Made by a program: the position numbers and the translations under genes
Shown: positions 1 to 64,000 of the stretch, one piece after another
Layout: each line of letters opens with the position of its first letter
Position numbering within the stretch: the stretch's first letter is position 1
Origin: Alphaproteobacteria bacterium
GTDB lineage: Bacteria; Pseudomonadota; Alphaproteobacteria; Rs-D84
Direction of reading: 5' to 3'
Length of the DNA: 64,000 nt
NCBI GenBank assembly: GCA_016927735.1
Contig: JAFGMC010000006.1
Span: 116,026-180,025 of the forward strand
Notes under the pieces: generated by a model
The model's database searches: none
Told to the model about the DNA's origin: nothing
The model's input: the letters and a program-made list of their open reading frames with translations, nothing else

Positions 1-258
1 AAACATAACAACTTGTGGCATCAATCTTACCAACGAGAATGTTTCATTAGTCATCATCATTTGAACAACAATATATCCAGGAAAGAATTTCTTTTCACTT
101 TTTACACGCTTGCCAGATTTAATTTCTGTAACCTCACGAGTTGGTACTAAAATCTCTCCGAATAACGCATTTAAACGACGTTTATCAATTTGTTCACGCA
201 AACCACGTGCGACCTTATCTTCGCATCCAGTGTGAACATTAACGACAAACCATTGCAT
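1..258 (-). CDS. nusG: Transcription antitermination factor NusG, N-terminal part (gene runs off the window start)
   Basis: Reverse-strand translation from the ATG at 258 reads MQWFVVNVHTGCEDKVARGL...KKFFPGYIVVQMMM...LMPQVV. This is the NusG NGN-domain pattern including FPGY. It lies directly downstream of secE, as in the conserved tRNA-Trp-secE-nusG arrangement. Confidence 0.85.
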   Translation of the reverse strand, partial: MQWFVVNVHTGCEDKVARGLREQIDKRRLNALFGEILVPTREVTEIKSGKRVKSEKKFFPGYIVVQMMMTNETFSLVRLMPQVVMF

Positions 259-288
259 AGTGCCTTCCATTCGTGTTCCTTTTTCGCC

Positions 289-528
289 TTAAAAAACCCA
301 ACCAACAATCGCATTCAATACGCTATCTGTCAAAAAGAAAAATAACGCAGCTAAACCAGAAAATAAGAAAATCATAGTAGTAGTATGAATAACAGTATCA
401 CGTGATGGCCATACAATTTTGAACCATTCACTTCTAACTGATTTAATATATTCAAGTAATTTCTTCATAAAATTCCCGATTTTATCTAATAGTATGTCAT
501 CCATATTAGACGACATCTGGTTTTGCAC
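289..528 (-). CDS. secE: Preprotein translocase subunit SecE
   Basis: 79-aa ORF. The segment VRSEWFKIVWPSRDTVIHTTTMIFLFSGLAALFFF matches the conserved SecE segment (E. coli RKVIWPTRQETLHTT followed by a TM helix). Located between tRNA-Trp and nusG. Confidence 0.85.
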   Translation of the reverse strand: MQNQMSSNMDDILLDKIGNFMKKLLEYIKSVRSEWFKIVWPSRDTVIHTTTMIFLFSGLAALFFFLTDSVLNAIVGWVF

Positions 529-599
529 CTTTCCCCCAGTTTCTGGGCTGTGGCGAGTGCTCAGACTTCTAAAACCAGCCTTATTGCTAGCATGAAACC

Positions 600-673
600 T
601 GGCAGGGGCAGAAGGAATCGAACCCTCATCCGCGGTTTTGGAGACCGATATTCTACCGTTGAACTATGCCCCT
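600..673 (-). tRNA. trnW: tRNA-Trp (anticodon CCA)
   Basis: The reverse complement AGGGGCATAGTTCAACGGTAGAATATCGGTCTCCAAAACCGCGGATGAGGGTTCGATTCCTTCTGCCCCTGCCA folds as a cloverleaf. The anticodon loop is CTCCAAA, the T-loop is GGTTCGATTCC, and the CCA end is encoded. It closely parallels E. coli tRNA-Trp. Confidence 0.9.
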
Positions 674-819
674 ATAGTTATCAGTGGACCGGAAAGATAC
701 AATTTTTCATGTATATGTCTGCCCAAAATACCGCTTTTTACATTCGTTAACTCGCGCTACGATAGCACAAGTTTATTAAAAATCAAGCGGAAAGTATTAT
801 AAGGCTTTAAATAAACCAG

Positions 820-831
820 CGCAAGTGAAAA
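820..831. repeat. Left arm of a 12-bp inverted repeat (CGCAAGTGAAAA) upstream of the virB8-like gene
   Basis: Exact reverse complement of 955..966. A related CAAGCGGAAA lies at about 785..794. Confidence 0.7.
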
Positions 832-954
832 ATTACAAAAAAATATAATTTACCCCAGTAAAAACAAATATTAAAATTAAACTATTAATGTTTTTTTTAT
901 TACAAACCTATAAAAAGCTAATAATTTTTAATTTTATCTTTGATAATATTCAAC

Positions 955-966
955 TTTTCACTTGCG
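955..966. repeat. Right arm of the 12-bp inverted repeat (TTTTCACTTGCG)
   Basis: Exact reverse complement of 820..831. It lies 50 nt upstream of the GTG start at 1016. Confidence 0.7.
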
Positions 967-1015
967 TGGATAGGCGTTTTTTTTCTACAATTCCGGAATA
1001 AGGAGAGATTGATCA

Positions 1016-1663
1016 GTGTCAGACAGCATAGAACCGCCAATTTTGTTATCTAGATTGATGACTTTCGTATTTTCTGCTGCATTGGTTGTAGTTATTGTGC
1101 TCATAGTGACATTGGTAAAAATGTATCCTCTGAATAAAACACAAATATTCTTTTTAACGACCGCGCCTCGTAATGACTTGGAAATCAGACTTTCGCAATT
1201 TTCTCCGGATGAAGAAAATATAGAAATTTATAAACAGGCTTTTATCAAGGAATACATCAAGGCACGTAATGAAATTATTCCTAACGCTGGTGTTATGCAA
1301 CGCAAATGGTCCGCAACAGAAGATGGTACAGTTTATAAGTGGAGTAAGCCTGACGTATATTCTACATTTGCAAAAACTGCTATGTGGACCGCATATATGA
1401 ACGAGGTTCCAGATTTTGAATTTCATTGTCCAGTTGAATTTACAGGAATTGCACCACGTACAGAAAATACTTATGCAGTAAGCTTTAGATATTTCTGCAC
1501 AAATAGTGATGGACAGACCACCAAAAAAGATTATACAATTGTACTGAAATTAGAATTAGAGAACGTAATAAAATGGACCGATCGTCTGGATAATCCTCTG
1601 GGAATTCGTGTCGCTGAATATTCCGTGGAATCAGATAATGGTGATCCATTGGATTTTAAATAA
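1016..1663 (+). CDS. VirB8/TrbF-family T4SS inner-membrane component (VirB8-like)
   Basis: GTG start 8 nt after AAGGAG. There is a single N-terminal TM (LMTFVFSAALVVVIVLIVTLV) and then a periplasmic domain of about 170 aa. That domain ends in NPLGIRVAEY, the NPxG..V..Y signature found near the C-terminus of VirB8 proteins. It is directly followed by the VirB9- and VirB10-like genes. Confidence 0.65.
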   Translation: MSDSIEPPILLSRLMTFVFSAALVVVIVLIVTLVKMYPLNKTQIFFLTTAPRNDLEIRLSQFSPDEENIEIYKQAFIKEYIKARNEIIPNAGVMQRKWSATEDGTVYKWSKPDVYSTFAKTAMWTAYMNEVPDFEFHCPVEFTGIAPRTENTYAVSFRYFCTNSDGQTTKKDYTIVLKLELENVIKWTDRLDNPLGIRVAEYSVESDNGDPLDFK

Positions 1664-1691
1664 AGCATAAATGCAAATGTAAGGAATTGTT

Positions 1692-3167
1692 ATGATATTT
1701 TCGAAAATATTAAAAGTAAATTTATCTATTTTTTGTTTGTTAACTCTGGCTGTTATGCCAAATAATTTATTTGCCGAAGGTATTCAAGAAGCTTGGGATA
1801 ATCCAAATGCAAATATGGCATCCGGCAGTACAAAACCTGGATATGCTCAATTAACTTGGGTTTCTGGCAGTGTTTTACCAGTTAAATTACGCAACGGTAT
1901 GGTAACAATGGTAAATTTACCAGCTGGTGAACAAATCGAAGATGGTGTTGTTGGAAATCAAGATTTATTCGATTTTGATCCGCAAAAAAATGGGCGGTCT
2001 ATGTATATCACACCTGCGGGAAGTAATCAGGGGGCTGATACTAATTTGATTGTGACTGGAAAATCTGGAAATAAATATATTTTCTACCTTCGCAGTGAAC
2101 CCGCTAATTCCAGTGAAATAACATATTCACAGGTTGATATTGTTTTGGACTCGAACAGTTCTTTACCTGTTGCAAATAGTTCGTCTTCACAATCTGCTGG
2201 TATGAATTCGATATTTAAAAAAGTATCAACTAGCAGCAGTGTTGTTGGTGTTGATGGTGAAGATTATGGATGGATTAAATCAATGAAAATTGATCCATCT
2301 GAATTTCGTTTTGATTTGGATATATTTGTCCCAAATCCAGATGATTATGTAATTGCACCTGAACGCGTATGGCGCGACAGAATATTCACATACATTGATT
2401 TCGGTGACAAGGTTATTGCAATGACACAACGCCCAGTTGTATCATTGTTGGTTGAGGGTGGCGAGAGCCCAGTTGGTTTCCGTACTGATGGTGAAAACGG
2501 CAGACTGCTTATTATCGAAGCGGTTGGTGATATGGTTTTGCGTTCAGGTCAGCGAATTGTATGTATCAAGAAACGTGAAAAACCATTCTTGATTGCAGAT
2601 ACTGCAAGTGTTATGGCGCTGGCCGAAGCTAATGTTGCACAAAGCATGACATCTACCCAGTCATTGAATAATGTCGCTTATTCTAACACTGGGACAATGG
2701 TATCATCAAACGGGTACGGCGTTGCACCGACTATGAATTATGCTGCATCTGGTGTGGCAACAAATTATGGTTCATCCACAAGTGGTGTAAATATGTTACC
2801 AACCCAAAGAAATACTGCAGGCAGTTATTTACCACAAACAGGTATACCATTAATCAGCAGTAATCAAACAGGTGTTGCTGTTGAATTAAAATCTGATACT
2901 TCGGTCAAGGCACTGAATGATTATTGGACAGGATTATTGGCAAAGTTCAGTGGCGAAGATGGTAAAGGAATACTGACACCTTATAAAGGTATGGTATTCT
3001 TTGCAGTTGATGAACAAGGTGTTGGTGAATTGGGATCTGATTCTGCAACAGCCCGCTTATATCGACTGCGCATCGGTCCAATGTCTGATATCGATAATGC
3101 ACAAAAATTGTGCGACCAGATGTTAAAGTTCTCGGGCACTAGCTGTCACGTAGTAAGAATACAGTAA
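1692..3167 (+). CDS. VirB9/TrbG/CagX-family T4SS outer-membrane core component fused to a C-terminal SPOR-like domain
   Basis: Has a signal peptide. The N-domain reads ...MYITPAGSNQGADTNLIVTGKSGNKYIFYLRS (compare VirB9 TNL.V.T..R.Y.F.L). The C-domain reads PERVWRDRIFTYIDFGDK...PVVSLLVEGGESPVGFRTDG...MVLRSGQRIVCIKK. A linker of about 90 aa rich in S/T/N/G follows. The last 97 aa (from 2874) end in ARLYRLRIGPMSDIDNAQKLCDQMLKFSGTSCHVV, which is a SPOR-type pattern. Confidence 0.7.
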   Translation: MIFSKILKVNLSIFCLLTLAVMPNNLFAEGIQEAWDNPNANMASGSTKPGYAQLTWVSGSVLPVKLRNGMVTMVNLPAGEQIEDGVVGNQDLFDFDPQKNGRSMYITPAGSNQGADTNLIVTGKSGNKYIFYLRSEPANSSEITYSQVDIVLDSNSSLPVANSSSSQSAGMNSIFKKVSTSSSVVGVDGEDYGWIKSMKIDPSEFRFDLDIFVPNPDDYVIAPERVWRDRIFTYIDFGDKVIAMTQRPVVSLLVEGGESPVGFRTDGENGRLLIIEAVGDMVLRSGQRIVCIKKREKPFLIADTASVMALAEANVAQSMTSTQSLNNVAYSNTGTMVSSNGYGVAPTMNYAASGVATNYGSSTSGVNMLPTQRNTAGSYLPQTGIPLISSNQTGVAVELKSDTSVKALNDYWTGLLAKFSGEDGKGILTPYKGMVFFAVDEQGVGELGSDSATARLYRLRIGPMSDIDNAQKLCDQMLKFSGTSCHVVRIQ

Positions 3168-3187
3168 AATAAAGTTCTTGAATATTT

Positions 3188-5497
3188 ATGGCAAATTTAA
3201 AAACACAATTTTCAGAATTAACAAAAAACACACCAAAGCATGTGCAATGGTTATTGCTGGCTGCGGCGTTTATAGTTGTTCTTATTTTACTGACCCTTTT
3301 ACTTCGCGGTGATAAGACGCAACCAGTCACAGAATCAAACGAAACAATACAAGCTGCTTTGAATATAGATCCCGATTCATTGGATTGGGCAACAACAAAA
3401 ATTGGTGAAACAAAAAACCAGAAATTTGTTATATCTTCAAATGTACCTGTAAAGATTGATGCGGTCCGTTTATCCAAGGATGTTTCTGGATTATCTAAAC
3501 CAAAAACAACTTGCACAAACATTGGTCAGATAAACGATAAAATTTCTTGTACGATAAGTATGGATTTTACACCAAGTACAGAAATGGATATTAATGCTGT
3601 ATCCCTGTTTATTGATTGGCGTGGTGCTGGACAACCCGAAAAAATGAACCGTACAGAAAAAATAGCAATTGCTATTGGTGCAATGCAAAAAGAAACACTA
3701 AAACAAGAACTTGTTCTTGAAAAAAAAACACAGATGAAACAAGAAATTGAATCTATTGCACAGGCCGATCCATTTCATTCTGAAAAAAAAGAACAAGAAA
3801 TTGTTAAACCAAAACAAGACACACGACCTGAACAACCTGCACCAAAACAAAAAAACGATGATATTAAAACAGGTGCAGAATCTTGTTCTGATTTTGCATT
3901 TCCTGGATACAATATAACTGGTCAACAAGTAGGTTGGATTAAACCTGAAAAAGGCAACTATAAATTTCATCCTTTTTCTGATACAAATTGTGATTCACCA
4001 ACTGGTATTTATAATCCAGATAATGGAATAATCACAGACATAAACGATACATCAAAAAAAATAGGAACTGATGCTGAACACATTGGATATGGGACTATAT
4101 TAAACAATGTTATTCCGGAACTTTCCAATCCTGTTAATTCACGTACTGTAAACAAAGCACGTCAATTAACCACTGCTGAATTGGAACTTAAACCATCTGG
4201 TAAATCTGCACGCGTATTTACCGCACCACCTGCGGATACAAAAATGTTACCGTCTTCTTTTGGCAGTGAAGCCACAGTTTCCAGTCGTCCATATGATCGT
4301 ACATTTGTATTGCGTCAATATAAACCAATCCCTGCAACAATCGTTTCAGAAATACGTGCAGTTGCCGGGGAAACACGTTTACCAGTGACCGCAACAGTGG
4401 ACAGAAATGTTTATTCTGATAATGGTCGCACAATTATTATTCCAGCTGGAACAATGATGTTGGGATCTGTTTCAGATAAAGATATGCCTGGTCCTTATAA
4501 AACAATCGGACGTGTTGGTATTGAATGGTATCGTTTTGTTCGTCCAGATGGTGTTGAATTTAATTTTGTTGGTAATAAACCTTTCTCGGCTGATGCCCAA
4601 GGACGCACCGGTGTTCCGGGACGCGGCAGCACGGATTATGTTGAACAATTCGTTATGCCAATGTTAACCGCTGTTGTACCAGCAGCAGTAAACATGATTG
4701 CCCCAATATCAGATAAATTTGTTAATCAAATTGATTTAGATAATAATACTGTGACACAAACCGGTCAGGTTCGTTCATCTGAACTTGCCAAGAATGAAAT
4801 TATTACCGCTTGGAACAAGGTCGCACAAAAATTATTGGTTGATATGATTGATAATACTGTCCCACCATTTTCAATTGCGGCTGGAACACGTATAACTGTA
4901 TTTTCACCTAATGATTTGATTGTGACATGTGGTCAGGACAGCGGTAAAAAATGTTCCATATCACCATATGATGAAAGTTACGCACCAACCGGAAACGCTA
5001 ATACATTTACAGTTGGTGTCAGCGAACCAGAAACATTGGTTGGTCAGGTTCGTTCATTTAACTTGGATCAATACTGTGATGGCAAAGGTGGTGTTTCGGC
5101 CAGTGCATCAACAATTCAAAGTGCAGGATTTGATTATCGTACAGTTGCATTCTATTGCCAATCAAATCAATACAAAGCAATTAATAATGCAAAGCAAGAA
5201 GCTGTTTATAAAAATCAACAAACAACAAGTCTAACTAACTCCGAAGGGCAGAAAATGCAACAAGGAACCAAAGACTATAATGAACAGGTTTTGGGCTTGA
5301 AATATAGTGAGGACGGTACTATACAGAATCCGTTTGAAAAAGCACCTGTTGAAAAAAAGGCTGTACTGACATGTGAAGATGGCACAGTACCAGATGCAAA
5401 TGGTTGTTGCACTGGGGAAACATATACAGATATGGGTGAACAAGGATTCAACTGTTGTCCAGGTTCTGGTGGGGATTGTTTTCCACCAATAAAATAA
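3188..5497 (+). CDS. VirB10/TrbI-family T4SS core component with extra N-proximal domain and Cys-rich C-terminal extension
   Basis: N-terminal TM (WLLLAAAFIVVLILLTLLL) and a Pro/Lys/Gln-rich spacer (KPKQDTRPEQPAPKQK). TrbI-domain motifs are present: VDRNVYSDNGRTIIIPAGTMMLGS, RVGIEWYRFVRPDGVEF, DAQGRTGVPGRGSTDYVEQF, GTRITVFSPNDLIV. About 190 further residues containing 10 Cys (my count) follow the canonical end. Confidence 0.8.
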   Translation: MANLKTQFSELTKNTPKHVQWLLLAAAFIVVLILLTLLLRGDKTQPVTESNETIQAALNIDPDSLDWATTKIGETKNQKFVISSNVPVKIDAVRLSKDVSGLSKPKTTCTNIGQINDKISCTISMDFTPSTEMDINAVSLFIDWRGAGQPEKMNRTEKIAIAIGAMQKETLKQELVLEKKTQMKQEIESIAQADPFHSEKKEQEIVKPKQDTRPEQPAPKQKNDDIKTGAESCSDFAFPGYNITGQQVGWIKPEKGNYKFHPFSDTNCDSPTGIYNPDNGIITDINDTSKKIGTDAEHIGYGTILNNVIPELSNPVNSRTVNKARQLTTAELELKPSGKSARVFTAPPADTKMLPSSFGSEATVSSRPYDRTFVLRQYKPIPATIVSEIRAVAGETRLPVTATVDRNVYSDNGRTIIIPAGTMMLGSVSDKDMPGPYKTIGRVGIEWYRFVRPDGVEFNFVGNKPFSADAQGRTGVPGRGSTDYVEQFVMPMLTAVVPAAVNMIAPISDKFVNQIDLDNNTVTQTGQVRSSELAKNEIITAWNKVAQKLLVDMIDNTVPPFSIAAGTRITVFSPNDLIVTCGQDSGKKCSISPYDESYAPTGNANTFTVGVSEPETLVGQVRSFNLDQYCDGKGGVSASASTIQSAGFDYRTVAFYCQSNQYKAINNAKQEAVYKNQQTTSLTNSEGQKMQQGTKDYNEQVLGLKYSEDGTIQNPFEKAPVEKKAVLTCEDGTVPDANGCCTGETYTDMGEQGFNCCPGSGGDCFPPIK

Positions 5498-5565
5498 TTA
5501 GAACCACTTATTCTGGTTTTAAATAACATGTAAAATAACAATCATTATTTACAAAAAATTTATTA

Positions 5566-5592
5566 ATAGCCGATAATCGGCTATTTTTTACG
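5566..5592 (+). terminator. Rho-independent terminator after the virB10-like gene
   Basis: The palindrome ATAGCCGATAATCGGCTAT is followed by TTTTTT. Confidence 0.6.
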
Positions 5593-5694
5593 ATTCGTTT
5601 ATAAAAAACAAAAACGCTTAACGAATTGGAAATCCGATTCATAAATCAACCTTTGGTTGTAATATTTTACATATTCTTATTGTTTAATTATAAA

Positions 5695-5715
5695 ACCTTG
5701 TCTAGATAACAAGGT
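5695..5715 (+). promoter_or_regulatory. Inverted repeat ACCTTGT-N7-ACAAGGT just upstream of ORF 5747 (operator or 5' UTR hairpin)
   Basis: 7-bp arms with the spacer CTAGATA. It lies 31 nt upstream of the ATG and ahead of the AAGGGAG Shine-Dalgarno. Confidence 0.4.
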
Positions 5716-5746
5716 AAAAACATTTTTTAAAAAAAGGGAGAAAAAA

Positions 5747-6094
5747 ATGACTGTACAAAATATGAAATCTTTTTCAACAATTGAAAAGTTTCATAATGCT
5801 GAACAACTATGGTTTTGGTTTCTATATTCCAGACAAGTCAGAAACGGCTTTTCACAAAAGAATATTTCTTCGACCAAACGGGTATGTGAATTATTAGATG
5901 TAGAAACATTAATTACTAAACTTTATCTTTCTGGATCACTGACTCGTGAACAGTTAGATATCATGAAAGAATTTGGTGATAAACATCGTTGCCCACATCA
6001 ACATATATGGGCAGAAAATCACAAGGCAGCTGTATGGCACAGTGCAATGCAAATACTTGAATCCGCAGCGAGAAATAAGGAATGGATAGATTAA
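5747..6094 (+). CDS. Hypothetical protein, 115 aa, no family recognised
   Basis: ORF with an AAGGGAG Shine-Dalgarno 7 nt upstream. No signal peptide or TM. Contains LTREQLDIMKEFG, which faintly resembles an HTH recognition segment. Confidence 0.5.
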   Translation: MTVQNMKSFSTIEKFHNAEQLWFWFLYSRQVRNGFSQKNISSTKRVCELLDVETLITKLYLSGSLTREQLDIMKEFGDKHRCPHQHIWAENHKAAVWHSAMQILESAARNKEWID

Positions 6095-6154
6095 ACAGAT
6101 CAGTATTACTTTTAATGTAATACTGATTTTATCATATAATAAAAAGGAATTAAT

Positions 6155-6496
6155 ATGATTATCGGTTTTTCAAAAAAAACTTCAAAAACTTTATCAAAAA
6201 TATTTTGCAGAAATTTTCGACACTGTGTTGTTATTTTTCAAAATAAAAAAAATGATAATATTCTTATCCAGGTCGCTTCTGATGGTATTCGTTTAATAAA
6301 TATAAAACCATCAGGAATAGAAAAATTAATTTCTGCAGGTTGGGAATTTATAGAAATAAATAAAATAAATAAAACTATATTTAAAACACCAACTTTATTA
6401 ACATGCGTTGGTTTTGCAAAACACGCATTGGGTATAAATAACCCATTTATGTGGACACCAGATCAGCTTTACAGACATTTAAAAAAGCTGTTGTAA
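6155..6496 (+). CDS. Hypothetical protein, 113 aa, no family confidently recognised
   Basis: ORF preceded by AAAGGAA. No signal peptide. An ordered His (FRHCVVIF) then Cys (LLTCVGFAKHALGI) pattern is weakly reminiscent of permuted NlpC/P60-LRAT folds. This is very tentative. Confidence 0.5.
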   Translation: MIIGFSKKTSKTLSKIFCRNFRHCVVIFQNKKNDNILIQVASDGIRLINIKPSGIEKLISAGWEFIEINKINKTIFKTPTLLTCVGFAKHALGINNPFMWTPDQLYRHLKKLL

Positions 6497-6512
6497 ATTT
6501 ACAACAGCTTTT
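6483..6512. terminator. Bidirectional hairpin between ORF 6155 (+) and yidC (-)
   Basis: Perfect palindrome AAAAGCTGTTGTA-AATT-TACAACAGCTTTT. It overlaps the stop codon of ORF 6155. Confidence 0.5.
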
Positions 6513-6516
6513 AATT

Positions 6517-8088
6517 TTATTTTTTAGCACTTCTTTTTATTACATACATCTGCATTATTCCAAACAAGTTTGAAATCGTCCAATACAAAACCAGTCCTGC
6601 TGGCATCCATGCAAACATTACTGTGAATAAAATTGGCATATATTTCATAACCTTTTGGGTTTGTGCCATTGGATCATTATTATTTGATTTTTGTTTAACC
6701 GATCCTTGCAAATGCTGTTGCCACCACATTGTCGCGCCCATTATTAATGGCAATATATAAAATGGATCCATTAATGATAAATCACCAATCCATAAGAACC
6801 CAGCCTGGCGCATTGGGACAGAAATCAACAATGCCTTGTACAATGCGAAGAAGATTGGTATTTGCAATAACATTGGCAAACAACCAGACATTGGTGAAGT
6901 CTTGTGTGTCTGATATAATTTCATCATTTCCATCTGCAAGCGAGCCTTATCATTTGCATAAAGTTTTTGTACTTTTTGCATTTCTGGCTGCATTTTTTGC
7001 ATAGCTGCCATTGATGTATAAGACTTGCGTGTTAATGGCCACATCAATATACGCAATGCAATTGTCAATAATATGATTGCCAAACCATAATTCATAACAA
7101 GAATATTTAATGCATTAAGTGCCCATGACATTGGACGTGCCAAGAACCAGAACCAACCATAATCCATTGTTTTTTCAATTCCAGTGATAGATTCCGCAGC
7201 CAATGACAATATTTTTTGATCACGTGGCCCAGCAAATATATTTGTTTCAATTATTGCTGTTTTGCCAGCTGAAACTTGAATCGGCGCAGCAGAAGTATCT
7301 GCCTGATAACGCGTATCTGTTTTCTTCATCAATATTGTTTGGTCCGGACTGTTTAAACTGATAATACTTTCCCAATATTGATTTGCGAAACCAATAAACC
7401 CATTTGTTGTTTGATACGCATACGATTTTTTATCCAAGCTCTTCCAGCCATTACGTTCAATATCAGAATTAACATATGCAATTCCACCTGTTGCAACCGC
7501 TACAGCTTTGGTATCACCATTATTAATCATGCGTGCATATGGCGCAAAAGAAACATTTTTACCACTGTTATTCTTAATTTCATCTTTGATTGTAATTATA
7601 TAATCTTTTACATCAACTGTGCGTTTAAAGTCAACCTTGTCACTATTATGCCATGTCATTACGCCATTATTAATTTTCCAGACTGTCTGTGCCGTTGGGG
7701 CAACTGTACCACTGGCAAGCAGACCTATTTCTGCAAACTCTTTATCACCTGATAATAATGATATTTTTTCGTCTTTGTTTTTATCTTGTTTGTAATCTTT
7801 TAATTTAATCTGTGATACTCGCAATCCTTGAACATCAACAGATATCTTATCCCCCATAATATTTGAAACTGGAACGTTTGAAATATTTTCAACAACTGTT
7901 GTATTAATTATTTTGTTTTCTATATTCTTTTTTGGCGCGGTCCACATAGAGAATAACCACCAAGCCAAAAGAAATATTATCATCCACCAAAAAAAGCCCG
8001 AAGATTTTGAGGGTTTAGCACCTGATTTTTGTTGTCCCGCCATCCAATTATTGAAACCTGAATTTTTATTATCTAAATATTTAACCAT
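6517..8088 (-). CDS. yidC: Membrane protein insertase YidC
   Basis: N-terminal TM, a large periplasmic domain, and a C-terminal 5-TM core (..PMSGCLPMLLQIPIFFALYKAL.., ..LVLYWTISNLFGIMQ..). The likely start is MVKYLD at 8088, which overlaps the lspA stop as TAATG. The ORF could also start at 8115. Confidence 0.9.
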   Translation of the reverse strand: MVKYLDNKNSGFNNWMAGQQKSGAKPSKSSGFFWWMIIFLLAWWLFSMWTAPKKNIENKIINTTVVENISNVPVSNIMGDKISVDVQGLRVSQIKLKDYKQDKNKDEKISLLSGDKEFAEIGLLASGTVAPTAQTVWKINNGVMTWHNSDKVDFKRTVDVKDYIITIKDEIKNNSGKNVSFAPYARMINNGDTKAVAVATGGIAYVNSDIERNGWKSLDKKSYAYQTTNGFIGFANQYWESIISLNSPDQTILMKKTDTRYQADTSAAPIQVSAGKTAIIETNIFAGPRDQKILSLAAESITGIEKTMDYGWFWFLARPMSWALNALNILVMNYGLAIILLTIALRILMWPLTRKSYTSMAAMQKMQPEMQKVQKLYANDKARLQMEMMKLYQTHKTSPMSGCLPMLLQIPIFFALYKALLISVPMRQAGFLWIGDLSLMDPFYILPLIMGATMWWQQHLQGSVKQKSNNNDPMAQTQKVMKYMPILFTVMFAWMPAGLVLYWTISNLFGIMQMYVIKRSAKK

Positions 8089-8600
8089 TATTTTTTCTTC
8101 CTTATAATAAACCAACTAATTATATACAACCCAACACCTATTGCTATGAAAGTATCTGCAATATTAAATGCTGGCCAATGCAAACCGCCCACATGAAAAT
8201 CCAAGAAATCAACAACCGCACCAAATCTTATACGATCTATTAAATTTCCCAGCGCACCACCAACTATAAAAGCAATTGGAATTTTTTCGTGTTTGTTCGC
8301 CTTATTAAACAAATAGTGCAATAAGAAACCAATTACAATACCCGTCAGAACTATTATTATAATTGGTGCAGATTCCCCCAGTGACCTGAACATAGAAAAA
8401 GATGCCCCAGGATTCCAAGTAAAGACAATATTAAAGAAATCTGTGACCTGCCCCATCATGTACGGCACGGGAACTATATTCCATGCTGGACCAAATACAG
8501 GAACACCCCCAGTTATCAAATATAACAATAAACCCTTGGTAATTTGATCTAATAAAATTACACCTATTATAATTAACAATACTTTAATTGCATTTTTCAT
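8088..8600 (-). CDS. lspA: Lipoprotein signal peptidase (signal peptidase II)
   Basis: Motifs WNPGASFSMF, GGALGNLIDR, VVDFLDF and FNIADTFI, with four TM segments. The likely start is MKNAIKVLL at 8600; the ORF is open to 8648. Confidence 0.85.
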   Translation of the reverse strand: MKNAIKVLLIIIGVILLDQITKGLLLYLITGGVPVFGPAWNIVPVPYMMGQVTDFFNIVFTWNPGASFSMFRSLGESAPIIIIVLTGIVIGFLLHYLFNKANKHEKIPIAFIVGGALGNLIDRIRFGAVVDFLDFHVGGLHWPAFNIADTFIAIGVGLYIISWFIIRKKK

Positions 8601-8692
8601 GTTATACCTCATGTTTGAGAATATAGCAATTTGAAGCACTGAATGCAAATAATAATCGTCCCATTAAAATGAGACGATATGACTATTATAAT

Positions 8693-10399
8693 TTATTTTT
8701 TATCTGAAATATCTTCCAGTTTTTCGTAATTATTTTTACGTATTTCGGATATTATTTTTTCTATTTTTTCATTTTTAATACCAATACTGGACATTACACC
8801 TTCACCCAGCATAAATGATGATTCTACAGTTTCTGGCAAAGCCTCTTTTACCCCCTCTTTTAATAAGAGCTTTGACTCTTCCAAATTACGTGCACGCGCA
8901 AATATCTTAATCCGCGGCGAAATCGTACGAACTGCACGAACTGCACTTTTTGCAACCCACGCATTATCCAGTGCTATTACAACTGCACGTGTTTTGTTTT
9001 TTGCCAAACCAACATCAACCAAGAAATCTGAATTGCTGCTGTCGCCATAATAAACATTAAATCCTTTTTCACGACCAAAGATAACTGTATCGACATTAAA
9101 ATCAATCGCGACATATGGAATTTTTTCTGACTCCATCATTTGTGCTATTATTTGTCCGACACGACCAAACCCACAAATAATAACCTCTGGTTTTTCTTCG
9201 GTTTCACCCTTTTTATTAAATCTTCTGGATTTCAGACTTGAAAATAATTTTCCAGATCTTTGTATACGATCATATACAGCAAGTAAAATTGGTGTAATCA
9301 TAATTGATAATATTATTATAGCAGTCAAAATTTCCCCATGTACAAATGGTATTGCCTCGATTCCGCTTGATTTCATTGTCTGCAATATTAACAAACCAAA
9401 TTCACCACCTTGGGCCAAAATCAAAGCTATTAAAAAAGCTTCTCTGAATCTGACATGACGAACGCGTGCAACAATGTAAATTGCTGAAAATTTTATAAAA
9501 AACAACGCAACTACACCCAAGACAACAATTAACCAATTATCCATCAGCAGTTTTAAATCCAACCCCATACCAAGCGCAATGAAAAAGAACGCCAAGAACA
9601 AAGTGGCATATGGTGATATCTCGGCCTTGACCTGGTGTCTGTAAATTGTTTCTGAAAGCAACATACCAGCCAAGAAAGCACCCAATTCAGGTGGCAGACC
9701 AATAAACTGCAGTACTACTGCCCATAAAATAATATTCAACATAATTGTCAGCAAAAACAATTCTTTGGATTTCAGTTTTGTGACCAATCGCATAAGCGGA
9801 TTTATCAATAATCTACCAACAATCAAAACACCCAGAATAAGACCGACCGACATAACCAAAATATCAATTATACTGGCGCCCAGATTTATAGATTTTCCCG
9901 CGAATATTGGCAACATGGCCATTAATGGAATTGATAATAAATCTTGAAACAACAATATTGAAAATGTTTGCCGACCCAAACCTGTATGTAATTCATTTCT
10001 TTCAGCCAGAATTTCCAAATCTGTTGACGTACTGGACATTGCCAACAACAGTGAAACCATAATTGTTCCCATAATTGTCCATTCTGTCAGACCGAAAAGA
10101 ATTGGAAACAACATAGTAACAACCATCATAACCTGTGCGGCACCGAACCCAAATATTGTGCGTTTCATTTGCCACAAGCGCTTCATATTCAATTCCAGCC
10201 CTATTGTGAACCACAAAAACATTATTCCAACTTCGCCCAAAAAGTGCCAAATATCAGATAATTGAAATAGCCCAAAAACATAGGGCCCCGACAAAACACC
10301 TGCCAATAAAAAGGCCAATAATGTACCAATCTTTGCCAAGCGCAGTATAAAAACCAATGCAAACGCAATTCCGAAAAATATAAGTATAGATGTTGCCAT
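8693..10399 (-). CDS. CPA2-family monovalent cation:proton antiporter with C-terminal TrkA-N/RCK domain (KefB/KefC-like)
   Basis: 568 aa with about 12 TM segments. A Rossmann-like segment VIICGFGRVGQIIAQ typical of KefB/KefC follows. Confidence 0.8.
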   Translation of the reverse strand: MATSILIFFGIAFALVFILRLAKIGTLLAFLLAGVLSGPYVFGLFQLSDIWHFLGEVGIMFLWFTIGLELNMKRLWQMKRTIFGFGAAQVMMVVTMLFPILFGLTEWTIMGTIMVSLLLAMSSTSTDLEILAERNELHTGLGRQTFSILLFQDLLSIPLMAMLPIFAGKSINLGASIIDILVMSVGLILGVLIVGRLLINPLMRLVTKLKSKELFLLTIMLNIILWAVVLQFIGLPPELGAFLAGMLLSETIYRHQVKAEISPYATLFLAFFFIALGMGLDLKLLMDNWLIVVLGVVALFFIKFSAIYIVARVRHVRFREAFLIALILAQGGEFGLLILQTMKSSGIEAIPFVHGEILTAIIILSIMITPILLAVYDRIQRSGKLFSSLKSRRFNKKGETEEKPEVIICGFGRVGQIIAQMMESEKIPYVAIDFNVDTVIFGREKGFNVYYGDSSNSDFLVDVGLAKNKTRAVVIALDNAWVAKSAVRAVRTISPRIKIFARARNLEESKLLLKEGVKEALPETVESSFMLGEGVMSSIGIKNEKIEKIISEIRKNNYEKLEDISDKK

Positions 10400-10472
10400 T
10401 TTCTCTCTCCCCCCGAACTGGACTTTTAATAGTTTTTATTATACCAAAATACAAATAATAAAACAATTTGCA

Positions 10473-11306
10473 TTATTCGTTTGATGCTAACTCTGAAAAT
10501 TTCTGTGGTGACAGTTCTTCTGCACGTTCTGTTCCCATCAGACCGAACCGCACCCAATCAAAATTTGGGATAATTCCACGTATCATTTTGCGACGCTGAC
10601 CGAACAGTTTTGCGGTCAACTCCTCTATCTTTGAAAGATTTTTTAATGCTTTTATTTTTTCTAAATTTGGAATTACTTGAACAATTGCTGATTGTACCTT
10701 GGGCTGTGGTACGAAAGCAGTATTTGGAACATTAAATAAAATTTTTGCATCTGCCACCAAACTTACCAGAACTGCCAAGCGTCCGTATTGTTTATCCCCA
10801 ACATGCGCAATTATTCTTTCTGCAACCTCGCGCTGGAACATTAATGTCATAGATGAAATTTGAATTGAACTGTCTTGTTTTGAAACATAATGCAACCATT
10901 GAATTAATAATTCTGTGCCAATGTTATACGGCAAATTTGAACAAATCGCAGCGTTTATACCAGACAACTTGTTTTCGCGAAATACACGCAATGCGTCGTC
11001 AAAAATTATTTCTAGCCTGCCGTCTGATGCATCACTTATTTTCGACAAAATTGGTTCTGTGGTTTTGTCTTTTTCAATTGCAATAACACGCGGTGCACCC
11101 GCCATTAATAAAGAACGTGTCAGACCACCCGGACCGGGTCCAACCTCTATCACAATAATATTTTCTATATCTGGAACACTGCGTGCGATTTTATTTGTCA
11201 GGTTTAAATCAAACAAAAAGTTTTGCCCGAACGATTTCTTGGGTTCCAGACCGGATGCCCGCATCATTTCACTGATTGGAGGTAAAGATTCAATTGAATT
11301 TTTCAT
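10473..11306 (-). CDS. rsmA: 16S rRNA (adenine1518/1519-N6)-dimethyltransferase RsmA/KsgA
   Basis: KKSFGQNFL, SAM motif VIEVGPGPGGLT, and SNLPYNIGT. Confidence 0.9.
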   Translation of the reverse strand: MKNSIESLPPISEMMRASGLEPKKSFGQNFLFDLNLTNKIARSVPDIENIIVIEVGPGPGGLTRSLLMAGAPRVIAIEKDKTTEPILSKISDASDGRLEIIFDDALRVFRENKLSGINAAICSNLPYNIGTELLIQWLHYVSKQDSSIQISSMTLMFQREVAERIIAHVGDKQYGRLAVLVSLVADAKILFNVPNTAFVPQPKVQSAIVQVIPNLEKIKALKNLSKIEELTAKLFGQRRKMIRGIIPNFDWVRFGLMGTERAEELSPQKFSELASNE

Positions 11307-11914
11307 ATATTCTTGCGTCCACCAAATGCCAATGACAGGGTGCCGTCATCCAGATAATCCAAATCCCCACCCAGTGGCACACCCGATGCCAGTTCTGAAA
11401 ATACAATTTTATTTATATTTCCCAACATGGACATAACGTAATGTTGCGTGGTTTTTCCTTCAACTGTATTTGGCAGAGCAAAAATTATTTCGGTTATGCA
11501 TTCATCTTTTATGCGTTTTGGTAATGTTGCTATATTTAAATCATCGGGTGTCACGCCACTGATGCCAGATATTTGTCCACCCAGAATATGATAACGACCA
11601 TGAAAAATTCCAGATTTTTCCATGGTCCAAACATCCCCCAAATCACGTACAACACACAATTGACCATTTGCACGTGACGCGTCACGACAAAATTCACAAT
11701 TTCCGTTTTCAATATCCGTCAGCGCGCCACATGTTGGACATGGACGCACAGATGCAGCAATATCACCCAAGGCCCGAGATAAGTTATCCGCCCGACCAGT
11801 TTTATCCTGTAACAATGCCAAAACTATACGTTGTGCAGAACGACCGCCAACGCGTGGCAACTTTGCAAATTGTTTAATAAGTTTTTCTATTTTAGAATTC
11901 ATTTTTTTATACAA
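11303..11914 (-). CDS. recR: Recombination protein RecR
   Basis: LPRVGGRSAQR helix-hairpin-helix, a C4 zinc finger CPTCGALTDIENGNCEFC, and a Toprim segment LCVVRDLGDV. It has a 4-nt overlap with rsmA. Confidence 0.9.
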   Translation of the reverse strand: MYKKMNSKIEKLIKQFAKLPRVGGRSAQRIVLALLQDKTGRADNLSRALGDIAASVRPCPTCGALTDIENGNCEFCRDASRANGQLCVVRDLGDVWTMEKSGIFHGRYHILGGQISGISGVTPDDLNIATLPKRIKDECITEIIFALPNTVEGKTTQHYVMSMLGNINKIVFSELASGVPLGGDLDYLDDGTLSLAFGGRKNI

Positions 11915-12012
11915 GTCATTATAACAATACCCAGCCTGTTTTCCATTAAATATTTACTTGAATTAAATAATATGATATAATTCCCATACAAAGAGAGAGA
12001 CTTAATAAAACA

Positions 12013-12546
12013 ATGAATGTAGATAACATTCCTTTTTATAACATTTTAAATATGGTATTTATCGGTATATTATTTGCCGTTGGTTTATTTATTCTGACAC
12101 CTGAAATATTTGTATTAAAAAGCATACCTTTTTTCGAATCTAATGAATTTCTAAAAACTGCGGTGGTGGTGGTTGTAATTTATTATGTCGGTTTTTTTAT
12201 TGATCGTACTGGCAGTCTTTTAATTGAAAAAATATTAAAAAATAAAAATCAACCAAGTAAAAGAAACTTTGTTTCACAGAAAATTCAAATGAATTGGCGT
12301 AATTATGATGAATACCAAAGGGCCGAAAAAAGCAGTGAAAATATAAAGATTTTGGCACGCGAATATACTTTTTCTCGTAATTCTATGACACTTTTTCTTA
12401 TATTAACAATTATCGCAATTTTTGTTGGTAATTGGGTATTTTGTTCATTTACATGGTTTGCGACAATATTTCTTTATTTCTCAACAAAGAAGCATGCCGA
12501 TAAAATCTCCCAACGTGTGGATTATTATAAAAAGAATCCAAAATAA
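12013..12546 (+). CDS. Hypothetical membrane protein, 177 aa (about 4 hydrophobic spans), orphan
   Basis: ORF with an upstream TGATATAAT box and a purine-rich leader. No family recognised. Very Lys/Asn/Ile/Phe-rich. Confidence 0.45.
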   Translation: MNVDNIPFYNILNMVFIGILFAVGLFILTPEIFVLKSIPFFESNEFLKTAVVVVVIYYVGFFIDRTGSLLIEKILKNKNQPSKRNFVSQKIQMNWRNYDEYQRAEKSSENIKILAREYTFSRNSMTLFLILTIIAIFVGNWVFCSFTWFATIFLYFSTKKHADKISQRVDYYKKNPK

Positions 12547-12550
12547 ATTA

Positions 12551-13654
12551 TTAATGAAATATATAACTATCTATACCAGACGCGGTGGCGTCTGATTTAA
12601 TTTTCTGCGCAGAATTATCCGAAATATTTTTTATACGTACACGAAACATACCATTTGGCGCAGATTCAATAATTGTATTAATTCCCAAAGAGTTTTTAAC
12701 ACGTGATTGTTGATTTGCTGCGGCATTACGTGAAGAAAAAGCACCGAATTGAACACCTGATGATCCAGATTTAACAGTTGGGACAAACGCCTGTTTATTT
12801 ACAACAACATCTTCTTCATAATTGGTTGTTTGAATAACAATTGGGGCGGCACCAATACCCGCCATTGAAAAACCCTTGTCCAACATTCTTATTGAAACCG
12901 ATGAACGAACGTCTTTATTTGCCGCCCCCAAAACAACGCTTATTAAATGTTTATTTCCACGTTTTGCAGTTGCAACCAATGAATATTTTGATTTATTTGT
13001 AAATCCTGTTTTCATCCCGTCACAACCAGGATATGATTTTAATAAACGATTCCCATTTGTATATGTTTTGCCGTTATAACTCCATGCGCTTATCCCAAAG
13101 AACTTCCAGTATTGTGGAAAATGCTTATAAACCGCCATTGACAGTAATGCAATATCACGTGCTGTGGACATTTGATCGTCATCCGGCAGACCAGAAGAAT
13201 TTTCAAAATTAGTTCGCGACAAACCAATTTCTGTTGCAACCTCGGTCATTAACGATGCAAAACTACCTTCTTTGCCACCCTTTAAATTTTCTGCCAAAAC
13301 GCGTGCAACATCGTTCGCACTGTGTACTGCCAATGCCTTAATCGCGTCTTCTACTTTTATTTTACTGCCAGCTGTCAAACCTAATTTTACAGGTGATGCA
13401 TTTGCGGCACTTTGTGAAACTATTAAATAGTCATCCAGGTGCAATCGTCCATGTTCCAGCGCATCAAAAGTCAAATAAAGTGTCATTATTTTGGTAAGTG
13501 ATGCGGGATAATTTAAATCGTTTGAATTTTCTTGATATAAAACCTGACCTGTGTCTATATCAGCAACCAAAGCTGCTTTATACGGGGCACCAAATGCAAT
13601 CCCAGACGTCATAAAAATAGTAAAAATACAAATAGATGTTAATCTCATTCTCAT
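12551..13654 (-). CDS. D-alanyl-D-alanine carboxypeptidase (S11, PBP5/6 type) with C-terminal SPOR domain
   Basis: Signal peptide, then SxxK (PASLTKIMT), SxN (HSANDV) and KTG (MKTGFT). The C-terminal stretch VQFGAFSSRNAAANQQ...MFRVRIKNISDNSAQ is SPOR-like. Confidence 0.8.
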   Translation of the reverse strand: MRMRLTSICIFTIFMTSGIAFGAPYKAALVADIDTGQVLYQENSNDLNYPASLTKIMTLYLTFDALEHGRLHLDDYLIVSQSAANASPVKLGLTAGSKIKVEDAIKALAVHSANDVARVLAENLKGGKEGSFASLMTEVATEIGLSRTNFENSSGLPDDDQMSTARDIALLSMAVYKHFPQYWKFFGISAWSYNGKTYTNGNRLLKSYPGCDGMKTGFTNKSKYSLVATAKRGNKHLISVVLGAANKDVRSSVSIRMLDKGFSMAGIGAAPIVIQTTNYEEDVVVNKQAFVPTVKSGSSGVQFGAFSSRNAAANQQSRVKNSLGINTIIESAPNGMFRVRIKNISDNSAQKIKSDATASGIDSYIFH

Positions 13655-13667
13655 GGATTTTATGATA

Positions 13668-13698
13668 CAAAAAATCCGCCCATTCGGTCAAGGGCGGA
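13668..13698 (-). terminator. Rho-independent terminator after pyk
   Basis: On the minus strand, the hairpin TCCGCCC-loop-GGGCGGA is followed by TTTTTTG. Confidence 0.5.
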
Positions 13699-13718
13699 TA
13701 TATCAATTTAACTGGTAT

Positions 13719-15089
13719 TTAATCTAGTATTCGAAGACTGATTTTTTCTTCGTCTACTATGACTAACTTGCCACTGTTAATACTGAAACTGCGTGCTGCA
13801 TTAAATGCATCACGTTGTCCAAACAGTTGATTATCACAAATTGGGAAAATACCACGTGATAAACATAACTGATTTGCAACTACATCTTCGTTACATACCG
13901 CAATAATTGGAATATCTGGACGACGACAAGAAATTTGTGTTGCTGCTATTGTATCACGTGCAAACACAACTATTACAGAGGCTTTGTTCAAATATGCCAT
14001 TGAAGCAACTGAACGTGACCAATCGTTTTCCGGTATATTTTCAACACGTGACCAATCATACGGATTATCTATTGCGTCTTTATCAGCATAGGTTAATATT
14101 TTTGACATTGTTTCAATAACATTGATTGGATTATCACCAATAGTTGTTTCTTCTGATGTCATTGTTGAATCCACACGCAGATAAGCCGCACTGGCAACGT
14201 CAGAAATCTCTGCACGCAGAGGGAATTCACTATTGACCATTGAACCCAACATTTGTGTTGCCATAATTACAGGTTTGTTTAATTTACGACATTCACGAAT
14301 TATTCGACGCGATATTGCAGGAACTTGTTCAAACGGAATTTCAACCGCCAAATCACCACGTGCAATCATAATTCCATCTGATACAGATGCGATTTCCACA
14401 ATTCTTTCTACTGCGTTTGGTCGTTCGATTTTTGATAATATTTTAACAGGATGTGATGTATGCGAGGTTATAAAATCGCGCACTTCTTCAACGTCTTCTG
14501 GTTTTTGAACAAATGAAATCGCAACCCAATCTGGATTTTTAGTCAAAACATATTCTAAATCTTCGCGATCTTTTTTTGTTAAAACTGATGTCTCAACTTC
14601 TGTATCGGGTAAGTTAAAACCACGACGTGACCAAATTTCATCGCCACGAATTACAGATGTTTCAACGGAATTTTTAGAAATCTTCTCGATTTTTAATTCT
14701 ATTTTTCCATCGTTCAATAAAACACGTTCTCCGATTTTTAATGATCTCAGAACATCTTCATCTGGCAATTGAACACGATCAGAGTTTCCAAGCGCAGAAT
14801 CATTATCTAATATAAATTTTTGACCAACTTTCAAAGGATATCTATCTTCGGTTTCAAAATTTCCGATACGATGCTTTGGTCCTTGTAAATCTGCTAAAAT
14901 TGCGACTGGACGACCAACTTCCGCAGATATTTCGCGAATCATATCAATTTTCTTTCCTTGTACATCACCTGTATCATGACTAAAATTCAAACGACATACA
15001 TTAACACCACCCTCTATCATTTTCTTCAAGACCTTTTTACTTTCACTGTTTGGTCCAATAGATGCTGTTATTTTTGTAAACTTATTCAT
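13719..15089 (-). CDS. pyk: Pyruvate kinase
   Basis: TKITASIGPNS..., NVCRLNFSH, MIARGDLAVEIP, and ATQMLGSM motifs. Confidence 0.9.
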   Translation of the reverse strand: MNKFTKITASIGPNSESKKVLKKMIEGGVNVCRLNFSHDTGDVQGKKIDMIREISAEVGRPVAILADLQGPKHRIGNFETEDRYPLKVGQKFILDNDSALGNSDRVQLPDEDVLRSLKIGERVLLNDGKIELKIEKISKNSVETSVIRGDEIWSRRGFNLPDTEVETSVLTKKDREDLEYVLTKNPDWVAISFVQKPEDVEEVRDFITSHTSHPVKILSKIERPNAVERIVEIASVSDGIMIARGDLAVEIPFEQVPAISRRIIRECRKLNKPVIMATQMLGSMVNSEFPLRAEISDVASAAYLRVDSTMTSEETTIGDNPINVIETMSKILTYADKDAIDNPYDWSRVENIPENDWSRSVASMAYLNKASVIVVFARDTIAATQISCRRPDIPIIAVCNEDVVANQLCLSRGIFPICDNQLFGQRDAFNAARSFSINSGKLVIVDEEKISLRILD

Positions 15090-15171
15090 ACATTAACTCT
15101 TTTTTTGTTTTACTTGATTTTTGCGTCTGATAATATAACATATAATACACGAAAAACAAGAGGAAACACAG

Positions 15172-15420
15172 ATGAAAAATGCAAATCACGGGGCTATTGA
15201 TAACAGCCAATTAACATCTATTATTGAAAGGGTTGAAAAACTGAATGAAGATACTGCAAATATTGCTGCTGATATAAAAGAAATTTATTCCGAGGCAAAA
15301 AGTGCTGGATTCGATCCAAAATACATTCGTCAGATGATTCGCCTGCGCAAGATGGATCCAGATGAATTAGATGAAACAGATGAATTAGTAAAAATGTATC
15401 GTGATGCTTTGGGTATATAA
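15172..15420 (+). CDS. UPF0335/DUF2312 family protein
   Basis: SQLTSIIERVEKLNEDTANIAADIKEIYSEAKSAGFDPKYIRQMIRLRK...MYRDALGI follows the alphaproteobacterial UPF0335 consensus almost position for position. Confidence 0.7.
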   Translation: MKNANHGAIDNSQLTSIIERVEKLNEDTANIAADIKEIYSEAKSAGFDPKYIRQMIRLRKMDPDELDETDELVKMYRDALGI

Positions 15421-15428
15421 AAGATAAA

Positions 15429-15743
15429 ATGAAGAAATTTATTAAAAACGTTGAAAATTTTACCTGCGCCCATTGTGGCGCAGTTGTAAAAGGTAATGGT
15501 TATACAAACCATTGCCCTGAATGTTTATGGTCACGTGATGTTGATATTAACCCTGGCGACCGTTCCAGTGATTGTGGTGGCATGATGAAACCGATTGCAA
15601 TCGAAATATGTAAAGACTATTTTATAATCACACATAAATGTGAAAAATGTGGAAAAATCAAACGACAACACAGTGCTTCAAATGATAACTCTGATAAACT
15701 GATTGAATTATCTACTAATCCAGATTTTATATTCGGTAAATAA
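15429..15743 (+). CDS. RNHCP-domain zinc-ribbon protein
   Basis: The pattern CAHCGAVV...YTNHCPECLWSRDVD...CGG.M...CEKCG matches the RNHCP domain. Confidence 0.6.
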   Translation: MKKFIKNVENFTCAHCGAVVKGNGYTNHCPECLWSRDVDINPGDRSSDCGGMMKPIAIEICKDYFIITHKCEKCGKIKRQHSASNDNSDKLIELSTNPDFIFGK

Positions 15744-17312
15744 TTACTTCTTTAACGCTGCTGCAACAAAAGCATTAAAAAATGGATGTCCATTGTACGG
15801 ACTGCTTTGAAATTCTGGATGGAATTGTCCTGCCATAAAGAACGGATGATCTTTTAATTCTATAATCTCGGGCAGTTTGCCATCTGGGGATTTTCCAGAA
15901 ATTATCATACCATGTTTTGCAATTTGGGATTCTAAATTCATATCCATTTCATAGCGATGACGATGTCTTTCATTAATTAAATCTGCACTATAAACTTTTT
16001 CTGCCAATGTTCCCGATTTTATTACACATGGATACGACCCTAAACGCAAAGTCCCACCCATATCTGCTGCATCATGATCAGACATTATATAAATAACAGG
16101 GGTACAATCATCAGTAAACTCGCTGGAATCAGCATTTTTAACACCCATTACATTTCGCATAAATTCAATCACCGCAACCTGCATTCCTAGACATATTCCC
16201 ATATATGGAATTTTATTTTCACGTGCATACTTTGCAGCTGCAATTTTTCCATCAATTCCGCGGGTACCGAAACCCCCAGGAACCAATATTGCATCAACAT
16301 CGCGAACCGCATCTTCTGAAAATTTTTCTGAATCAATCTTTTTAATATTTATATGAACATTGTTTTGAATACCTGCATGGAACAACGCCTCGTTCAACGA
16401 TTTGTAAGCATCAGGTACATCAAAATATTTACCAACCATACCAATTTTAACTGTTGGTAATTTATCTGATAAATATTTTTCTATTTTATGAAATCGGTGC
16501 ATATCCCCATCGGTTTTTTTCAATCCAAAATGATTTGCAATTATATCAAATACATTTTGTACCTTATAAGCCATTGGGATTTTATAAATATTATCAACAT
16601 CAATACCGCTGATAATATTTTCAGACGGTAAATTACAAAACATACCTATTTTTTTACGTTCTTCTTCTTCCAATTCACGGGGAGTACGCACAATCAGCAT
16701 ATCTGCCTGGATTCCGTTTTCCAATAAATTGCGTGCAGACATTTGGGTTGGTTTTGTTTTCAGTTCACCACTTTTTTCAAGGTATGGCGCCAGCGTCAAA
16801 TGAATAAACATAACATTTCTGCGACCAATATCATTGGCCAATTGTCGAATTGATTCCAGGAATATTTTTCCTTCGATATCGCCAACTGTACCGCCTATTT
16901 CACAAATGACAAAGTCTGCATCAACGGGCCGGGTTATATATTCTTTTATCTTGTCACTGACATGTGGAATCATTTGAACAGTTTTACCCAGGTAATCGCC
17001 GCGACGTTCCGCACTTAAAACATCCCAGTAAATACGTCCACCAGAAACAGAATCATTGCGTGACAACTTTATACCTAAGAATCTTTCGTAATATCCCAAA
17101 TCCAAATCAGTTTCATATCCGTCATCAGTCACATAGACTTCGCCATGTTGGAATGGGGACATTGTACCTGGATCTATATTCAAATAGGGATCCAATTTTC
17201 TTGCGTGAACTTTATATCCATGAGATTGAAGAAGGGCCCCACAACTTGCCGCTGCGACGCCCTTACCTAAACTTGAAACTACACCACCAGTTATAAAAAT
17301 ATATTTTGCCAT
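15744..17312 (-). CDS. pyrG: CTP synthase
   Basis: MAKYIFITGGVVSSLGKG N-terminus. The glutamine amidotransferase domain has GICLGMQ and the tail HPEFQS. Confidence 0.95.
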   Translation of the reverse strand: MAKYIFITGGVVSSLGKGVAAASCGALLQSHGYKVHARKLDPYLNIDPGTMSPFQHGEVYVTDDGYETDLDLGYYERFLGIKLSRNDSVSGGRIYWDVLSAERRGDYLGKTVQMIPHVSDKIKEYITRPVDADFVICEIGGTVGDIEGKIFLESIRQLANDIGRRNVMFIHLTLAPYLEKSGELKTKPTQMSARNLLENGIQADMLIVRTPRELEEEERKKIGMFCNLPSENIISGIDVDNIYKIPMAYKVQNVFDIIANHFGLKKTDGDMHRFHKIEKYLSDKLPTVKIGMVGKYFDVPDAYKSLNEALFHAGIQNNVHINIKKIDSEKFSEDAVRDVDAILVPGGFGTRGIDGKIAAAKYARENKIPYMGICLGMQVAVIEFMRNVMGVKNADSSEFTDDCTPVIYIMSDHDAADMGGTLRLGSYPCVIKSGTLAEKVYSADLINERHRHRYEMDMNLESQIAKHGMIISGKSPDGKLPEIIELKDHPFFMAGQFHPEFQSSPYNGHPFFNAFVAAALKK

Positions 17313-17325
17313 AAGTATTCCTCTT

Positions 17326-19365
17326 ATGGAATTTGATCATAGCAAATTTTGGTCTTGCTGTGCAATAAAATTAATCCCTATAATCATTGGTATGAGAGAA
17401 TTTCTGGAACATCAGTTTCAAAATCTATTTCTTTGGTCACCTTTTGTGATGGCTTTTGGTGCAGCACTATATTTTTTATTGCCATCAGAACCAAGTTTTT
17501 ATTATCCATTGTTGATTGCTGGTCTGTCATTGGCGATTATTATTTTCAGAAAACCAAATGTAATTTTAACAACAATTTTATTATTTATCTTTGGCTTTTT
17601 CTATGCTGCTGGATTTACCCGATTAATTGATACACCACAAATATCACACGATATACATGACCGTGATATATCGGGAATCGTAACCGATATTGATTATGCC
17701 AATAATAAAACAAAAGTATTTGTAAGAACACCAGATATAACAGAAAACAAAAATACCATAATCAGATTATCTTTGGACACAGATCAAATAATTCCAAATA
17801 TTGGGGGTAATATAAACGCTAATGTCACCTTGTTTAAACCTTCTGGTGCAACAGCGCCTGGGTCTTTTGACTATTAACGTTGGGCATATTTTAATGGGCT
17901 TACGGCAACCGGATATATAAATAATTATAATAAAAAACCGATAACAAAAGAAACCCGATTAAATATAAATACTCTTCGAAATTATCTACATAATAAAACA
18001 AATTCAATATTGGCCGATACATTGGTTCTGGGTTATAAAAATGCGATTCCAAAGGAAGATATGCAATATTGGATCGCGACCGGGGTTGGACATGTGTGGT
18101 CAATCAGTGGATTTCATATGACACTGGTTTCAACTTGGTTATTTGCATTTTTTTATTTAATATTCAGATCTATCCCAAAAATTACACGAAAAATACCTGC
18201 ACGTTTTCCGGCAATAATATTTGCATGGTTTGGGTTGTTATTTTATCTACTTTTATCAGGCATAGATGTCGCGACTGTTCGCGCATTTATGATGACCAGT
18301 TTAATATTTATTGCATTTATTTTTGGTCGTAATGCATTTTCATTACGTAATGTATGTATCGCATTTATGGCAATATTTTTGATTAATCCGCACTATGTTA
18401 TGCAGCCTGGTTTTCAATTATCCTTTTCTGCAATTTTTGGTCTGATTTGGTTTTTTAGTGAAAACAGTTATAAAAAATTATCTTTTGATAAAAAAATATT
18501 TCGGGTTATAAAGGCAGCAACAATGACATCAATTATCGCAACACTATTTACTGCGCCGTTTGTTGCTGCCAATTTTTACTCATTGCCCGTTTACGGTCTG
18601 ATTGGAAATTTAATACTGTTACCTGTATTTTCATTTGCAATTATGCCACTGGTTATGATCGGAACAATTGGCGCGTTGCTGGGGATTATGTCGCCGCTTA
18701 TCTGGTCTGGGGAAATTTATAATTGGGTGCTGGAGATTGCAAACAAGATTGCAGAATTGCCCTTTGCACAAATACAAACTCCATCAATTCCAACAATTGC
18801 TTTATTTTTAATAATTATTGGTTTCTTATGTTTAATATTTATAAATAATTACAAAAAAATTCGTTTTAATGTTATTTTATTTTTAACATTTTTTATATCT
18901 GGGTTAACAATAATTACTTTTAATCCCAGACCTATTTTTTACGCAACCGATGACCATGAATTAATAGCATTTGTAAAAAACGGGGAACTGGAATTCAACA
19001 AGGGGCGTGCATCAAATCATTATTTTGCATTTGACTCTTGGAAACAATTAAACTTTGAACCTATTGGAACAACAAACAAGAAACGCAGATGTGTCAAAGG
19101 CGTTTGTATTTATAAAACAAAAAATTGGACACTGGCATATGCACAAAAATATGTTCCACTTTCTGAAAATATTGTTGAATTTTGTCGCAATCCAAAAATT
19201 GATTTTATCGTATCGTATTTTGATGTTAAATCAGAAAAATGTAATCATAAGATTTTGCGTGGTGGGTTTGTAATTTATAAATCAGGCAGAATTAAATACA
19301 CCCAATCTAATCGTTGGTGGCATACCCGGCACTTACAAAATATAACCCCGAAGCTGGCGCAGTAG
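17326..19365 (+). pseudogene. comEC: ComEC/Rec2 DNA internalisation channel, interrupted by one in-frame TAA (17875..17877)
   Basis: ORFs 17326..17877 and 18010..19365 are in the same frame. Translation across the gap is uninterrupted apart from the stop: ...PGSFDY*RWAYFNGLTATGYINN...LADTLVLGYKNAIP...GVGHVWSISGFHM. These are the ComEC DUF4131 and competence-domain motifs. The true start is probably MREFLEHQF at 17392. Confidence 0.7.
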
Positions 19366-20062
19366 GTCCGGCAGCGCTGCGGTCTTTTGCCGCCAAAATT
19401 TTATCAATATCATAAGGTTTCCCCAGACCGATTTCAACCAAAGTTCCGACAATATTCCGAACCTGGTGATGTAAAAATGACCGTGCTGAAAATTCAATAA
19501 TTATACGTTTACCAAATTGTTCTTCTACTACTTTTATTTCAATTTTATCCATGGTTTTTATCGGGCTTTTTGCCTGGCATTCACTTGCACGGAAACTGGT
19601 GAAATCATGATTACCAATCAATTTGTTGGCCGCCAATTTCATTGCATCTATATTTAATTCAACCGGTTTCCACCAGACCAAATCTTTTTCCAAAATAGGC
19701 GCTGCAGCGCGATTCAAGATTATATATTTGTAATTTCTGAGAATACATGAAAATCGCGCATGAAAATCATCTGATACCTGCTTACAATCCAAAACGATAA
19801 CATTTGTTTTTTTAAGATAAAAGTTTATAGCGCGATGAACGATATTTCCATCTGTACCTGCATCCAAATCGAAATGTGCAATCATACCGAGTGCATGCAC
19901 CCCAGCATCAGTGCGCCCAGCAGAATAAACATTTACATTTTGTCCAGAAAATTTAAAAATTGCATCTTGAACCAAGGATTGAACAGAAACGCCACCAGGG
20001 TTTTCCTGCCAACCAATCAAATTTGTTCCATTATATTCAAGAGTTAATTTATAACGCGACAT
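19307..20062 (-). CDS. truA: tRNA pseudouridine(38-40) synthase TruA
   Basis: YKLTLEYNGTNLIGWQ, catalytic GRTDAGVHA, and HHQVRNIVG. The start is taken at MSRYKL; the ORF is open to 20074. Confidence 0.9.
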   Translation of the reverse strand: MSRYKLTLEYNGTNLIGWQENPGGVSVQSLVQDAIFKFSGQNVNVYSAGRTDAGVHALGMIAHFDLDAGTDGNIVHRAINFYLKKTNVIVLDCKQVSDDFHARFSCILRNYKYIILNRAAAPILEKDLVWWKPVELNIDAMKLAANKLIGNHDFTSFRASECQAKSPIKTMDKIEIKVVEEQFGKRIIIEFSARSFLHHQVRNIVGTLVEIGLGKPYDIDKILAAKDRSAAGPTAPASGLYFVSAGYATND

Positions 20063-20864
20063 TATGAAATCCAAATGCCTTTATCCATTGATGTCCATTT
20101 AAAAAATCGTGCCAAGACATAGGCTTTTTACCAGCAGGATGAACACGAAGAATTTCCAATCTTCCATCTTCATTTATTCTGGTTTTTAATATTTTTAAAT
20201 CTGAATCATTAATTTTTGTACGTCCGCCGATACTGCGCACCTTGTTATGAATTTCAATCGGTGGTTTTCCCCAATCAATTATTGTGTCGGCTGCAGTAAT
20301 CTTCTTGGTATAAAAAGGTTCCCCAACTTGTGGTTTTGGCGGGTACATTTCTGGATTTCTTAAGTATTCACTTAACATATCTGCAGATATATCAGATACT
20401 TTTTTAAGTATAATTTCATTTGTATCATTTTCACCGATTTCTAATTTCTGCATCATATAAATATCGCCAGCATCAACCTTTGGTGTGACCTGCATCAGAC
20501 AAACACCAGTTTCTGTATCACCATTCATAATTGCACTGCGTATTGGTGATGGCCCACGATATTTTGGTAAAAGACTTGGGTGAATATTTATAACCGGGGC
20601 AGATCCTAAAACATTATCACGCAAAATTACACCATAAGATATGACAATAACCATATCAGGTTTATAATTATATTCTTTTATATCATTAACAACTGGTAAT
20701 CCACGTGATTCTGCCCAATTGTGTACAGGTGAATTCTGTAATTGCAATTTACGCCCTGACGGTTTTGGTGCACGTGTAAACACCGCCAACACATTATGTT
20801 GGTCCGCAATTCTATCAAAAATAGGTACGACCCAATCATTTGTACCCATCAAGACAAGATTCAT
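20049..20864 (-). CDS. fmt: Methionyl-tRNA formyltransferase (shortish, 271 aa)
   Basis: The motif NIHPSLLPKYRGPSPI. Lies downstream of def with a 4-nt overlap. Confidence 0.85.
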   Translation of the reverse strand: MNLVLMGTNDWVVPIFDRIADQHNVLAVFTRAPKPSGRKLQLQNSPVHNWAESRGLPVVNDIKEYNYKPDMVIVISYGVILRDNVLGSAPVINIHPSLLPKYRGPSPIRSAIMNGDTETGVCLMQVTPKVDAGDIYMMQKLEIGENDTNEIILKKVSDISADMLSEYLRNPEMYPPKPQVGEPFYTKKITAADTIIDWGKPPIEIHNKVRSIGGRTKINDSDLKILKTRINEDGRLEILRVHPAGKKPMSWHDFLNGHQWIKAFGFHNVAL

Positions 20865-21373
20865 TTCCGCCTCCGCACTTTACTCATAACCATTTCACGT
20901 TTCACAGGTGATAAATAATCTATAAATAAAATACCATCCAAATGATCTATTTCGTGTTGAACAATACGTGCTGCATAACCGGATAGTTTATTTGAATGCT
21001 GTTCACCTTTTTCATCGGTCCATTTTATAACAACATATTTTGGACGTGAAACATTGGAATACACTGGCAAATCATCAGATCCCAGAACTGACAAGCACCC
21101 TTCTTCCATATCAACTATTTCCATGGACTTTTCTACTATTTCTGGGTTTATCATTTTATAGACTTTTGCTTCTTTATCATTGCCAATCTTGCATTTCATA
21201 ATTAAGAATCGTTGCAATATACCAACCTGTGGGGCCGCCAGGCCAACACCATTTTGATCATTCATCATTTTCACCATTTCATCTAACAAGGATGAAATGT
21301 CGGGGGTAATCTCTGTCACAGGTTCACATTTTTCGCGTAAAACCAAGTCCCCACACAATTTCATTTGCAACAT
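20861..21373 (-). CDS. def: Peptide deformylase
   Basis: The three Def motifs GVGLAAPQVG, EGCLS and HEIDHLDG. Confidence 0.9.
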   Translation of the reverse strand: MLQMKLCGDLVLREKCEPVTEITPDISSLLDEMVKMMNDQNGVGLAAPQVGILQRFLIMKCKIGNDKEAKVYKMINPEIVEKSMEIVDMEEGCLSVLGSDDLPVYSNVSRPKYVVIKWTDEKGEQHSNKLSGYAARIVQHEIDHLDGILFIDYLSPVKREMVMSKVRRRK

Positions 21374-21390
21374 TTGCTTTTCCTCTTATA

Positions 21391-22293
21391 ATGATTTTAA
21401 CAAAGGAATTTCAAATGACAACTTATATTTTATTCACGTTGCTGGGTATAATTATCGTTTTACTTTTTATTTTATTAACAAAGAAACACTCTGTTGATTT
21501 ATCGTCTTTGCGCGAAGATAATGTACATCTGCGCGAACGTATATCAGAACGTTTGGGGGTATTGGCACAAAACGCAATGGAATTAAAGAATATCAGTGGT
21601 GATATTGCGAATTTTAAAAATATTCTGATGGGCAGCAAACAAGCACGTGGGTCGTTTGGTGAACGTCAACTGGAAGACCTGGTTACGGATATTATGCCGC
21701 CAGAAACATATGCTTTTCAATCTGTTATGGAAAATGGGGTTCGTCCAGATTGTATAATTCGTCTGCCTTATCCACCTGGGGATATGATTATCGATAGCAA
21801 GTTCCCATTGGAAGGGTTTTCCAGATATCAAGAATCACCAGATGATGGGACACGCAAAATGTTTGAACTGGACGTAAGAAAACATATAGATGCCATCGCA
21901 GAAAAATATATAATCCCTGGAAAAACCGCAGAAAGCGCAATGATGTTTATCGCATCAGAATCTATATTTGAAACCTTGCATCGTGAATTTCCAAATACAA
22001 TCAATTATGGCGCACATAAAAAGGTCTTTATTGTATCCCCAGCAACACTGTGGGCGACATTAAATACAATTCGCGCCATTCTGTCGGATATTAAAATAAA
22101 ACGCGTTGCAGCCCAAATTAAGAAAGAATTAGACATGTTGTTGATCGACCTGTCGCGTTTATCAGATCGCGCAGCAAAGGTTGAAAATCATTTTCAAATG
22201 GCAGAAAAAGATATCGAAGATTTACAAATATCAATTCGCAAGGTTCAACCCCGTGCAGAAAAACTTCGTGAATTAGATTTCGGAGATGAATAA
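21391..22293 (+). CDS. rmuC: DNA recombination protein RmuC
   Basis: N-terminal TM and coiled-coil, then the RmuC core RPDCIIRLP...MIIDSKFPLE...MFIASESIF. Confidence 0.8.
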   Translation: MILTKEFQMTTYILFTLLGIIIVLLFILLTKKHSVDLSSLREDNVHLRERISERLGVLAQNAMELKNISGDIANFKNILMGSKQARGSFGERQLEDLVTDIMPPETYAFQSVMENGVRPDCIIRLPYPPGDMIIDSKFPLEGFSRYQESPDDGTRKMFELDVRKHIDAIAEKYIIPGKTAESAMMFIASESIFETLHREFPNTINYGAHKKVFIVSPATLWATLNTIRAILSDIKIKRVAAQIKKELDMLLIDLSRLSDRAAKVENHFQMAEKDIEDLQISIRKVQPRAEKLRELDFGDE

Positions 22294-22703
22294 TGAAAGC
22301 ACTTACCCTGTGGCAACCATTTGCTGATGCAATTGCATGTGGGTTAAAAAAATATGAAACCAGATCATGGTCAACCAAATTAACTCGACCTGATTTGTTT
22401 ATTGGCGATCATGGTATTAAACTGGCAATTCATTCAGCAATCAAACCAATGTCCCTTGAATATCAAGCATTGGCTGATAAGTATGGTATGGAAAATCTGG
22501 AATTTGGAAAAATAGTCGCAATTTGCGATCTGGTCGATTGTATTTTAATAACACCTGAACTTATTTATCAACAAACACAAACAGAATTGGACTTTGGTGA
22601 TTGGCGCATAGGCAGATATGCGTGGAAACTGACAAATGTTCAAAAGTTGGATAAACCAATCCCCGCCAAAGGTCAGCAGGGATTATGGAATATTAATTTA
22701 TAA
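22293..22703 (+). CDS. ASCH-domain protein
   Basis: MKALTLWQPFADAIACGLKKYETRSW...GRYAWKLTNVQKLDKPIPAKGQQGLWNI is the typical ASCH (PUA-like) layout. Its start overlaps the rmuC stop (TAATG). Confidence 0.6.
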   Translation: MKALTLWQPFADAIACGLKKYETRSWSTKLTRPDLFIGDHGIKLAIHSAIKPMSLEYQALADKYGMENLEFGKIVAICDLVDCILITPELIYQQTQTELDFGDWRIGRYAWKLTNVQKLDKPIPAKGQQGLWNINL

Positions 22704-22705
22704 AA

Positions 22706-23299
22706 TTATTTTCTGATACCGGTTTTTGAATTAATCCATACTTGTTCTTTTGCCAGATTCATAATTGGTAAATCTGTTTTACTGTCCGAATAGCTGCGAA
22801 TAAAGTTTGCATTTAATTTCTTTTTGGCCAACCATTCATTCATCGCAAAAACTTTGTTTTTTCCCCAACACAGAAACTTGTAATTCCAAGGATGTGATAA
22901 ATACATTTGTGAACAAATAACCGCATCAAACGGTAAATCACGAACCAATTTATGAATCAAATAATCAGGTCCAGCCGAGATTAAAATTACACGCGTATTC
23001 TTTTTTGATTTTTCAGACTTTATTTTATCAGCCACCCAACCAAACCTGTTCATTTTATGTTCAGAAATAAAATTATCTGCATGCTTTTTTATCATATTCT
23101 TTGTCATAAAACTGCGCGTTATTGCACGCCATGTTGTACCCGCAGGATTAAATAGTTTAATCAAAAAACCCAATGCAATAACAGGAATGAAAAACCAAGG
23201 ACGCAAACTGTGTCTGAAACAATATTTTCCAAATTCTATATTACAGTCACCAGATGACAAAGTTCCATCAAAATCAAATACAACTAAATTTACTTTCAT
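22706..23299 (-). CDS. HAD-IB family hydrolase (phosphoserine-phosphatase-like)
   Basis: Motif I VVFDFDGTL, motif II LISAGP, motif IV SDSKTDLP. Its start overlaps the RND pump stop (TAATG). Confidence 0.65.
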   Translation of the reverse strand: MKVNLVVFDFDGTLSSGDCNIEFGKYCFRHSLRPWFFIPVIALGFLIKLFNPAGTTWRAITRSFMTKNMIKKHADNFISEHKMNRFGWVADKIKSEKSKKNTRVILISAGPDYLIHKLVRDLPFDAVICSQMYLSHPWNYKFLCWGKNKVFAMNEWLAKKKLNANFIRSYSDSKTDLPIMNLAKEQVWINSKTGIRK

Positions 23300-26200
23300 T
23301 ATTTTTTACCTTTTACCTTAGATCTTAAACGTTCCATCAAAAAGAATAAAGATGGTGTTAAAACAAATGTCCAAACCAGACTGGCAAACATACCACCAAT
23401 CATAACAGCGGCCATCGATGTTTTCATACCATCAGAACTCCACAACTGGGGCAACATACCAGCCATAATTGAAATAGATGTCATCAATATCATTGTCTTT
23501 TTATCAACAAATTCTGCCCACAATGCATTATACGGTTTTTCGCCCTTATTAATTCTGTTAATTGTTGGTTCCATAATCAAAATATTATTATTAACCACCA
23601 AACCGACCAACATAACAATTGCCAATAACGCTGCAACGTTTATAGATGCACCAGATAAGAACAACAAGATAAACACACCTGCAAAACTGGTAATGATTGA
23701 TGTCGCAATTGTAAAGGGATGCGCCAAAGAATTCATTATCGCAGCCAATAACATAAACGTCAAAATGGTTGCCAATAAAAAAGTTGTACCAATTTCACTG
23801 TTGGTTTCGCTTTGTATTTCAGACATTCCACCAAAATGGGCGCCATAACCGTTTTCCCAGTTTATTGTTGCCAATTTTTCTTCTATATTTTTCTGAACTG
23901 GTCCAATCGTAGATTTACCAATATTTATATCTATTTCGGTAATTCTATTTTTATCCAGTCTGCGAATATCTGATGTTGCGCGTACATTTTTAATCGTCCC
24001 CAGTTCTGACAATGAAACTAAACCCTTTTGTGAATTTACATATACACTGTCAAACATATCCTGGTTTACAAACGGTTTTGCAAATTCAAATATAATTGGA
24101 TATTCTTTTCCAGACTCTTTATATTTATAAGAATCATTTCCAAATAACGCTGTACGCAATGTTATACCAGCATAAGAATTCTTTATGCCCCAGAAATTCA
24201 TTTTCTTATCATCTGGGATAAATCGTATTTCTTGACCTGGTTCTTGTTGTGCAAAAACTGCGCTTTGAACCTCTGGGATTTCGTTAATAAGTTTCAAAGC
24301 TTGTTTTGCATATTCTTCACGCTTTATATCATCTTCACCGTTTATATTTAACACCATATCCGAAGATACTGCACCACCTTGCATACTTTCACCTGCGCGA
24401 ATTTGTATCTCGGTATCTGGAATTTCTGCAAGTTCCGGTAATATTCTTTGCGCCAATGCCTTATCCGATAATTTACGATTTGATTTTTCAACCAGTTCTA
24501 TTTTTACCGATATATTTTGCAAACCGCGTTCACCGATTTTCACAGATGTTGATTTAACTTCTTTAAAATCATGCAGTTTGTTTTCTATTTTTTTTGCAAT
24601 AGATTCTGATTTCTCAAAAGTACTGCCCATTGGTGCACGTGCTGTCACAGTAATTTCATTAGTATCAGTGCTGGATGAAAATTCATTACCAACAAATCTT
24701 AATAGTGTTGTTGATGCCAATAACACAACAACACCCAAACCAACAACTCGCCATGGATGATTATGCTGATAATCAAACCATTTACGGAAACGAGGCATAA
24801 CTTCTTTTTTCTTTGATGATTCAATTTTTTTGACTTTTTTCTTTGCTGGACGTAAAAACAAACCAATCATCATAGGTGTCAATGTAAAAGAGAACAATAA
24901 TGATAATAATGTCACATAAACAACCGTCATTCCAAATTGCATCATGAATTGACCAGCAATTCCACCCATAAATGCCAAAGGTAAGAACACAACAACGTTT
25001 GTTCCAACACCTGCCAAAATAGGCACCATGACTTTTTTGGTTCCATCAATTGCGGCTAGTTTTGAATCTTTTCCTGCATTCATTTCTTGTATTGCAGATT
25101 CAATCAAAATAATGGCATTCGAAACCAATGTCCCCAGCGCAGATGAATACGCCAACAATGTCATAGAATTAATTGTAAAACCACCAGTATCCATAAAGAA
25201 AAACCCAGCCACCAGTGACGCCGGTATAACAACGCCCGCAATAATTGTTGAGTGCCAATTTCTGGTAAATACCAATAAAACAATAACTGTAAATATCAAA
25301 CCCAATATAATTCCATAAATTGTACTGTATGTTTCATTTGCAATTGCTATGGACGAATCAGATATAATTTTCATTTCTGTATTTGGGAAACGTGATTTCA
25401 TATCAGCTTCAAAAGCTGGCAGACTTTTACGTAATGCAGCAGATATTTTAACAGCGTTACCATCAGACGCTTTCACAATGGATGCGATAACAACATTTTC
25501 TCCATTATATCTTGCACCAGTTTCAATATCACGTGCAGCATCTTTCACTTCTGCTATTTCATGTAATTGGAAATTTTGTCCTTCGGAAGTTGTTATTCGA
25601 AGATTTTTAATATCATCAATAGATTGAAATTCACCGATAAAACGAACGTTTGATGAATTTGTCCCCGATTCTATTTTTCCACCAGGAATATTCAAATTCT
25701 TTGACCCCAGTGCGTTTACAATATCCATAATTGCAACACCACGTGATGCCATCAGTTCTGGATTCATAAATATACGAACTGCACGTTCTTCGCCACCAAA
25801 TACAGATATACTTGCGACACCTGGCAATGCGGTCATTTTGTTAGATAAAAAGTCTTTTACATATTGTTCCATATCACGTGGGTTGGCCCCCTGTAAAACA
25901 ATATCCATAACAGATTGTTGCAAAGGATTTAATTTCTCAACCACGGGTTGTTTTAAATCTGACGGAAACTCGGACGAAATTGCGTCCAGTTTTGCTTTCA
26001 CTTCGGATGCCTTGTCATTTACATTAACCCCCAGGTTAAATTCTGCCATAACAAACCCACCATTTTCAAAAGCCTGCGATGTCAATTTCTTTAAACCCGC
26101 AACTTCTGAAATAGAATCTTCGGCTTTTTTTATAACCTGTGATTCAATTTCTGCCGGGGTTGCGCCCGGATAAATAAACGTAGCGGTGACCATTGGAAAA

Positions 26201-26316
26201 TCTATGGCTGGTGTTCTTTCTATATTCATCTTTGGAAAAGATACAATCCCCAAAACCACCCAAAAAAGAACAAACATTAATGTTGTTATTGGTCTGCGAA
26301 CGAAAAAATTTAACAT
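23299..26316 (-). CDS. RND-family efflux transporter, inner-membrane pump (AcrB-like)
   Basis: 1005 aa. The N-terminus reads FFVRRPITTLMFVLFWVVLG. It has a 12-TM organisation with two large periplasmic loops. Confidence 0.9.
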   Translation of the reverse strand: MLNFFVRRPITTLMFVLFWVVLGIVSFPKMNIERTPAIDFPMVTATFIYPGATPAEIESQVIKKAEDSISEVAGLKKLTSQAFENGGFVMAEFNLGVNVNDKASEVKAKLDAISSEFPSDLKQPVVEKLNPLQQSVMDIVLQGANPRDMEQYVKDFLSNKMTALPGVASISVFGGEERAVRIFMNPELMASRGVAIMDIVNALGSKNLNIPGGKIESGTNSSNVRFIGEFQSIDDIKNLRITTSEGQNFQLHEIAEVKDAARDIETGARYNGENVVIASIVKASDGNAVKISAALRKSLPAFEADMKSRFPNTEMKIISDSSIAIANETYSTIYGIILGLIFTVIVLLVFTRNWHSTIIAGVVIPASLVAGFFFMDTGGFTINSMTLLAYSSALGTLVSNAIILIESAIQEMNAGKDSKLAAIDGTKKVMVPILAGVGTNVVVFLPLAFMGGIAGQFMMQFGMTVVYVTLLSLLFSFTLTPMMIGLFLRPAKKKVKKIESSKKKEVMPRFRKWFDYQHNHPWRVVGLGVVVLLASTTLLRFVGNEFSSSTDTNEITVTARAPMGSTFEKSESIAKKIENKLHDFKEVKSTSVKIGERGLQNISVKIELVEKSNRKLSDKALAQRILPELAEIPDTEIQIRAGESMQGGAVSSDMVLNINGEDDIKREEYAKQALKLINEIPEVQSAVFAQQEPGQEIRFIPDDKKMNFWGIKNSYAGITLRTALFGNDSYKYKESGKEYPIIFEFAKPFVNQDMFDSVYVNSQKGLVSLSELGTIKNVRATSDIRRLDKNRITEIDINIGKSTIGPVQKNIEEKLATINWENGYGAHFGGMSEIQSETNSEIGTTFLLATILTFMLLAAIMNSLAHPFTIATSIITSFAGVFILLFLSGASINVAALLAIVMLVGLVVNNNILIMEPTINRINKGEKPYNALWAEFVDKKTMILMTSISIMAGMLPQLWSSDGMKTSMAAVMIGGMFASLVWTFVLTPSLFFLMERLRSKVKGKK

Positions 26317-26352
26317 TATATACTCCCTTGAAAAATCATTAATCGTGATTTA

Positions 26353-26916
26353 TTAATTCTGCATTTTTACCCTTTCACCCTCTCCTATTTTGGAAAGAAT
26401 AATTATATCCCCATCTGATAATCCTTTTGAAATAACAGCATTATCAGAATCTTGATTTACAATTCCAACATCAATTTTTTGCGCAAAACCATCTTTTACA
26501 ATCATTAAAGAATTATTATTAATTGCATAAATGGGAACAAAAAAACCGTTATTTTTTAATTCTGCATAATTCAAACCGTCCGACGCGCCACGGGTTGTAA
26601 TAACATGCATTCCAGAATCTAAATCTATATTATTTGAAACTGATAATATTGATCCTGTACCAACTTTTTGACCCACGCGGAATTTATAAACACGTGATGA
26701 AGATACCAATGCACGATTATTTTTTACAGATAAAGGCTCTTTTAATACATCTGTTTTACGATTAACTTGCATAACTTTAACTGGTACACCTTGTTCTTCG
26801 AAAACACGTGAAGGGTTAAAAATATAACGTGCATTTTCAGATCCAATAACTGTAAATCTGAATCCAACCCAACCAATTATAGAAATTGCACATAAAATAT
26901 AAATTACTTTTTTCAT
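26353..26916 (-). CDS. Very short periplasmic adaptor (membrane fusion protein)-like protein, 187 aa
   Basis: N-terminal TM anchor and beta-rich segments (VPVKVMQV..., KFRVGQKVGTGSIL, VPIYAI...MIVKDGFAQKIDVGIV, GLSDGDIIIL). These resemble the lipoyl, barrel and MP parts of RND adaptors. It sits between the TolC-like and AcrB-like genes. It is too short to hold a coiled-coil hairpin. Confidence 0.55.
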   Translation of the reverse strand: MKKVIYILCAISIIGWVGFRFTVIGSENARYIFNPSRVFEEQGVPVKVMQVNRKTDVLKEPLSVKNNRALVSSSRVYKFRVGQKVGTGSILSVSNNIDLDSGMHVITTRGASDGLNYAELKNNGFFVPIYAINNNSLMIVKDGFAQKIDVGIVNQDSDNAVISKGLSDGDIIILSKIGEGERVKMQN

Positions 26917-26918
26917 TC

Positions 26919-28223
26919 TTATTCACCCAACTTTTTAATAGATTCTGCAGACATTAAAATATTGTACTTTGCATTCAACAATGCCATATCTAACTGTGAT
27001 AACGCAGCTGATACTTCGGCCAATTCTACAGCAGATGTTTGACCTGCTGCAAAACGATCACATGAAATATTGTATGCTTTTTCTGCCAGGTTTTTTGCAT
27101 TTTCCAAGCTTTTCAAATTTCCACGTAAATGTTTATATTTTTTTATAGCAGTATCATATTGTTCTGTTTTTATCTTTTTTGATTTGTCCAAATCTTGACG
27201 AACAGTTTCTGCATTCATTGCTTCGATTGTTGCATTTGCACGCGCCAGACCACCGTCAAATATTGGAACCTGCAGCGCCAATCCCAAATATGCAATCTGG
27301 TCTTTGTGTCCACCAAAAACATTTGATTCTGTGTTTGTTGCTATATAACTATATGAACCTGTTGCTGCCAAAGTTGGATAGTGCCCAGCACGTTTTGACG
27401 AAGCATTAGATTCGTACATCTGCGCTTGCTGATTTAACATATCCCATTCAGGATTCGATTTTAAATCTTTGATATCAATATCTACAAAATCCGAAGGTAT
27501 TTCGTCGGTTAAATTTAAATCTTCATCCATATCTATATCTGCCAAGATTTTCAGCATTCTGTATGCGGTATCACGATTAAACTTTGCATCAGATAAATTT
27601 ATTTTTTTTGATTCTATATCTGATTCAATTTTCACTAAATTACCACGACCTACGCGACCAGCAGCCGTCAGTTTGTTTTTTGCAGAAACTGTATCCTTTA
27701 ATGATTTTTCTGCAATATTTACCAGACCATCAGTCATCTTTGCAGTCCAGTACATATTTGCAGCTGCATAGCGAACTTCACGTTGTGCCAACTCTTTACC
27801 AGATTCAGAAATCTTTATTGCGGATCTGACAGCATCAACTGCATTTCCAATTTTACCAAATGTATAAATAGGTTGTTTTACAGTAGCACCTGCCATGAAT
27901 GTATTATCAGGAATTTGAAAACCGCCGGTATAAACTAAAAATTCTGGGGGTAATACAACACCTTCACCACTCAGTGGTCTTTCAACATTAACCATATTCA
28001 TATAACTGGCAGTGCCTTCAATATTAAACCATCTGTTTGCATTTACCGCATCCAATTGTGCCTGGGCCTTTTTAATATTTGCATCAGATTTTTTTAAATC
28101 TTGTGATTCGGTCATTATTTTTTCAACAGCAGATTCAAATGACAAATCCATCGCAAAAGAATTCTGCATAAAAGCTGCAGAAAAAATTATACTGATAATT
28201 GATACCAATCTGAAATTACGCAT
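26919..28223 (-). CDS. TolC-family outer-membrane efflux protein
   Basis: Signal peptide and a duplicated helix/beta repeat organisation of 434 aa. It lies in an operon with the adaptor and the RND pump. Confidence 0.8.
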   Translation of the reverse strand: MRNFRLVSIISIIFSAAFMQNSFAMDLSFESAVEKIMTESQDLKKSDANIKKAQAQLDAVNANRWFNIEGTASYMNMVNVERPLSGEGVVLPPEFLVYTGGFQIPDNTFMAGATVKQPIYTFGKIGNAVDAVRSAIKISESGKELAQREVRYAAANMYWTAKMTDGLVNIAEKSLKDTVSAKNKLTAAGRVGRGNLVKIESDIESKKINLSDAKFNRDTAYRMLKILADIDMDEDLNLTDEIPSDFVDIDIKDLKSNPEWDMLNQQAQMYESNASSKRAGHYPTLAATGSYSYIATNTESNVFGGHKDQIAYLGLALQVPIFDGGLARANATIEAMNAETVRQDLDKSKKIKTEQYDTAIKKYKHLRGNLKSLENAKNLAEKAYNISCDRFAAGQTSAVELAEVSAALSQLDMALLNAKYNILMSAESIKKLGE

Positions 28224-28668
28224 TACTTATCTCCATATTTGTTAATAATTCATTAATTGTTTTTAAAGCACCCGTCAGTCTTTCTTCATCTTCGCGATTT
28301 ACATTTTTAAACATTATTTCTATACCCTCGCGAAATTTATCTATTGCACGACGTGCCAGTTCTTCACCAGATTTTGTGACAGAATACCAAGTATTACGAC
28401 GATCATTTTCATCAATTGTACGCAATACCAGTCCATCGTTTTCAAGTCTGCGAAATGTTGCACACAAATTTGATGTAGTAACAAATTCACGATGTGCGAT
28501 ATCTTTTAATTTTGCCCTGCCACCCAAGTACAGACGAACCAGCGCGGTCAACTGTTGACGTGGATATTTTGATATGCTGATAAGATCTATTTTAAGACGT
28601 TCGCCCAGCCTATCAAGAATCATTACATTTTCTTCAATAATACGAACAAATTCTTTGCGCGACATCAC
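28216..28668 (-). CDS. MarR-family transcriptional regulator
   Basis: 150 aa winged HTH (LTALVRLYL.....IAHREFVTTSNLCATFRRLENDGLVLR). First gene of the efflux operon, with an 8-nt overlap with the tolC-like gene. Confidence 0.8.
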   Translation of the reverse strand: MMSRKEFVRIIEENVMILDRLGERLKIDLISISKYPRQQLTALVRLYLGGRAKLKDIAHREFVTTSNLCATFRRLENDGLVLRTIDENDRRNTWYSVTKSGEELARRAIDKFREGIEIMFKNVNREDEERLTGALKTINELLTNMEISNA

Positions 28669-28844
28669 AAACTCCTTTTATTAATTACCTTTATTAAACA
28701 AGTATTAATCATTAAAAACTTTAATCATTATATATTTTAATAATTAAATTTCAAGGGATAATGTAAAAAATATTTAAAATATTTGTATATTAAGTATTTT
28801 ATTATTGCAAATTTAATAAAATTATCTATAATTACCCGTACTTT

Positions 28845-28918
28845 TGGGGCATCGTCTAACGGTAGGACAAGAGTTTTTGGTACTCTTTATCGCGGTTCGA
28901 ATCCGTGTGCCCCAACCA
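28845..28918 (+). tRNA. trnQ: tRNA-Gln (anticodon UUG)
   Basis: TGGGGCATCGTCTAACGGTAGGACAAGAGTTTTTGGTACTCTTTATCGCGGTTCGAATCCGTGTGCCCCAACCA. The anticodon stem is AGAGT/ACTCT and the loop is TTTTGGT. It parallels E. coli tRNA-Gln, and the CCA end is encoded. Confidence 0.9.
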
Positions 28919-28969
28919 AAAATTTCTTGAACTTAATAATATTTACTGATAGATTTCTACGATATCGCT

Positions 28970-29044
28970 GGTCCCATCATCTAACGGTCAGGATGCCAGA
29001 TTCTCATTCTGGAAATACGGGTTCGATTCCCGTTGGGACTGCCA
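28970..29044 (+). tRNA. trnE: tRNA-Glu (anticodon CUC as read by eye)
   Basis: GGTCCCATCATCTAACGGTCAGGATGCCAGATTCTCATTCTGGAAATACGGGTTCGATTCCCGTTGGGACTGCCA. The anticodon stem is CCAGA/TCTGG and the loop is TTCTCAT. The body is Glu-like (GTCCC...GGGAC). Confidence 0.85.
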
Positions 29045-29050
29045 GAAAAT

Positions 29051-29078
29051 AAAAACCCGCAAATGCGGGTTTTATTAT
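29051..29078. terminator. Bidirectional rho-independent terminator (tRNA cluster / SGNH hydrolase gene)
   Basis: AAAAACCCGC-AAAT-GCGGGTTTTATT, a hairpin flanked by an A-run and a T-run. Confidence 0.6.
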
Positions 29079-29782
29079 TTCATTGCCAAATACTGATTAT
29101 ATGTATTATTAAATATTGTTTTCATAACGTCTTGTCCACGCTCGTTCAAATGAATACCATCATCACAAATATAATCACAACATCTTGGTATTGATAAAAA
29201 TCCACTTCGTACCGGAATTTTATAAATATTATTCTTTGTTGCGATTTCTTCTAATGCGCCAGCATACAATTCTTGGTGTCTGTAAATATAATTTCTTTCA
29301 CCCAAGAAACGTTGAATATTTTCAACACGTGTTTTATCACCACGTGTAATCCAATTAAAATATTTTTCAGAATCAATTGGTGGCAATGTCATAAAGGCCA
29401 AATCACGACCAGTATCCTTAACCATTTGAATAATTTTTGCAATATTCTGTTTGAACTTTTCCAGTGTGACATTTGGTTGATGATCTGCGTCTGGATTTGC
29501 GGCGACATTATCCCAGTTAAAATCACAGTCGTTTCCACCCAATTCCAACATAATAATTCCTGACGGGGTTTCGCTCTTCAATATATTTTGGATTATATCT
29601 AATGCTTTTTCACTGGTACAACCAAACTTAGCATGATTTTTTATTTCAACATGATTCTCACGACTGAATAAATCAGCCGCTGATTCTTTTAATATTTTAT
29701 ATTTCTTAGAAATTTCATCTAATATAACACCTTTGGAAATAGAATCCCCCAGTATACTTATTTTTTCAATTATTTTTTTCAT
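29075..29782 (-). CDS. SGNH/GDSL-family hydrolase
   Basis: Block I SILGDSISKG, block III LELGGNDC, block V DGIHLN. The start is taken at MKKIIEK; the ORF is open to 29830. Confidence 0.7.
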   Translation of the reverse strand: MKKIIEKISILGDSISKGVILDEISKKYKILKESAADLFSRENHVEIKNHAKFGCTSEKALDIIQNILKSETPSGIIMLELGGNDCDFNWDNVAANPDADHQPNVTLEKFKQNIAKIIQMVKDTGRDLAFMTLPPIDSEKYFNWITRGDKTRVENIQRFLGERNYIYRHQELYAGALEEIATKNNIYKIPVRSGFLSIPRCCDYICDDGIHLNERGQDVMKTIFNNTYNQYLAMK

Positions 29783-29865
29783 TTTTCTCGCCTCTGACAC
29801 ATAATATAAGTCAAAAAACAAGATTTGCAATAGATATAAAAAATGTCTGCAACGCAGACATTTTT

Positions 29866-30267
29866 TTAAGATAAAGTTGTACGAGCTCGCTCTAATAAAT
29901 CAATTGCCTGGTTAATTTCAGATTTATCCGAAAATAAACCATTGTCCGATTTTATCGATTTCTTCTGTACAACATTTTTAACGTTTTCTTTCTTATCAAC
30001 GCCAGTTATAAAGTCAGAACTCTCTGGAAATGTACCATCTTTCAGTAACTTTTTAACACCAGCAATTGTCATACCACGATTATAAAGCAAATCTTTTATG
30101 GTCTCTAATGCTGCTACTGTTTCTGTACGATAATAACGACGTCCACCAGCGCCGGTTGTTGGCTTTACCGCGGCAGGAAATTGCTTTTCCCAATAACGCA
30201 AAGTATGCGCCGGCAAATCCAATCGCTTTGCTACATCGTTAATTGATAAAAAGTATTCATTATTCAT
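29866..30267 (-). CDS. MerR-family transcriptional regulator
   Basis: [25 protein letters not shown]...GGRRYYR is a MerR HTH. It overlaps the gyrA stop by 8 nt. Confidence 0.75.
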
Positions 30268-33001
30268 TGTTTCCCGATTCTATGATTTCTGTTTCAGAAG
30301 TTTCTATTGCAACAATATCATCTATTTCTTCTTTTTCAATTGCAATTGCTGATACTACTTTTTCTTTTTCAGATGTGCGGAATAATGTAACGCCAGCAGT
30401 TGCACGTCCAGCAATACGAACAGCAGCAACAGGTGTTCTGATAATTTTTCCACCATCTGTCACCATTATAATATCATGTTCGTTATCAACAGGGAAAGAA
30501 CCTGCAACTGCGGTATTCTTGCCACCCAGTTTAATATTTGCAAATCCACCGCCACCACGATGCGTCAGACGATATTCATAAGAACTGGTTCTTTTACCAA
30601 ATCCATTTTCAGAAATTGTCAAAATGAATTCTTCGCGCGATGCCATTTCTGCCATCTTTGCATCATCTAGAACCAAGTTTGTTGATTCTTCATCCGCATC
30701 TTCGGTACCAGCTTCTTCTTCGACACCGGTTGCGGCACGTCGTAGTGCACGACTCTGTTTAATATAAGCGCTGCGTACTGATGAATCTTCTTCACCATGA
30801 TTCAACATAGCCATACCAATAATACGGTCATCTTTGCCCAGTTTTAATCCACGAACACCGGTTGAATTACGTCCTGCAAATACGCGAATTTCAGGAACAG
30901 CGAATCTGATACAACGTCCACGATAAGTAGACAAGAATACATCTTGATCTTCTGTGCATGGCAAAACAGATATCAGTGAATCACCTTCGTCCAGCTTCAT
31001 TGCAATTTTTCCATTCGCACGTATGCTTTCAAAATCAGCCATCTTATTACGACGAACAGTTCCCGATGCAGTCACAAACATCAAATAACTTTCTTTGTCT
31101 TCTGGTTCTGGCATAATTGCAGTTATTGTTTCACCATTTGATAATGGCAACAAATTAACCAATGGACGCCCCTTGGCAGCAGCTGCTGCTTCTGGTAATT
31201 TATATGTTTTTAATTTATAACATATACCCGCAGACGAGAAGAATAATAAAGGCGTATGAGTATTTGCAACAAACACTTGTACCACATAATCATCGTCCTT
31301 GGTTGCCATTGCATTACGTCCCTTGCCACCACGTTTCTGTGCACGATATGTATCCAAAGAAACACGTTTTATATATCCAGTATTAGATACTGTGATAACC
31401 ATATCTTCACGCGCAATCAAATCCTCAATATCAATATCAATTTCAGCGTCTGAAATTTCGCTGCGACGTGGACTGGCCCAATTATCACGAACAGTGGTTG
31501 TTTCGGCACGAATTATTTCAACAATACGTTCATGACTGCCCAGGATTTCCAATAATTCTTTAATAACCGAACCCAGATCCGTCAAATCTTTATGAATTTT
31601 TTCACGTTCAAGACCAGTCAATCTGTGTAATTGTAATTCCAAAATTGCCTTTGCTTGATCTTCGGACATATGGAACATTCCATCAGAGTATTCAGTATTT
31701 GGATCATCAATCAATTTAATATAAGATTCTATATCAGATGCCTTCCAACCACGTGAAACCAATGCTGTACGTGCTGCTTCTGGTGATTCGCTGCCCTTAA
31801 TCAAAGTGATAATTTCATCTAAATTACCAACAGCAACAGATAATCCCAACAAAGTGTGCGCACGATTACGCGCCTTGTTTAAATCAAATATTGTACGTCT
31901 ACGAATTACCTCGATACGGAATTCTATAAATGAATCCAAAACAGAACGGACATTAAATAACATTGGACGACCACGATTCAGCGCCATCATATTAACAGGA
32001 AAACTGTTTTGCATTTCTGTGTATTGAAACAAGTGATTCAATACAACTTCTGTAATCGCATCACGTTTTAATTCAATAACGATTCGCAAACCTTCTTTGG
32101 AAGATTCATCACGAATTGCAGAAATTCCTTCGATACGTTTATCTTTTACTAAATCTGCGATTTTTATGATTAATTGCGCCTTGTTAACTTGGTATGGAAT
32201 TTCATCAACAATAATTGCCTCATGATCTTTAAATTCTTCAATATGTGTCTTTGAACGAACAATAATAGAACCACGACCAGTATTATGTGCCTTATAACTA
32301 CCGGCATGTCCCATAATTAAACCACCAGTTGGGAAATCTGGTCCCGGAATAATTCCAAATAGTTCATCATTTGTTAAATTTTTATTATCCAAGATTGTTA
32401 ATATTGCATTACAAACCTCTCCTAGATTATAAGTCGGAACATTTGTCGCCATACCAACTGCAATACCAGATCCACCGTTTATCAAAAAGTTTGGAAATTT
32501 TGCAGGCAAAACCTGTGGTTCTTGCAAAGTTCCATCAAAATTAGGTATCCAATCAACAGTCCCTTTGTCCATATCGTCCATCAGGGACGCGCCCAGTTTG
32601 GAAAGTCTGGCCTCGGTATAACGCATAGCAGCGGGTTTATCACCATCGCGGGAACCAAAGTTACCCTGACCACTGACCAACATTTCCCCCATAGAAAAAT
32701 CCTGGGCCATACGTGCCATCGCATCATAAATAGAACTGTCACCATGTGGATGGTATTTACCCATAACATCACCAACAATACGTGCAGATTTAACTGTTGC
32801 CCGTGTAGCAGGTGCAACATCATTCATAACATATAAAATACGGCGATGAACCGGTTTACATCCGTCGCGAACATCTGGTAATGCACGATCAACAATGACC
32901 GACATTGCATAGTCCAGAAAGCTTGTTCTCATTTCATGTTCCAGCGAAGAAGTTGGGACTTTTATTTCGTTTATTCCGTGTGTTTCATTATTTTCAGACA
33001 T
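30260..33001 (-). CDS. gyrA: DNA gyrase subunit A
   Basis: [27 protein letters not shown], the [23 protein letters not shown], and the active-site AAMRYTE. Also C-terminal beta-pinwheel repeats and an acidic tail. Confidence 0.95.
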
Positions 33002-33115
33002 ACCAATTTTTCCTTGTTTTTCAAGACTTTTTCAGATAATTAAAGATAGCAAAAAATGCTGTTTCCGTCAAGAAATAAACCCCCCATATTTATATTATTT
33101 TAACTTAAAATATAG

Positions 33116-33143
33116 TTGACAAAACTTTATACTTTAGTACTAT
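33116..33143 (+). promoter_or_regulatory. Sigma70-type promoter (TTGACA-16 nt-TACTAT) ahead of a 31-codon ORF
   Basis: Perfect -35 hexamer at 33116..33121 and TACTAT at 33138..33143. An AAAGGA Shine-Dalgarno precedes the ATG at 33166. Confidence 0.4.
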
Positions 33144-33165
33144 TGTTAAAAATAAAGGATACGAA

Positions 33166-33261
33166 ATGTTTCTAGCTTTTTGGAATTTATTTGCAGCATT
33201 GTTTATTTATTATCTAGCAATTGAAGGTTTAAAAAAACTAGGTTTAATAAATTCAAAATAA
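33166..33261 (+). CDS. Possible small hydrophobic peptide (31 aa, MFLAFWNLFAALFIYYLAIEGLKKLGLINSK)
   Basis: It is below the ORF-track cut-off. It has its own promoter-like hexamers and a Shine-Dalgarno. The peptide is one TM-length hydrophobic stretch with a basic tail. Confidence 0.25.
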   Translation: MFLAFWNLFAALFIYYLAIEGLKKLGLINSK

Positions 33262-33318
33262 AAAAAGATTGCGTTTTGATTTAGCCTGTGGTTAAATACA
33301 CGCACAAAGGATTAAGTC

Positions 33319-33471
33319 ATGGCAACTAAAAGAACATATCAACCATCTAAAACTCGTCGGGTTAAAACACATGGGTTTCGTGAAAAGATGGCAACTAAGA
33401 GCGGACGCGATGTTTTAAATCGTCGCCGCGCTACTGGTCGTAAAAGATTGGCAGTATCTGCCGTCAGATAA
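33319..33471 (+). CDS. rpmH: 50S ribosomal protein L34
   Basis: Hand translation gives [50 protein letters not shown], which is the L34 consensus. An AAGGA Shine-Dalgarno precedes it. It is below the ORF-track cut-off. Confidence 0.9.
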
Positions 33472-33498
33472 AAAAACCGCCAATTGGCGGTTTTTTAT
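33471..33498. terminator. Bidirectional terminator after rpmH / acyl-ACP thioesterase gene
   Basis: AAAAAACCGCC-AATT-GGCGGTTTTTT. Confidence 0.6.
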
Positions 33499-33514
33499 TA
33501 ATTTTTTATATTTA

Positions 33515-34255
33515 TTAATCCTTCACAATTTCATTTGCTTCCCAACGACAAATAATATTTGCATTTTCAACATCACCTGTTTTAATTTTATGCTGGCTGA
33601 CCTTATCATCGATTCTGACCGCAACTATTATTTCGGGGGTATTTGGATTTACTTCTTTTTTAAAATTTAGTTCAATTGATTTTAACTTGTGTTTATTTCT
33701 AAAATCAAACCCTACGCTTTCTGTTGCCCAAACAGTGTATGTTGCGTTATTTATATGCTGGTTAACATCAACATCATCATATCTGCATTTCATTGTATGA
33801 ATTTTCTTTGGTTCAAAGTCTGGGAATTTTTCAAATTCACGATCCAGACTGCGTTCTGATATTGTTTCCCAATTCTTTAATATATCAGATAATTTAATAG
33901 GGTGTCTTTTTGCAATATCAATCAGAATCCATTGACTGGTTGCACGAACCATCAATCGACCATCAGATCCACGAATTTCAAAATCACGCGTCGCTTTTAA
34001 CGCGCCATGGCCAGATGGCCATGTTGTGAAAGTCAATTCTTCTGCTTCACGTGGTAATTCAATTATATCAACCAAGTAATGAGTCACAACCCAGGCAATA
34101 CCATGTTCAATACAATAAGAACGGCCAAAACCCAAAACCTCTGCATGATTATCAGCAGCAGCTTGCAATTCATTCATCAATATCAATGGACGAATATTTC
34201 CATATCGATCTGTTTGATAGGTACACAATACTTTCTTCTCTACAAACTTTTCCAT
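33515..34255 (-). CDS. Acyl-ACP thioesterase family protein
   Basis: Double hot-dog layout with ...IAWVVTHYLVDIIELPREAEELTFTTWPSG... and RYDDVDVNQHINNATYTVWATE (the D.D.N.HVNN..Y motif). The start is taken at MEKFVEKK; the ORF is open to 34273. Confidence 0.7.
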   Translation of the reverse strand: MEKFVEKKVLCTYQTDRYGNIRPLILMNELQAAADNHAEVLGFGRSYCIEHGIAWVVTHYLVDIIELPREAEELTFTTWPSGHGALKATRDFEIRGSDGRLMVRATSQWILIDIAKRHPIKLSDILKNWETISERSLDREFEKFPDFEPKKIHTMKCRYDDVDVNQHINNATYTVWATESVGFDFRNKHKLKSIELNFKKEVNPNTPEIIVAVRIDDKVSQHKIKTGDVENANIICRWEANEIVKD

Positions 34256-34275
34256 TATTACATCCCCTATCAAAT

Positions 34276-36666
34276 TTACTGAATAACAGTGAAATCTATA
34301 TTTGTATTTTCTTTTAAAACAACAGTCGCTGCGCGTGCACCAGATTTAATAACACCATGTAAAATTTCTGGGACAGATGAATTAATTATCAACTCTGCTA
34401 GTTTTGCACCATTACCAATTTTTCTTTCTGTACGCAAACCACGAACTTGTTTTAATATATCCAACGCAATCTGCATTTGGGAAACATCTGTATCGTATTC
34501 TGCGCGTGCCTTTGGATAATTGGTCAAATGCAGTGTTTCGCCGGATTCATATTTTTTATAAATCTTATTCCAAAGCTCTTCTGTTAAGAATGGTATAAAC
34601 GGTGCGTATAATCCCAGCACCGCGCGTAATACCTCCCACAATGTCCATTGTGCAGATTGCAGTGAATCTGAACTATATTTTTCAGGCGACCAAAAACGAT
34701 CCTTGATAAATTCCAAATATTGATCGCACAAAACATCATAAAAGAAACTGTCAATAGCAGCGCGTGCATTATAATTATCATATTTATCCAAACATCTACG
34801 AACGTCTATGATTGTTTTATTTAACTCTGATAATATCCATCTATCTTCAATAAATCTGTTCTCGTTATGAACAAAATTATCCTGCTCTGGTTCCCAGTTT
34901 GACAGATTCATCAAAACATATTTTGACGCATTCCACAGCTTGGTTAATAATTTTGAACCACGTTTAACCTCATCATCGGAATATCGCATATCTGTTCCAA
35001 TAGGCGCTGTGGCAACCCAATAACGCAGACTGTCTGCACCAAACTTTTCAACAACCACCAGTGGATCTGTTCCATTACCCTTGGTCTTGGACATTTTTTG
35101 CCCGGCAGAGTCACGAACGATACCATGGAAATTAACCGTACGGAATGGAACGTCACCCATAACATAAATTCCCATCATGACCATTCTGGCAACCCAAAAG
35201 AAAATAATATCCGCCGCCGTGTATAATAAATCTGTTGGATAATATTTATTTAATTCTGCGGTTTCTTCTGGCCAACCAAGTGTTGAAAAAGGCCACAAAG
35301 AAGACGAGAACCAAGTATCTAAAACATCATTATCACGGGTTAATTTTTTACCACCTGATTGTGCGATTGCATCTTCTTCGTTTTCTGCAACGTAAATTTT
35401 TCCATCCTTATCATACCAGGCTGGAATTTTATGACCCCACCATAATTGACGTGAAATTGGCCATTGGCGAATATCTTTCATCCATGCCATAAACAAATTA
35501 TATCTATGATCTGGCATGAATTTTATTTTACCAGATTCAACAGCTTCGATTGCAGGAACAGATAATTTTTTTGCATCAACGAACCATTGATCTGTCAAAT
35601 ACGGTTCAACAACAACACCGCCACGTTCTGAATATGGTGTTGGGATTGTTTTATCTTCTATTTTCACCATAAGACCCGCTGCAGTTATATCAGCAACAGC
35701 TAACTCGCGTGCCTTGAAACGATCCAAACCACGATATTTTTCTGGAACATTTTCATTCATTTTTGCATCAGGTGTTAAAATACAAAGTGGCTCTAAATTA
35801 TGACGTTTGCCAACCTCCCAGTCATCAAAGTCATGTGCAGGCGTAATTTTAACCGCACCTGTTCCCTTTTCAGGATCTGCGTGTTCATCTGCAATAATTG
35901 GAATTTCAATATCTGTCATTGGAATAATTGCACGTTTACCAATCAGATGTTTTAGCTTTTCATTTTCTGGGTGAATGGCAATAGCCTTGTCACCAAATAA
36001 AGTTTCTGGACGCGTTGTTGCAATCTGAACAAAACCACCATTGGTCAACGGATAATTAAAGTAATAGAACTTACCTTTTTCTTCACGTGTTTCTACTTCT
36101 AAATCAGATACGGATGTTTGTTGTTTTGGACACCAGTTAACCAAACGCTTTTCACGATAAATCAGACCCTCTGAATACATTTTAACAAACAGTTTATTAA
36201 CTGCATTTGATAAACCATCATCCATTGTAAAACGTTCACGTACCCAAACAGGTGTCACACCCAAAATATGTAATTGGTTTATAATTTGACCACCCTTGTC
36301 ATGCTTCCAATCCCAGGCAGTTTTTAATAATTCTTCCTGTGACAAACTTCTTGGATTTATACCACGTTTAGACAAATCGCGTTCAACCAATAACTGGGTC
36401 GCAATAGATGCATGATCAGTACCTGGTTGCCACAAAACATCAAAACCATCCATTCTTTTATAGCGGCATATAATATCAGTCAGAACATTATCCAATGCAT
36501 GCCCCATATGCAAATTACCAGTAACATTGGGTGGTGGCATCATAACACAAAATGGTTGTTTCGCTGATTTTACATCATTATCCCAAAATGCATTATTGTC
36601 CCAAAATTCTTGAATTCTTGATTCAATCTCACGCGCATCTATATTTTTGCCTAATTCTATATTCAT
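34276..36666 (-). CDS. valS: Valine--tRNA ligase (short form, 796 aa)
   Basis: The HIGH motif is PPPNVTGNLHMGHAL and the KMSKS motif is KMSKTKGN. Editing-domain segments are present. Confidence 0.95.
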   Translation of the reverse strand: MNIELGKNIDAREIESRIQEFWDNNAFWDNDVKSAKQPFCVMMPPPNVTGNLHMGHALDNVLTDIICRYKRMDGFDVLWQPGTDHASIATQLLVERDLSKRGINPRSLSQEELLKTAWDWKHDKGGQIINQLHILGVTPVWVRERFTMDDGLSNAVNKLFVKMYSEGLIYREKRLVNWCPKQQTSVSDLEVETREEKGKFYYFNYPLTNGGFVQIATTRPETLFGDKAIAIHPENEKLKHLIGKRAIIPMTDIEIPIIADEHADPEKGTGAVKITPAHDFDDWEVGKRHNLEPLCILTPDAKMNENVPEKYRGLDRFKARELAVADITAAGLMVKIEDKTIPTPYSERGGVVVEPYLTDQWFVDAKKLSVPAIEAVESGKIKFMPDHRYNLFMAWMKDIRQWPISRQLWWGHKIPAWYDKDGKIYVAENEEDAIAQSGGKKLTRDNDVLDTWFSSSLWPFSTLGWPEETAELNKYYPTDLLYTAADIIFFWVARMVMMGIYVMGDVPFRTVNFHGIVRDSAGQKMSKTKGNGTDPLVVVEKFGADSLRYWVATAPIGTDMRYSDDEVKRGSKLLTKLWNASKYVLMNLSNWEPEQDNFVHNENRFIEDRWILSELNKTIIDVRRCLDKYDNYNARAAIDSFFYDVLCDQYLEFIKDRFWSPEKYSSDSLQSAQWTLWEVLRAVLGLYAPFIPFLTEELWNKIYKKYESGETLHLTNYPKARAEYDTDVSQMQIALDILKQVRGLRTERKIGNGAKLAELIINSSVPEILHGVIKSGARAATVVLKENTNIDFTVIQ

Positions 36667-36720
36667 AAAACATATTCCTTGTTCATCAAATAATACCTAA
36701 GAAACCAATTAAAATCAAAT

Positions 36721-36750
36721 AAAAGTGTCGCATTTTTACATGCGACACAA
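36721..36750 (-). terminator. Hairpin terminator after the DUF2147 gene
   Basis: On the minus strand, GTGTCGCA-loop-TGCGACAC is followed by a T-run. Confidence 0.5.
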
Positions 36751-36778
36751 TTGAACGAGAAACTGCCGTTTACCGTCA

Positions 36779-37312
36779 TTATTCCATCACCACTGGTTTC
36801 CAATTTTTCGTATCCAGTTTTTGTAAATCAGATGGTAAATCTGAAACGTGCATAACATTCCAAGTTTGTGTTCTGCCGAATGGGCCAATTTTGCCGCGAA
36901 CACGCAATTTTGTTGGTTCTTCTTTTTCCTGCCAAATTACACTGCGATAAACACTGCCCTTTTTTGGATCCATAATTTTTCCGTCTTCATATTCCGAATC
37001 ATCAGCGTCCCATTCCATATTCCACAGAATATCCAAACCAGCCATTTTTGGTTCACCCTTGACCTTGGTCGCAACACGAACAGGTTTTGAAAGTGTTTCT
37101 GTTATCTTGCCATTACCATCTTGATCATACAAAGCAATTATACGACCACCCAATTTTACATCATCACCATCTTTGTATTCATACAATGCGACGATTGATT
37201 TTGGTTTATGTGTACCATCATCAATTGTTTGGTAAAAGCCAGGGTTTGGTAATTTCGCCATGGTCACACATGGAATCAATATCAACGCACTCGCTATAAA
37301 TCCGATTTTCAT
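36779..37312 (-). CDS. DUF2147-family periplasmic protein
   Basis: Signal peptide. The pattern GRIIALYDQDGNG...GLDILWNMEWD...GKIMDPKKGSVYRS....LRVRGKIGPFGRTQTWN follows the DUF2147 pattern. Confidence 0.65.
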   Translation of the reverse strand: MKIGFIASALILIPCVTMAKLPNPGFYQTIDDGTHKPKSIVALYEYKDGDDVKLGGRIIALYDQDGNGKITETLSKPVRVATKVKGEPKMAGLDILWNMEWDADDSEYEDGKIMDPKKGSVYRSVIWQEKEEPTKLRVRGKIGPFGRTQTWNVMHVSDLPSDLQKLDTKNWKPVVME

Positions 37313-37390
37313 ATATAAATCCTTTGTTTGTTAATTGGGCATAAGATAAGGCTACATCAGAAAAACATCAAAATCAAGCAATGATAAATA

Positions 37391-38110
37391 TCAGATTGAA
37401 CGAACAACGCGACAAAAAACAATACCATAAACCGCATGTGCACCAGCTTTTTTTAAAACACGATTTAATTCCATAAATGTGCTACCGGTTGTCATAACAT
37501 CATCAACCAGTAAAATTGTTTTACCTTTGATTTTTTCTGGATGAATAACTGAAAAAACACCACGAATATTTTCCGCACGTTGTTTTGCATTTTTATGTCC
37601 CATGTCTGGACGATACTTTCTGCAAACACTGTCAGTATCAATTTTAACATCAAGATACTTTGCAATTGGTCGCGCCAGCAAAGTCGCCTGGTTATAACCA
37701 CGTTTCCATAAACGGCGATACGCCAATGGAACAGGCACAATTAAATCTATATTTTCTTTTAATTCACCTAATGCACCAATCATTGCGCGCGACATTATTT
37801 TTTGATAATGCAATGCACCAGCATGCTTGAAGGGCAACATTATATTCCTTGAAAAATCGTCATACACACAAGCACTACGCATCCAATCTAATTCACAATT
37901 ACCGGCTGCGCATATTGGACATAATGGATTTTTTCCAAGGTCTAAATCTGCAGGAAATGGGTACCCACATTTGCAACATTTTGGATCAGATATCCAATTG
38001 AATTTCGACCAACAACCATGACACAAAGAACCATGTTCAGAAACGTTTGAATTACAAATTGGACAACTGGGGGGAAACAGAAAATCTAGGAATTTCATTG
38101 CACTCTGCAA
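37391..38110 (-). CDS. comF: ComF-family phosphoribosyltransferase (ComFC-like)
   Basis: N-terminal Cys4 clusters (CPICNS...CHGCW, CCKCGYPF...CPIC), RGYNQATLLA, and the PRPP loop ILLVDDVMTTGST. Confidence 0.8.
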   Translation of the reverse strand: MQSAMKFLDFLFPPSCPICNSNVSEHGSLCHGCWSKFNWISDPKCCKCGYPFPADLDLGKNPLCPICAAGNCELDWMRSACVYDDFSRNIMLPFKHAGALHYQKIMSRAMIGALGELKENIDLIVPVPLAYRRLWKRGYNQATLLARPIAKYLDVKIDTDSVCRKYRPDMGHKNAKQRAENIRGVFSVIHPEKIKGKTILLVDDVMTTGSTFMELNRVLKKAGAHAVYGIVFCRVVRSI

Positions 38111-38131
38111 TTTGCATTTTGCACACTTACT

Positions 38132-39400
38132 TTACCAAGTCATGCTTTTATAAGTTTTATTACTGACACTATCGCCAAACATATCACGTTTTTGTTGGGT
38201 CAGTGTTTCATATTGATCAGAAGAAATTACGCGCAGAACAAAACTGTCGTCACTACGTTGACTTAACACAGGCACAATACGTTGATCAGACACACCTGTA
38301 TCACGTAATACTTGTTCAACAATTGCCAATCTGCGAGCAGCCAGTTTACGATCGTCCAAACTGCGGGTTGAACGTTCTGGTATAGAAACCTGTATTGCAC
38401 GTTTCGGATTACTTACAATAACGCTGGCATATTCACTCAACAAATTATAATTATCACGCGACAAAGAAGAATCTTCGCCCTTGAATCCAATTTTTATTTC
38501 CAGTGGACGAACACCACCAGATTCTGATAAATCACGCGTTGATGTAAAACCTTCGATAGATGTTGAAACATCACTGGCAACATCAAATCTGTCATCAATC
38601 TTGTATGTAGATAAATGTTTGTTTTCAGATAGGTAAGTTTTTTTGAATGCATTTTTTAATTCGCCTGGTGACATTTTTGCAAAATCAGTTTCAAGACTGG
38701 CAAACGAAGGTTGAGAATCTTTTTTAACCTTTCTTACAATAACATCTTCTTCCATTGGTACAACAACACGGCTTAACGAAATATTATCATCAATATCAGA
38801 TTTTATATCTGTTTCTGGCATTTCAAAACGACGCGTATTTCTGGAAACTACTTCTGTTTTTATATCATAAGAATTTATATTACTTGGTTTATAAGTTTTT
38901 GCTGCGCGGATACTTTCATCAGCCTTGCGTTGTAAATCAACCAAATTTGCAATCTGTGAATCCATATCAGCAATCTGACCGACAGATTGGGCAGAACGTG
39001 AAACAACCCTTGGTTCTAAATCTTCTTCTGGTAATTCTATATCACTTTTGATAACTGAAAATTCTTGTGGTTCTGGCAAACGCAAAGGTGCCGAAGAACG
39101 TGCCCATAAATCACCACTTGGTTTCTTTGGATTTAATATGTCAGAGCGACTGGCAACTATTTTTTCACCAACATCTGCAGTTACAACTTTTAAATTAGAT
39201 GTGCGTTGTGAAACAACTTTTTTTTCAACTGGAGAAACAGTGACCAATGGGGCCTCTCCAAATGCAGCGCGTGCAGAAACCGCCCCAGCTGCAACATTTA
39301 CAACAGGTAAACGAGCATCAGCAAAAGCCGGAAAACAAGCAAAAATAGATAAAACTGAAACTGTTGCTAACCGCATTCTTCTTTCCTTACACTTCATCAT
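38132..39400 (-). CDS. Secreted protein with Ser/Arg-motif N-terminal half and degenerate OmpA/MotB-like C-terminal domain
   Basis: Signal peptide (..SIFACFPAFA). Repeated VVSR/VASR motifs. The C-terminus IKIGFKGEDSSLSRDNYNLLSEYASVIVSNPKRAIQVSI...RKLAARRLAIVEQVLRDTGVSDQRIV has OmpA_C-like spacing, but I do not see the usual TD..G...N..LS..RA residues. Confidence 0.45.
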   Translation of the reverse strand: MMKCKERRMRLATVSVLSIFACFPAFADARLPVVNVAAGAVSARAAFGEAPLVTVSPVEKKVVSQRTSNLKVVTADVGEKIVASRSDILNPKKPSGDLWARSSAPLRLPEPQEFSVIKSDIELPEEDLEPRVVSRSAQSVGQIADMDSQIANLVDLQRKADESIRAAKTYKPSNINSYDIKTEVVSRNTRRFEMPETDIKSDIDDNISLSRVVVPMEEDVIVRKVKKDSQPSFASLETDFAKMSPGELKNAFKKTYLSENKHLSTYKIDDRFDVASDVSTSIEGFTSTRDLSESGGVRPLEIKIGFKGEDSSLSRDNYNLLSEYASVIVSNPKRAIQVSIPERSTRSLDDRKLAARRLAIVEQVLRDTGVSDQRIVPVLSQRSDDSFVLRVISSDQYETLTQQKRDMFGDSVSNKTYKSMTW

Positions 39401-39445
39401 AGAACAAATGACGAAAGTGGGGCAAGCGGAAAATAGTATGTATAA

Positions 39446-40492
39446 TTATTTTATTACTTCATTGGCAATCATTGAAACGGCATTATTTGGGATGTACGCT
39501 TTTTCTGCCATTTTGATCAGGCGCGCTGGATTATCAAACAATTCTGTCAATGTGGCTGTTAACCATTTTGGTGTGAATTTAATTTGTTCAATTGCAAATG
39601 CACCGCCAGTCTTTGCAAAGTTTTCCGCATTTGCAGCCTGGTCTGGATTAATCCCAAGTGGAACAATAATTGCTGGACGTCCAATTGTTTCCAACTCTAC
39701 CACTGTACTGGCGCCGCCACGACCAATTATCAAATCAGCAGAAATAATTGTTTCAGCCATATTGTGAATAAAAGACAAAACATTTGCGCGAATTTTTTGT
39801 TCCGCATAAAATTGTTGCAGGCGCGCGACATTTTCTGGTCTTGTTTGATGTGTGACAAATATTTTTTTATTTTTCATATTTGCTAATGCCTGTGGTACAA
39901 CATCGTCCAAGATTTGTGCACCCAAAGAACCACCTGTGACCAAAATACGTGATTCAATTTTTAATGGACTGTTTGCGGCTGCCAAAAAATCCTTACGTAC
40001 AGGCAGTCCAGTATATATAACCTTCATTGATTTATTTTTTGGAATATCATTAACCTTTGGAAAGCTGGTCATAAGCGTTTTAACCCAACGCAGCGCAAAT
40101 TTATTTGCGCGTCCAATTGCACCATTTTGTTCATGCAACAATGTTGGAATCTTCCATAAATGCGCGGCAAAAACAGCCGGAACTGACGCATATCCACCAA
40201 AGGCAACAACACGGTCTGGTCTAAATAACATAAAACGCAAAGAAAGTGCTAAACTGGATACTGCAATTTTGAACAAAGCAAACATTTGCATAACTTTACT
40301 TTTTGCACCAACGCCAGATGCCCATATAAACGCAACACCGGCGCGTGATGGTTTACTTTTCTTTACCATATTCAATACGCGTCCATCGGTAGAGATAATA
40401 ATCCGGTGACCACGTTTAACCAATTCCTCGGCCACACTGAGTGCAGGAAACACATGCCCACCAGTTCCACCAGTTGCAATCCAAATTCGCAT
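39446..40492 (-). CDS. murG: UDP-N-acetylglucosamine--N-acetylmuramyl-(pentapeptide) pyrophosphoryl-undecaprenol GlcNAc transferase
   Basis: IATGGTGGHVFPALSVAEEL and the C-terminal IGRGGASTVVELETIGRPAIIVP. Confidence 0.9.
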   Translation of the reverse strand: MRIWIATGGTGGHVFPALSVAEELVKRGHRIIISTDGRVLNMVKKSKPSRAGVAFIWASGVGAKSKVMQMFALFKIAVSSLALSLRFMLFRPDRVVAFGGYASVPAVFAAHLWKIPTLLHEQNGAIGRANKFALRWVKTLMTSFPKVNDIPKNKSMKVIYTGLPVRKDFLAAANSPLKIESRILVTGGSLGAQILDDVVPQALANMKNKKIFVTHQTRPENVARLQQFYAEQKIRANVLSFIHNMAETIISADLIIGRGGASTVVELETIGRPAIIVPLGINPDQAANAENFAKTGGAFAIEQIKFTPKWLTATLTELFDNPARLIKMAEKAYIPNNAVSMIANEVIK

Positions 40493-40609
40493 TTTAGACT
40501 CCGTTTTTATACAGTTGATATTATATCAAAATATCCTTGATTTTCCATAAAAACCTTCTAAAGTTAATATAAAGAGATGTAGGGTTATAAAATAATAACG
40601 GAGCTAGTT

Positions 40610-41473
40610 ATGAAACATACATCCGCTGCAAATATTAGAAAAATCCTGGAATTTAATAGATGTGAATCTATTGAACAATTAAACTCTTCTGAAACAGTTC
40701 ATTTGAATGTAGTTGATTTGAATGGTTATATAAATCTGGCTGATTTTACAAAAGGTGCTTTAAAAATATATTTTTCTGGCACAAATAAAGAATTAAAAGA
40801 TTTATATGATCGTTATTATAATAACGAGAAAGATGAAAAAGTTCTGGCAAAAGTAAAACAAATGAATCGAAAAGTCGATTTGGATGCCAGTTATGCTGGT
40901 GAATTTGCTTATTGGTTTTTTAGAAACGACTTTGAACATTATTTTATTAATTCAGTAAAACTGCGTCATCCGAATCAAGTGTTTCATTTTGGCAATCCCG
41001 GATTCTGTGTTCAAAATGGCAATCTGCGTAAAATGATAGACAATGCAAAAATTGCAGCCAGATATAGAAACATAAAAAAACATCTATTGAATAAAAATAA
41101 TACCGAGTTTCATGACGATATTATAAACCTTTTGTATTCTTACAGTGGTATCCAGAACGACAAAAAATATATAGATGAACTTTTGTTAAAAGTTAATGAA
41201 TTAAAATTGAAAATAGATGAAAAACAAAAACAAATAAAGATTAAAAAAGGTCATATAACTGAACAATTAGATGAAATCAAAGGAAAAAAAGATTTTCTTG
41301 GATTTTCTGAAATTGAAGAAATATTACCAATTAATTTTGAAACAAAAACCCTTACAAATAACGATAGTGGGGATCAGATTTTTGATTATCATGTATTATC
41401 AATGTCATCCATAGAGATTATGAAAAAAAGAAATTCAATGTGGTATAATAAAATCACTCAAAAATCAAAGTAG
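40610..41473 (+). CDS. Hypothetical protein, 287 aa, orphan, opposite strand inside the dcw gene run
   Basis: ACGGAG Shine-Dalgarno. No TM or signal peptide. Lys/Asn-rich with a predicted coiled-coil stretch (LLLKVNELKLKIDEKQKQIKIKKGHITEQLDEIKGKK). It has its own terminator. Confidence 0.5.
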   Translation: MKHTSAANIRKILEFNRCESIEQLNSSETVHLNVVDLNGYINLADFTKGALKIYFSGTNKELKDLYDRYYNNEKDEKVLAKVKQMNRKVDLDASYAGEFAYWFFRNDFEHYFINSVKLRHPNQVFHFGNPGFCVQNGNLRKMIDNAKIAARYRNIKKHLLNKNNTEFHDDIINLLYSYSGIQNDKKYIDELLLKVNELKLKIDEKQKQIKIKKGHITEQLDEIKGKKDFLGFSEIEEILPINFETKTLTNNDSGDQIFDYHVLSMSSIEIMKKRNSMWYNKITQKSK

Positions 41474-41474
41474 T

Positions 41475-41500
41475 AAAACGCCCGATTGGGCGTTTTTTAT
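41475..41500. terminator. Hairpin terminator between orphan ORF (+) and ftsW (-)
   Basis: AAAACGCCC-GATT-GGGCGTTTTTT. The T-run overlaps the ftsW stop. On the minus strand the hairpin is followed by TTTTAC. Confidence 0.6.
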
Positions 41501-42630
41501 TTCCATTTATCTTCACGGACAATTGCTAAAATCATTCCGAATAATAAACAAAATGCTACGAACGAACTGCCACCATATGATATAAATGGTAAGGTCATCC
41601 CTTTGGGCGGGAACAAGTGCAATGCCGACATTATGTTTATAGAAACCTGACCACCAAATAATGCCGCCGCACCACCAGTTGCATAAAATACAAATGGGTC
41701 ACGGGCACGCAAAGCACTGGTTGTTAAACGGTTAAGAACATATAAGAAAATACATAATAATGCACAAGCCAAGATTGCGCCACTATCCTCTGCAATCGCA
41801 GAGAAAATAAAATCAGTGTGTGCATCTGGTAATGATTGTTTTATAAACGCATCATCACCACTGCCCAATAATCCGCCATGCTGAATTGACTGGATAGATT
41901 GTTTTATTTGATAACTGCCACCAGAAAAAAGACTGATTATACGACTGTGAACATGTGGCATGGTAAAAAATGCAAAAACACCTATCATCCCCATAAATCC
42001 AACAATAATTGGTATTAATACCAATGGTAATCCTGCGATAAAAAACATTGTTGATAAAACAGTAAAATATAATAAAAACGTTCCAAGATCTGGGTGTTTT
42101 AAAATTATAAACAATGCTGGTAATGCAATTGCTATATACGTAACCCAACTTAACCTCTTTAATTGCCAGGCCTCTTTATTAAAGAAAATACTTTGACCAA
42201 ATTTTTCCTTCATTGTGGCCAAAAACCAGGCTGTAATCATTATAAAACCAGGCTTCATAATATCGGCGGGCATAACACTGAAAAACCCTAAATCTACCCA
42301 TCTGGTACTGCCCTTAATCGACATCGGCGCAAATACTGTTACCAATAAAAGAAACAAACAAATTGCAACATTTAAAGCAGAAATTCGTAAAACCCATTTT
42401 TTATCCAATGCACTTGATAAAAATAAAGTCACTAATCCGATACCATAAAAAGGTAATGCTTTTAATATAAAGAAATACCATGGTTGACTGATACGCTCTG
42501 CCGCAACACTGCCCGCAGATACCATTGCCCACATACCAACAAAAACCAAGAATATGACAAAGAATAACAGACGCCTGTCTATTTCAAAATACCAACTGGT
42601 AAGTTTACTTTCTTCGGTTCTTTTTAACAT
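41497..42630 (-). CDS. ftsW: Cell division peptidoglycan polymerase FtsW (SEDS family)
   Basis: 10-TM SEDS protein (..PDAHTDFIFSAIAEDSG.., ..LPPKGMTLPFISYGGSS..). It lies directly downstream of mraY. Confidence 0.9.
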   Translation of the reverse strand: MLKRTEESKLTSWYFEIDRRLLFFVIFLVFVGMWAMVSAGSVAAERISQPWYFFILKALPFYGIGLVTLFLSSALDKKWVLRISALNVAICLFLLLVTVFAPMSIKGSTRWVDLGFFSVMPADIMKPGFIMITAWFLATMKEKFGQSIFFNKEAWQLKRLSWVTYIAIALPALFIILKHPDLGTFLLYFTVLSTMFFIAGLPLVLIPIIVGFMGMIGVFAFFTMPHVHSRIISLFSGGSYQIKQSIQSIQHGGLLGSGDDAFIKQSLPDAHTDFIFSAIAEDSGAILACALLCIFLYVLNRLTTSALRARDPFVFYATGGAAALFGGQVSINIMSALHLFPPKGMTLPFISYGGSSFVAFCLLFGMILAIVREDKWK

Positions 42631-42631
42631 A

Positions 42632-43720
42632 TTATGCGAACTTTAATAATATTAATGCCAATCCCGAAAACAGAATTGAAACTATAAAGAATCTTTCTAC
42701 TATTTTCGATTCAGAATAACCTTTTAATTCAAAATGATGATGCAATGGTGCCATTTTAAAAACACGTTTACCGGTACCTGTTATTTTTCGTGTAATCTTA
42801 AAATACATTGTTTGTATAAATGATGACATCAATATAAGAACCATCATACCTGCTGCAATACCCATAATAATCTCAGATTTTAACAGCATTGCAACTGTTC
42901 CCATAAATCCCCCCAGCGCAAGTGATCCAACATCACCCATAAAGATTGCAGCTGGTTTTGAATTAAACCACAAAAATCCCATAACCGCGCCAAATGCCGC
43001 ACCCAAAACCGGATACAAACCATTTGCTTGTGGTAAAAACATAACACTGTCCATAAATCCAATTCGTGTTGCACCGTAAAGCGCAACAACCAAAACAATT
43101 AAAACAGGCATATAAATCTTTGACAACATTCCATCCAATCCATCTGTAATATTTGTCGCATTTGCACTGCCGGTTATAACAAAATATGCAAAAATAAAAT
43201 AGAATAATCCCAATGGTAAAATAATACCAAATGGCAGCGATACAGAAAATTCTGGAATATACGGTGGCATTGTTTTATTAATAAAATATGCCAGTACCAA
43301 CACACACAAAAGTTCTAAAATTAATCTAACTTTTGGTGATAAACCATTAGCAGCTTTTTTTGACTGGCTGCGAACTTTTTTATAATCATCAAAAAATCCG
43401 ATTACACCAAACATAACCAATGACATCAATGCAATCCAACCTGTCGGATTAGACCATTTCATAAATAAAATACTGGAAATAATAATTGATATTAACAAAA
43501 GCAGTCCACCCATCGTTGGTGTTCCCGCTTTTTTCAAATGAGACTCTGGTACATTTTCACTTATTGGTTGACCGTGTTGAAGCCAACTACGCATATAATT
43601 TATAAAACTGTTACCAAAAACCAGCATTATCAAAAAAGATACACCAAACGCGGCACCCAGTTGCATCCAACCACTGGCAAAAAAATCATATCCATAATTC
43701 AATAAAAAATCAGTCAGCAT
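42632..43720 (-). CDS. mraY: Phospho-N-acetylmuramoyl-pentapeptide transferase
   Basis: KAGTPTMGGLL, NATNITDGLDGM, MGDVGSLALGG, and APLHHHFELKG. Confidence 0.95.
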   Translation of the reverse strand: MLTDFLLNYGYDFFASGWMQLGAAFGVSFLIMLVFGNSFINYMRSWLQHGQPISENVPESHLKKAGTPTMGGLLLLISIIISSILFMKWSNPTGWIALMSLVMFGVIGFFDDYKKVRSQSKKAANGLSPKVRLILELLCVLVLAYFINKTMPPYIPEFSVSLPFGIILPLGLFYFIFAYFVITGSANATNITDGLDGMLSKIYMPVLIVLVVALYGATRIGFMDSVMFLPQANGLYPVLGAAFGAVMGFLWFNSKPAAIFMGDVGSLALGGFMGTVAMLLKSEIIMGIAAGMMVLILMSSFIQTMYFKITRKITGTGKRVFKMAPLHHHFELKGYSESKIVERFFIVSILFSGLALILLKFA

Positions 43721-43788
43721 AAAGTCTCCTTTTATGCTTTAATTGTATCATAAAATGTAATTAAAATAAACGGTGGTTTGTGAATTTA

Positions 43789-44067
43789 TTATTCACACTC
43801 TATTGATTCATCATTTAAAAATAGTGTCCAATGCTTACCCTTATTCCACAAGGTAACATTTGTGTCATTTAAAACACCTTCATAGCGGGCACCTGATGCA
43901 GAAACAGTTTGTTTTAACACAACCGCGTCACCGTTTATGACAACAGCAAGCATATCCGCTTCCAATTTTTTGGAAATCTCATAATCGCCACATTTCATCA
44001 GTTTATCTGATTCCGAGCATGCTGTCAGAGCCGTTGCGGCAAACAAACAAAATAACAATTTCTTCAT
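43789..44067 (-). CDS. mliC: MliC-family lipoprotein (membrane-bound inhibitor of C-type lysozyme)
   Basis: Lipobox LTAC. The pattern VSASGARYEGV....VTLWNKGKHWTLFLNDESIEC, with paired Cys, matches the MliC pattern. Confidence 0.7.
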   Translation of the reverse strand: MKKLLFCLFAATALTACSESDKLMKCGDYEISKKLEADMLAVVINGDAVVLKQTVSASGARYEGVLNDTNVTLWNKGKHWTLFLNDESIECE

Positions 44068-44111
44068 ATTGACGCCTCTTTCACATAATTATATCATTTA
44101 ATTTTTAAAAA

Positions 44112-46154
44112 TCAAAATACTCCACCAATTGCAGGACTTTTTGATGATTTTAAAGTTTGCGGTGCAGGATTTGGGGATTGCCCTTCCTTGAATGCCTCTG
44201 TTATTATAATCCCATCTGGATCCTGACTGGAAAGAACACCAGTTCGACGATTAACACGAATCAATGTCATTCCATCTGGTACTGGGAATGGTTGATTTGG
44301 GTTGTTTGCCAGTGCTATTTTCATAAAATCTGCAAATACAGATGCTGCCATATGACTTCCACCACCCTTTCCCAAAGGTTTTGGATTATCATAGCCTAAA
44401 TAAACACCCGCAATTAAATTCCTAGAAAATCCCACAAACCAAACATCTTTTACTTCATTCGTAGTCCCTGTTTTTCCAGCAATTGTATGTCCTGATACTT
44501 GTGCTTGTTTACCCGTTCCTCTTTCAACAACACCTTGCATTATAGATACCAATTGATACAAACTTTGTGGGTCTGATAAAGGTTCTGCATCTGATTCTTT
44601 TACAGGAGGGGTCAGATCATTATTCCATTCAATTTGCCCCGGGATATCTTTTTTGCTTATAACGCGACCATACCTATCTTCTATATAATCAACCAATTTA
44701 GAGTTTACCAAATATCCACCATTGATAAATGCTGAATAACCCAAAACCAATTTTTCAAGTGTTGTTTCGCCAGATCCCAGTGCCATCGATAAATTTATAT
44801 CTTTTAAATTCTCTGGATAAACACCAAAACGTTGTGCGGATTGGATGGCTGGATGTATACCTATTTGTTCAACCAAACGAACAGTCGGAACATTACGCGA
44901 TGTTTCCAGTGATAAACGCAATGGAACATCACCCATAAAAATTTTATCGTAATTTTCTGGTTTCCACATTGTATCATCTTCTTTCCAACCAACAACTGGT
45001 TCATCTGACAATATTGCTTCTGGTGACATACCATTTTCCAGTGCTGTTAAATAAACAAAAGGTTTTATTGTACTTCCAATCTGACGCATTGCTTGGGTTG
45101 CACGATTAAAAGAACTTTCTTGGAAAGATCGTCCACCAGCCATTGCAACAATGCGTCCCGTATGTGGATTCATTGCAATAATTGCACCTTGCAATTTTTC
45201 TTCTCTCCCCTCACTAAATCTATCCAAAGCTTTATTTAATGCCGCACTTGCTGCACGTTGATACTCTGGAACAATTGTTGTTTTTATATACAAACCATCA
45301 TTATAAAGTGTATCACGACCAATACTGTTTAACAGTTGACGACGAACATCTTCTGCAAAATATTGAAAATCATCTTCCATTTGTGCTGTAAAACCACTAT
45401 TTATATTTAATGGCTCAGCAGCGGCGGCATCTGCATCTTCTTTGGTTATATATTTTTCATCAACCATGCGCTGCAAAACATAATTTCTTCTATCTATTGC
45501 ACGTTCGCGATTATTTGGCGCCTTAGGCAATGAAGCCAAGAATGCACATTCTGAAAGATTTAATTCTGAAACTGGTTTATTAAAATACATCAATGCAGCA
45601 GAACCAACACCATATGCGCGTGCACCTAAAAATATCTGATTTAGATACAATGTCATTATATGCTCTTTTGAAAAAGCACGTTCCAATTTTAATGCCAATA
45701 TCACTTCTTTTATTTTTCTTGATATTGTTCTGTCAGATGTTAAAAAGAAATTTTTTGCAACCTGCTGGGTTATTGTTGATGCACCTGTAAATTTTCTATT
45801 AAAACCAAACATACGCATAGAATTATTTACAGAAGCCCGAACTATACCCTGTACATCAATTCCAGGATGCGTCCAAAAATTCTGATCTTCGGCTGCAACA
45901 AATGCCTGGACCAATTGTGGTGGCATATCAAGAAAATCCATAAACACACGACGTTCTTGGGCATATTCAATCAACAAACTTCCATCAGATGCATACAATC
46001 TGGTAGCAACCGGTGGCGCATATGTTGCCAATTTTTTATAATCTGGTAAATCGTTTCCGTAAATTAAAATTAATCCGGCTAATAAAGCCACCCCGGCTGT
46101 AAAACACCAGAAAAAGGCATTAGATGTGAAATGTAAGATTTTTTTAAAAGTCAT
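44112..46154 (-). CDS. mrcA: Penicillin-binding protein 1A (bifunctional glycosyltransferase/transpeptidase)
   Basis: GT51 motifs are EDQNFWTHPGID, GASTITQQ and RKIKE. Transpeptidase motifs are STIKPF, SRNVP and KTGTT. The start is taken at MTFKKILHF (46154); the ORF is open to 46283. Confidence 0.9.
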   Translation of the reverse strand: MTFKKILHFTSNAFFWCFTAGVALLAGLILIYGNDLPDYKKLATYAPPVATRLYASDGSLLIEYAQERRVFMDFLDMPPQLVQAFVAAEDQNFWTHPGIDVQGIVRASVNNSMRMFGFNRKFTGASTITQQVAKNFFLTSDRTISRKIKEVILALKLERAFSKEHIMTLYLNQIFLGARAYGVGSAALMYFNKPVSELNLSECAFLASLPKAPNNRERAIDRRNYVLQRMVDEKYITKEDADAAAAEPLNINSGFTAQMEDDFQYFAEDVRRQLLNSIGRDTLYNDGLYIKTTIVPEYQRAASAALNKALDRFSEGREEKLQGAIIAMNPHTGRIVAMAGGRSFQESSFNRATQAMRQIGSTIKPFVYLTALENGMSPEAILSDEPVVGWKEDDTMWKPENYDKIFMGDVPLRLSLETSRNVPTVRLVEQIGIHPAIQSAQRFGVYPENLKDINLSMALGSGETTLEKLVLGYSAFINGGYLVNSKLVDYIEDRYGRVISKKDIPGQIEWNNDLTPPVKESDAEPLSDPQSLYQLVSIMQGVVERGTGKQAQVSGHTIAGKTGTTNEVKDVWFVGFSRNLIAGVYLGYDNPKPLGKGGGSHMAASVFADFMKIALANNPNQPFPVPDGMTLIRVNRRTGVLSSQDPDGIIITEAFKEGQSPNPAPQTLKSSKSPAIGGVF

Positions 46155-46349
46155 ATGGCAAAGTCTAAGACAATTATTATAAATAATCAAATTATTTAAT
46201 AACAAAAAGATTTTATAACGCGTTTTTATTTCTATAAATACCGATATATCTGTACTTGATTTGAAAATTTTATTTAAACTCAATAATAGATTTTTTTAAG
46301 CTCTCAAATATTTAAATAACACTTTTTTTCTATCTCTATGCATTTTATT

Positions 46350-47054
46350 TTACAAGGCTTTCCCATTAGTTGCAATTAATTCAGAATCCATTGTGATTTT
46401 TCCCCCAGCCTCTATTATCAACAGTTCACCGGCTGCAATCTCGGCATAATCCAAAGGATCAGAAACATAAGCATCAAATTTTCCAGCGGCAACCCATGCC
46501 AAATCCAAAGCTGGACACCCAGTAATTCTTGGATTTGCGCCAACCATTTGATTATTACCACTGACATTATAACCAATTGTTAGGTCTGACTTTTCAGATA
46601 AATTTGAAACTTTTATTCTTGAAGAATGGTATGTAGAAAACATGTATGCCCCATACCCTTTTTCCGCATAGTATAACTTTTCATCTATTGGGGAATAAAT
46701 CATTGCAATTTTTGTTTCGTCCATAGAACGCAATGCAACAGATATTGCAAAATGCGGATTAGCGCGAACAAAATTCACAGCACCAGAAAGTGATAGAACA
46801 AATTCATCGCGTCCTTCACCTGGTCTTGAAACATTTGGTGTTAACAAACCAGCTGTTGGACGAACCAATAACAGATCTGATAAAATACTTTCTTCGATAC
46901 GTTTCGACGCCTTTTGAACAAAGTCCTGGGCGCCACGCAAAGATTGTTGCAAGTTTTCTACTTCGCCAAAATCACGACGTAATCTACCTGCTGTTCGCTG
47001 CAAAGCAGCAAATATCTTATTCAACTCCGAAGAACCTTTGATCAAGACGTCCAT
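46350..47054 (-). CDS. suhB: Inositol monophosphatase/SuhB-family protein with degenerate metal-binding motifs
   Basis: It aligns by eye to E. coli SuhB (DFVQKASKRIE.., NFVRANPHFAISVAL, PALDLAWVAAGKFDAYV, AAGELLIIEAGG). However, DPLDGT is replaced by LSLSGA and the upstream EES by PNV. Confidence 0.7.
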   Translation of the reverse strand: MDVLIKGSSELNKIFAALQRTAGRLRRDFGEVENLQQSLRGAQDFVQKASKRIEESILSDLLLVRPTAGLLTPNVSRPGEGRDEFVLSLSGAVNFVRANPHFAISVALRSMDETKIAMIYSPIDEKLYYAEKGYGAYMFSTYHSSRIKVSNLSEKSDLTIGYNVSGNNQMVGANPRITGCPALDLAWVAAGKFDAYVSDPLDYAEIAAGELLIIEAGGKITMDSELIATNGKAL

Positions 47055-47085
47055 GTTTATATTCCAATATAAAAAAGTTCAGTTA

Positions 47086-47298
47086 TTAAAACTTGAATCC
47101 GTCAAATTTCTTCTTGAAATCAGCAGCGCGTTGACCCTTATCACCAGTGTTGCTGCGTTGACCTGTCCAAGCAGAATGATTTAAATTATCAGTAGATAAA
47201 ACCATATCTTTCTTAACAGAAGAATACATTTTTATAATTTTACCATCTGTCGTTGTTACATTGATTTCATGGTATGTTGGATGAATATCTTTCTTCAT
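47086..47298 (-). CDS. rpmE: 50S ribosomal protein L31
   Basis: MKKDIHPTYHEINVT...HSAWTGQ... is the L31 consensus. No CxxC zinc motif is present. Confidence 0.9.
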   Translation of the reverse strand: MKKDIHPTYHEINVTTTDGKIIKMYSSVKKDMVLSTDNLNHSAWTGQRSNTGDKGQRAADFKKKFDGFKF

Positions 47299-47388
47299 TT
47301 TTTTAGCCTTTTATTTAGCGCACCGATTATACAAGTATTTTTCAGGAAATCAAGGATAAATAAGGGAAAAACAGAAAGAAACAAAAAC

Positions 47389-47898
47389 TTAATAACGACC
47401 AATGCATCCAAGATAAGAATTTCCGGTAGATTCCAACACATTTATAAATTGTGTTTGATTTTTACCAGAAAACAAAGCAATTATTGTCCCCGCATCAGTC
47501 GCCAACATATCGGCAACAGTTGCAATAGAAGAATTCATTTTTTTAAAAAAACCGCTGGCTGGGTATATTTCTGCGGCCAATAACTGGTTTTGACCTTTTT
47601 TAACAGGCTCTGAACCAATTTCAATTGCCATCAATTGGCATTCTGGGGAAATTATTATTTTATCAGTCACAGATGCATTACCACCCAATAACTCGCCCCA
47701 CCAGCCTGTTGATTCGCAAAATACAGGATAGTACAAAACGCTTTCTGGGTTTTTGGAGAGCAATTCAATAACATCAATATCACCACTGACAACCTCTGGC
47801 ATGATACCATGCATGGCACTTATCGTCTTGCGCGCCAACTGATATTCAGAATCACTGCTGGCTTTACGGGACCAATAAAGAATCGGAACTGACTTCAT
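47389..47898 (-). CDS. Hypothetical protein, 169 aa; possibly a divergent CinA/PncC-type domain
   Basis: FCESTGWWGELLGGNASV loosely resembles the AESCTGG..........GSS segment of PncC/CinA C-terminal domains. The size fits. This is weak. An extended -10 box, TGATATAAT, lies at 47907..47915, only 8 nt from the ATG. Confidence 0.3.
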   Translation of the reverse strand: MKSVPILYWSRKASSDSEYQLARKTISAMHGIMPEVVSGDIDVIELLSKNPESVLYYPVFCESTGWWGELLGGNASVTDKIIISPECQLMAIEIGSEPVKKGQNQLLAAEIYPASGFFKKMNSSIATVADMLATDAGTIIALFSGKNQTQFINVLESTGNSYLGCIGRY

Positions 47899-47966
47899 TG
47901 CTATGAATTATATCAGATTCGGACCCTTCAAAAAAGCCTCCTTTGAGAAATAAAATACTTGATTTT

Positions 47967-49274
47967 TTATTTTTTTACCGCACCACTAACGGATGTGTAC
48001 CATTTCTTGATATTTCCCCACACTTTATCTATATTATCTTTGGTGGTTTTATAATATGTATCTGGTATTTCCACATTTGCAAACAGTGTTTTTATTAATG
48101 TTGTTATCATTGCAATAAACATTGCAATAAACAATCCCATCAGAACAATTGTTATTAAACTATCATTATTCATCATCAGACCATCCATCAGAATTGTCGA
48201 ATCATTTTTTGCCAGCGCAGTTTGCAGTGCGGCCGCCCCCTGCCAATTTCCAAATACCGAATTTAAAAATATAATTGCAAACGAAACAAATACACCAATC
48301 ATCGCGATACCAGCAGTTCCTTTTATAACTTCATTTACAGTATCTTGAATGGATTTCGCGCCATTACCAGGTATGATTGACCAATCCTTGAATAACCAAC
48401 CCATTAAAAACATAGGCAACATTATTAAATTCATAGATAATTTTATAAATATCTCCAGAAAGTATAACGGTATCGGTAATAATGCAAAAAAGAACAATAC
48501 TAATATCAAAAGTCCAATAAAGAAAATTGGAATATTCGGAAAAAATGGCACATTCCATAAAATCTTGTGCATATATTGGGAATTAAATGACATATTCAAC
48601 ATTGTCCAACCAACTGTCATTCCCAAACCTGTCATTTGATGAACACCTGCCAACTCGCACGCCAAATTATGTCGCAATTTTGGTGAATATGCACCAGAAT
48701 TTGCAGCCGTACCATCTATTGAAATAGGATCTGCCAGGGCAGTTGCAACCACACATTCTGAAATTTTCTCGTTACCAGTCACAACCCTATTCAAAGATAA
48801 ACCCACATTAAATACAGGTTCTATAACCGCATTGGTTAATAAACGTGGTAATGGAAATGCCAACAAAGCTATAACAAAACCCAATTTTACAATATGTGTC
48901 CCAAAAATTCCTGCAATTGCCCATGGTTCTTCTGCCTTGTTTATTCCCAAATATCCAGATAACAATTTCCATGCAAACCAAACCGCTGTCAGCGCAATAC
49001 ACATCGGTATAATTGCATGACCAATTGCATTATACGCCCGTGGCAAGAGGTTTGACATTGTTGCCATAACGTCTGAAAACATCTGACATGACCAGCATGT
49101 CGAAAAGAAAGATAATGCATCCGCCATATTAACGGGGGCGACCGAACGATAAATAGAAAAACCGGCAATTACACCAATGCCTGCGATACCACCTATAACC
49201 AAAGGTGCAACTGCCCCTGCTGAAAAAGGCAAGAGAGATAAAAATACTATCCAAAACTTCTTTAATTTATTCAT
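47967..49274 (-). CDS. Polytopic membrane protein, paralogue 1 of 5 (VirB6/TrbL-like by architecture)
   Basis: 435 aa with a signal-like N-terminus and multiple TM spans. N-proximal CWSCQMFSDVM motif. A loop carries a Cys pair (ECVVAT...LACELAG). The C-terminal tail is DNIDKVWGNIKKWYTSVSGAVKK. It is divergent from the other four paralogues. Confidence 0.45.
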   Translation of the reverse strand: MNKLKKFWIVFLSLLPFSAGAVAPLVIGGIAGIGVIAGFSIYRSVAPVNMADALSFFSTCWSCQMFSDVMATMSNLLPRAYNAIGHAIIPMCIALTAVWFAWKLLSGYLGINKAEEPWAIAGIFGTHIVKLGFVIALLAFPLPRLLTNAVIEPVFNVGLSLNRVVTGNEKISECVVATALADPISIDGTAANSGAYSPKLRHNLACELAGVHQMTGLGMTVGWTMLNMSFNSQYMHKILWNVPFFPNIPIFFIGLLILVLFFFALLPIPLYFLEIFIKLSMNLIMLPMFLMGWLFKDWSIIPGNGAKSIQDTVNEVIKGTAGIAMIGVFVSFAIIFLNSVFGNWQGAAALQTALAKNDSTILMDGLMMNNDSLITIVLMGLFIAMFIAMITTLIKTLFANVEIPDTYYKTTKDNIDKVWGNIKKWYTSVSGAVKK

Positions 49275-49282
49275 TGGCTTTA

Positions 49283-49291
49283 ATTATATCA
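49283..49291 (-). promoter_or_regulatory. Extended -10 box TGATATAAT, 8 nt upstream of the paralogue-1 ATG
   Basis: The minus strand reads TGATATAAT-TAAAGCCA-ATG. No Shine-Dalgarno lies between. Confidence 0.4.
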
Positions 49292-49311
49292 TAAAAAGTT
49301 CATTGATTTTA

Positions 49312-49320
49312 TGGTATAAT
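49312..49320 (+). promoter_or_regulatory. Extended -10 box TGGTATAAT, 7 nt upstream of the paralogue-2 ATG
   Basis: The plus strand reads TGGTATAAT-TCTGTTC-ATG. No Shine-Dalgarno lies between. Confidence 0.4.
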
Positions 49321-49327
49321 TCTGTTC

Positions 49328-50587
49328 ATGAAGAAACTATTCTTTGCTGTTTTTTGCGCTTTATTATTTATCGTCCCCGCGCACGCCAGTTGGGGAATTG
49401 TAGACAGTTTGAATCTGGCGCCATTCGTCCCAATTGTTTTGGATGCGTTAATGTCAGTCGCAACGGGCAGTTATGAATTCTTTGTTGGTAATGGTACTGG
49501 TATTATTTATGTTTTTATCTGGGGTATTTTGGGTGTATCAATTGGTTTATACTTGGTTAAGATGTATTTTCCAAAATCTTGGTTGGGCTTCTTTGGTTTC
49601 AAGGGTGGTGGCGAAATGTGGGAAGGTAAAACCAGTGGTATGCAGATAACTGAAAAATTATTAAAAGATGCAATGCGTGCAATCATTGCTGCGACAATTT
49701 TATTGCAAATAAAACCTATTTATGTGACGGACTGGATTGTTAACCCTTTCTTGCGTTTTGGCGCAATTTATACAGAGAATATTACCGACAGTATAAATAT
49801 AAATGGCCAAAGTGCTAAAAAAATAAAATGTCCTAAATCAATTATTGAGAAAGGATGGATATCCGAAGACAGTTGCAACTTCTTGGTACAACCAGTATCT
49901 GTTTTATCAAATGCTAATAATCAAATTATAAAACGTGGTTTTGAATTTATAAATCGCGGATTAATTGGATTAATGACACTTGTACCACATGGTGGTGAAG
50001 ATTTTTTAAATTTACTGACCGGAATATTTTTGGTTTTTTCATTTGTATCCAGTAACTTTTTTATGGCTTTGCTTATCATACAGGGAATTTTTAATTTCGG
50101 AATGTCTCTGATTTTGTATCCTTTTCAGGTTTTAACATGGGTTGCAAAACCGAAGAATCCTGATAAATGGTTGGATTTCTGGCCTCCATTCGAAGGTATA
50201 ATTAAATCGTTACAACAATTGGTTATAACGATGATTGCGTGTTCTTTTATATTAGTGATTAACATTGCAATAATCCGGGCACTATTTCAGTGGAACAGCT
50301 CTGTATTCGTTGTGGCTGCTGGTGGGAGCGCAACCAGCAATGTTCCAACTGTTACAAACAGTGTAATGGGATTTGGACAGCATTCTATTTTATGGTTATC
50401 AACAATACTGACGTTTTATTTGATGTACAGAATATTTGATATGACACGCGATATGTTAAAGAAATATGCACCAGGTATGGATGGTTTGTATAACAAAGTC
50501 AAAGACGATCCAAAGAAAATTTTGGGAAATATTAAAAATCTTGGTTCCAAAATTGGAACTGCTGCGGGATGGATAAAAAAGAAATGA
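49328..50587 (+). CDS. Polytopic membrane protein, paralogue 2 of 5 (VirB6/TrbL-like by architecture)
   Basis: 419 aa. Signal peptide MKKLFFAVFCALLFIVPAHA. A loop carries a Cys pair (IKCPKS...DSCNFLVQP). The tail is DDPKKILGNIKNLGSKIGTAAGWIKKK. Confidence 0.45.
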   Translation: MKKLFFAVFCALLFIVPAHASWGIVDSLNLAPFVPIVLDALMSVATGSYEFFVGNGTGIIYVFIWGILGVSIGLYLVKMYFPKSWLGFFGFKGGGEMWEGKTSGMQITEKLLKDAMRAIIAATILLQIKPIYVTDWIVNPFLRFGAIYTENITDSININGQSAKKIKCPKSIIEKGWISEDSCNFLVQPVSVLSNANNQIIKRGFEFINRGLIGLMTLVPHGGEDFLNLLTGIFLVFSFVSSNFFMALLIIQGIFNFGMSLILYPFQVLTWVAKPKNPDKWLDFWPPFEGIIKSLQQLVITMIACSFILVINIAIIRALFQWNSSVFVVAAGGSATSNVPTVTNSVMGFGQHSILWLSTILTFYLMYRIFDMTRDMLKKYAPGMDGLYNKVKDDPKKILGNIKNLGSKIGTAAGWIKKK

Positions 50588-51774
50588 ACGGATGGATAAA
50601 CCCTTTGGTTGATGGATCTGTGCAGTGTTGGGGCTGCCCTATTTTCGACAGATTATTCCAGGTAATTTCATCAGCTGCGGGGGCAATTTATCGTCAATTT
50701 ACTTTATTTTGCATTTTAATATTTTGTCTAATTTTAGCATTTTATATTTTGAATACTGTTTGGAAGAATATCAAAGGTGGTGTGGAAGATCCTATGTATC
50801 AAAAATCTATCAAGCCTGTTTTAATTAATTCGCTTTTTGTTTTTGTTTTGCTGGGTCTGGGTTTATATCTGCCACGATTTATTTCAACCGTCACATTTGA
50901 ACCAGCAGCACAGATAACATTGACCTATACACAAAGTATGATAAATACGAATAATGAAATTGTGAATCAAAAGGTCACCTATCAACCACAACCAATGGAT
51001 GAAAATGGGTTTTATCGACCACAATTACGCGACACAATTATTATGTTAATGAAGACAACAATAACCCAATTCCAGTCATATATAAAATTAGGTGTTGCGA
51101 TTATGGACAAGGCTTTTTCTTGGTCAGCCCTTACAGGTATTGGCGCATTGGTGAAACATATTTTAATATTTGCGATGGGACTGTTCTTGGTCTATGGCTT
51201 TTTCAAAATATTCATAAAGTTTTGCTTTTATTTTGTAGATATTATTGTGGCAATGACATTCTTTGCATTCTTTTTTCCATTATCACTGGTAATGTTTGTG
51301 TTTAAGAATTCTGATGCACCAGATTGGATAAAATCCATTGGATCTGGATTGGGCGCGGATCAGTTTAAGAAAATTATAAATGCAATTATTTCACTGGCTT
51401 CTGCGGTTTTGACCTATACAGTTATAATGGTCATAATTGCAAAATTCTTCTCTGGTGATGGGGTATCAACAACTGACTTGATGCAGATGATAACCATTGG
51501 GGAAATATTTGCTGGTGCATTGTCTTATGATAACTTGGCAATGATGACAATTACCGGGTGCATTGTTTTGATATACGTTATTGACTTCTTGGCTGGTCAG
51601 GTACCAAAGGTCACAGAAATGGTTATGTCTGCATTTGATGTCAAAGAAGAAAAATCACTGAGTGAGGAAATGGGTAATAATGCATTAAAATTAACAACTA
51701 ATATTGCAAACACTTTAAAAAATATCGGGAAAACTGTTATTGATGGTGGAAAGAAAGAAGAAAAGAAAAAATAA
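50584..51774 (+). CDS. Polytopic membrane protein, paralogue 3 of 5 (VirB6/TrbL-like by architecture)
   Basis: The start is taken at MNGWINP, forming an ATGA overlap with the upstream stop; the ORF is open from 50569. CWGCPIFDRLF motif and multiple TM spans. The tail is LKNIGKTVIDGGKKEEKKK. Confidence 0.45.
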   Translation: MNGWINPLVDGSVQCWGCPIFDRLFQVISSAAGAIYRQFTLFCILIFCLILAFYILNTVWKNIKGGVEDPMYQKSIKPVLINSLFVFVLLGLGLYLPRFISTVTFEPAAQITLTYTQSMINTNNEIVNQKVTYQPQPMDENGFYRPQLRDTIIMLMKTTITQFQSYIKLGVAIMDKAFSWSALTGIGALVKHILIFAMGLFLVYGFFKIFIKFCFYFVDIIVAMTFFAFFFPLSLVMFVFKNSDAPDWIKSIGSGLGADQFKKIINAIISLASAVLTYTVIMVIIAKFFSGDGVSTTDLMQMITIGEIFAGALSYDNLAMMTITGCIVLIYVIDFLAGQVPKVTEMVMSAFDVKEEKSLSEEMGNNALKLTTNIANTLKNIGKTVIDGGKKEEKKK

Positions 51775-53205
51775 ATGCTGAAAGCAAAACTGATTCAAAT
51801 TGCTGTAAAATTTATTATGGGCGCAATTGCGTTGGGTGTTGGTATTTGGTATTTATCATCTTCTATTGGTGGTGCCAGTATAGGATACACCAGCCTGAAT
51901 AGTTTTCTTTCTGCAATTGGTGTTCAAAATGGCGATATTGCCAGCGCAAATGGTTGTTTTTTGTGCGGATATATTGAAAAATTATTTGCAGCAATTGGAA
52001 ATGCGGCGGAAAACTTTTGGATCGCTATGGTGGATAATATTTGGATATTATTGGCGATTGGATTTGGAATATTCCTATTTTACACAACAATAATACATCT
52101 TTATGACGCTTCCAAAAAAAATGTTAGTTTAGATGAGTCTGAAAAAAAAATAGAATTCAAACCTTGGTTCGACAAAATTTGGAAACAAGGTGTACGTGTT
52201 ATGATGGCAGGTGCATTGTTGGGGATCTTGGGATTTGGTGGTACAATTGTTTTAAAACAAATCACAAATATTACAATAACCCCCGTTATGTTCGTTGGCG
52301 CAGAATTATCAATGGCGGCAACTGGGGTTTCTGATTCTGCCCAATGTGGAACATCAATCCAGAATGATGATATTTTAAATCCTGTTTTAAAACCTTTTAT
52401 GTGTGTGGTTGGAAATTTAAACACCGTAATGCTGGCAGGGGCCGCCGGTGGATTTTCATTAATGAATTATTCCTGGATGGGTATGGGTGGTGGTTTGTTC
52501 ACATGGCTTGCAGGATTGGCACTGGTCATAATGTTTTTGGTTATTGGATTTAATTTATTCTTTGACATTTTATCTGTTATTTTCAAACTGGTATTTTTAA
52601 TAATATTCTTGCCGCTTATTATCGCAGCGGGTGCATTTGAAGGAACATGGGGATTGGCGAACGGTGTTGTTTCTAATTCAATAAATATGCTGGTAAAATC
52701 CGCCATCAGAATTGTCGCAATAGCACTGAAGATATTAATAACCTATGCGATTGTATCTTTTGCAGCCGATGAATATTTCCCAGGACCCAATGATGGTTAT
52801 AATGCGATACTGCCACCACTTGTTACCGAGAAATCACAAAAAATGAATGACCAAGCATTATCTGTTATGTCAGTATTTTCAAATTGTGAAAAGGTATCAA
52901 TTGTAAATGGTGCGGTAGATAAAGAATTATTCAAGAATTGTTTTACCGCCAATCGCGCCCAGGTAGAACGCAGATATCCCGGGGCATTTGATTTTATGGG
53001 AAATGGGTTTGAATTTTTATTATTATGGTTTGGTATATTCTTTTTATATTTCTATGTAATGTCCCAAAAAATTGATACTTTGTTGGGTAAAGATAGCAAG
53101 GAAGAATTTGATTATGGTAATTGGATCAAAGACCTTGGAAAACGCATCTGGGGTGCACCAGCACAAATTACTGAACAAATCACAAAAGCAACGGAGAAGA
53201 AATGA
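51775..53205 (+). CDS. Polytopic membrane protein, paralogue 4 of 5 (VirB6/TrbL-like by architecture)
   Basis: 476 aa. It starts immediately after the upstream TAA. CFLCGYIEKLF motif. A loop carries a Cys pair (AQCGTS...PFMCVVGN). The tail is NWIKDLGKRIWGAPAQITEQITKATEKK. Confidence 0.45.
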   Translation: MLKAKLIQIAVKFIMGAIALGVGIWYLSSSIGGASIGYTSLNSFLSAIGVQNGDIASANGCFLCGYIEKLFAAIGNAAENFWIAMVDNIWILLAIGFGIFLFYTTIIHLYDASKKNVSLDESEKKIEFKPWFDKIWKQGVRVMMAGALLGILGFGGTIVLKQITNITITPVMFVGAELSMAATGVSDSAQCGTSIQNDDILNPVLKPFMCVVGNLNTVMLAGAAGGFSLMNYSWMGMGGGLFTWLAGLALVIMFLVIGFNLFFDILSVIFKLVFLIIFLPLIIAAGAFEGTWGLANGVVSNSINMLVKSAIRIVAIALKILITYAIVSFAADEYFPGPNDGYNAILPPLVTEKSQKMNDQALSVMSVFSNCEKVSIVNGAVDKELFKNCFTANRAQVERRYPGAFDFMGNGFEFLLLWFGIFFLYFYVMSQKIDTLLGKDSKEEFDYGNWIKDLGKRIWGAPAQITEQITKATEKK

Positions 53206-54557
53206 TAAAAAAATTTCTTGTTCTTTGTTGTTTATTGTTTGCTTTTACCAGCAATGTTTTTGCTGCTTCAAATATTCCAAGTGGTGATGTCGGGAATTTT
53301 GGCGCATGGGCAACCGAACATAACCGTGAATTATTTGTAAATAATCTGACTGATGATATTTCAGCATTTCAAGCCGGATTCCAAAAAAATGTCCTGGTCA
53401 AAGATTATGTACCAATTGAGGCAAAAGTGGGGCTGGCATTTATGGGTGGAATGTCAATGGTCGGTGGTGTATTGGAACGTTCACTGGTCAGATTTATCAG
53501 TATATTCTTGATTGTAATGTTTGTATTCTGGGTTATGTTAGAGGCCTATCAAATGATGAAGGCGACACAAAAATCACGTGAATTAATCGAAGAAATAATC
53601 AAGAAAGCTGTTTTAATTACAATATGGATTTGGATAATTCAACAAGGTCCAGCGCAACTGTTTATGTGGATTATGGGACCTGTTATAACCATTGGAACAT
53701 ACTTGTCCGATTTAATTTTAAATTCGATTACATCAACGGCCGGGGTTTCACTGCCAGACACTTGCACAGCGATACATAACTATGTTGCAAACACACCTTC
53801 AAGTTATGCGATTTTGGATTCAACACAAACAGCAAACCTGCTTTGTGTTCCAACACGTCTTTCCGGATTCTTTTATACAGCAGTTGCAATGGGTTGGAAA
53901 TGGATATTGGTAGGAATTGGTACCAGCGCATTTACATTTGCGGCGGGGGCAACATTTGTTGTGTTGTTTATTTATAATATTTGGAAGTTTGCACTGATGG
54001 CATTTTCTGTAATTGCAGATTTATTCCTGGGGATAATGATGTTGCCATTCACCGCAATTGCTCAATGCTTTGGTGGAAAATCATCAACAAACACTCCTTT
54101 TGGTGCGCCGCTGGATGCACTTGGAAGCGGTGGCAATGGCAAGACAACATATGATGGTTATGCGGGTAAAATATTTAATGGATTCTTGGACTTATTTAAT
54201 ACAAAGAATTTTTCACTGGATGCACAAATAAAAAGATTTATAAACGCGATGATTTATTTTGTATCACTGTCAATTGTGATTGCATTATGTGCCGCGATAT
54301 TATCTGGTGTTGTGGATGTTGATATAGCGACACAAATTCCAACATTGAAAAATGATAGTTTTATGACAGTATTAATTGTCGGTTTTCTTGTTACATATTT
54401 GGCATCAACGGCTGGTGATATTGCAAAGAACATTGGTGGAAATATTGATGGATCAAAAGAATTTACAAAATTCGGTGATGATATTAAAAAGCTTTGGGGA
54501 AATACAACCAAGACCGCACAGGATTGGTACAAGGCTGCCCGTGGTGGAAAGAAATAG
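53202..54557 (+). CDS. Polytopic membrane protein, paralogue 5 of 5 (VirB6/TrbL-like by architecture)
   Basis: 451 aa with an ATGA overlap with the upstream gene. Signal peptide ..FTSNVFA. A loop carries a Cys pair (DTCTAIH...LLCVPTRL). The tail is DDIKKLWGNTTKTAQDWYKAARGGKK. Confidence 0.45.
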   Translation: MIKKFLVLCCLLFAFTSNVFAASNIPSGDVGNFGAWATEHNRELFVNNLTDDISAFQAGFQKNVLVKDYVPIEAKVGLAFMGGMSMVGGVLERSLVRFISIFLIVMFVFWVMLEAYQMMKATQKSRELIEEIIKKAVLITIWIWIIQQGPAQLFMWIMGPVITIGTYLSDLILNSITSTAGVSLPDTCTAIHNYVANTPSSYAILDSTQTANLLCVPTRLSGFFYTAVAMGWKWILVGIGTSAFTFAAGATFVVLFIYNIWKFALMAFSVIADLFLGIMMLPFTAIAQCFGGKSSTNTPFGAPLDALGSGGNGKTTYDGYAGKIFNGFLDLFNTKNFSLDAQIKRFINAMIYFVSLSIVIALCAAILSGVVDVDIATQIPTLKNDSFMTVLIVGFLVTYLASTAGDIAKNIGGNIDGSKEFTKFGDDIKKLWGNTTKTAQDWYKAARGGKK

Positions 54558-54559
54558 TT

Positions 54560-56644
54560 TTAATACGCACCAATTTTTACAAAATTACGCGCTACTTTCT
54601 TTATCCCTTTATTACGAAATGCAATTGTCAAGATTTCACCATTATCTTCAATAATAACACCACGACCCAGTTCATCGTGTGATGCCAAATTGCCCACAAC
54701 TGTTTCTTTTTTTGGCATGCGATTTACATTTTTATATGATGTGTTTAATTTCGGTTTTTGGACACGATATGTTTCACCACCTTGGATATTTAAAAACTCT
54801 CTGTTTATTTCAGATATAAATCTGCTGGGGGCATTATATTGCGGCTGACCAAATACCATGCGCGACAAAGTATTACTGATTATCGCATGACGCTTTGCAC
54901 GTGTTAATGCAACATATGCCAATCTACGTTCTTCTTCTATACCACCACCATCAATTGCCTTTTCATTTGGAAAAATACCCTCTTCCCAGGCTGGCATGTA
55001 TACTGTATCAAATTCCAGTCCCTTGGCTGCATGAATTGTCATAATACTGACTGCATTATTAACTAAAATTCCATCTTCGGTATCATTATCATCTGTCATC
55101 ATCAAGGCAGCGTGTTCCAAGAACTCTGACAAATTGTCATACTTTGAAATCACATTCGAGAGCAATTCTTTTATGTTTAAAATTCTGTCTGCAGCATCAA
55201 CTTCTTTGCTTTCTTGCCACATTTTCAAATAGCCAGAGTCTTCTAATAATTGTTCTGCAGCATCAACGGGTGACATTAATCCCCAATCAAAATCAAATGC
55301 TTGCAAGAATTCGTCTGCTGCAATTCTTTGCCGACCCGACAATGGTGCAGCGCGCAATGCCGCCATAAAGTTTTTACCGAAATCACGCAACTTTGCAATT
55401 GCGATATTCCCAAATCCACGACGCGGCTTGGCGATTATTCGCAAGAAAGATAAATCATCAAATGGATGAACCAGCAATCTGATATATGCAATTGCATCTT
55501 TAATTTCTAACCTGTCATAAAACTTGGTTGCACCAACCAGCCTGTAAGGAATTCTTCGCGCTGCAAATTCTTCTTCGAAAATACGCGACAGTGATCCTGC
55601 ACGAATTAAAACTGCGAAATCTGAATAATTTCTTCCGTTATTATTTTTACTTATACTATCTGAAATAATTCGGGCTTCGTCCCAATTAGTTGGCAGTGTT
55701 AAAGCACAAACCTTCTCGCCATCACCAACACCCGGGGCCGCACGTAAATCCTTACCCAAACGACCATTATTATTTTTTATCAAAGAATTTGCAGCACGTA
55801 GGATATTTTCGGTACTGCGATAGTTTGTTTCCAATCTAATTATTTTTGCCCCAGGATAAGTTTTATCAAAGCCCAAAATATGTTTAATTTCCGCGCCACG
55901 CCAAGAATAAATAGATTGATCGTCATCACCGACACAACAAATATTACCATTTGCCCCAGCAATTTTTTTCAAGAATTGATGTTGTGAATCATTGGTATCT
56001 TGAAATTCATCAACCATTATATATTTAAACTGACGTTGATACTTTTCCAAGACATCTGGTGCATTTTCAAACAGTTCCAAAACTTTCAAAATAATATCAC
56101 CAAAATCGACCGCATTCATACGTGTTAATTCTGAATTATAAGCATCATATATTTTTTTAATTTTTGCATCTACTCTATGCCCTAAACCTTTATCTTTTAC
56201 ACCAGATATTTTTTCAACCCATTCACTTGGACTGTATTCTTTTAAATCTAAATTTAAATTATTAAAAACTGTTTTTATGACCGCTTTTTGTTCGTCTTCG
56301 CCGAATATCAAAAAGTCTTTGCGCAATCCGGCCCTTTCTGAATTAAAACGAAGAATCCGCAAACAGATTGAATGAAATGTACCACACCAAAGATCAAAAG
56401 CATTCCAAGCGCCACCTGAAATTTGTTCAATGCGATTTTTCATTTCATTTGCAGCTTTATTCGTAAATGTCAGTGCCATTATTTGCCAAGGTTTTGTTAA
56501 CCTGGTTGATAAGATATACGCCACACGCGAAATAAGAACACGCGTCTTTCCGGTTCCTGCGCCAGACAGTACCAGAACGGCACCTTCAGTACTGGTTACG
56601 GCTAATTTTTGTTCCGGATTAAGATTTTCTAGCATTGAATTCAT
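54560..56644 (-). CDS. uvrD: ATP-dependent DNA helicase, UvrD/Rep/PcrA family
   Basis: The SF1 motifs are LSGAGTGKT, TFTNKAANEM, MVDEFQDTN, NYRST, MTIHAAKGLEF and LAYVALTRAK. Confidence 0.9.
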   Translation of the reverse strand: MNSMLENLNPEQKLAVTSTEGAVLVLSGAGTGKTRVLISRVAYILSTRLTKPWQIMALTFTNKAANEMKNRIEQISGGAWNAFDLWCGTFHSICLRILRFNSERAGLRKDFLIFGEDEQKAVIKTVFNNLNLDLKEYSPSEWVEKISGVKDKGLGHRVDAKIKKIYDAYNSELTRMNAVDFGDIILKVLELFENAPDVLEKYQRQFKYIMVDEFQDTNDSQHQFLKKIAGANGNICCVGDDDQSIYSWRGAEIKHILGFDKTYPGAKIIRLETNYRSTENILRAANSLIKNNNGRLGKDLRAAPGVGDGEKVCALTLPTNWDEARIISDSISKNNNGRNYSDFAVLIRAGSLSRIFEEEFAARRIPYRLVGATKFYDRLEIKDAIAYIRLLVHPFDDLSFLRIIAKPRRGFGNIAIAKLRDFGKNFMAALRAAPLSGRQRIAADEFLQAFDFDWGLMSPVDAAEQLLEDSGYLKMWQESKEVDAADRILNIKELLSNVISKYDNLSEFLEHAALMMTDDNDTEDGILVNNAVSIMTIHAAKGLEFDTVYMPAWEEGIFPNEKAIDGGGIEEERRLAYVALTRAKRHAIISNTLSRMVFGQPQYNAPSRFISEINREFLNIQGGETYRVQKPKLNTSYKNVNRMPKKETVVGNLASHDELGRGVIIEDNGEILTIAFRNKGIKKVARNFVKIGAY

Positions 56645-56677
56645 AGTTTCATTATAATAAGCAAAAAAAGTAGCGAG

Positions 56678-57355
56678 ATGAAGAGAATAATTTGCTTTGA
56701 TATTGAAACAACTGGTTTTGAGTATACCCGCGGTGATAGGGTTATCGAAATCGGTGCCGTTGAATTAATTGATGGTCGCATAACTGAAAATTCTTTTCAC
56801 GAATATATAAATCCAGACGGTAAGATAATTCCACCAGATTCTTATATGGTTCACAAGCTATCAAACGCTTTCTTGGAAGACAAACCAAAAATTGCAGCCA
56901 TTGCACCGAGGCTTCTTGAATTCATAGGTGACAGTCCAGTGGTTGCACATAATGGTATTGATTTTGACTTTCCATTTATAAATTATGAATTGGCACAATT
57001 GGGTTTGACACAAATCGGGCGCGAAAAACAATTGGACTCTATTGTAATTGCCAGAAATAAAATTTTCGGTCCAAAGACTTATACTCTGGATTCTTTGGCA
57101 AAATGGTTTGGTGTATCGCTTACCGCACGCGCAGATGCACATGGGGCACTGATTGACGCTGAAATTCTGGCCAAGGTTTTCTTGGAACTTGAAAATACTG
57201 CACCTGCACGTAATATCAAAGATATAATTAACGAACAACATGAAGCATTCTTGAAACATCCAAAAATAGGTCAAAATTTCCCACGCAGACAATTTACCCC
57301 GAGCGAAGAAGAAATATTAAATCATGCTGATTTTATAAAATGTATATCTGTATAA
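56678..57355 (+). CDS. dnaQ: DNA polymerase III epsilon subunit (3'-5' exonuclease)
   Basis: Exo I is ICFDIETTG, Exo II is VAHNGIDFDFPF, and Exo III is HGALIDAEILAKVF. Confidence 0.9.
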   Translation: MKRIICFDIETTGFEYTRGDRVIEIGAVELIDGRITENSFHEYINPDGKIIPPDSYMVHKLSNAFLEDKPKIAAIAPRLLEFIGDSPVVAHNGIDFDFPFINYELAQLGLTQIGREKQLDSIVIARNKIFGPKTYTLDSLAKWFGVSLTARADAHGALIDAEILAKVFLELENTAPARNIKDIINEQHEAFLKHPKIGQNFPRRQFTPSEEEILNHADFIKCISV

Positions 57356-57357
57356 AT

Positions 57358-57390
57358 TAAAAAAATGCGATATCTAAATCGCATTTTTTA
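57358..57390. terminator. Bidirectional terminator between dnaQ (+) and Cys-rich protein A (-)
   Basis: AAAAAATGCGAT-ATCTAA-ATCGCATTTTTT. Confidence 0.55.
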
Positions 57391-57417
57391 TTATATATAT
57401 GATAAATTATAATTATA

Positions 57418-59709
57418 TCAAGGTTCAACCAAAAGATCAGAAATACATTGCGCGCCTGATGTTGCACCTGTAGAAGTTGTTGTATAACCACTCGCACAAG
57501 ATGTACATGCTGTAGTTTCAGTAATACCGCCCCAATATGTACCAATTGGACAATCATTACAAACACCAACCGAACTACGATATTCACCAGCAGCGCAAGT
57601 AGTTGCACAAGTGCCACTCCATACAGTATAACCAACAGAACATTTACAGCGTTCGTTTACATAACCTTGTACCGTTCCATTTGCAGAAACTGTTCCAGAA
57701 ACAGACTGGTAAACAGAATTATCTGGACATAATAATGACTGATAGAACATTTCAGAAATATTATTTATACATGTTGTATCACTGACACATAAACCAGTTG
57801 TATCATGTGCAAACACAGCATAAGCACAAGTCAGAGCAACATTATGACATGCACCACGCATAACATTATATACACTGGTGATACTTGCAGTTGAAGACCA
57901 AGCGTTAACCTGACTGACCTGTTGATTATAACAGCTTGCAATATCAACCATACAATTTCCTGCATAATCAGATATTATCTGTTGTTGTGCTGCTTGTATA
58001 TTTACCATTGCACGTTGAATGTAATTTATAACAACATCATTATATGGTTTATATGTATTATTTGAATCATATGTGTAATACTGACACTTATCCAGAACCG
58101 CACGACACAAACCACCATCTGTTGATTTCTGACCAGTTCCTATTTTTTCCAACAAGTATCTAACTATACAACTTCCATTATTATAAGTAGTTGCACATTG
58201 GGTCAAATTTACAGTACTGGCAGTTTCTAAAAAAGTTGAATCTATTGTGGAATTATTATAAGAAGTCATAAAATCTATAATATTAGATATATCCTGACCC
58301 AAGATAACACCACCATTTTCATCAATATATTTCTTTGTTGGATCTAAACACTTCGTATAATCAGAACCACAAACCATATCATCAAGCATACATGTATTCA
58401 GTGCAGATATACATCCCTTGGCGTCATATTGATTTTTATTTTGAAGAACAGCCAAACGAGCTTTTTGCAACATTTGATTTGCACTGCGAACGTTTGATTT
58501 CAAAGTATCGTTCATTTTGGTCAGACCTTGTTCATAAGCAATACAATCTTTGTCTATTGCCAGGTCATAATTTCCAGTTATTTGTTGTGGTGTTGCCCCA
58601 GCATTTTTACATTGTGTTAAAACAGAATTACAACGCTTTTTTGCTGCACTGTAAAGTTCTGTACCACGCAAATTAGAAAAACTGGATGTACTGTTACCCA
58701 AGAAATCCAAACTGAATAAGTCTGAAGTTGATGTGCTTGAAGAAAAATCCAAATCCATATCTAATCCAGTATATGTATCACCAGAATAAGATGTTGCACT
58801 GGTTGGATTTTTTATTAATTTTTCAATCTCGTCCAACATACTGCGTGATTCGGTTGTATCTTTTGTTCCATCTAATACTTCTTCTGCCTCGGTTGCGGAC
58901 ATAATCGCACGAATTTCATCAGCAGATAACCCAACATAGCGAATACGTTGTGCCACTTCATTTAAATCTGAATTAGCTTCTTTAACAGCGGATTCAACCT
59001 TGGTATATTTTGAAAGATTTGATGAACAAGAACAACGTTTTTGGTTTGCATCAATAACTGCACAAAATTGATCCATACAATCGTTGTACTGTTGTTGGCA
59101 AGATTTGTTTAAATCAGCTGTTTCTTGTAAACGCGTTGTGGCTTCTTTTATTGATTCTTTTGTATCTGATTTTGCTGCACGATTTTGAACAGTGCGACCA
59201 CTATTAAAATTGAAATTAGAACCTGTTTGAACATCAGTACCATCAATGGTTGCGCGGCCACCTACTTCTGCGGTAGATGGTCGTAAATATATGCCAGCAC
59301 GACGAACAGCAGCTGTATTATTTATACTGGCTGCTTGTGTACGTGCACTGCGTCCAACAGTATTAACAGTTTCTTCTAATGATTCACGTTGACCAAGCGA
59401 TGCAACACCAGATCTAGAAATTGCATTTCTTGTAGCAGGTACAGCATTACGAGAATTTTCATTATTTTGATTTATTATCGCAGTTCTGGAAACCAAAGAC
59501 CCAACATCATCAGATTCATTTATATCTTGTAAATTTTTTGAAGCGACTGTTCTTGTTACGATTGCACGTGATACAACAGCAGGCACGGGTTCTTCTATAA
59601 TTTTATTATTTGATGATGGAACAGCACGTGAAATATTTACAGCATCACCAGCAATACCTGTTGAAGCATAAAAAAACATAATTAAAAAACATAAAACGAT
59701 TTTCTTCAC
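57418..59709 (-). CDS. Large secreted Cys-rich protein A (763 aa), paralogue of 60716..62797
   Basis: GTG start after GGGGGCAGGCGA. Signal peptide MKKIVLCFLIMFFYASTGIAG. About 170 aa of Ser/Arg/Asn/Thr/Val-rich sequence with VSR-type motifs follows. The rest is a Cys-framework domain starting CQQQYNDCMDQFCAVIDANQKRCSCSS. I counted 32 Cys in the mature part by hand. Confidence 0.6.
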   Translation of the reverse strand: MKKIVLCFLIMFFYASTGIAGDAVNISRAVPSSNNKIIEEPVPAVVSRAIVTRTVASKNLQDINESDDVGSLVSRTAIINQNNENSRNAVPATRNAISRSGVASLGQRESLEETVNTVGRSARTQAASINNTAAVRRAGIYLRPSTAEVGGRATIDGTDVQTGSNFNFNSGRTVQNRAAKSDTKESIKEATTRLQETADLNKSCQQQYNDCMDQFCAVIDANQKRCSCSSNLSKYTKVESAVKEANSDLNEVAQRIRYVGLSADEIRAIMSATEAEEVLDGTKDTTESRSMLDEIEKLIKNPTSATSYSGDTYTGLDMDLDFSSSTSTSDLFSLDFLGNSTSSFSNLRGTELYSAAKKRCNSVLTQCKNAGATPQQITGNYDLAIDKDCIAYEQGLTKMNDTLKSNVRSANQMLQKARLAVLQNKNQYDAKGCISALNTCMLDDMVCGSDYTKCLDPTKKYIDENGGVILGQDISNIIDFMTSYNNSTIDSTFLETASTVNLTQCATTYNNGSCIVRYLLEKIGTGQKSTDGGLCRAVLDKCQYYTYDSNNTYKPYNDVVINYIQRAMVNIQAAQQQIISDYAGNCMVDIASCYNQQVSQVNAWSSTASITSVYNVMRGACHNVALTCAYAVFAHDTTGLCVSDTTCINNISEMFYQSLLCPDNSVYQSVSGTVSANGTVQGYVNERCKCSVGYTVWSGTCATTCAAGEYRSSVGVCNDCPIGTYWGGITETTACTSCASGYTTTSTGATSGAQCISDLLVEP

Positions 59710-59853
59710 TCGCCTGCCCCCAGACGCAAATTATTTTTATTCTGAATCATATGTCCGTATAACACCCCGAACACCAGAATTCACTCTCTGTAAATTATAT
59801 CACAACCGTTTTAAAAAAATAAGAAGAAACTTGATGTAACTTAGTTTATAAAA

Positions 59854-59881
59854 CTAAAAAAAACGCGCTTAAAAAGCGCGT
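59854..59881 (-). terminator. Rho-independent terminator after rpmA
   Basis: On the minus strand, ACGCGCTT-TTT-AAGCGCGT is followed by TTTTTTT. Confidence 0.6.
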
Positions 59882-59885
59882 TTTA

Positions 59886-60152
59886 TTATTTTGCTTCTGC
59901 ATCTGGAAGAACAGAAACGAACTTTCTATCACCCTGGCCTTTTTTAAATTTAACAATGCCTGCGATTTTTGCAAACAATGTATGATCTTTACCCATACCA
60001 ACATTCAAACCTGGATGAACAGATGTTCCACGTTGGCGAATAATAATATTGCCAGAAATTACACGACTGCCGCCACCTTTTTTAACACCTAATCTACGTC
60101 CCGCACTGTCGCGTCCGTTGACCGATGCCGATCCCGCTTTTTTATGTGCCAT
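59886..60152 (-). CDS. rpmA: 50S ribosomal protein L27
   Basis: [49 protein letters not shown] is the L27 consensus. Confidence 0.95.
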
Positions 60153-60229
60153 AATTTGCTCCTTACATTTCGGATTTCAGATCTTTGATTTATGATTTTA
60201 ATTATAAAACACAAATCATTATTCAGAAA

Positions 60230-60529
60230 TTAACCCTTTATTTCTTTGATTTTTAAAACAGTTATATATTGACGATGTCCCTTTGTACGACGATAGTTTT
60301 GACGTCTTTTCTTTTTGAACACCAATATTTTGTCATTACGTTTTTGTTCTAAAATTTCTGCGACAACTTTTGCGCCAGCAACCAAAGGGTTACCAACAGT
60401 GCCACCGACCATTAATACTTGATCGAACTCAACATCACCTTCGGAACTAAGTTTTTCTACTTTTATAATATCGCCTACTTTTACACGATATTGTTTTCCG
60501 CCGGTTTGAAAGATTGCAAAATCACTCAT
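60230..60529 (-). CDS. rplU: 50S ribosomal protein L21
   Basis: FAIFQTGGKQYRVKVGDIIKVEKL...KKRRQNYRRTKGHRQ is the L21 consensus. Confidence 0.95.
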   Translation of the reverse strand: MSDFAIFQTGGKQYRVKVGDIIKVEKLSSEGDVEFDQVLMVGGTVGNPLVAGAKVVAEILEQKRNDKILVFKKKRRQNYRRTKGHRQYITVLKIKEIKG

Positions 60530-60595
60530 CTCATTCCTCTTTGTTATACATTGGATCGGTTTAAAACAAACCCAATTTGTTGAAAACTTTATGCA

Positions 60596-60623
60596 ATATT
60601 AACATTATTTATACAAAAGTCAA
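60596..60623 (-). promoter_or_regulatory. Candidate sigma70 promoter of rplU-rpmA (TTGACT-16 nt-TAATAT)
   Basis: Minus-strand hexamers lie at 60618..60623 (-35) and 60596..60601 (-10), about 65 nt upstream of the rplU start. Confidence 0.35.
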
Positions 60624-60685
60624 GGTTTTTGCATAAAAATTTTAACAAAACTGTTGTGATTAACCATAATTTCATATAAAACAAA

Positions 60686-60712
60686 TTAAAAACCCGCCGA
60701 AGCGGGTTATTT
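60686..60712 (-). terminator. Rho-independent terminator after Cys-rich protein B
   Basis: On the minus strand, AACCCGC-TTCG-GCGGGTT is followed by TTTAATTT. Confidence 0.6.
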
Positions 60713-60715
60713 TTA

Positions 60716-62797
60716 TTATGGTAACGTTCTCGTCCATTCTCGCAGAGTATCTGCACCGGAACCAATTGCATTTTGCAAGCACATTTCGCGAATTGCAGCC
60801 GAGTCACCATTTGCACCTTCGTCTGGTAAACCAGTTGCGGCTATATCTGCAGCCTTGGTCAATATTTCGTTCAAAGTGACAACGTTTCTACAAGTATTCA
60901 GAGTGTAATCTTGACTCCAATTACATGATGTACTATCCAAATCGTCGATAATTGCTTTGAACTGAGCGCCGGATGGATTACATATCATATCTTCATAGCA
61001 ACTTGGAACGTTTGCTAATTGTGCACAATATGTTTTTATACGTGATGTACTCCACGAAGGATTAGATGCTTCTTGTGTTGTGTAACAATCATAGATTTCA
61101 TCAATACATTCATTAAAGTTGGTACCTGCTGCCAACGCATCAGCCAAAATAGTTTTTGTTTCTTCTTGTGCAAATTCCAAACGTTTCTTTTGTAATGCCT
61201 GTTGTGCGGCAACTTTTTGATAACCAATATTTTGTGCGGTTGTACGTAACTGGTCACCATAGGCATCACAATCTGCATTCGCATCCAGCGCATATTTTTG
61301 TAAAACACTGCGACGTGCATCTGCGACTGGTCCACGCAAAGTATTATATGGATCACCGGAAGTGCTGGTATAACCAAAACATGTTGCAGTATTTGAAGTT
61401 GTATAACCTGTATTACCGGTCACAAAATTCAATTCATAGCTACCACTATTGGTGACAGAAATCATACTGTTATAATTATATGGACAACTGCTGCTGCCAT
61501 TTGAACATTTTCTAGCTGTGCTTGGTGGTGCACCACAAGCTTCATAGATTCCATTAAAGCACGAATCTAAAACACGATTACATACATTATTATGTGCATA
61601 TTCAAACAATTCATAACCCCAAGTTTCAGCTAAAGAATCTTTTACATCTGTATCTGACAAAGCGTCTGTTAGACCACTCATATCACTGACAACACTACTT
61701 ATAGTACCCAGAGCAGTTGTTAAGCTGTCATTATTAGAACCTGTGATTGTTAATGTTTTATCTTTTGCATCAGCCCAAGACTTCAAAGATGCCAAAATAT
61801 CACTGCCAGAACCATCCAAGTTTGACACATCAAATCCAAAAGAATTTCCGCTGGCTGAACAATATGAAGGTAAAGAACAAGCATCTTCATAAATCATATG
61901 ATTATAACACCATTCTTTTTTATCATCGATACCATTATCATCTTGATCTGTGCCACCTTTGTAAATTTCTGCCATATCTTTATAAGAAACACAATTCATA
62001 ACTTTTTCAGCATCAGTTAATTGAAAGGCAGAACTGATATCCTTACCCTTGGTAGCAACCAATAATGCCAATTCTCCTGAAACTTTAATTAATTCTTCAT
62101 TTGCAGATTCTAATTTTGATTCTGCATCTGCGAAAGATTTTACACGACCAGCACATGCGCATCTGCGTTGTGCAGCATTACGTGCAGTACAAATTTCATC
62201 CATACATGCATAATAGCTTTCCATACAATTACTGTATGCTTCGGAAGAAATTAATCCAGTTGTAGAATCAATAATATTAGAATAATTACCCGTATATAAT
62301 TTTGAAGATAAATATGTATACGATGATGTTGCAGATGTACTTTTACTTCCACGAATTGCGCTGCCTGTCAGCGAAACGCGTGATGTATTTGTTGTGGCTG
62401 TACGTGATCTAACTGCGCGATTTTGTTGGGCGGTTGTTCTAGAAGTATTACCAGTTGCAGAACGCGAAACAACGTTTCTTGAAACCACTGGTGTATTCGA
62501 AGTTGCACGTGAAACAATATTTCTTTCTGAAACAGTGCGTGATGGTGTAACAGTTGCACCCCCAGTACGAGATGTACTGGAATTAGAACGTGGACTGGTT
62601 CTTGTTGATCTGGAATCATCTGTTCCAGCACGTGTAGATTGTGGTGCATTTCCTACATTTTGAACTTGTGGTGCAATAGGGTCTGCAAAAACTGCACGCA
62701 TAGATAATACTGTAGAACATACAAAAAATGCTGCTGCCAACAAGAAAACTGTTCCAGCTGCATTTTTAAAATTTTCGCCGAAATTACGACTCTTCAT
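60716..62797 (-). CDS. Large secreted Cys-rich protein B (693 aa from MKSRNF), paralogue of 57418..59709
   Basis: The start is taken at the ATG at 62797, 7 nt after GGAG; the ORF is open to 62863. Signal peptide ..FLLAAAFFVCSTVLSMRAVFA. About 120 aa of Ser/Thr/Arg-rich sequence with repeated VSR motifs follows. The Cys framework CMESYYACMDEICTARNAAQRRCACAG is collinear with protein A. I counted 24 Cys in the mature part by hand. Confidence 0.6.
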   Translation of the reverse strand: MKSRNFGENFKNAAGTVFLLAAAFFVCSTVLSMRAVFADPIAPQVQNVGNAPQSTRAGTDDSRSTRTSPRSNSSTSRTGGATVTPSRTVSERNIVSRATSNTPVVSRNVVSRSATGNTSRTTAQQNRAVRSRTATTNTSRVSLTGSAIRGSKSTSATSSYTYLSSKLYTGNYSNIIDSTTGLISSEAYSNCMESYYACMDEICTARNAAQRRCACAGRVKSFADAESKLESANEELIKVSGELALLVATKGKDISSAFQLTDAEKVMNCVSYKDMAEIYKGGTDQDDNGIDDKKEWCYNHMIYEDACSLPSYCSASGNSFGFDVSNLDGSGSDILASLKSWADAKDKTLTITGSNNDSLTTALGTISSVVSDMSGLTDALSDTDVKDSLAETWGYELFEYAHNNVCNRVLDSCFNGIYEACGAPPSTARKCSNGSSSCPYNYNSMISVTNSGSYELNFVTGNTGYTTSNTATCFGYTSTSGDPYNTLRGPVADARRSVLQKYALDANADCDAYGDQLRTTAQNIGYQKVAAQQALQKKRLEFAQEETKTILADALAAGTNFNECIDEIYDCYTTQEASNPSWSTSRIKTYCAQLANVPSCYEDMICNPSGAQFKAIIDDLDSTSCNWSQDYTLNTCRNVVTLNEILTKAADIAATGLPDEGANGDSAAIREMCLQNAIGSGADTLREWTRTLP

Positions 62798-63034
62798 GGT
62801 AATCTCCAAATTTTCGCATTCACGAAAAATGATTAGTTCAAGTGCGTCGCAACAGCGCAGCACTTATTTACTTGTCATAATTATAACATTTTTAGATTGG
62901 TGTGTAAATAAGAAAACCGTCCACAATAAAAGATATTATATTGATATAAAGTTACGCTTATTATGAATACGTTCTTATTCTTATAAGCACTCAAATCATT
63001 GACTTATTTAATATTTAAGAATAAAATTAAAAAC

Positions 63035-63592
63035 ATGAATAAAATTACACTTTTAATCTTTTTTATTACAACACCTATGATTGCACAGGCAAAAGAAAAC
63101 CCTTTGTTTGGCAAAAATCTTGATAATTCTATTTATTTTTATACAGCCCAAGGAACTGGAAGTGGTACATTATTAAAATTGATTGCCCCAAATATTTGGG
63201 ATTTAAACCGTATGACTGTTTTTATGCTGCAATACAGCCAACCAACAACATTTTTCAGATTACCGGCCAGACAAAGTTTACATTTTGTTCAAAATGTTGC
63301 CTATGGATCAGAAACCGGCTTGTCTTTCAATGCACTTGGTATATCTATTGATGCATCTGTTTTTGATCGAAATGGTTATTATATCGGTTTTGGTCTGGGC
63401 CCTTATATGCGTAATAATCGTGACCGATGGGTTGATAGTCGGTTGGTATTTGGTGAAAAATTCTTTATAGGAAAAAGTTTATCAGACCGCTGGAGTGCTG
63501 AGTTTTTTACAATCCATTTCTCCAACGGAAATTTCACAGATAAAAATTCTGGATTTAACTTTGCTGGATTTTCAATCGGATACAGTTTTTAA
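63035..63592 (+). CDS. Acyloxyacyl hydrolase / lipid A 3-O-deacylase (PagL-like) outer-membrane protein
   Basis: Signal peptide MNKITLLIFFITTPMIAQA. It has beta-barrel-like alternation, the HFSNG motif near the C-terminus, and a terminal aromatic (..IGYSF). Confidence 0.6.
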   Translation: MNKITLLIFFITTPMIAQAKENPLFGKNLDNSIYFYTAQGTGSGTLLKLIAPNIWDLNRMTVFMLQYSQPTTFFRLPARQSLHFVQNVAYGSETGLSFNALGISIDASVFDRNGYYIGFGLGPYMRNNRDRWVDSRLVFGEKFFIGKSLSDRWSAEFFTIHFSNGNFTDKNSGFNFAGFSIGYSF

Positions 63593-63609
63593 TAATTCCA
63601 AAATAAATT

Positions 63610-63996
63610 TTATCTTTCTATACCAGAATTTTCCAATTCCAATAATCTATTTTTAATAATTGGACTTATATTATTAACATTTTTATTATCAAATTTATTA
63701 TCAAATTTATTATCAAAATAAAACCATGGAACAATTTCTCTTATTTTTTTAGAATTTGGTAAAACATAATTACCTGACTGTGTGAACAATTCAAACAATA
63801 GTGTTTCTGCTAATGCATATAAAATAATTTCATTTGTATTACGCAATAATTTGTTTTTGCCTGTTATATTAATTAGATTTTTATGTACACTATATAATAT
63901 ATCAAAATTATTTGCACCATTTTTATAAATTTCACGCCATTTTGAAATAAAATTAATATCTTCAATTTCAATTCTTGTAAAACTGTTGTTATACAA
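63610..63996 (-). CDS. Hypothetical protein (may extend beyond the window end)
   Basis: 128-aa ORF, Asn/Lys/Ile-rich, with no family recognised. It contains the in-frame DNKF DNKF DNK tandem repeat. Confidence 0.35.
   Translation of the reverse strand: MYNNSFTRIEIEDINFISKWREIYKNGANNFDILYSVHKNLINITGKNKLLRNTNEIILYALAETLLFELFTQSGNYVLPNSKKIREIVPWFYFDNKFDNKFDNKNVNNISPIIKNRLLELENSGIER
63683..63718. repeat. Tandem 12-nt repeat, three copies (TTATTATCAAAT x2 + TTATTATCAAAA)
   Basis: Read directly from the sequence. It is in frame (12 nt = 4 codons) within ORF 63610..63996. Confidence 0.8.
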
Positions 63997-64000
63997 AGAC

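What the first reader, a model, noticed from the sequence alone, without database searches (positions are those of the whole stretch)
47967..54557. Array of five paralogous polytopic membrane proteins, VirB6/TrbL-like in architecture, detached from any virB3/virB4
One gene is on the minus strand. Four tightly coupled genes are on the plus strand, joined by an ATGA overlap, a TAA-ATG abutment and another ATGA overlap. They encode 400-476-aa proteins with signal-like N-termini, many TM spans and a hydrophilic loop. In four of the five the loop carries a Cys pair. This 6.6 kb of paralogous membrane proteins is the largest non-housekeeping block in the window. Tandem expansion of VirB6 is a hallmark of Rickettsiales T4SS: five rvhB6 genes in Rickettsia and four virB6 genes in Anaplasma/Ehrlichia, but there they follow virB3-virB4. 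Here the flanks are rpmE plus a small ORF on one side and uvrD on the other. I cannot confirm TrbL/VirB6 homology by eye, so this may instead be a new family.
Basis: partly seen in the sequence, partly recalled or inferred. Interest (0 to 1): 0.65.

Follow-up and report, generated by a model that had tools for sequence, protein, structure and literature searches.

The report
Five divergent VirB6-like secretion-system genes
A reduced-genome gut bacterium (Candidatus Enterousia) carries five very divergent, unannotated copies of VirB6, the inner-membrane base protein of type IV secretion systems, and the copy number matches both the five VirB6 copies of Rickettsia and the five-fold symmetry of the solved VirB6 assembly.

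Summary
Five real genes (396-476 aa; one on the minus strand, four translationally coupled on the plus strand) lie at 47967-54557. All 79 untruncated Candidatus Enterousia / order Rs-D84 loci examined keep them in the same order. The five are distant paralogues (at most 27% identity; family-vs-family hhalign 75-97% on the connecting pairs).

Pfam, NCBIfam and PDB sequence searches do not recognise them. Four indirect lines tie them to VirB6/TrbL:
- A 230-sequence superfamily profile matches ten plasmid VirB6/TrbL proteins at 95.6% (local) and 97.3% (global) over 254-297 columns. Controls give 1% or less.
- An AlphaFold model of M5 (pLDDT 83) has R388 TrwI/VirB6 chains as its top three Foldseek PDB hits. 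These matches are weak.
- Relatives in equivalent arrays of other lineages reach or approach the Pfam TrbL threshold.
- The window itself encodes VirB8, VirB9 and VirB10, and other Enterousia species carry a stand-alone virD4.

Best reading: inner-membrane/stalk-base subunits of a chromosomally scattered, Rickettsiales-like type IV secretion system. This is a new variant of a known kind. Six further loci from outside the Enterousia genome set also keep exactly five copies, which makes a heteropentamer hypothesis testable. VirB4 and VirB11 could not be looked for in this genome.

The parts
47967..49274 (-). M1, VirB6/TrbL-like paralogue, 435 aa. It has an N-terminal signal/TM segment, a CWSC motif (C60/C63) and a loop Cys pair (C174/C206). 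It is transcribed divergently from the other four.
   Evidence: ORF. About 880 database relatives, all unnamed. Cys residues invariant. hhalign to M3 96.7% and to M5 94.7%. Member of the superfamily profile that matches VirB6.
49275..49327 (.). 53-bp divergent intergenic region between M1 and M2. It presumably holds the promoters of both transcription units (inferred).
   Evidence: Sequence. The consensus promoter scan of the region gave no more hits than shuffles, so the promoter assignment is inference only.
49328..50587 (+). M2, VirB6/TrbL-like paralogue, 419 aa. It has a cleavable-looking signal peptide, no CxxC motif, and a loop Cys pair C168/C183.
   Evidence: It is the most divergent member. 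It joins the family through M5 (hhalign 95.3%) and M1 (75%).
50584..51774 (+). M3, VirB6/TrbL-like paralogue, 396 aa. Its start overlaps the M2 stop (ATGA). It has no N-terminal hydrophobic segment, a CWGC motif (C20/C23), and no loop Cys pair.
   Evidence: hhalign to M1 96.7%.
51775..53205 (+). M4, VirB6/TrbL-like paralogue, 476 aa. It has an N-terminal TM anchor, a CFLC motif (C61/C64), and two conserved Cys pairs (C191/C210, C371/C389).
   Evidence: hhalign to M5 88.6% and to M1 80%. The fourth gene of the long-form arrays (L092 510 aa, L101 526 aa) scores best with the M4 HMM at 67-73 bits.
53202..54557 (+). M5, VirB6/TrbL-like paralogue, 451 aa. It has a signal peptide and a loop Cys pair C188/C215. 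This is the paralogue that was modelled.
   Evidence: AlphaFold2 pLDDT 83.3, pTM 0.74. Foldseek top hits are TrwI/VirB6: 8rtd_L prob 0.98, 8rt9_F 0.93, 7o3v_F 0.92. Residues 84-416 align to VirB6 residues 23-285 in hhalign.
1016..1663 (+). VirB8 homologue, the first gene of a separate T4SS islet 44 kb from the array.
   Evidence: Pfam PF04335 VirB8, 55.2 bits, E 1.1e-14, above the cut-off.
1692..3167 (+). VirB9/CagX homologue with a C-terminal SPOR domain.
   Evidence: Pfam PF03524 CagX, 75.7 bits, plus SPOR. NCBIfam VirB9 E 1e-13, below that model's cut-off.
3188..5497 (+). VirB10/TrbI homologue with a Cys-rich C-terminal extension.
   Evidence: Pfam PF03743 TrbI, 68.8 bits. NCBIfam T4SS_VirB10 E 9e-19, below that model's cut-off. 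tblastn hits to 552 plasmid VirB10/TrbI genes.

Best explanation
The five genes encode very divergent members of the VirB6/TrbL family. VirB6/TrbL is the polytopic inner-membrane protein that forms the base of the central stalk of P-type type IV secretion systems.

The host is a Candidatus Enterousia bacterium: order Rs-D84, Alphaproteobacteria, genome under 1 Mb, probably partner-dependent. Its T4SS genes are scattered in chromosomal islets, as in Rickettsiales. One islet is this five-copy VirB6 array. A second is virB8-virB9-virB10, 44 kb away. In congeners a third is a solitary virD4.

Proposed mechanism, inferred from the solved R388 system. The N-terminal helices anchor the proteins in the inner membrane. 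The Cys-containing loop and the CxxC region face the periplasm and are disulfide-stabilised. The lysine-rich C-terminal helix stays in the cytoplasm. Together the proteins build the platform on which pilin or substrate passes from the inner-membrane ATPase complex toward the VirB8/9/10 envelope-spanning part.

Shown: gene reality, conservation, paralogy, remote homology to VirB6, and presence of VirB8/9/10.

Inferred: membrane topology, disulfides, assembly into a working T4SS, and what that T4SS transports.
For: 1. Profile-profile comparison. A 230-sequence superfamily alignment against ten plasmid VirB6/TrbL proteins gives 95.6% probability, E 1.1e-8, 254 columns in local mode and 97.3%, 297 columns in global mode. 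M5 residues 84-416 align to VirB6 residues 23-285, and the family-invariant Pro (M5 P282) falls on the conserved VirB6 Pro. Alignments A2 and A3 independently give 94.8% and 94.1%. Controls: reversed alignments 0.2-1.0%; FtsW and MraY alignments from the same genomes below 1%.

2. Structure. The M5 model (pLDDT 83.3) has TrwI/VirB6 chains as the three best of 350,542 PDB chains, with Foldseek probabilities 0.98, 0.93 and 0.92. Further TrwI chains rank 9, 10 and 40. No hit from another entry exceeds 0.30.

3. Transitivity. The superfamily profile finds 856 representative proteins at E<=1e-3. Among these, P0498 scores 25.6 bits and P0475 21.2 bits against Pfam TrbL. Other members of the equivalent five-gene arrays hit the same part of TrbL: L092 551-aa at 28.1 bits (above the 25.9 cut-off) and L092 510-aa at 19.0 bits. 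Precomputed weak TrbL hits are also on record for L092 and L102 proteins.

4. Context. VirB8, VirB9 and VirB10 are in the window. A virD4 scoring 184 bits to PF02534 sits among housekeeping genes in three other Enterousia species.

5. Architecture. Hydropathy and the AF2 secondary structure give long hydrophobic helices, a 70-90-aa hydrophilic loop after the second TM, and a basic C-terminal tail. In Rickettsia the five RvhB6 duplicates differ by about 80% in their TrbL domains, those domains average 413 aa, and the T4SS genes lie in scattered islets (PMC2653234).

6. Strict conservation in a genome of about 0.7-1 Mb argues for an important function.
Against: - None of M1-M5, nor their family or superfamily consensus sequences, hits Pfam TrbL or any NCBIfam T4SS model, even at E<=1.
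- Family HMMs do not score six canonical VirB6/TrbL sequences.
- tblastn against 72,556 plasmids finds nothing.
- The Foldseek matches are weak in absolute terms: E 0.05-0.14, TM-score 0.27-0.29 normalised to the query and 0.37-0.42 to the target, rmsd about 12 A.
- The hhalign result depends on how match columns are set. With -M first it drops to 77.7% over 68 columns.
- Individual families give less than 25% against VirB6.
- VirB4, VirB11, VirB2 and VirB3 were not found within 10 kb of the array in about 90 loci, or anywhere in the 64-kb window. Their presence in this genome is untested.
- No virD4 is in the window.
Confidence: 0.74

Rival explanations
1. The proteins descend from VirB6 but no longer work in a secretion machine. 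In an organism that lacks standard sugar, amino-acid and peptide transporters, the five proteins would act on their own as a membrane scaffold, pore or cell-contact device for acquiring metabolites from a partner cell.
For: The array is never next to virB3/virB4 or any other T4SS gene in about 90 loci from several lineages. Rs-D84 genomes are reported to lack standard uptake transporters and to encode many hypothetical membrane proteins that may serve transport or cell interaction (PMC12306168). The family has lineage-specific features absent from canonical VirB6: the CWxC motif and disulfide-type Cys pairs. VirB4 and VirB11 were not seen.
Against: VirB8/9/10 are retained in the same small genome, and VirD4 in congeners. 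That retention is hard to explain without a working T4SS, which needs a VirB6. No other VirB6 candidate is in the window. In Rickettsia the T4SS genes likewise lie in separate chromosomal islets.
Confidence: 0.14
2. The T4SS that these VirB6-like proteins serve is a ComB-type DNA-uptake system working with ComEC, not an effector or DNA export system. It would supply nucleotides or DNA to a bacterium that cannot synthesise nucleotides.
For: ComEC is encoded in the window at 18010-19365 (PF03772, 182 bits). The VirB10 homologue also matches the ComB10 model, E 2e-14. Rickettsia VirB7/VirB9 are reported to resemble ComB7/ComB9 (PMC2653234). Rs-D84 lacks nucleotide biosynthesis.
Against: VirB10 scores higher against the VirB10 model than against the ComB10 model, 67.9 against 53.4 bits. 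Congeners keep a VirD4 coupling protein, which from general knowledge of the Helicobacter ComB system is not part of that system and points to substrate export. No ComB-specific gene was identified.
Confidence: 0.15
3. The five proteins are a new family of polytopic membrane proteins unrelated to VirB6, such as a transporter. Under this reading the profile and fold similarities only reflect generic long hydrophobic helices.
For: No direct Pfam, NCBIfam or PDB sequence hit. Foldseek E-values are above 0.01 and TM-scores below 0.5. hhalign is sensitive to settings.
Against: Composition-matched controls (reversed alignments, and FtsW and MraY from the same genomes) give 1% or less, against 94-97% for VirB6. 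Four independent relatives hit the same part of Pfam TrbL (profile positions about 79-191), one of them above the curated cut-off. The only structural matches with probability above 0.3 come from R388 T4SS stalk entries, and the top three are TrwI/VirB6 chains. No transporter family matched.
Confidence: 0.07

Closest known systems
Rickettsia RvhB6a-e: five tandem VirB6-like genes of the Rickettsiales vir homolog T4SS
   Same: Five tandem, mutually very divergent TrbL/VirB6-domain paralogues. In Rickettsia they differ by about 80% (PMC2653234); here identity is at most 27%. The Rickettsia TrbL/VirB6 domains average 413 aa, similar to the 396-476 aa here. In both, the T4SS genes are chromosomal, vertically inherited and scattered in islets, and the host is a reduced-genome alphaproteobacterium.
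   Different: RvhB6 proteins are 674-1154 aa with long flanking extensions, and they are recognised by Pfam and COG. The Enterousia proteins are domain-only and invisible to Pfam. According to the finding, the Rickettsiales arrays follow virB3-virB4. Here no VirB4 lies within 10 kb and one copy is inverted. The CWxC motif and conserved loop Cys pairs set this family apart from the ten canonical plasmid VirB6/TrbL proteins compared here; they were not looked for in RvhB6. The host is in order Rs-D84, a gut lineage. Whether the five-fold duplication is shared with Rickettsia or independent was not tested.
TrwI/VirB6 of plasmid R388 (PDB 7O3V, 8RT9, 8RTD)
   Same: Best structural match of the M5 model. 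Profile-profile alignment with canonical VirB6 covers almost the whole VirB6 core. Both are all-helical with long hydrophobic helices. TrwI has seven long helices, five of them mostly hydrophobic (PMC9259494).
   Different: TrwI is a single-copy protein; the matched chains are 188-272 residues and it forms a homopentamer. The proteins here are about 1.5 times longer, come as five distinct paralogues, and have extra N-terminal and loop segments with conserved cysteines. TM-scores are only 0.27-0.42.
Long-form VirB6-like arrays in other uncultured gut Alphaproteobacteria (loci L087, L092, L101, L102)
   Same: Same superfamily: 44-124 bits against the A2 profile. Again exactly five members per complete array, with housekeeping flanks and the CWxC motif. 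The fourth gene is M4-like.
   Different: All five genes are on one strand. The proteins are 474-861 aa. An 86-88-aa two-TM ORF precedes the first gene. Several members are detectable by Pfam TrbL.

Membership tests
TrbL/VirB6 (Pfam PF04610) | Direct match of the protein to the family profile at or above the curated gathering score (25.9 bits) | tested here: not met
   No TrbL hit at E<=1 for M1-M5 or for the family and superfamily consensus sequences. This criterion is operational, not biological. Relatives in equivalent arrays do reach it or approach it: L092 551-aa 28.1 bits, P0498 25.6 bits.
TrbL/VirB6 (Pfam PF04610) | Homology to canonical VirB6/TrbL proteins detectable by profile-profile comparison over the conserved core | tested here: met
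   hhalign gives 95.6% local and 97.3% global over 254-297 columns, E 1e-8 to 7e-11, and 94.8% and 94.1% with A2 and A3. Controls give 1% or less. Caveats: only ten canonical sequences were used, and the result drops to 77.7% over 68 columns with other column settings.
TrbL/VirB6 (Pfam PF04610) | Fold similar to a solved VirB6 (TrwI of R388) | tested here: inconclusive
   TrwI chains are ranks 1-3 of 350,542 PDB chains, with probabilities 0.92-0.98. However E is 0.05-0.14, TM-score 0.27-0.42 and rmsd about 12 A. A monomer model was compared with chains taken from an assembled pentamer.
TrbL/VirB6 (Pfam PF04610) | Polytopic inner-membrane protein with a sizeable periplasmic loop after the first TM pair and a cytoplasmic C-terminus | tested here: inconclusive
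   Hydropathy and AF2 secondary structure fit this: TM segments, a 70-90-aa hydrophilic loop with conserved Cys pairs, and a Lys-rich C-terminal tail. No dedicated topology predictor or experiment was available.
TrbL/VirB6 (Pfam PF04610) | Co-occurrence with the other core T4SS genes in the same replicon | tested here: inconclusive
   VirB8, VirB9 and VirB10 are present in the window. VirD4 is present in three congeners. VirB4, VirB11, VirB2 and VirB3 are not in the window or in any flank. The rest of the genome could not be searched.
TrbL/VirB6 (Pfam PF04610) | Assembles as a pentamer at the base of the T4SS stalk | not testable with these tools
   Known for TrwI (PMC9259494). No multimer prediction was available.
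Rickettsiales rvh-type T4SS with expanded VirB6 | Four or five tandem, highly divergent VirB6 paralogues | tested here: met
   Five paralogues here, in all 79 untruncated Enterousia-set loci, and in six further loci found by other routes: L087, L092, L093, L100, L101 and L002.
Rickettsiales rvh-type T4SS with expanded VirB6 | VirB6 array directly follows virB3-virB4 | tested here: not met
   No VirB3 or VirB4 similarity within 10 kb in about 90 loci. The flanks are rpmE and uvrD.
Rickettsiales rvh-type T4SS with expanded VirB6 | T4SS genes scattered in several chromosomal islets, vertically inherited | tested here: met
   virB8-10 lie 44 kb from the array. virD4 is solitary in congeners. The array is syntenic across the genus. 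GC content is uniform across the window.
Rickettsiales rvh-type T4SS with expanded VirB6 | VirB6 paralogues carry long N- or C-terminal extensions (674-1154 aa in Rickettsia) | tested here: not met
   The window proteins are 396-476 aa. Extensions do occur in related lineages, where the proteins reach 510-1018 aa.
Known membrane transporter families | Match to any curated transporter profile | tested here: not met
   Only sub-threshold noise in Pfam and NCBIfam.

The most novel reading that the evidence does not exclude
The five paralogues are obligate partners that assemble one copy each into a heteropentameric stalk base. On this reading the C5-symmetric VirB6 homopentamer of conjugative systems has been replaced by five specialised subunits. 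That would explain why exactly five copies are retained, at 27% identity or less, in every Rs-D84-related array seen, whether short-form or long-form, and also in Rickettsia. It would also offer an answer to the long-standing question of why Rickettsiales multiply VirB6.
Probability: 0.22. Interest if true: 0.75.

Novelty: new variant of a known kind. Interest (0 to 1): 0.52.

Why it matters
- These proteins are labelled 'hypothetical' wherever a source names them, and no listed homologue carries a T4SS-related Pfam domain. Recognising them as VirB6 homologues assigns a function to about 0.8% of a genome under 1 Mb. It also shows that Candidatus Enterousia / Rs-D84, a widespread gut lineage thought to depend on partner cells, keeps type IV secretion genes, which may be its main interaction device.
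- A hallmark thought typical of Rickettsiales, a multi-copy and highly divergent VirB6, extends to a separate, non-intracellular gut order. This bears on when the rvh-type system and its VirB6 expansion arose.
- Five paralogues in every lineage, set against the five-fold symmetry of the solved VirB6 assembly, give a concrete hypothesis that multimer prediction can test.
- The family profile (856 representative clusters at E<=1e-3) could seed a new Pfam/NCBIfam model for a VirB6 subfamily that annotation currently misses.

Tried and rejected
- Direct family searches of the five proteins (Pfam, NCBIfam) gave only noise.
- Consensus sequences emitted from family and superfamily HMMs, scanned against Pfam, gave no TrbL hit.
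- PDB sequence searches with M1, the M1 profile and the superfamily profile found nothing relevant.
- tblastn of M1 and of the TrbL-positive relative P0498 against 72,556 plasmids found no match.
- Family HMMs against six plasmid VirB6/TrbL sequences gave no meaningful score.
- AlphaFold on M1 with only close orthologues gave pLDDT 48.8, unusable and not searched.
- hhalign of single ortholog families against VirB6 gave less than 25%. Only the superfamily alignments work.
- The promoter and terminator consensus scan of the array was no better than shuffles.
- Look-ups of the window's own VirB8 and VirB9 to walk outside the window found them not on record.
- R388 by accession is not in the plasmid collection.
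- The Enterousia genome paper (Begmatov 2023) is not held. No paper combines Rs-D84 with type IV secretion.
- The 86-88-aa ORF upstream of the long-form arrays was tested as a possible VirB3 or VirB2 and showed no similarity.
- A recent mobile element was considered and rejected. The array and its flanks are syntenic across the genus and GC content is uniform.

Full report
**Observation**

The five ORFs exist as described:

| Gene | Coordinates | Strand | Length |
|---|---|---|---|
| M1 | 47967-49274 | - | 435 aa |
| M2 | 49328-50587 | + | 419 aa |
| M3 | 50584-51774 | + | 396 aa |
| M4 | 51775-53205 | + | 476 aa |
| M5 | 53202-54557 | + | 451 aa |

- The junctions are an ATGA overlap, a TAA-ATG abutment and a second ATGA overlap.
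- The M3 start at the overlap is confirmed by the orthologue consensus 'MNxW' and by the gene as called on another contig.
- A simple hydropathy scan shows several hydrophobic spans, a 70-90-aa hydrophilic loop after the second span, and a Lys-rich C-terminal tail in all five.
- The loop Cys pairs in M1, M2, M4 and M5 are 99-100% conserved among about 80 orthologues each.
- M3 lacks an N-terminal hydrophobic segment.

**Reality and conservation**

- Each protein searched has hundreds of database relatives. All are unnamed or 'hypothetical', and none carries a meaningful Pfam domain.
- A genome scan returned 80 loci. They are titled Candidatus Enterousia, 'Rickettsiales bacterium' or uncultured Alphaproteobacteria, and come from animal and human guts. 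Two are complete chromosomes of 0.72 and 0.96 Mb.
- In 79 of 79 untruncated loci the order is M5-M4-M3-M2 <-> M1. The remaining loci are cut by contig ends.
- The same flanks recur: uvrD on one side; a 169-aa ORF, rpmE, an inositol monophosphatase and PBP1A on the other.
- This is a core, vertically inherited feature of the lineage. That lineage is order Rs-D84, described as genome-reduced, fermentative, lacking standard uptake transporters and probably dependent on partner cells (PMC12306168).

**Paralogy**

- Pairwise identity is only 20-27%.
- hhalign between the five ortholog-family alignments links them into one superfamily, mostly over near-full-length, colinear alignments: M1-M3 96.7%, M2-M5 95.3%, M1-M5 94.7%, M4-M5 88.6%, M1-M4 80%, M1-M2 75%.
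- A MAFFT superfamily alignment, A2, lines up the CxxC motif, the Cys pair, and four invariant residues: two Pro and two Gly.

**Is it VirB6/TrbL?**

The direct tests are negative:
- No TrbL hit in Pfam or NCBIfam for the proteins.
- None for HMM consensus sequences.
- Nothing in PDB by sequence.
- Nothing by tblastn in plasmids.
- No score of the family HMMs on six canonical VirB6/TrbL proteins.

Four indirect lines are positive.

(i) Profile-profile comparison.
- I took ten canonical VirB6/TrbL proteins from annotated plasmid T4SS operons.
- Against their alignment, A2 gives 94.8% (234 columns). A3, made of 64 diverse representatives, gives 94.1% (257 columns).
- A 230-sequence alignment fitted to the A2 HMM gives 95.6% local and 97.3% global over 254-297 columns.
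- In that alignment M5 residues 84-416 pair with VirB6 residues 23-285, and the invariant Pro of the family falls on the conserved Pro of VirB6.
- Reversed alignments give 0.2-1.0%. FtsW and MraY alignments from the same genomes give below 1%.
- The result is not fully robust. With first-sequence match columns it falls to 77.7% over 68 columns, and single families stay below 25%.

(ii) Structure.
- AlphaFold on M1 with close orthologues failed (pLDDT 49).
- M5 with the superfamily alignment gave pLDDT 83.3 and pTM 0.74.
- Foldseek against the PDB put TrwI/VirB6 chains of the R388 T4SS at ranks 1-3, with probabilities 0.98, 0.93 and 0.92. Further TrwI chains rank 9, 10 and 40.
- No hit from any other entry exceeds probability 0.30. 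E-values (0.05-0.14) and TM-scores (0.27-0.42) are weak.

(iii) Transitivity.
- A scan of 1.84 billion representative proteins with the A2 profile found 856 hits at E<=1e-3.
- Two distant long hits match Pfam TrbL just under the cut-off: P0498 at 25.6 bits and P0475 at 21.2 bits, against a gathering score of 25.9.
- Their contigs carry equivalent arrays.
- In L092 the first gene scores 28.1 bits, above the cut-off, and the fourth scores 19.0 bits.
- All these genes match the A2 profile at 44-124 bits.

(iv) Context.
- The window encodes VirB8 (1016-1663), VirB9/CagX (1692-3167) and VirB10/TrbI (3188-5497).
- Three other Enterousia species have a solitary virD4 (PF02534, 184 bits) among housekeeping genes a few kb from the array.

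**Comparison with Rickettsiales**

- Gillespie et al. report five Rickettsia VirB6 duplicates that differ by about 80% in their TrbL domains. Those domains average 413 aa, the full proteins are 674-1154 aa, and the T4SS genes lie in five scattered islets (PMC2653234).
- The Enterousia array shares the copy number, the divergence, the domain size and the scattered layout.
- It differs in five ways: it lacks the extensions, it is not adjacent to virB3/virB4, one copy is inverted, it has conserved cysteine motifs, and annotation profiles do not see it.
- Related gut lineages (L087, L092, L101, L102) have long forms of 474-861 aa, all on one strand, preceded by a small two-TM ORF.
- Every complete array seen has exactly five members.

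**Mechanism**

- In R388 the stalk base is a pentamer of VirB6 inserted in the inner membrane, with a VirB5 pentamer on top. It is proposed as the site where VirB2 pilin is recruited and assembled (PMC9259494).
- By homology I infer that M1-M5 form this base in an Enterousia T4SS whose envelope-spanning part is VirB8/9/10. The Cys-rich parts would be periplasmic and the basic tails cytoplasmic.
- What the system transports is open. The VirD4 in congeners suggests export. ComEC in the window and the ComB10-like score of VirB10 keep DNA uptake possible.
- The match between five paralogues and C5 symmetry suggests a heteropentamer. That is speculation. It could not be tested here.

**Limits**

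- VirB4, VirB11, VirB2 and VirB3 could not be searched for in the rest of this genome.
- The canonical VirB6 alignment has only ten sequences.
- Topology is inferred from hydropathy only.

**Verdict**

- The feature is a strongly divergent, unannotated VirB6/TrbL subfamily, fixed at five copies, in a reduced-genome gut alphaproteobacterium. It is a new variant of a known kind, of moderate interest.
- It also offers a testable idea about why some lineages keep five VirB6 proteins.

Noticed in passing
window 1016-5497 (+): A virB8-virB9-virB10 islet lies next to tRNA-Trp (600-673). VirB9 carries a C-terminal SPOR (peptidoglycan-binding) domain. VirB10 is 769 aa, with a long N-terminal region and a Cys-rich C-terminal extension. 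No virB11 or virD4 follows; only two small ORFs of 115 and 113 aa with no family hits.
   Followed up: partly
window 57418-59709 (-): A 763-aa protein with a signal peptide and very many cysteines. It has a sub-threshold ephrin-receptor-like Cys-rich repeat at its C-terminus (21.8 bits) and no other family hit. It lies just beyond uvrD and dnaQ from the array. Orthologues in L002/L003 are 1063-1065 aa. It is possibly a surface or adhesion protein.
   Followed up: partly
window 47389-47898 (-): A 169-aa ORF with no Pfam or NCBIfam hit and no obvious TM segment. It sits directly beside M1 in every Rs-D84 locus inspected (169-175 aa). Whether it belongs functionally to the array is unknown.
   Followed up: partly
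L082 12957-15206 (-); L073 17352-19595 (-); L048 about 4002-6287 (-): A solitary virD4/T4SS coupling-protein gene (749 aa, PF02534 184 bits) sits among housekeeping genes (IMPase, RsmE, pseudouridine synthase, MutS) in three other Enterousia species. It is not present at the corresponding place in the window.
   Followed up: partly
L087 4967-5227; L092 6061-6327; L101 about 5787-6047; L102 1015-1275: A conserved 86-88-aa ORF with two TM segments and a basic tail lies immediately upstream of the first VirB6-like gene in the long-form arrays. It is absent in Enterousia. No similarity to VirB2 or VirB3 was detected.
   Followed up: partly
L004 4439-4816 (-) and 15284-15652 (+): In a termite-gut relative, a 125-aa gene with a 23S_rRNA_IVP (PF05635, Avd-like) domain is inserted between the M2 and M3 orthologues. 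A second copy nearby also hits bAvd (PF22296). This may hint at a diversity-generating retroelement accessory gene.
   Followed up: no
window 18010-19365 (+): A ComEC competence-channel homologue (PF03772, 182 bits) in a genome that lacks nucleotide biosynthesis. It is relevant to the DNA-uptake reading of the T4SS.
   Followed up: no
window 22706-28223 (-): An RND efflux gene cluster is retained in this very small genome: AcrB-type pump (23299-26316, PF00873, 581 bits), a probable membrane-fusion protein (26353-26916, assigned by position and by synteny with L093), and an outer-membrane factor (26919-28223, PF02321).
   Followed up: no
window 60716-62863 (-) and 38132-39400 (-): Two further sizeable ORFs, 715 aa and 422 aa, have no significant Pfam or NCBIfam match.
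   Followed up: no

Follow-up and report, generated by a model that had tools for sequence, protein, structure and literature searches.

What are the two large cysteine-rich proteins, A and B, encoded on either side of rplU and rpmA in this alphaproteobacterial DNA, and have they anything to do with the T4SS genes of the same window (the whole stretch of 64,000 nucleotides that was analysed)? A sequence-only reading had described them as exported paralogues of an unrecognised family, and had proposed a comparison with TraN and OmcB and a link to the T4SS. How much do A and B really share? Are their cysteines paired? Where in the cell envelope would such proteins act? The features of the locus are collected in Table 1.

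Table 1. Features of the A/B locus (positions in the window)
Feature	Position	Strand	Basis
Gene A, 763 aa, exported Cys-rich A-type protein	57418..59709	-	ORF
A predicted signal peptide, aa 1-20	59650..59709	-	sequence features; orthologue consensus AFA/DD
A Arg-rich disordered tail, aa 21-190	59140..59649	-	composition, AlphaFold model, orthologue alignment
A copy of shared five-Cys domain, aa 196-282	58864..59124	-	BLASTP, hhalign, domain HMM
A acidic Ser/Thr/Asp linker, aa 301-346	58672..58809	-	composition, AlphaFold model
A helical core, aa 347-662, repeated CxxxxxxC (i, i+7) pairs, 18 invariant Cys	57724..58671	-	sequence, AlphaFold model, Cys conservation
A C-terminal TNFR/ephrin-receptor-like Cys-rich beta-hairpin module, aa 663-763	57421..57723	-	Pfam, AlphaFold, Foldseek
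Gene B, 693 aa, exported Cys-rich B-type protein	60716..62797	-	ORF
B predicted signal peptide, aa 1-38, cleavage VFA/DP	62684..62797	-	sequence features
B Arg/Ser/Thr-rich disordered tail, aa 39-160	62318..62683	-	composition; pLDDT <35; alignment
B copy of shared five-Cys domain, aa 183-270, CxxxYxxCMDxxCx9RCxC and long helix	61988..62251	-	BLASTP, hhalign, domain HMM
B acidic, mostly helical Cys-rich core, aa 271-693, 18 more Cys, all but one invariant	60719..61987	-	AlphaFold, Cys conservation, composition
rplU (L21)	60230..60529	-	ORF; Pfam L21p in orthologous locus
rpmA (L27)	59886..60152	-	ORF; Pfam L27 in orthologous locus
PagL-like lipid A 3-O-deacylase, outer-membrane barrel	62999..63592	+	Pfam PagL E 2.5e-12, above cut-off
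B promoter-like site, TTTACA-17-TATAAT with TG (TG-extended, 11/12)	62880..62908	-	sequence match
A extended -10 box, TGTGATATAAT	59794..59804	-	sequence match
rplU-rpmA promoter-like site, TTGACT/TAATAT	60596..60623	-	sequence match
Terminator-like hairpin 3' of B	60691..60708	-	sequence
Terminator-like hairpin 3' of rpmA	59860..59884	-	sequence
Bidirectional terminator-like hairpin, A/dnaQ intergenic	57360..57389		sequence

Gene order around rplU and rpmA

The neighbours of A and B in the window are rplU, rpmA, dnaQ, uvrD and pagL, a setting on which an F-type tra/trb operon was rejected; rplU and rpmA sit between the two genes, and the PagL-like gene is the divergent neighbour of B. Is this bracketing meaningful? 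Gene order was compared over loci of ~18 kb in relatives, where B adjoins rplU in 39 of 44 loci and the PagL-like gene in 40 of 61. Unlike the B-rplU pairing, the position of A is mobile: in relatives it is surrounded by varied housekeeping genes, and divergent members lie among housekeeping or prophage genes. The bracketing noted earlier is thus present here and common in relatives, but as A moves it is a frequent synteny state, neither constant nor evidently functional, and the place around rplU-rpmA is not part of the mechanism proposed below. A, rplU-rpmA and B are predicted to form three transcription units. A and B do each have a promoter-like box and a terminator-like hairpin of their own, as had been suggested, and the boxes are conserved: a TGnTATAAT-type box lies upstream of B orthologues in 71 of 74 cases (6 of 370 control windows), and an extended -10 upstream of A orthologues in 61 of 65 (3 of 325 control windows).

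Two families and one shared domain

A starts at GTG 59709, which is preferred over a 753-aa database variant because the N-termini of the orthologues (consensus MKKxxxCFF...AFADD) agree with it. Its predicted signal peptide consists of MKK, IVLCFLIMFFYA and the cleavage region GIA/GD, with an n/h/c layout assigned by eye. B starts at ATG 62797, with GGAG upstream, and is 100% identical to a 693-aa NCBI MAG protein. The signal peptide of B is unusually conserved, with M1, A13, L19, L20, A23, S28, T29, S32, R34, A38, D39, P40 and A42 invariant in 39 relatives, and this N-terminus may alternatively be an uncleaved signal anchor. The ORF lengths are as first given and the predicted n/h/c layout, which has small residues at -1 and -3, is conserved in orthologues, in agreement with the description of two large exported proteins. 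The Ser/Arg-rich, low-complexity N-termini also hold up as Arg-rich, nearly Lys-free tails, predicted to be disordered in both proteins, the remainder of each being acidic. In A, residues 22-190 contain 16 R and 5 K (pI 10), and the orthologues share many invariant Arg and the stretch VRRAGxTLRPSTAEVGGRATI. In B, residues 39-160 contain 16 R, 1 K and 39% S+T (pI 12), with 'SR' about every 10 residues; the AlphaFold model of this tail has pLDDT <35 and no secondary structure, and its Arg positions are conserved in relatives.

How far does the likeness between A and B extend? Three stretches had been aligned in support of paralogy, and they do follow the same order in both proteins. The first, a five-Cys domain of ~85 aa, gives a BLASTP E of 4e-11, and hhalign of the two family profiles aligns 80 columns of it (probability 97.6, E 3.9e-12). 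The second is weak (targeted hhalign 6e-4, probability 29) and the third, DKDCIAYEQGL against NADCDAYGDQL, is marginal (BLASTP 1e-4; targeted hhalign 5.6e-5, probability 66), so that on sequence comparison paralogy is firm for the five-Cys domain only. This domain follows the pattern Cx3[YF]x2CMDx[FYI]Cx9RCxC, then a helix ending in ...T[ED]AE; its HMM matches only A and B within the window (3e-43 and 2.8e-41), and it occurs once in 135 divergent representatives. A taxonomic survey, as had been recommended, found both families to be near-universal in Rs-D84 ('Ca. Enterousia'), a reduced-genome order of uncultured Alphaproteobacteria with genomes <1 Mb, from which respiration, most biosynthesis and the standard transporters are missing. 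The A-type family occurs in 290 species genomes, and an exhaustive search with HMMER yielded 700 clusters of it at 50% identity; A has >1000 relatives at 60-77% identity, and B >1200 at 60-82%, every one annotated 'hypothetical'. Across species, the median identities of A (59%) and B (61%) compare with 64% for UvrD, 56% for PagL and 51% for a neighbouring membrane protein; A and B are conserved about as strongly as UvrD.

Do A and B belong to a known family? The earlier impression that they do not is borne out: neither matched a family in Pfam or NCBIfam (the sole near-match being a sub-cut-off PF07699 at the C-terminus of A), PHROGs and PDB sequences gave no match, and tblastn against 72,556 plasmids returned nothing. 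TraN resembles them in its signal peptide, size (~600-700 aa), >20 conserved Cys and envelope location. However, the suggested HMMER comparison gave no match to TraN (PF06986) at E<=1, NCBIfam and the plasmids gave none either, and A and B are predicted to be mainly helical and are chromosomal stand-alone genes among housekeeping genes; moreover, TraN is part of F-type T4SS, whereas the T4SS genes of the window are of the VirB8/9/10 type. TraN was therefore rejected. Chlamydial OmcB/OmcA are likewise rich in Cys and basic in their N-terminal region, and for them too a disulfide-bonded role in the envelope is proposed, but OmcB was rejected as well: no Chlam_OMP6 or DUF11 match was found at E<=1, the models are mainly helical, the lineage is another one, the host has peptidoglycan synthesis genes, and the even Cys parity of A and B permits wholly intramolecular pairing.

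Probable cysteine pairing and C-terminal modules

A contains 33 Cys and B 25, of which one each lies inside the signal peptide; the hand counts of 32 and 24 in the mature parts were thus correct. At >=80% conservation there are 28 Cys columns for the A family and 24 for the B family. The mature count is even in 116 of 118 A-type, 116 of 120 B-type and 97 of 111 divergent representatives, and it shifts by two, from 26 to 40 in A-type and from 24 to 54 in B-type proteins. Even counts and conserved columns therefore argue for full disulfide pairing, the parity first seen in A and B holding family-wide. Counting against a disulfide-based reading, Rs-D84 organisms are anaerobic and have no respiratory chain. 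AlphaFold models, which had been called for, are mainly helical but of low overall confidence (mean pLDDT 56.8 for A and 49.6 for B), so the picture of helices stapled by disulfides is tentative. Core Cys at i/i+7 on helices would probably staple adjacent helices. Cys-stapled helices are found in the Sel1-like repeats of Helicobacter Hcp, twin-CX9C helical hairpins and Plasmodium Duffy-binding-like domains; A and B may follow the same design principle, helices tied by regularly spaced Cys, but they have no Sel1, CHCH or DBL match and their spacing is mostly CX6C.

The C-terminal module of A is modelled with higher confidence (pLDDT ~88) and resembles the small disulfide-rich beta-hairpin fold of TNFR/ephrin-receptor CRDs. 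Residues 715-755 match Ephrin_rec_like/GCC2_GCC3 (PF07699) with E 1.6e-4 and 21.8 bits, below the cut-off of 23.1, and the same match is precomputed for two A orthologues; Foldseek returns repeats of thyroglobulin, HVEM, TNFR1 and EphB2 with probabilities of 0.5-1.0 and E of at least 6e-3. The likeness covers the last ~100 aa and the arrays of long orthologues, but the other ~640 aa are unmatched. The module varies in length among orthologues. Long A- and B-type orthologues (A-type up to 2338 aa) extend only C-terminally, by Gly-rich linkers, EGF/TNFR-like arrays of the CxC...CxCxxG[FY] type, into which the module of A is expanded, and Listeria-Bacteroides (Flg_new) repeats; the repeats and arrays add up to ~1600 residues in orthologues.

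Where A and B may act

How can these features be brought together? With a probability of about one half for the whole reading taken jointly, A and B would be two anciently diverged members of one superfamily specific to Rs-D84/'Ca. Enterousia'. It would be a new lineage-specific family of helical proteins stapled by disulfides, with an envelope or adhesion function that we infer. Both would be built on a common layout of cleavable signal peptide, basic Arg-rich disordered tail, five-Cys domain and acidic, mostly alpha-helical core; exported through Sec, they would fold in an oxidising envelope compartment with every Cys paired, leaving a free C-terminus that takes on extracellular-type Cys-rich modules. 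To our knowledge, EGF/TNFR-like arrays and Flg_new repeats occur only in extracellular or surface proteins, and such C-terminal modules therefore point to surface display. Most likely they would have a structural role or act in adhesion, either on the cell surface or in the outer envelope, the helical core serving as stalk or scaffold, the EGF/TNFR-like modules as the distal contact end and the Arg-rich tail binding an anionic envelope polymer or a partner surface. Such proteins would bring the cell into contact with a partner or a substrate, a predicted need of these metabolically dependent bacteria. The host is a diderm that has both lipid A and peptidoglycan (PagL, TolC, AcrB, MraY, MurG, FtsW, PBP1).

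But could A and B remain inside? They might serve as an envelope scaffold, periplasmic or inner-leaflet, in the form of a lattice of disulfide-bonded helices or of a tether between peptidoglycan and outer membrane. The Arg-rich tail would then be bound to peptidoglycan or lipid A, and the function would be analogous to that of the Cys-rich envelope complex of chlamydiae. In A and B no sign was seen of a beta-barrel, an autotransporter or a lipobox that would provide a route across the outer membrane, the lipid A-modifying PagL is a conserved neighbour of B, and A adjoins Pal, BamB or cell-wall genes in some genomes. Exposed adhesins are not usually conserved so strongly and uniformly, in the manner of housekeeping proteins, and an internal scaffold fits such conservation at least as well. 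Nevertheless, the long C-terminal repeats and arrays of the orthologues and the lack of any OmcB-type domain speak against it, and a substitute wall is not needed because peptidoglycan synthesis genes are present; we regard a purely internal scaffold as rather unlikely.

It is improbable that A and B are tied to the T4SS, whether as lineage-specific outer components or adhesins of a VirB-type system or as Sec-exported substrates freed from the periplasm in two steps. Pertussis toxin and Ptl offer a precedent for the latter, Sec-exported disulfide-bonded proteins that leave the periplasm via a T4SS, and a reduced genome would have few other exits for a folded disulfide-rich protein; yet A and B have neither homology to this toxin nor any sign of T4SS dependence. 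VirB8/9/10, the recognisable T4SS genes of the window, lie at 1016-5497, 52 kb from A and B. Five polytopic membrane proteins, paralogues of one another and possibly VirB6-like, are encoded in an array that lies ~3 kb from A in most relatives and directly upstream of it in three loci, but none of the five matches a VirB6/TrbL profile, a PDB chain or a plasmid, and uvrD and dnaQ separate them from A, which is on the opposite strand. With A and B resembling neither TraN nor any T4SS gene borne on plasmids, and with A and the divergent members amid unrelated housekeeping or prophage genes in many genomes, the proposed link, for which no stable gene order was found, is not sustained.

Less probable still, A and B would be secreted toxins, effectors or bacteriocin-like proteins directed against partner or competitor cells. 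They are large and exported, with receptor-binding-like Cys-rich C-terminal modules, and a single divergent member has prophage genes and a Fic protein as neighbours, but no enzymatic or pore-forming domain was found in A or B, no immunity-gene-like partner is conserved at their loci, and they are universal, single-copy-like and of housekeeping-grade conservation, where toxins are usually patchy and fast-evolving. Finally, metal-storage or redox proteins whose Cys bind Zn, Cu or Fe-S with no disulfides are very improbable: i/i+7 Cys could line the core of a helical bundle, as Cys do in copper storage proteins, and the habitats are anoxic, but Pfam and NCBIfam gave no metal-binding family, strictly even numbers with paired gains and losses are a disulfide signature not expected for metal sites, and His is nearly absent (0.3%).

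Two cysteine-rich proteins and their genes

How are A and B, two exported cysteine-rich proteins, related to each other? The sequence-only reading had taken them for paralogues on the basis of three aligned stretches. BLASTP aligns ~200 residues of the two at 23% identity (E 4e-11), with a second collinear segment at 1e-4, and hhalign of the two family profiles confidently aligns ~80 columns (probability 97.6, E 3.9e-12), which comprise the Cx3Yx2CMDxxCx9RCxC motif and the helix after it. Homology over this single domain of ~85 residues and five cysteines is firm. For the other two stretches a targeted profile comparison gave E 6e-4 (probability 29) and 5.6e-5 (probability 66); paralogy thus stands for the shared domain and, since the remaining segments are collinear, is plausible across the rest of the length. 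Across the 64-kb window an HMM of the domain hit A and B and no other protein, and a query of a 5.8-billion-protein set returned 6 fragments only and no new architecture carrying it. On the minus strand the genes follow each other in the order B, rplU, rpmA, A.

Features of the window that bear on A and B
Feature	Position	Strand	Remarks
VirB8-VirB9-VirB10 cluster	1016-5497	plus	recognisable T4SS genes, 52 kb from A/B
Five tandem paralogous polytopic membrane proteins	47967-54557		435, 419, 401, 476, 451 aa
A	57418-59709	minus	763 aa
rpmA	59886-60152	minus	between B and A
rplU	60230-60529	minus	between B and A
B	60716-62797	minus	693 aa
PagL-like lipid A 3-O-deacylase	62999-63592	plus	upstream of B, divergent; Pfam E 2.5e-12
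dnaQ	past A	plus	then uvrD

Both N-termini have the layout of a predicted Sec signal peptide, whose orthologue consensus ends AFA-DD in A and VFA-DP in B. Downstream of it lies a disordered tail, rich in Arg and nearly devoid of Lys (16 R, pI 10 in residues 22-190 of A; 16 R, 1 K, pI 12 in residues 39-160 of B), and the remainder of each protein is acidic. The 38-aa signal peptide of B (62684-62797) is conserved far above the tail after it, with 13 invariant positions and Cys27 in 97% of sequences, and may do more than direct export, for instance by staying uncleaved as an anchor or by acting as a recognition element.

A has 33 cysteines and B 25, with one in each signal peptide; the mature parts thus have 32 and 24, exactly the hand counts of the earlier reading. 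Essentially invariant cysteine columns number 28 in the alignment of members close to A (A-type) and 24 in that of members close to B (B-type). With the signal peptide set aside, the count is even in 116/118 A-type, 116/120 B-type and 97/111 remoter, divergent representatives, and among relatives it varies by twos, from 26 to 40 (A-type) and from 24 to 54 (B-type). Because the counts are even and differ in steps of two, the pattern reads as a signature of complete disulfide pairing, as had been proposed; the same parity argues against the cysteines being metal ligands. CX6C spacing (i, i+7) is frequent inside predicted helices, which suggests that these cysteines staple helices to one another. 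Across species, A has a median identity of 59% and B of 61%, next to 64% for UvrD, 74% for DnaQ, 56% for PagL and 51% for a neighbouring membrane protein.

The genes form three separate transcription units, with a terminator-like hairpin 3' of B, of rpmA and of A. The promoter-like site of B is TG-extended and matches at 11/12 positions, that of rplU reads TTGACT/TAATAT, and A has the extended -10 box TGTGATATAAT, so that A and B do have the promoters and terminators of their own first ascribed to them. A TGnTATAAT-type box is kept upstream in 61/65 A and 71/74 B orthologues, compared with ~1-2% of coding-region control windows; A and B are therefore almost certainly expressed. In most A orthologues (loci L002-L026 and other A-type loci) the extended -10 (TGTGATATAAT) ends just 11-16 nt 5' of the ATG, so that the mRNA should have almost no leader. 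The A of the window and its closest relatives differ, having a leader of ~70-100 nt, a G-rich Shine-Dalgarno and a GTG start, and in B orthologues leader length is constant at ~81-90 nt.

A family new to the databases, and its carriers

Do A and B belong to any known family? The Pfam search gave a single sub-threshold match for A (Ephrin_rec_like at 715-755) and none for B; NCBIfam and PHROGs had no match for either, nor did profile searches of all PDB sequences give a meaningful one. Tblastn of both against 72,556 PLSDB plasmids, F-like traN carriers included, was empty, and a scan of viral contigs found no relatives. These searches (Pfam at E<=1) rule out homology to TraN or OmcB; the remark that the family could not be recognised holds throughout, and the family is new to the databases queried. 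A paper on Rs-D84 metabolism (PMC12306168) does not describe the two proteins, and a preprint on cysteine-rich repeats proved unrelated. AlphaFold2 models, from alignments of 34 and 39 sequences, are mostly helical and of low confidence (mean pLDDT 56.8 and 49.6); residues 665-755 of A are the sole well-predicted non-helical part in the two models. In Foldseek searches of the PDB only this C-terminal Cys-rich part of A found matches, to the Cys-rich repeats of thyroglobulin, HVEM/TNFR and EphB2, and the B model found none.

For each protein, clustering at 90% identity leaves >1000 relatives, which share 60-82% identity with it and are all unnamed or 'hypothetical'; they come from MAGs labelled Alphaproteobacteria, Rickettsiales or Candidatus Enterousia. 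In an exhaustive HMMER search the matches fell into 700 clusters at 50% identity, of which 240 reached E<=1e-30, and A-type relatives are present in 290 species-representative genomes. Among the sources are the guts of humans, ruminants, chickens and termites, activated sludge and further anoxic samples, and the carrier lineage is the GTDB order Rs-D84. Genomes of this order are <1 Mb, without respiration, TCA cycle, most biosynthesis and standard transporters, and an obligate life on other cells, as symbiont or parasite, has been proposed for the order (PMC12306168). The window has genes for lipid A, the outer membrane and peptidoglycan (PagL, TolC, AcrB, MraY, MurG, FtsW, PBP1a, DacA), and this gene content shows the cell to be a diderm with a wall.

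Gene neighbourhoods and the secretion-system question

Is it meaningful that A and B bracket the ribosomal genes? B is followed by rplU-rpmA in 39/44 loci with enough flanking DNA, and the PagL-like gene keeps its divergent place beside B in 40/61 related loci. The position of A is looser: the complete B-rplU-rpmA-A order occurs in about half of the A-centred loci (strict count 26/62), B directly adjoins A in four, in three A comes immediately after the fifth and last gene of the membrane-protein array, and in 17 it lies amid other housekeeping genes, e.g. those for a sigma-70 factor, Pal or BamB. Because the position of A varies in this way, the bracketing pointed out earlier is common yet dispensable, without evident meaning, and A has no conserved operon partner in the loci compared; divergent members sit in unrelated contexts, adjoining prophage genes, or rpoBC, plsX or lpxD. 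In one of the B-centred metagenome loci (L085-L164) the order is A, B, rplU, rpmA, A, so that two A-type copies flank the unit.

The proposed link to the T4SS of the window found no positive evidence, its VirB genes lying far from A and B and neither protein matching TraN. The VirB10 is unusually long (769 aa), with a TrbI domain only at 375-576, and the VirB9 has a weak SPOR-like match at its C-terminus. Closer by, ~3 kb from A in most relatives, is the array of five membrane proteins, with ~20% mutual identity, Lys-rich C-termini and an order conserved across relatives. Three of them have an N-proximal CxxCxxF motif (CWSCQMF, CWGCPIFD and CFLCGYIE), retained in 4/4, 45/45 and 34/48 orthologues, respectively. 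Tandem VirB6 arrays occur in Rickettsiales, and the array recalls them. Pfam (TrbL/VirB6 profile included), NCBIfam, PDB and plasmid searches all failed to give a match and thus a VirB6 identity; the five may be VirB6-like proteins that have diverged very far, or a novel kind of protein.

A possible place at the cell surface

In A-type and B-type families alike the variable end is the C-terminus. Long orthologues match the profile over the first ~700 residues and carry extra modules only beyond: Gly-rich linkers, arrays of small CxC...CxCxxG[FY] modules and Listeria-Bacteroides (Flg_new) repeats, reaching 2338 aa and 121 Cys in A-type members. As far as is known, such module types are extracellular, and mainly for this reason a surface-exposed, distal C-terminus is favoured. 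Giant A-type orthologues of 1300-2338 aa (locus L081, 10001-17017; proteins P0246, P0247 and P0284) combine long EGF/TNFR-like arrays with Flg_new repeats, and one giant adjoins prophage-type genes (terminase, ParB-methylase, Fic).

With a probability of about one half, we read A and B as envelope or surface proteins that are exported through Sec, have all their cysteines in disulfide bonds and are helical for the most part; the Arg-rich tail would anchor them, and the C-terminus would face outward and take up extra modules. We infer that their role is probably in cell-surface structure or adhesion in partner-dependent bacteria. The main rival, a periplasmic scaffold that is not exposed, would share export and disulfide bonding, but the extracellular type of the added modules makes it rather unlikely. 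T4SS-linked, toxin or metal-binding proteins are less likely again, and a two-step route of Sec followed by T4SS export is a speculative possibility.

Could A and B even be the core of a contact apparatus, not described before, that sets the Rs-D84 way of life apart? As a whole this is a long shot. They would join in a heteromeric surface structure of disulfide-stapled helices and bind the partner cell by their C-terminal Cys-rich modules. For an anaerobe that lacks a respiratory chain, folding them oxidatively and passing them through the outer membrane would take non-canonical machinery, perhaps a VirB-type T4SS in two steps, perhaps the five polytopic membrane proteins, three of which have the conserved CxxC motif.

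Rs-D84/"Ca. Enterousia" occur widely in anoxic environments and in the guts of humans, livestock and termites, and are thought to live off other cells; as two of the most conserved lineage-specific exported proteins of the order, A and B are the obvious first candidates for the cell-contact interface. As markers or antigens they could also help to find and enrich the uncultured cells, and they pose a biochemical question: how are proteins with 24-120 paired cysteines folded in a strict fermenter without quinone-linked respiration?

Elsewhere in the window, ComEC is seemingly split in two plus-strand ORFs (17326-19365; DUF4131 at 17326-17877, Competence domain at 18010-19365); this may reflect a frameshift, a pseudogene or a gene that is truly in two parts. 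Between the TolC-like and AcrB-like genes, 26353-26916 (minus) encodes 187 aa that match the C-terminal end of RND adaptors only (TIGR01730 positions 249-321), a truncated or unusually short adaptor.
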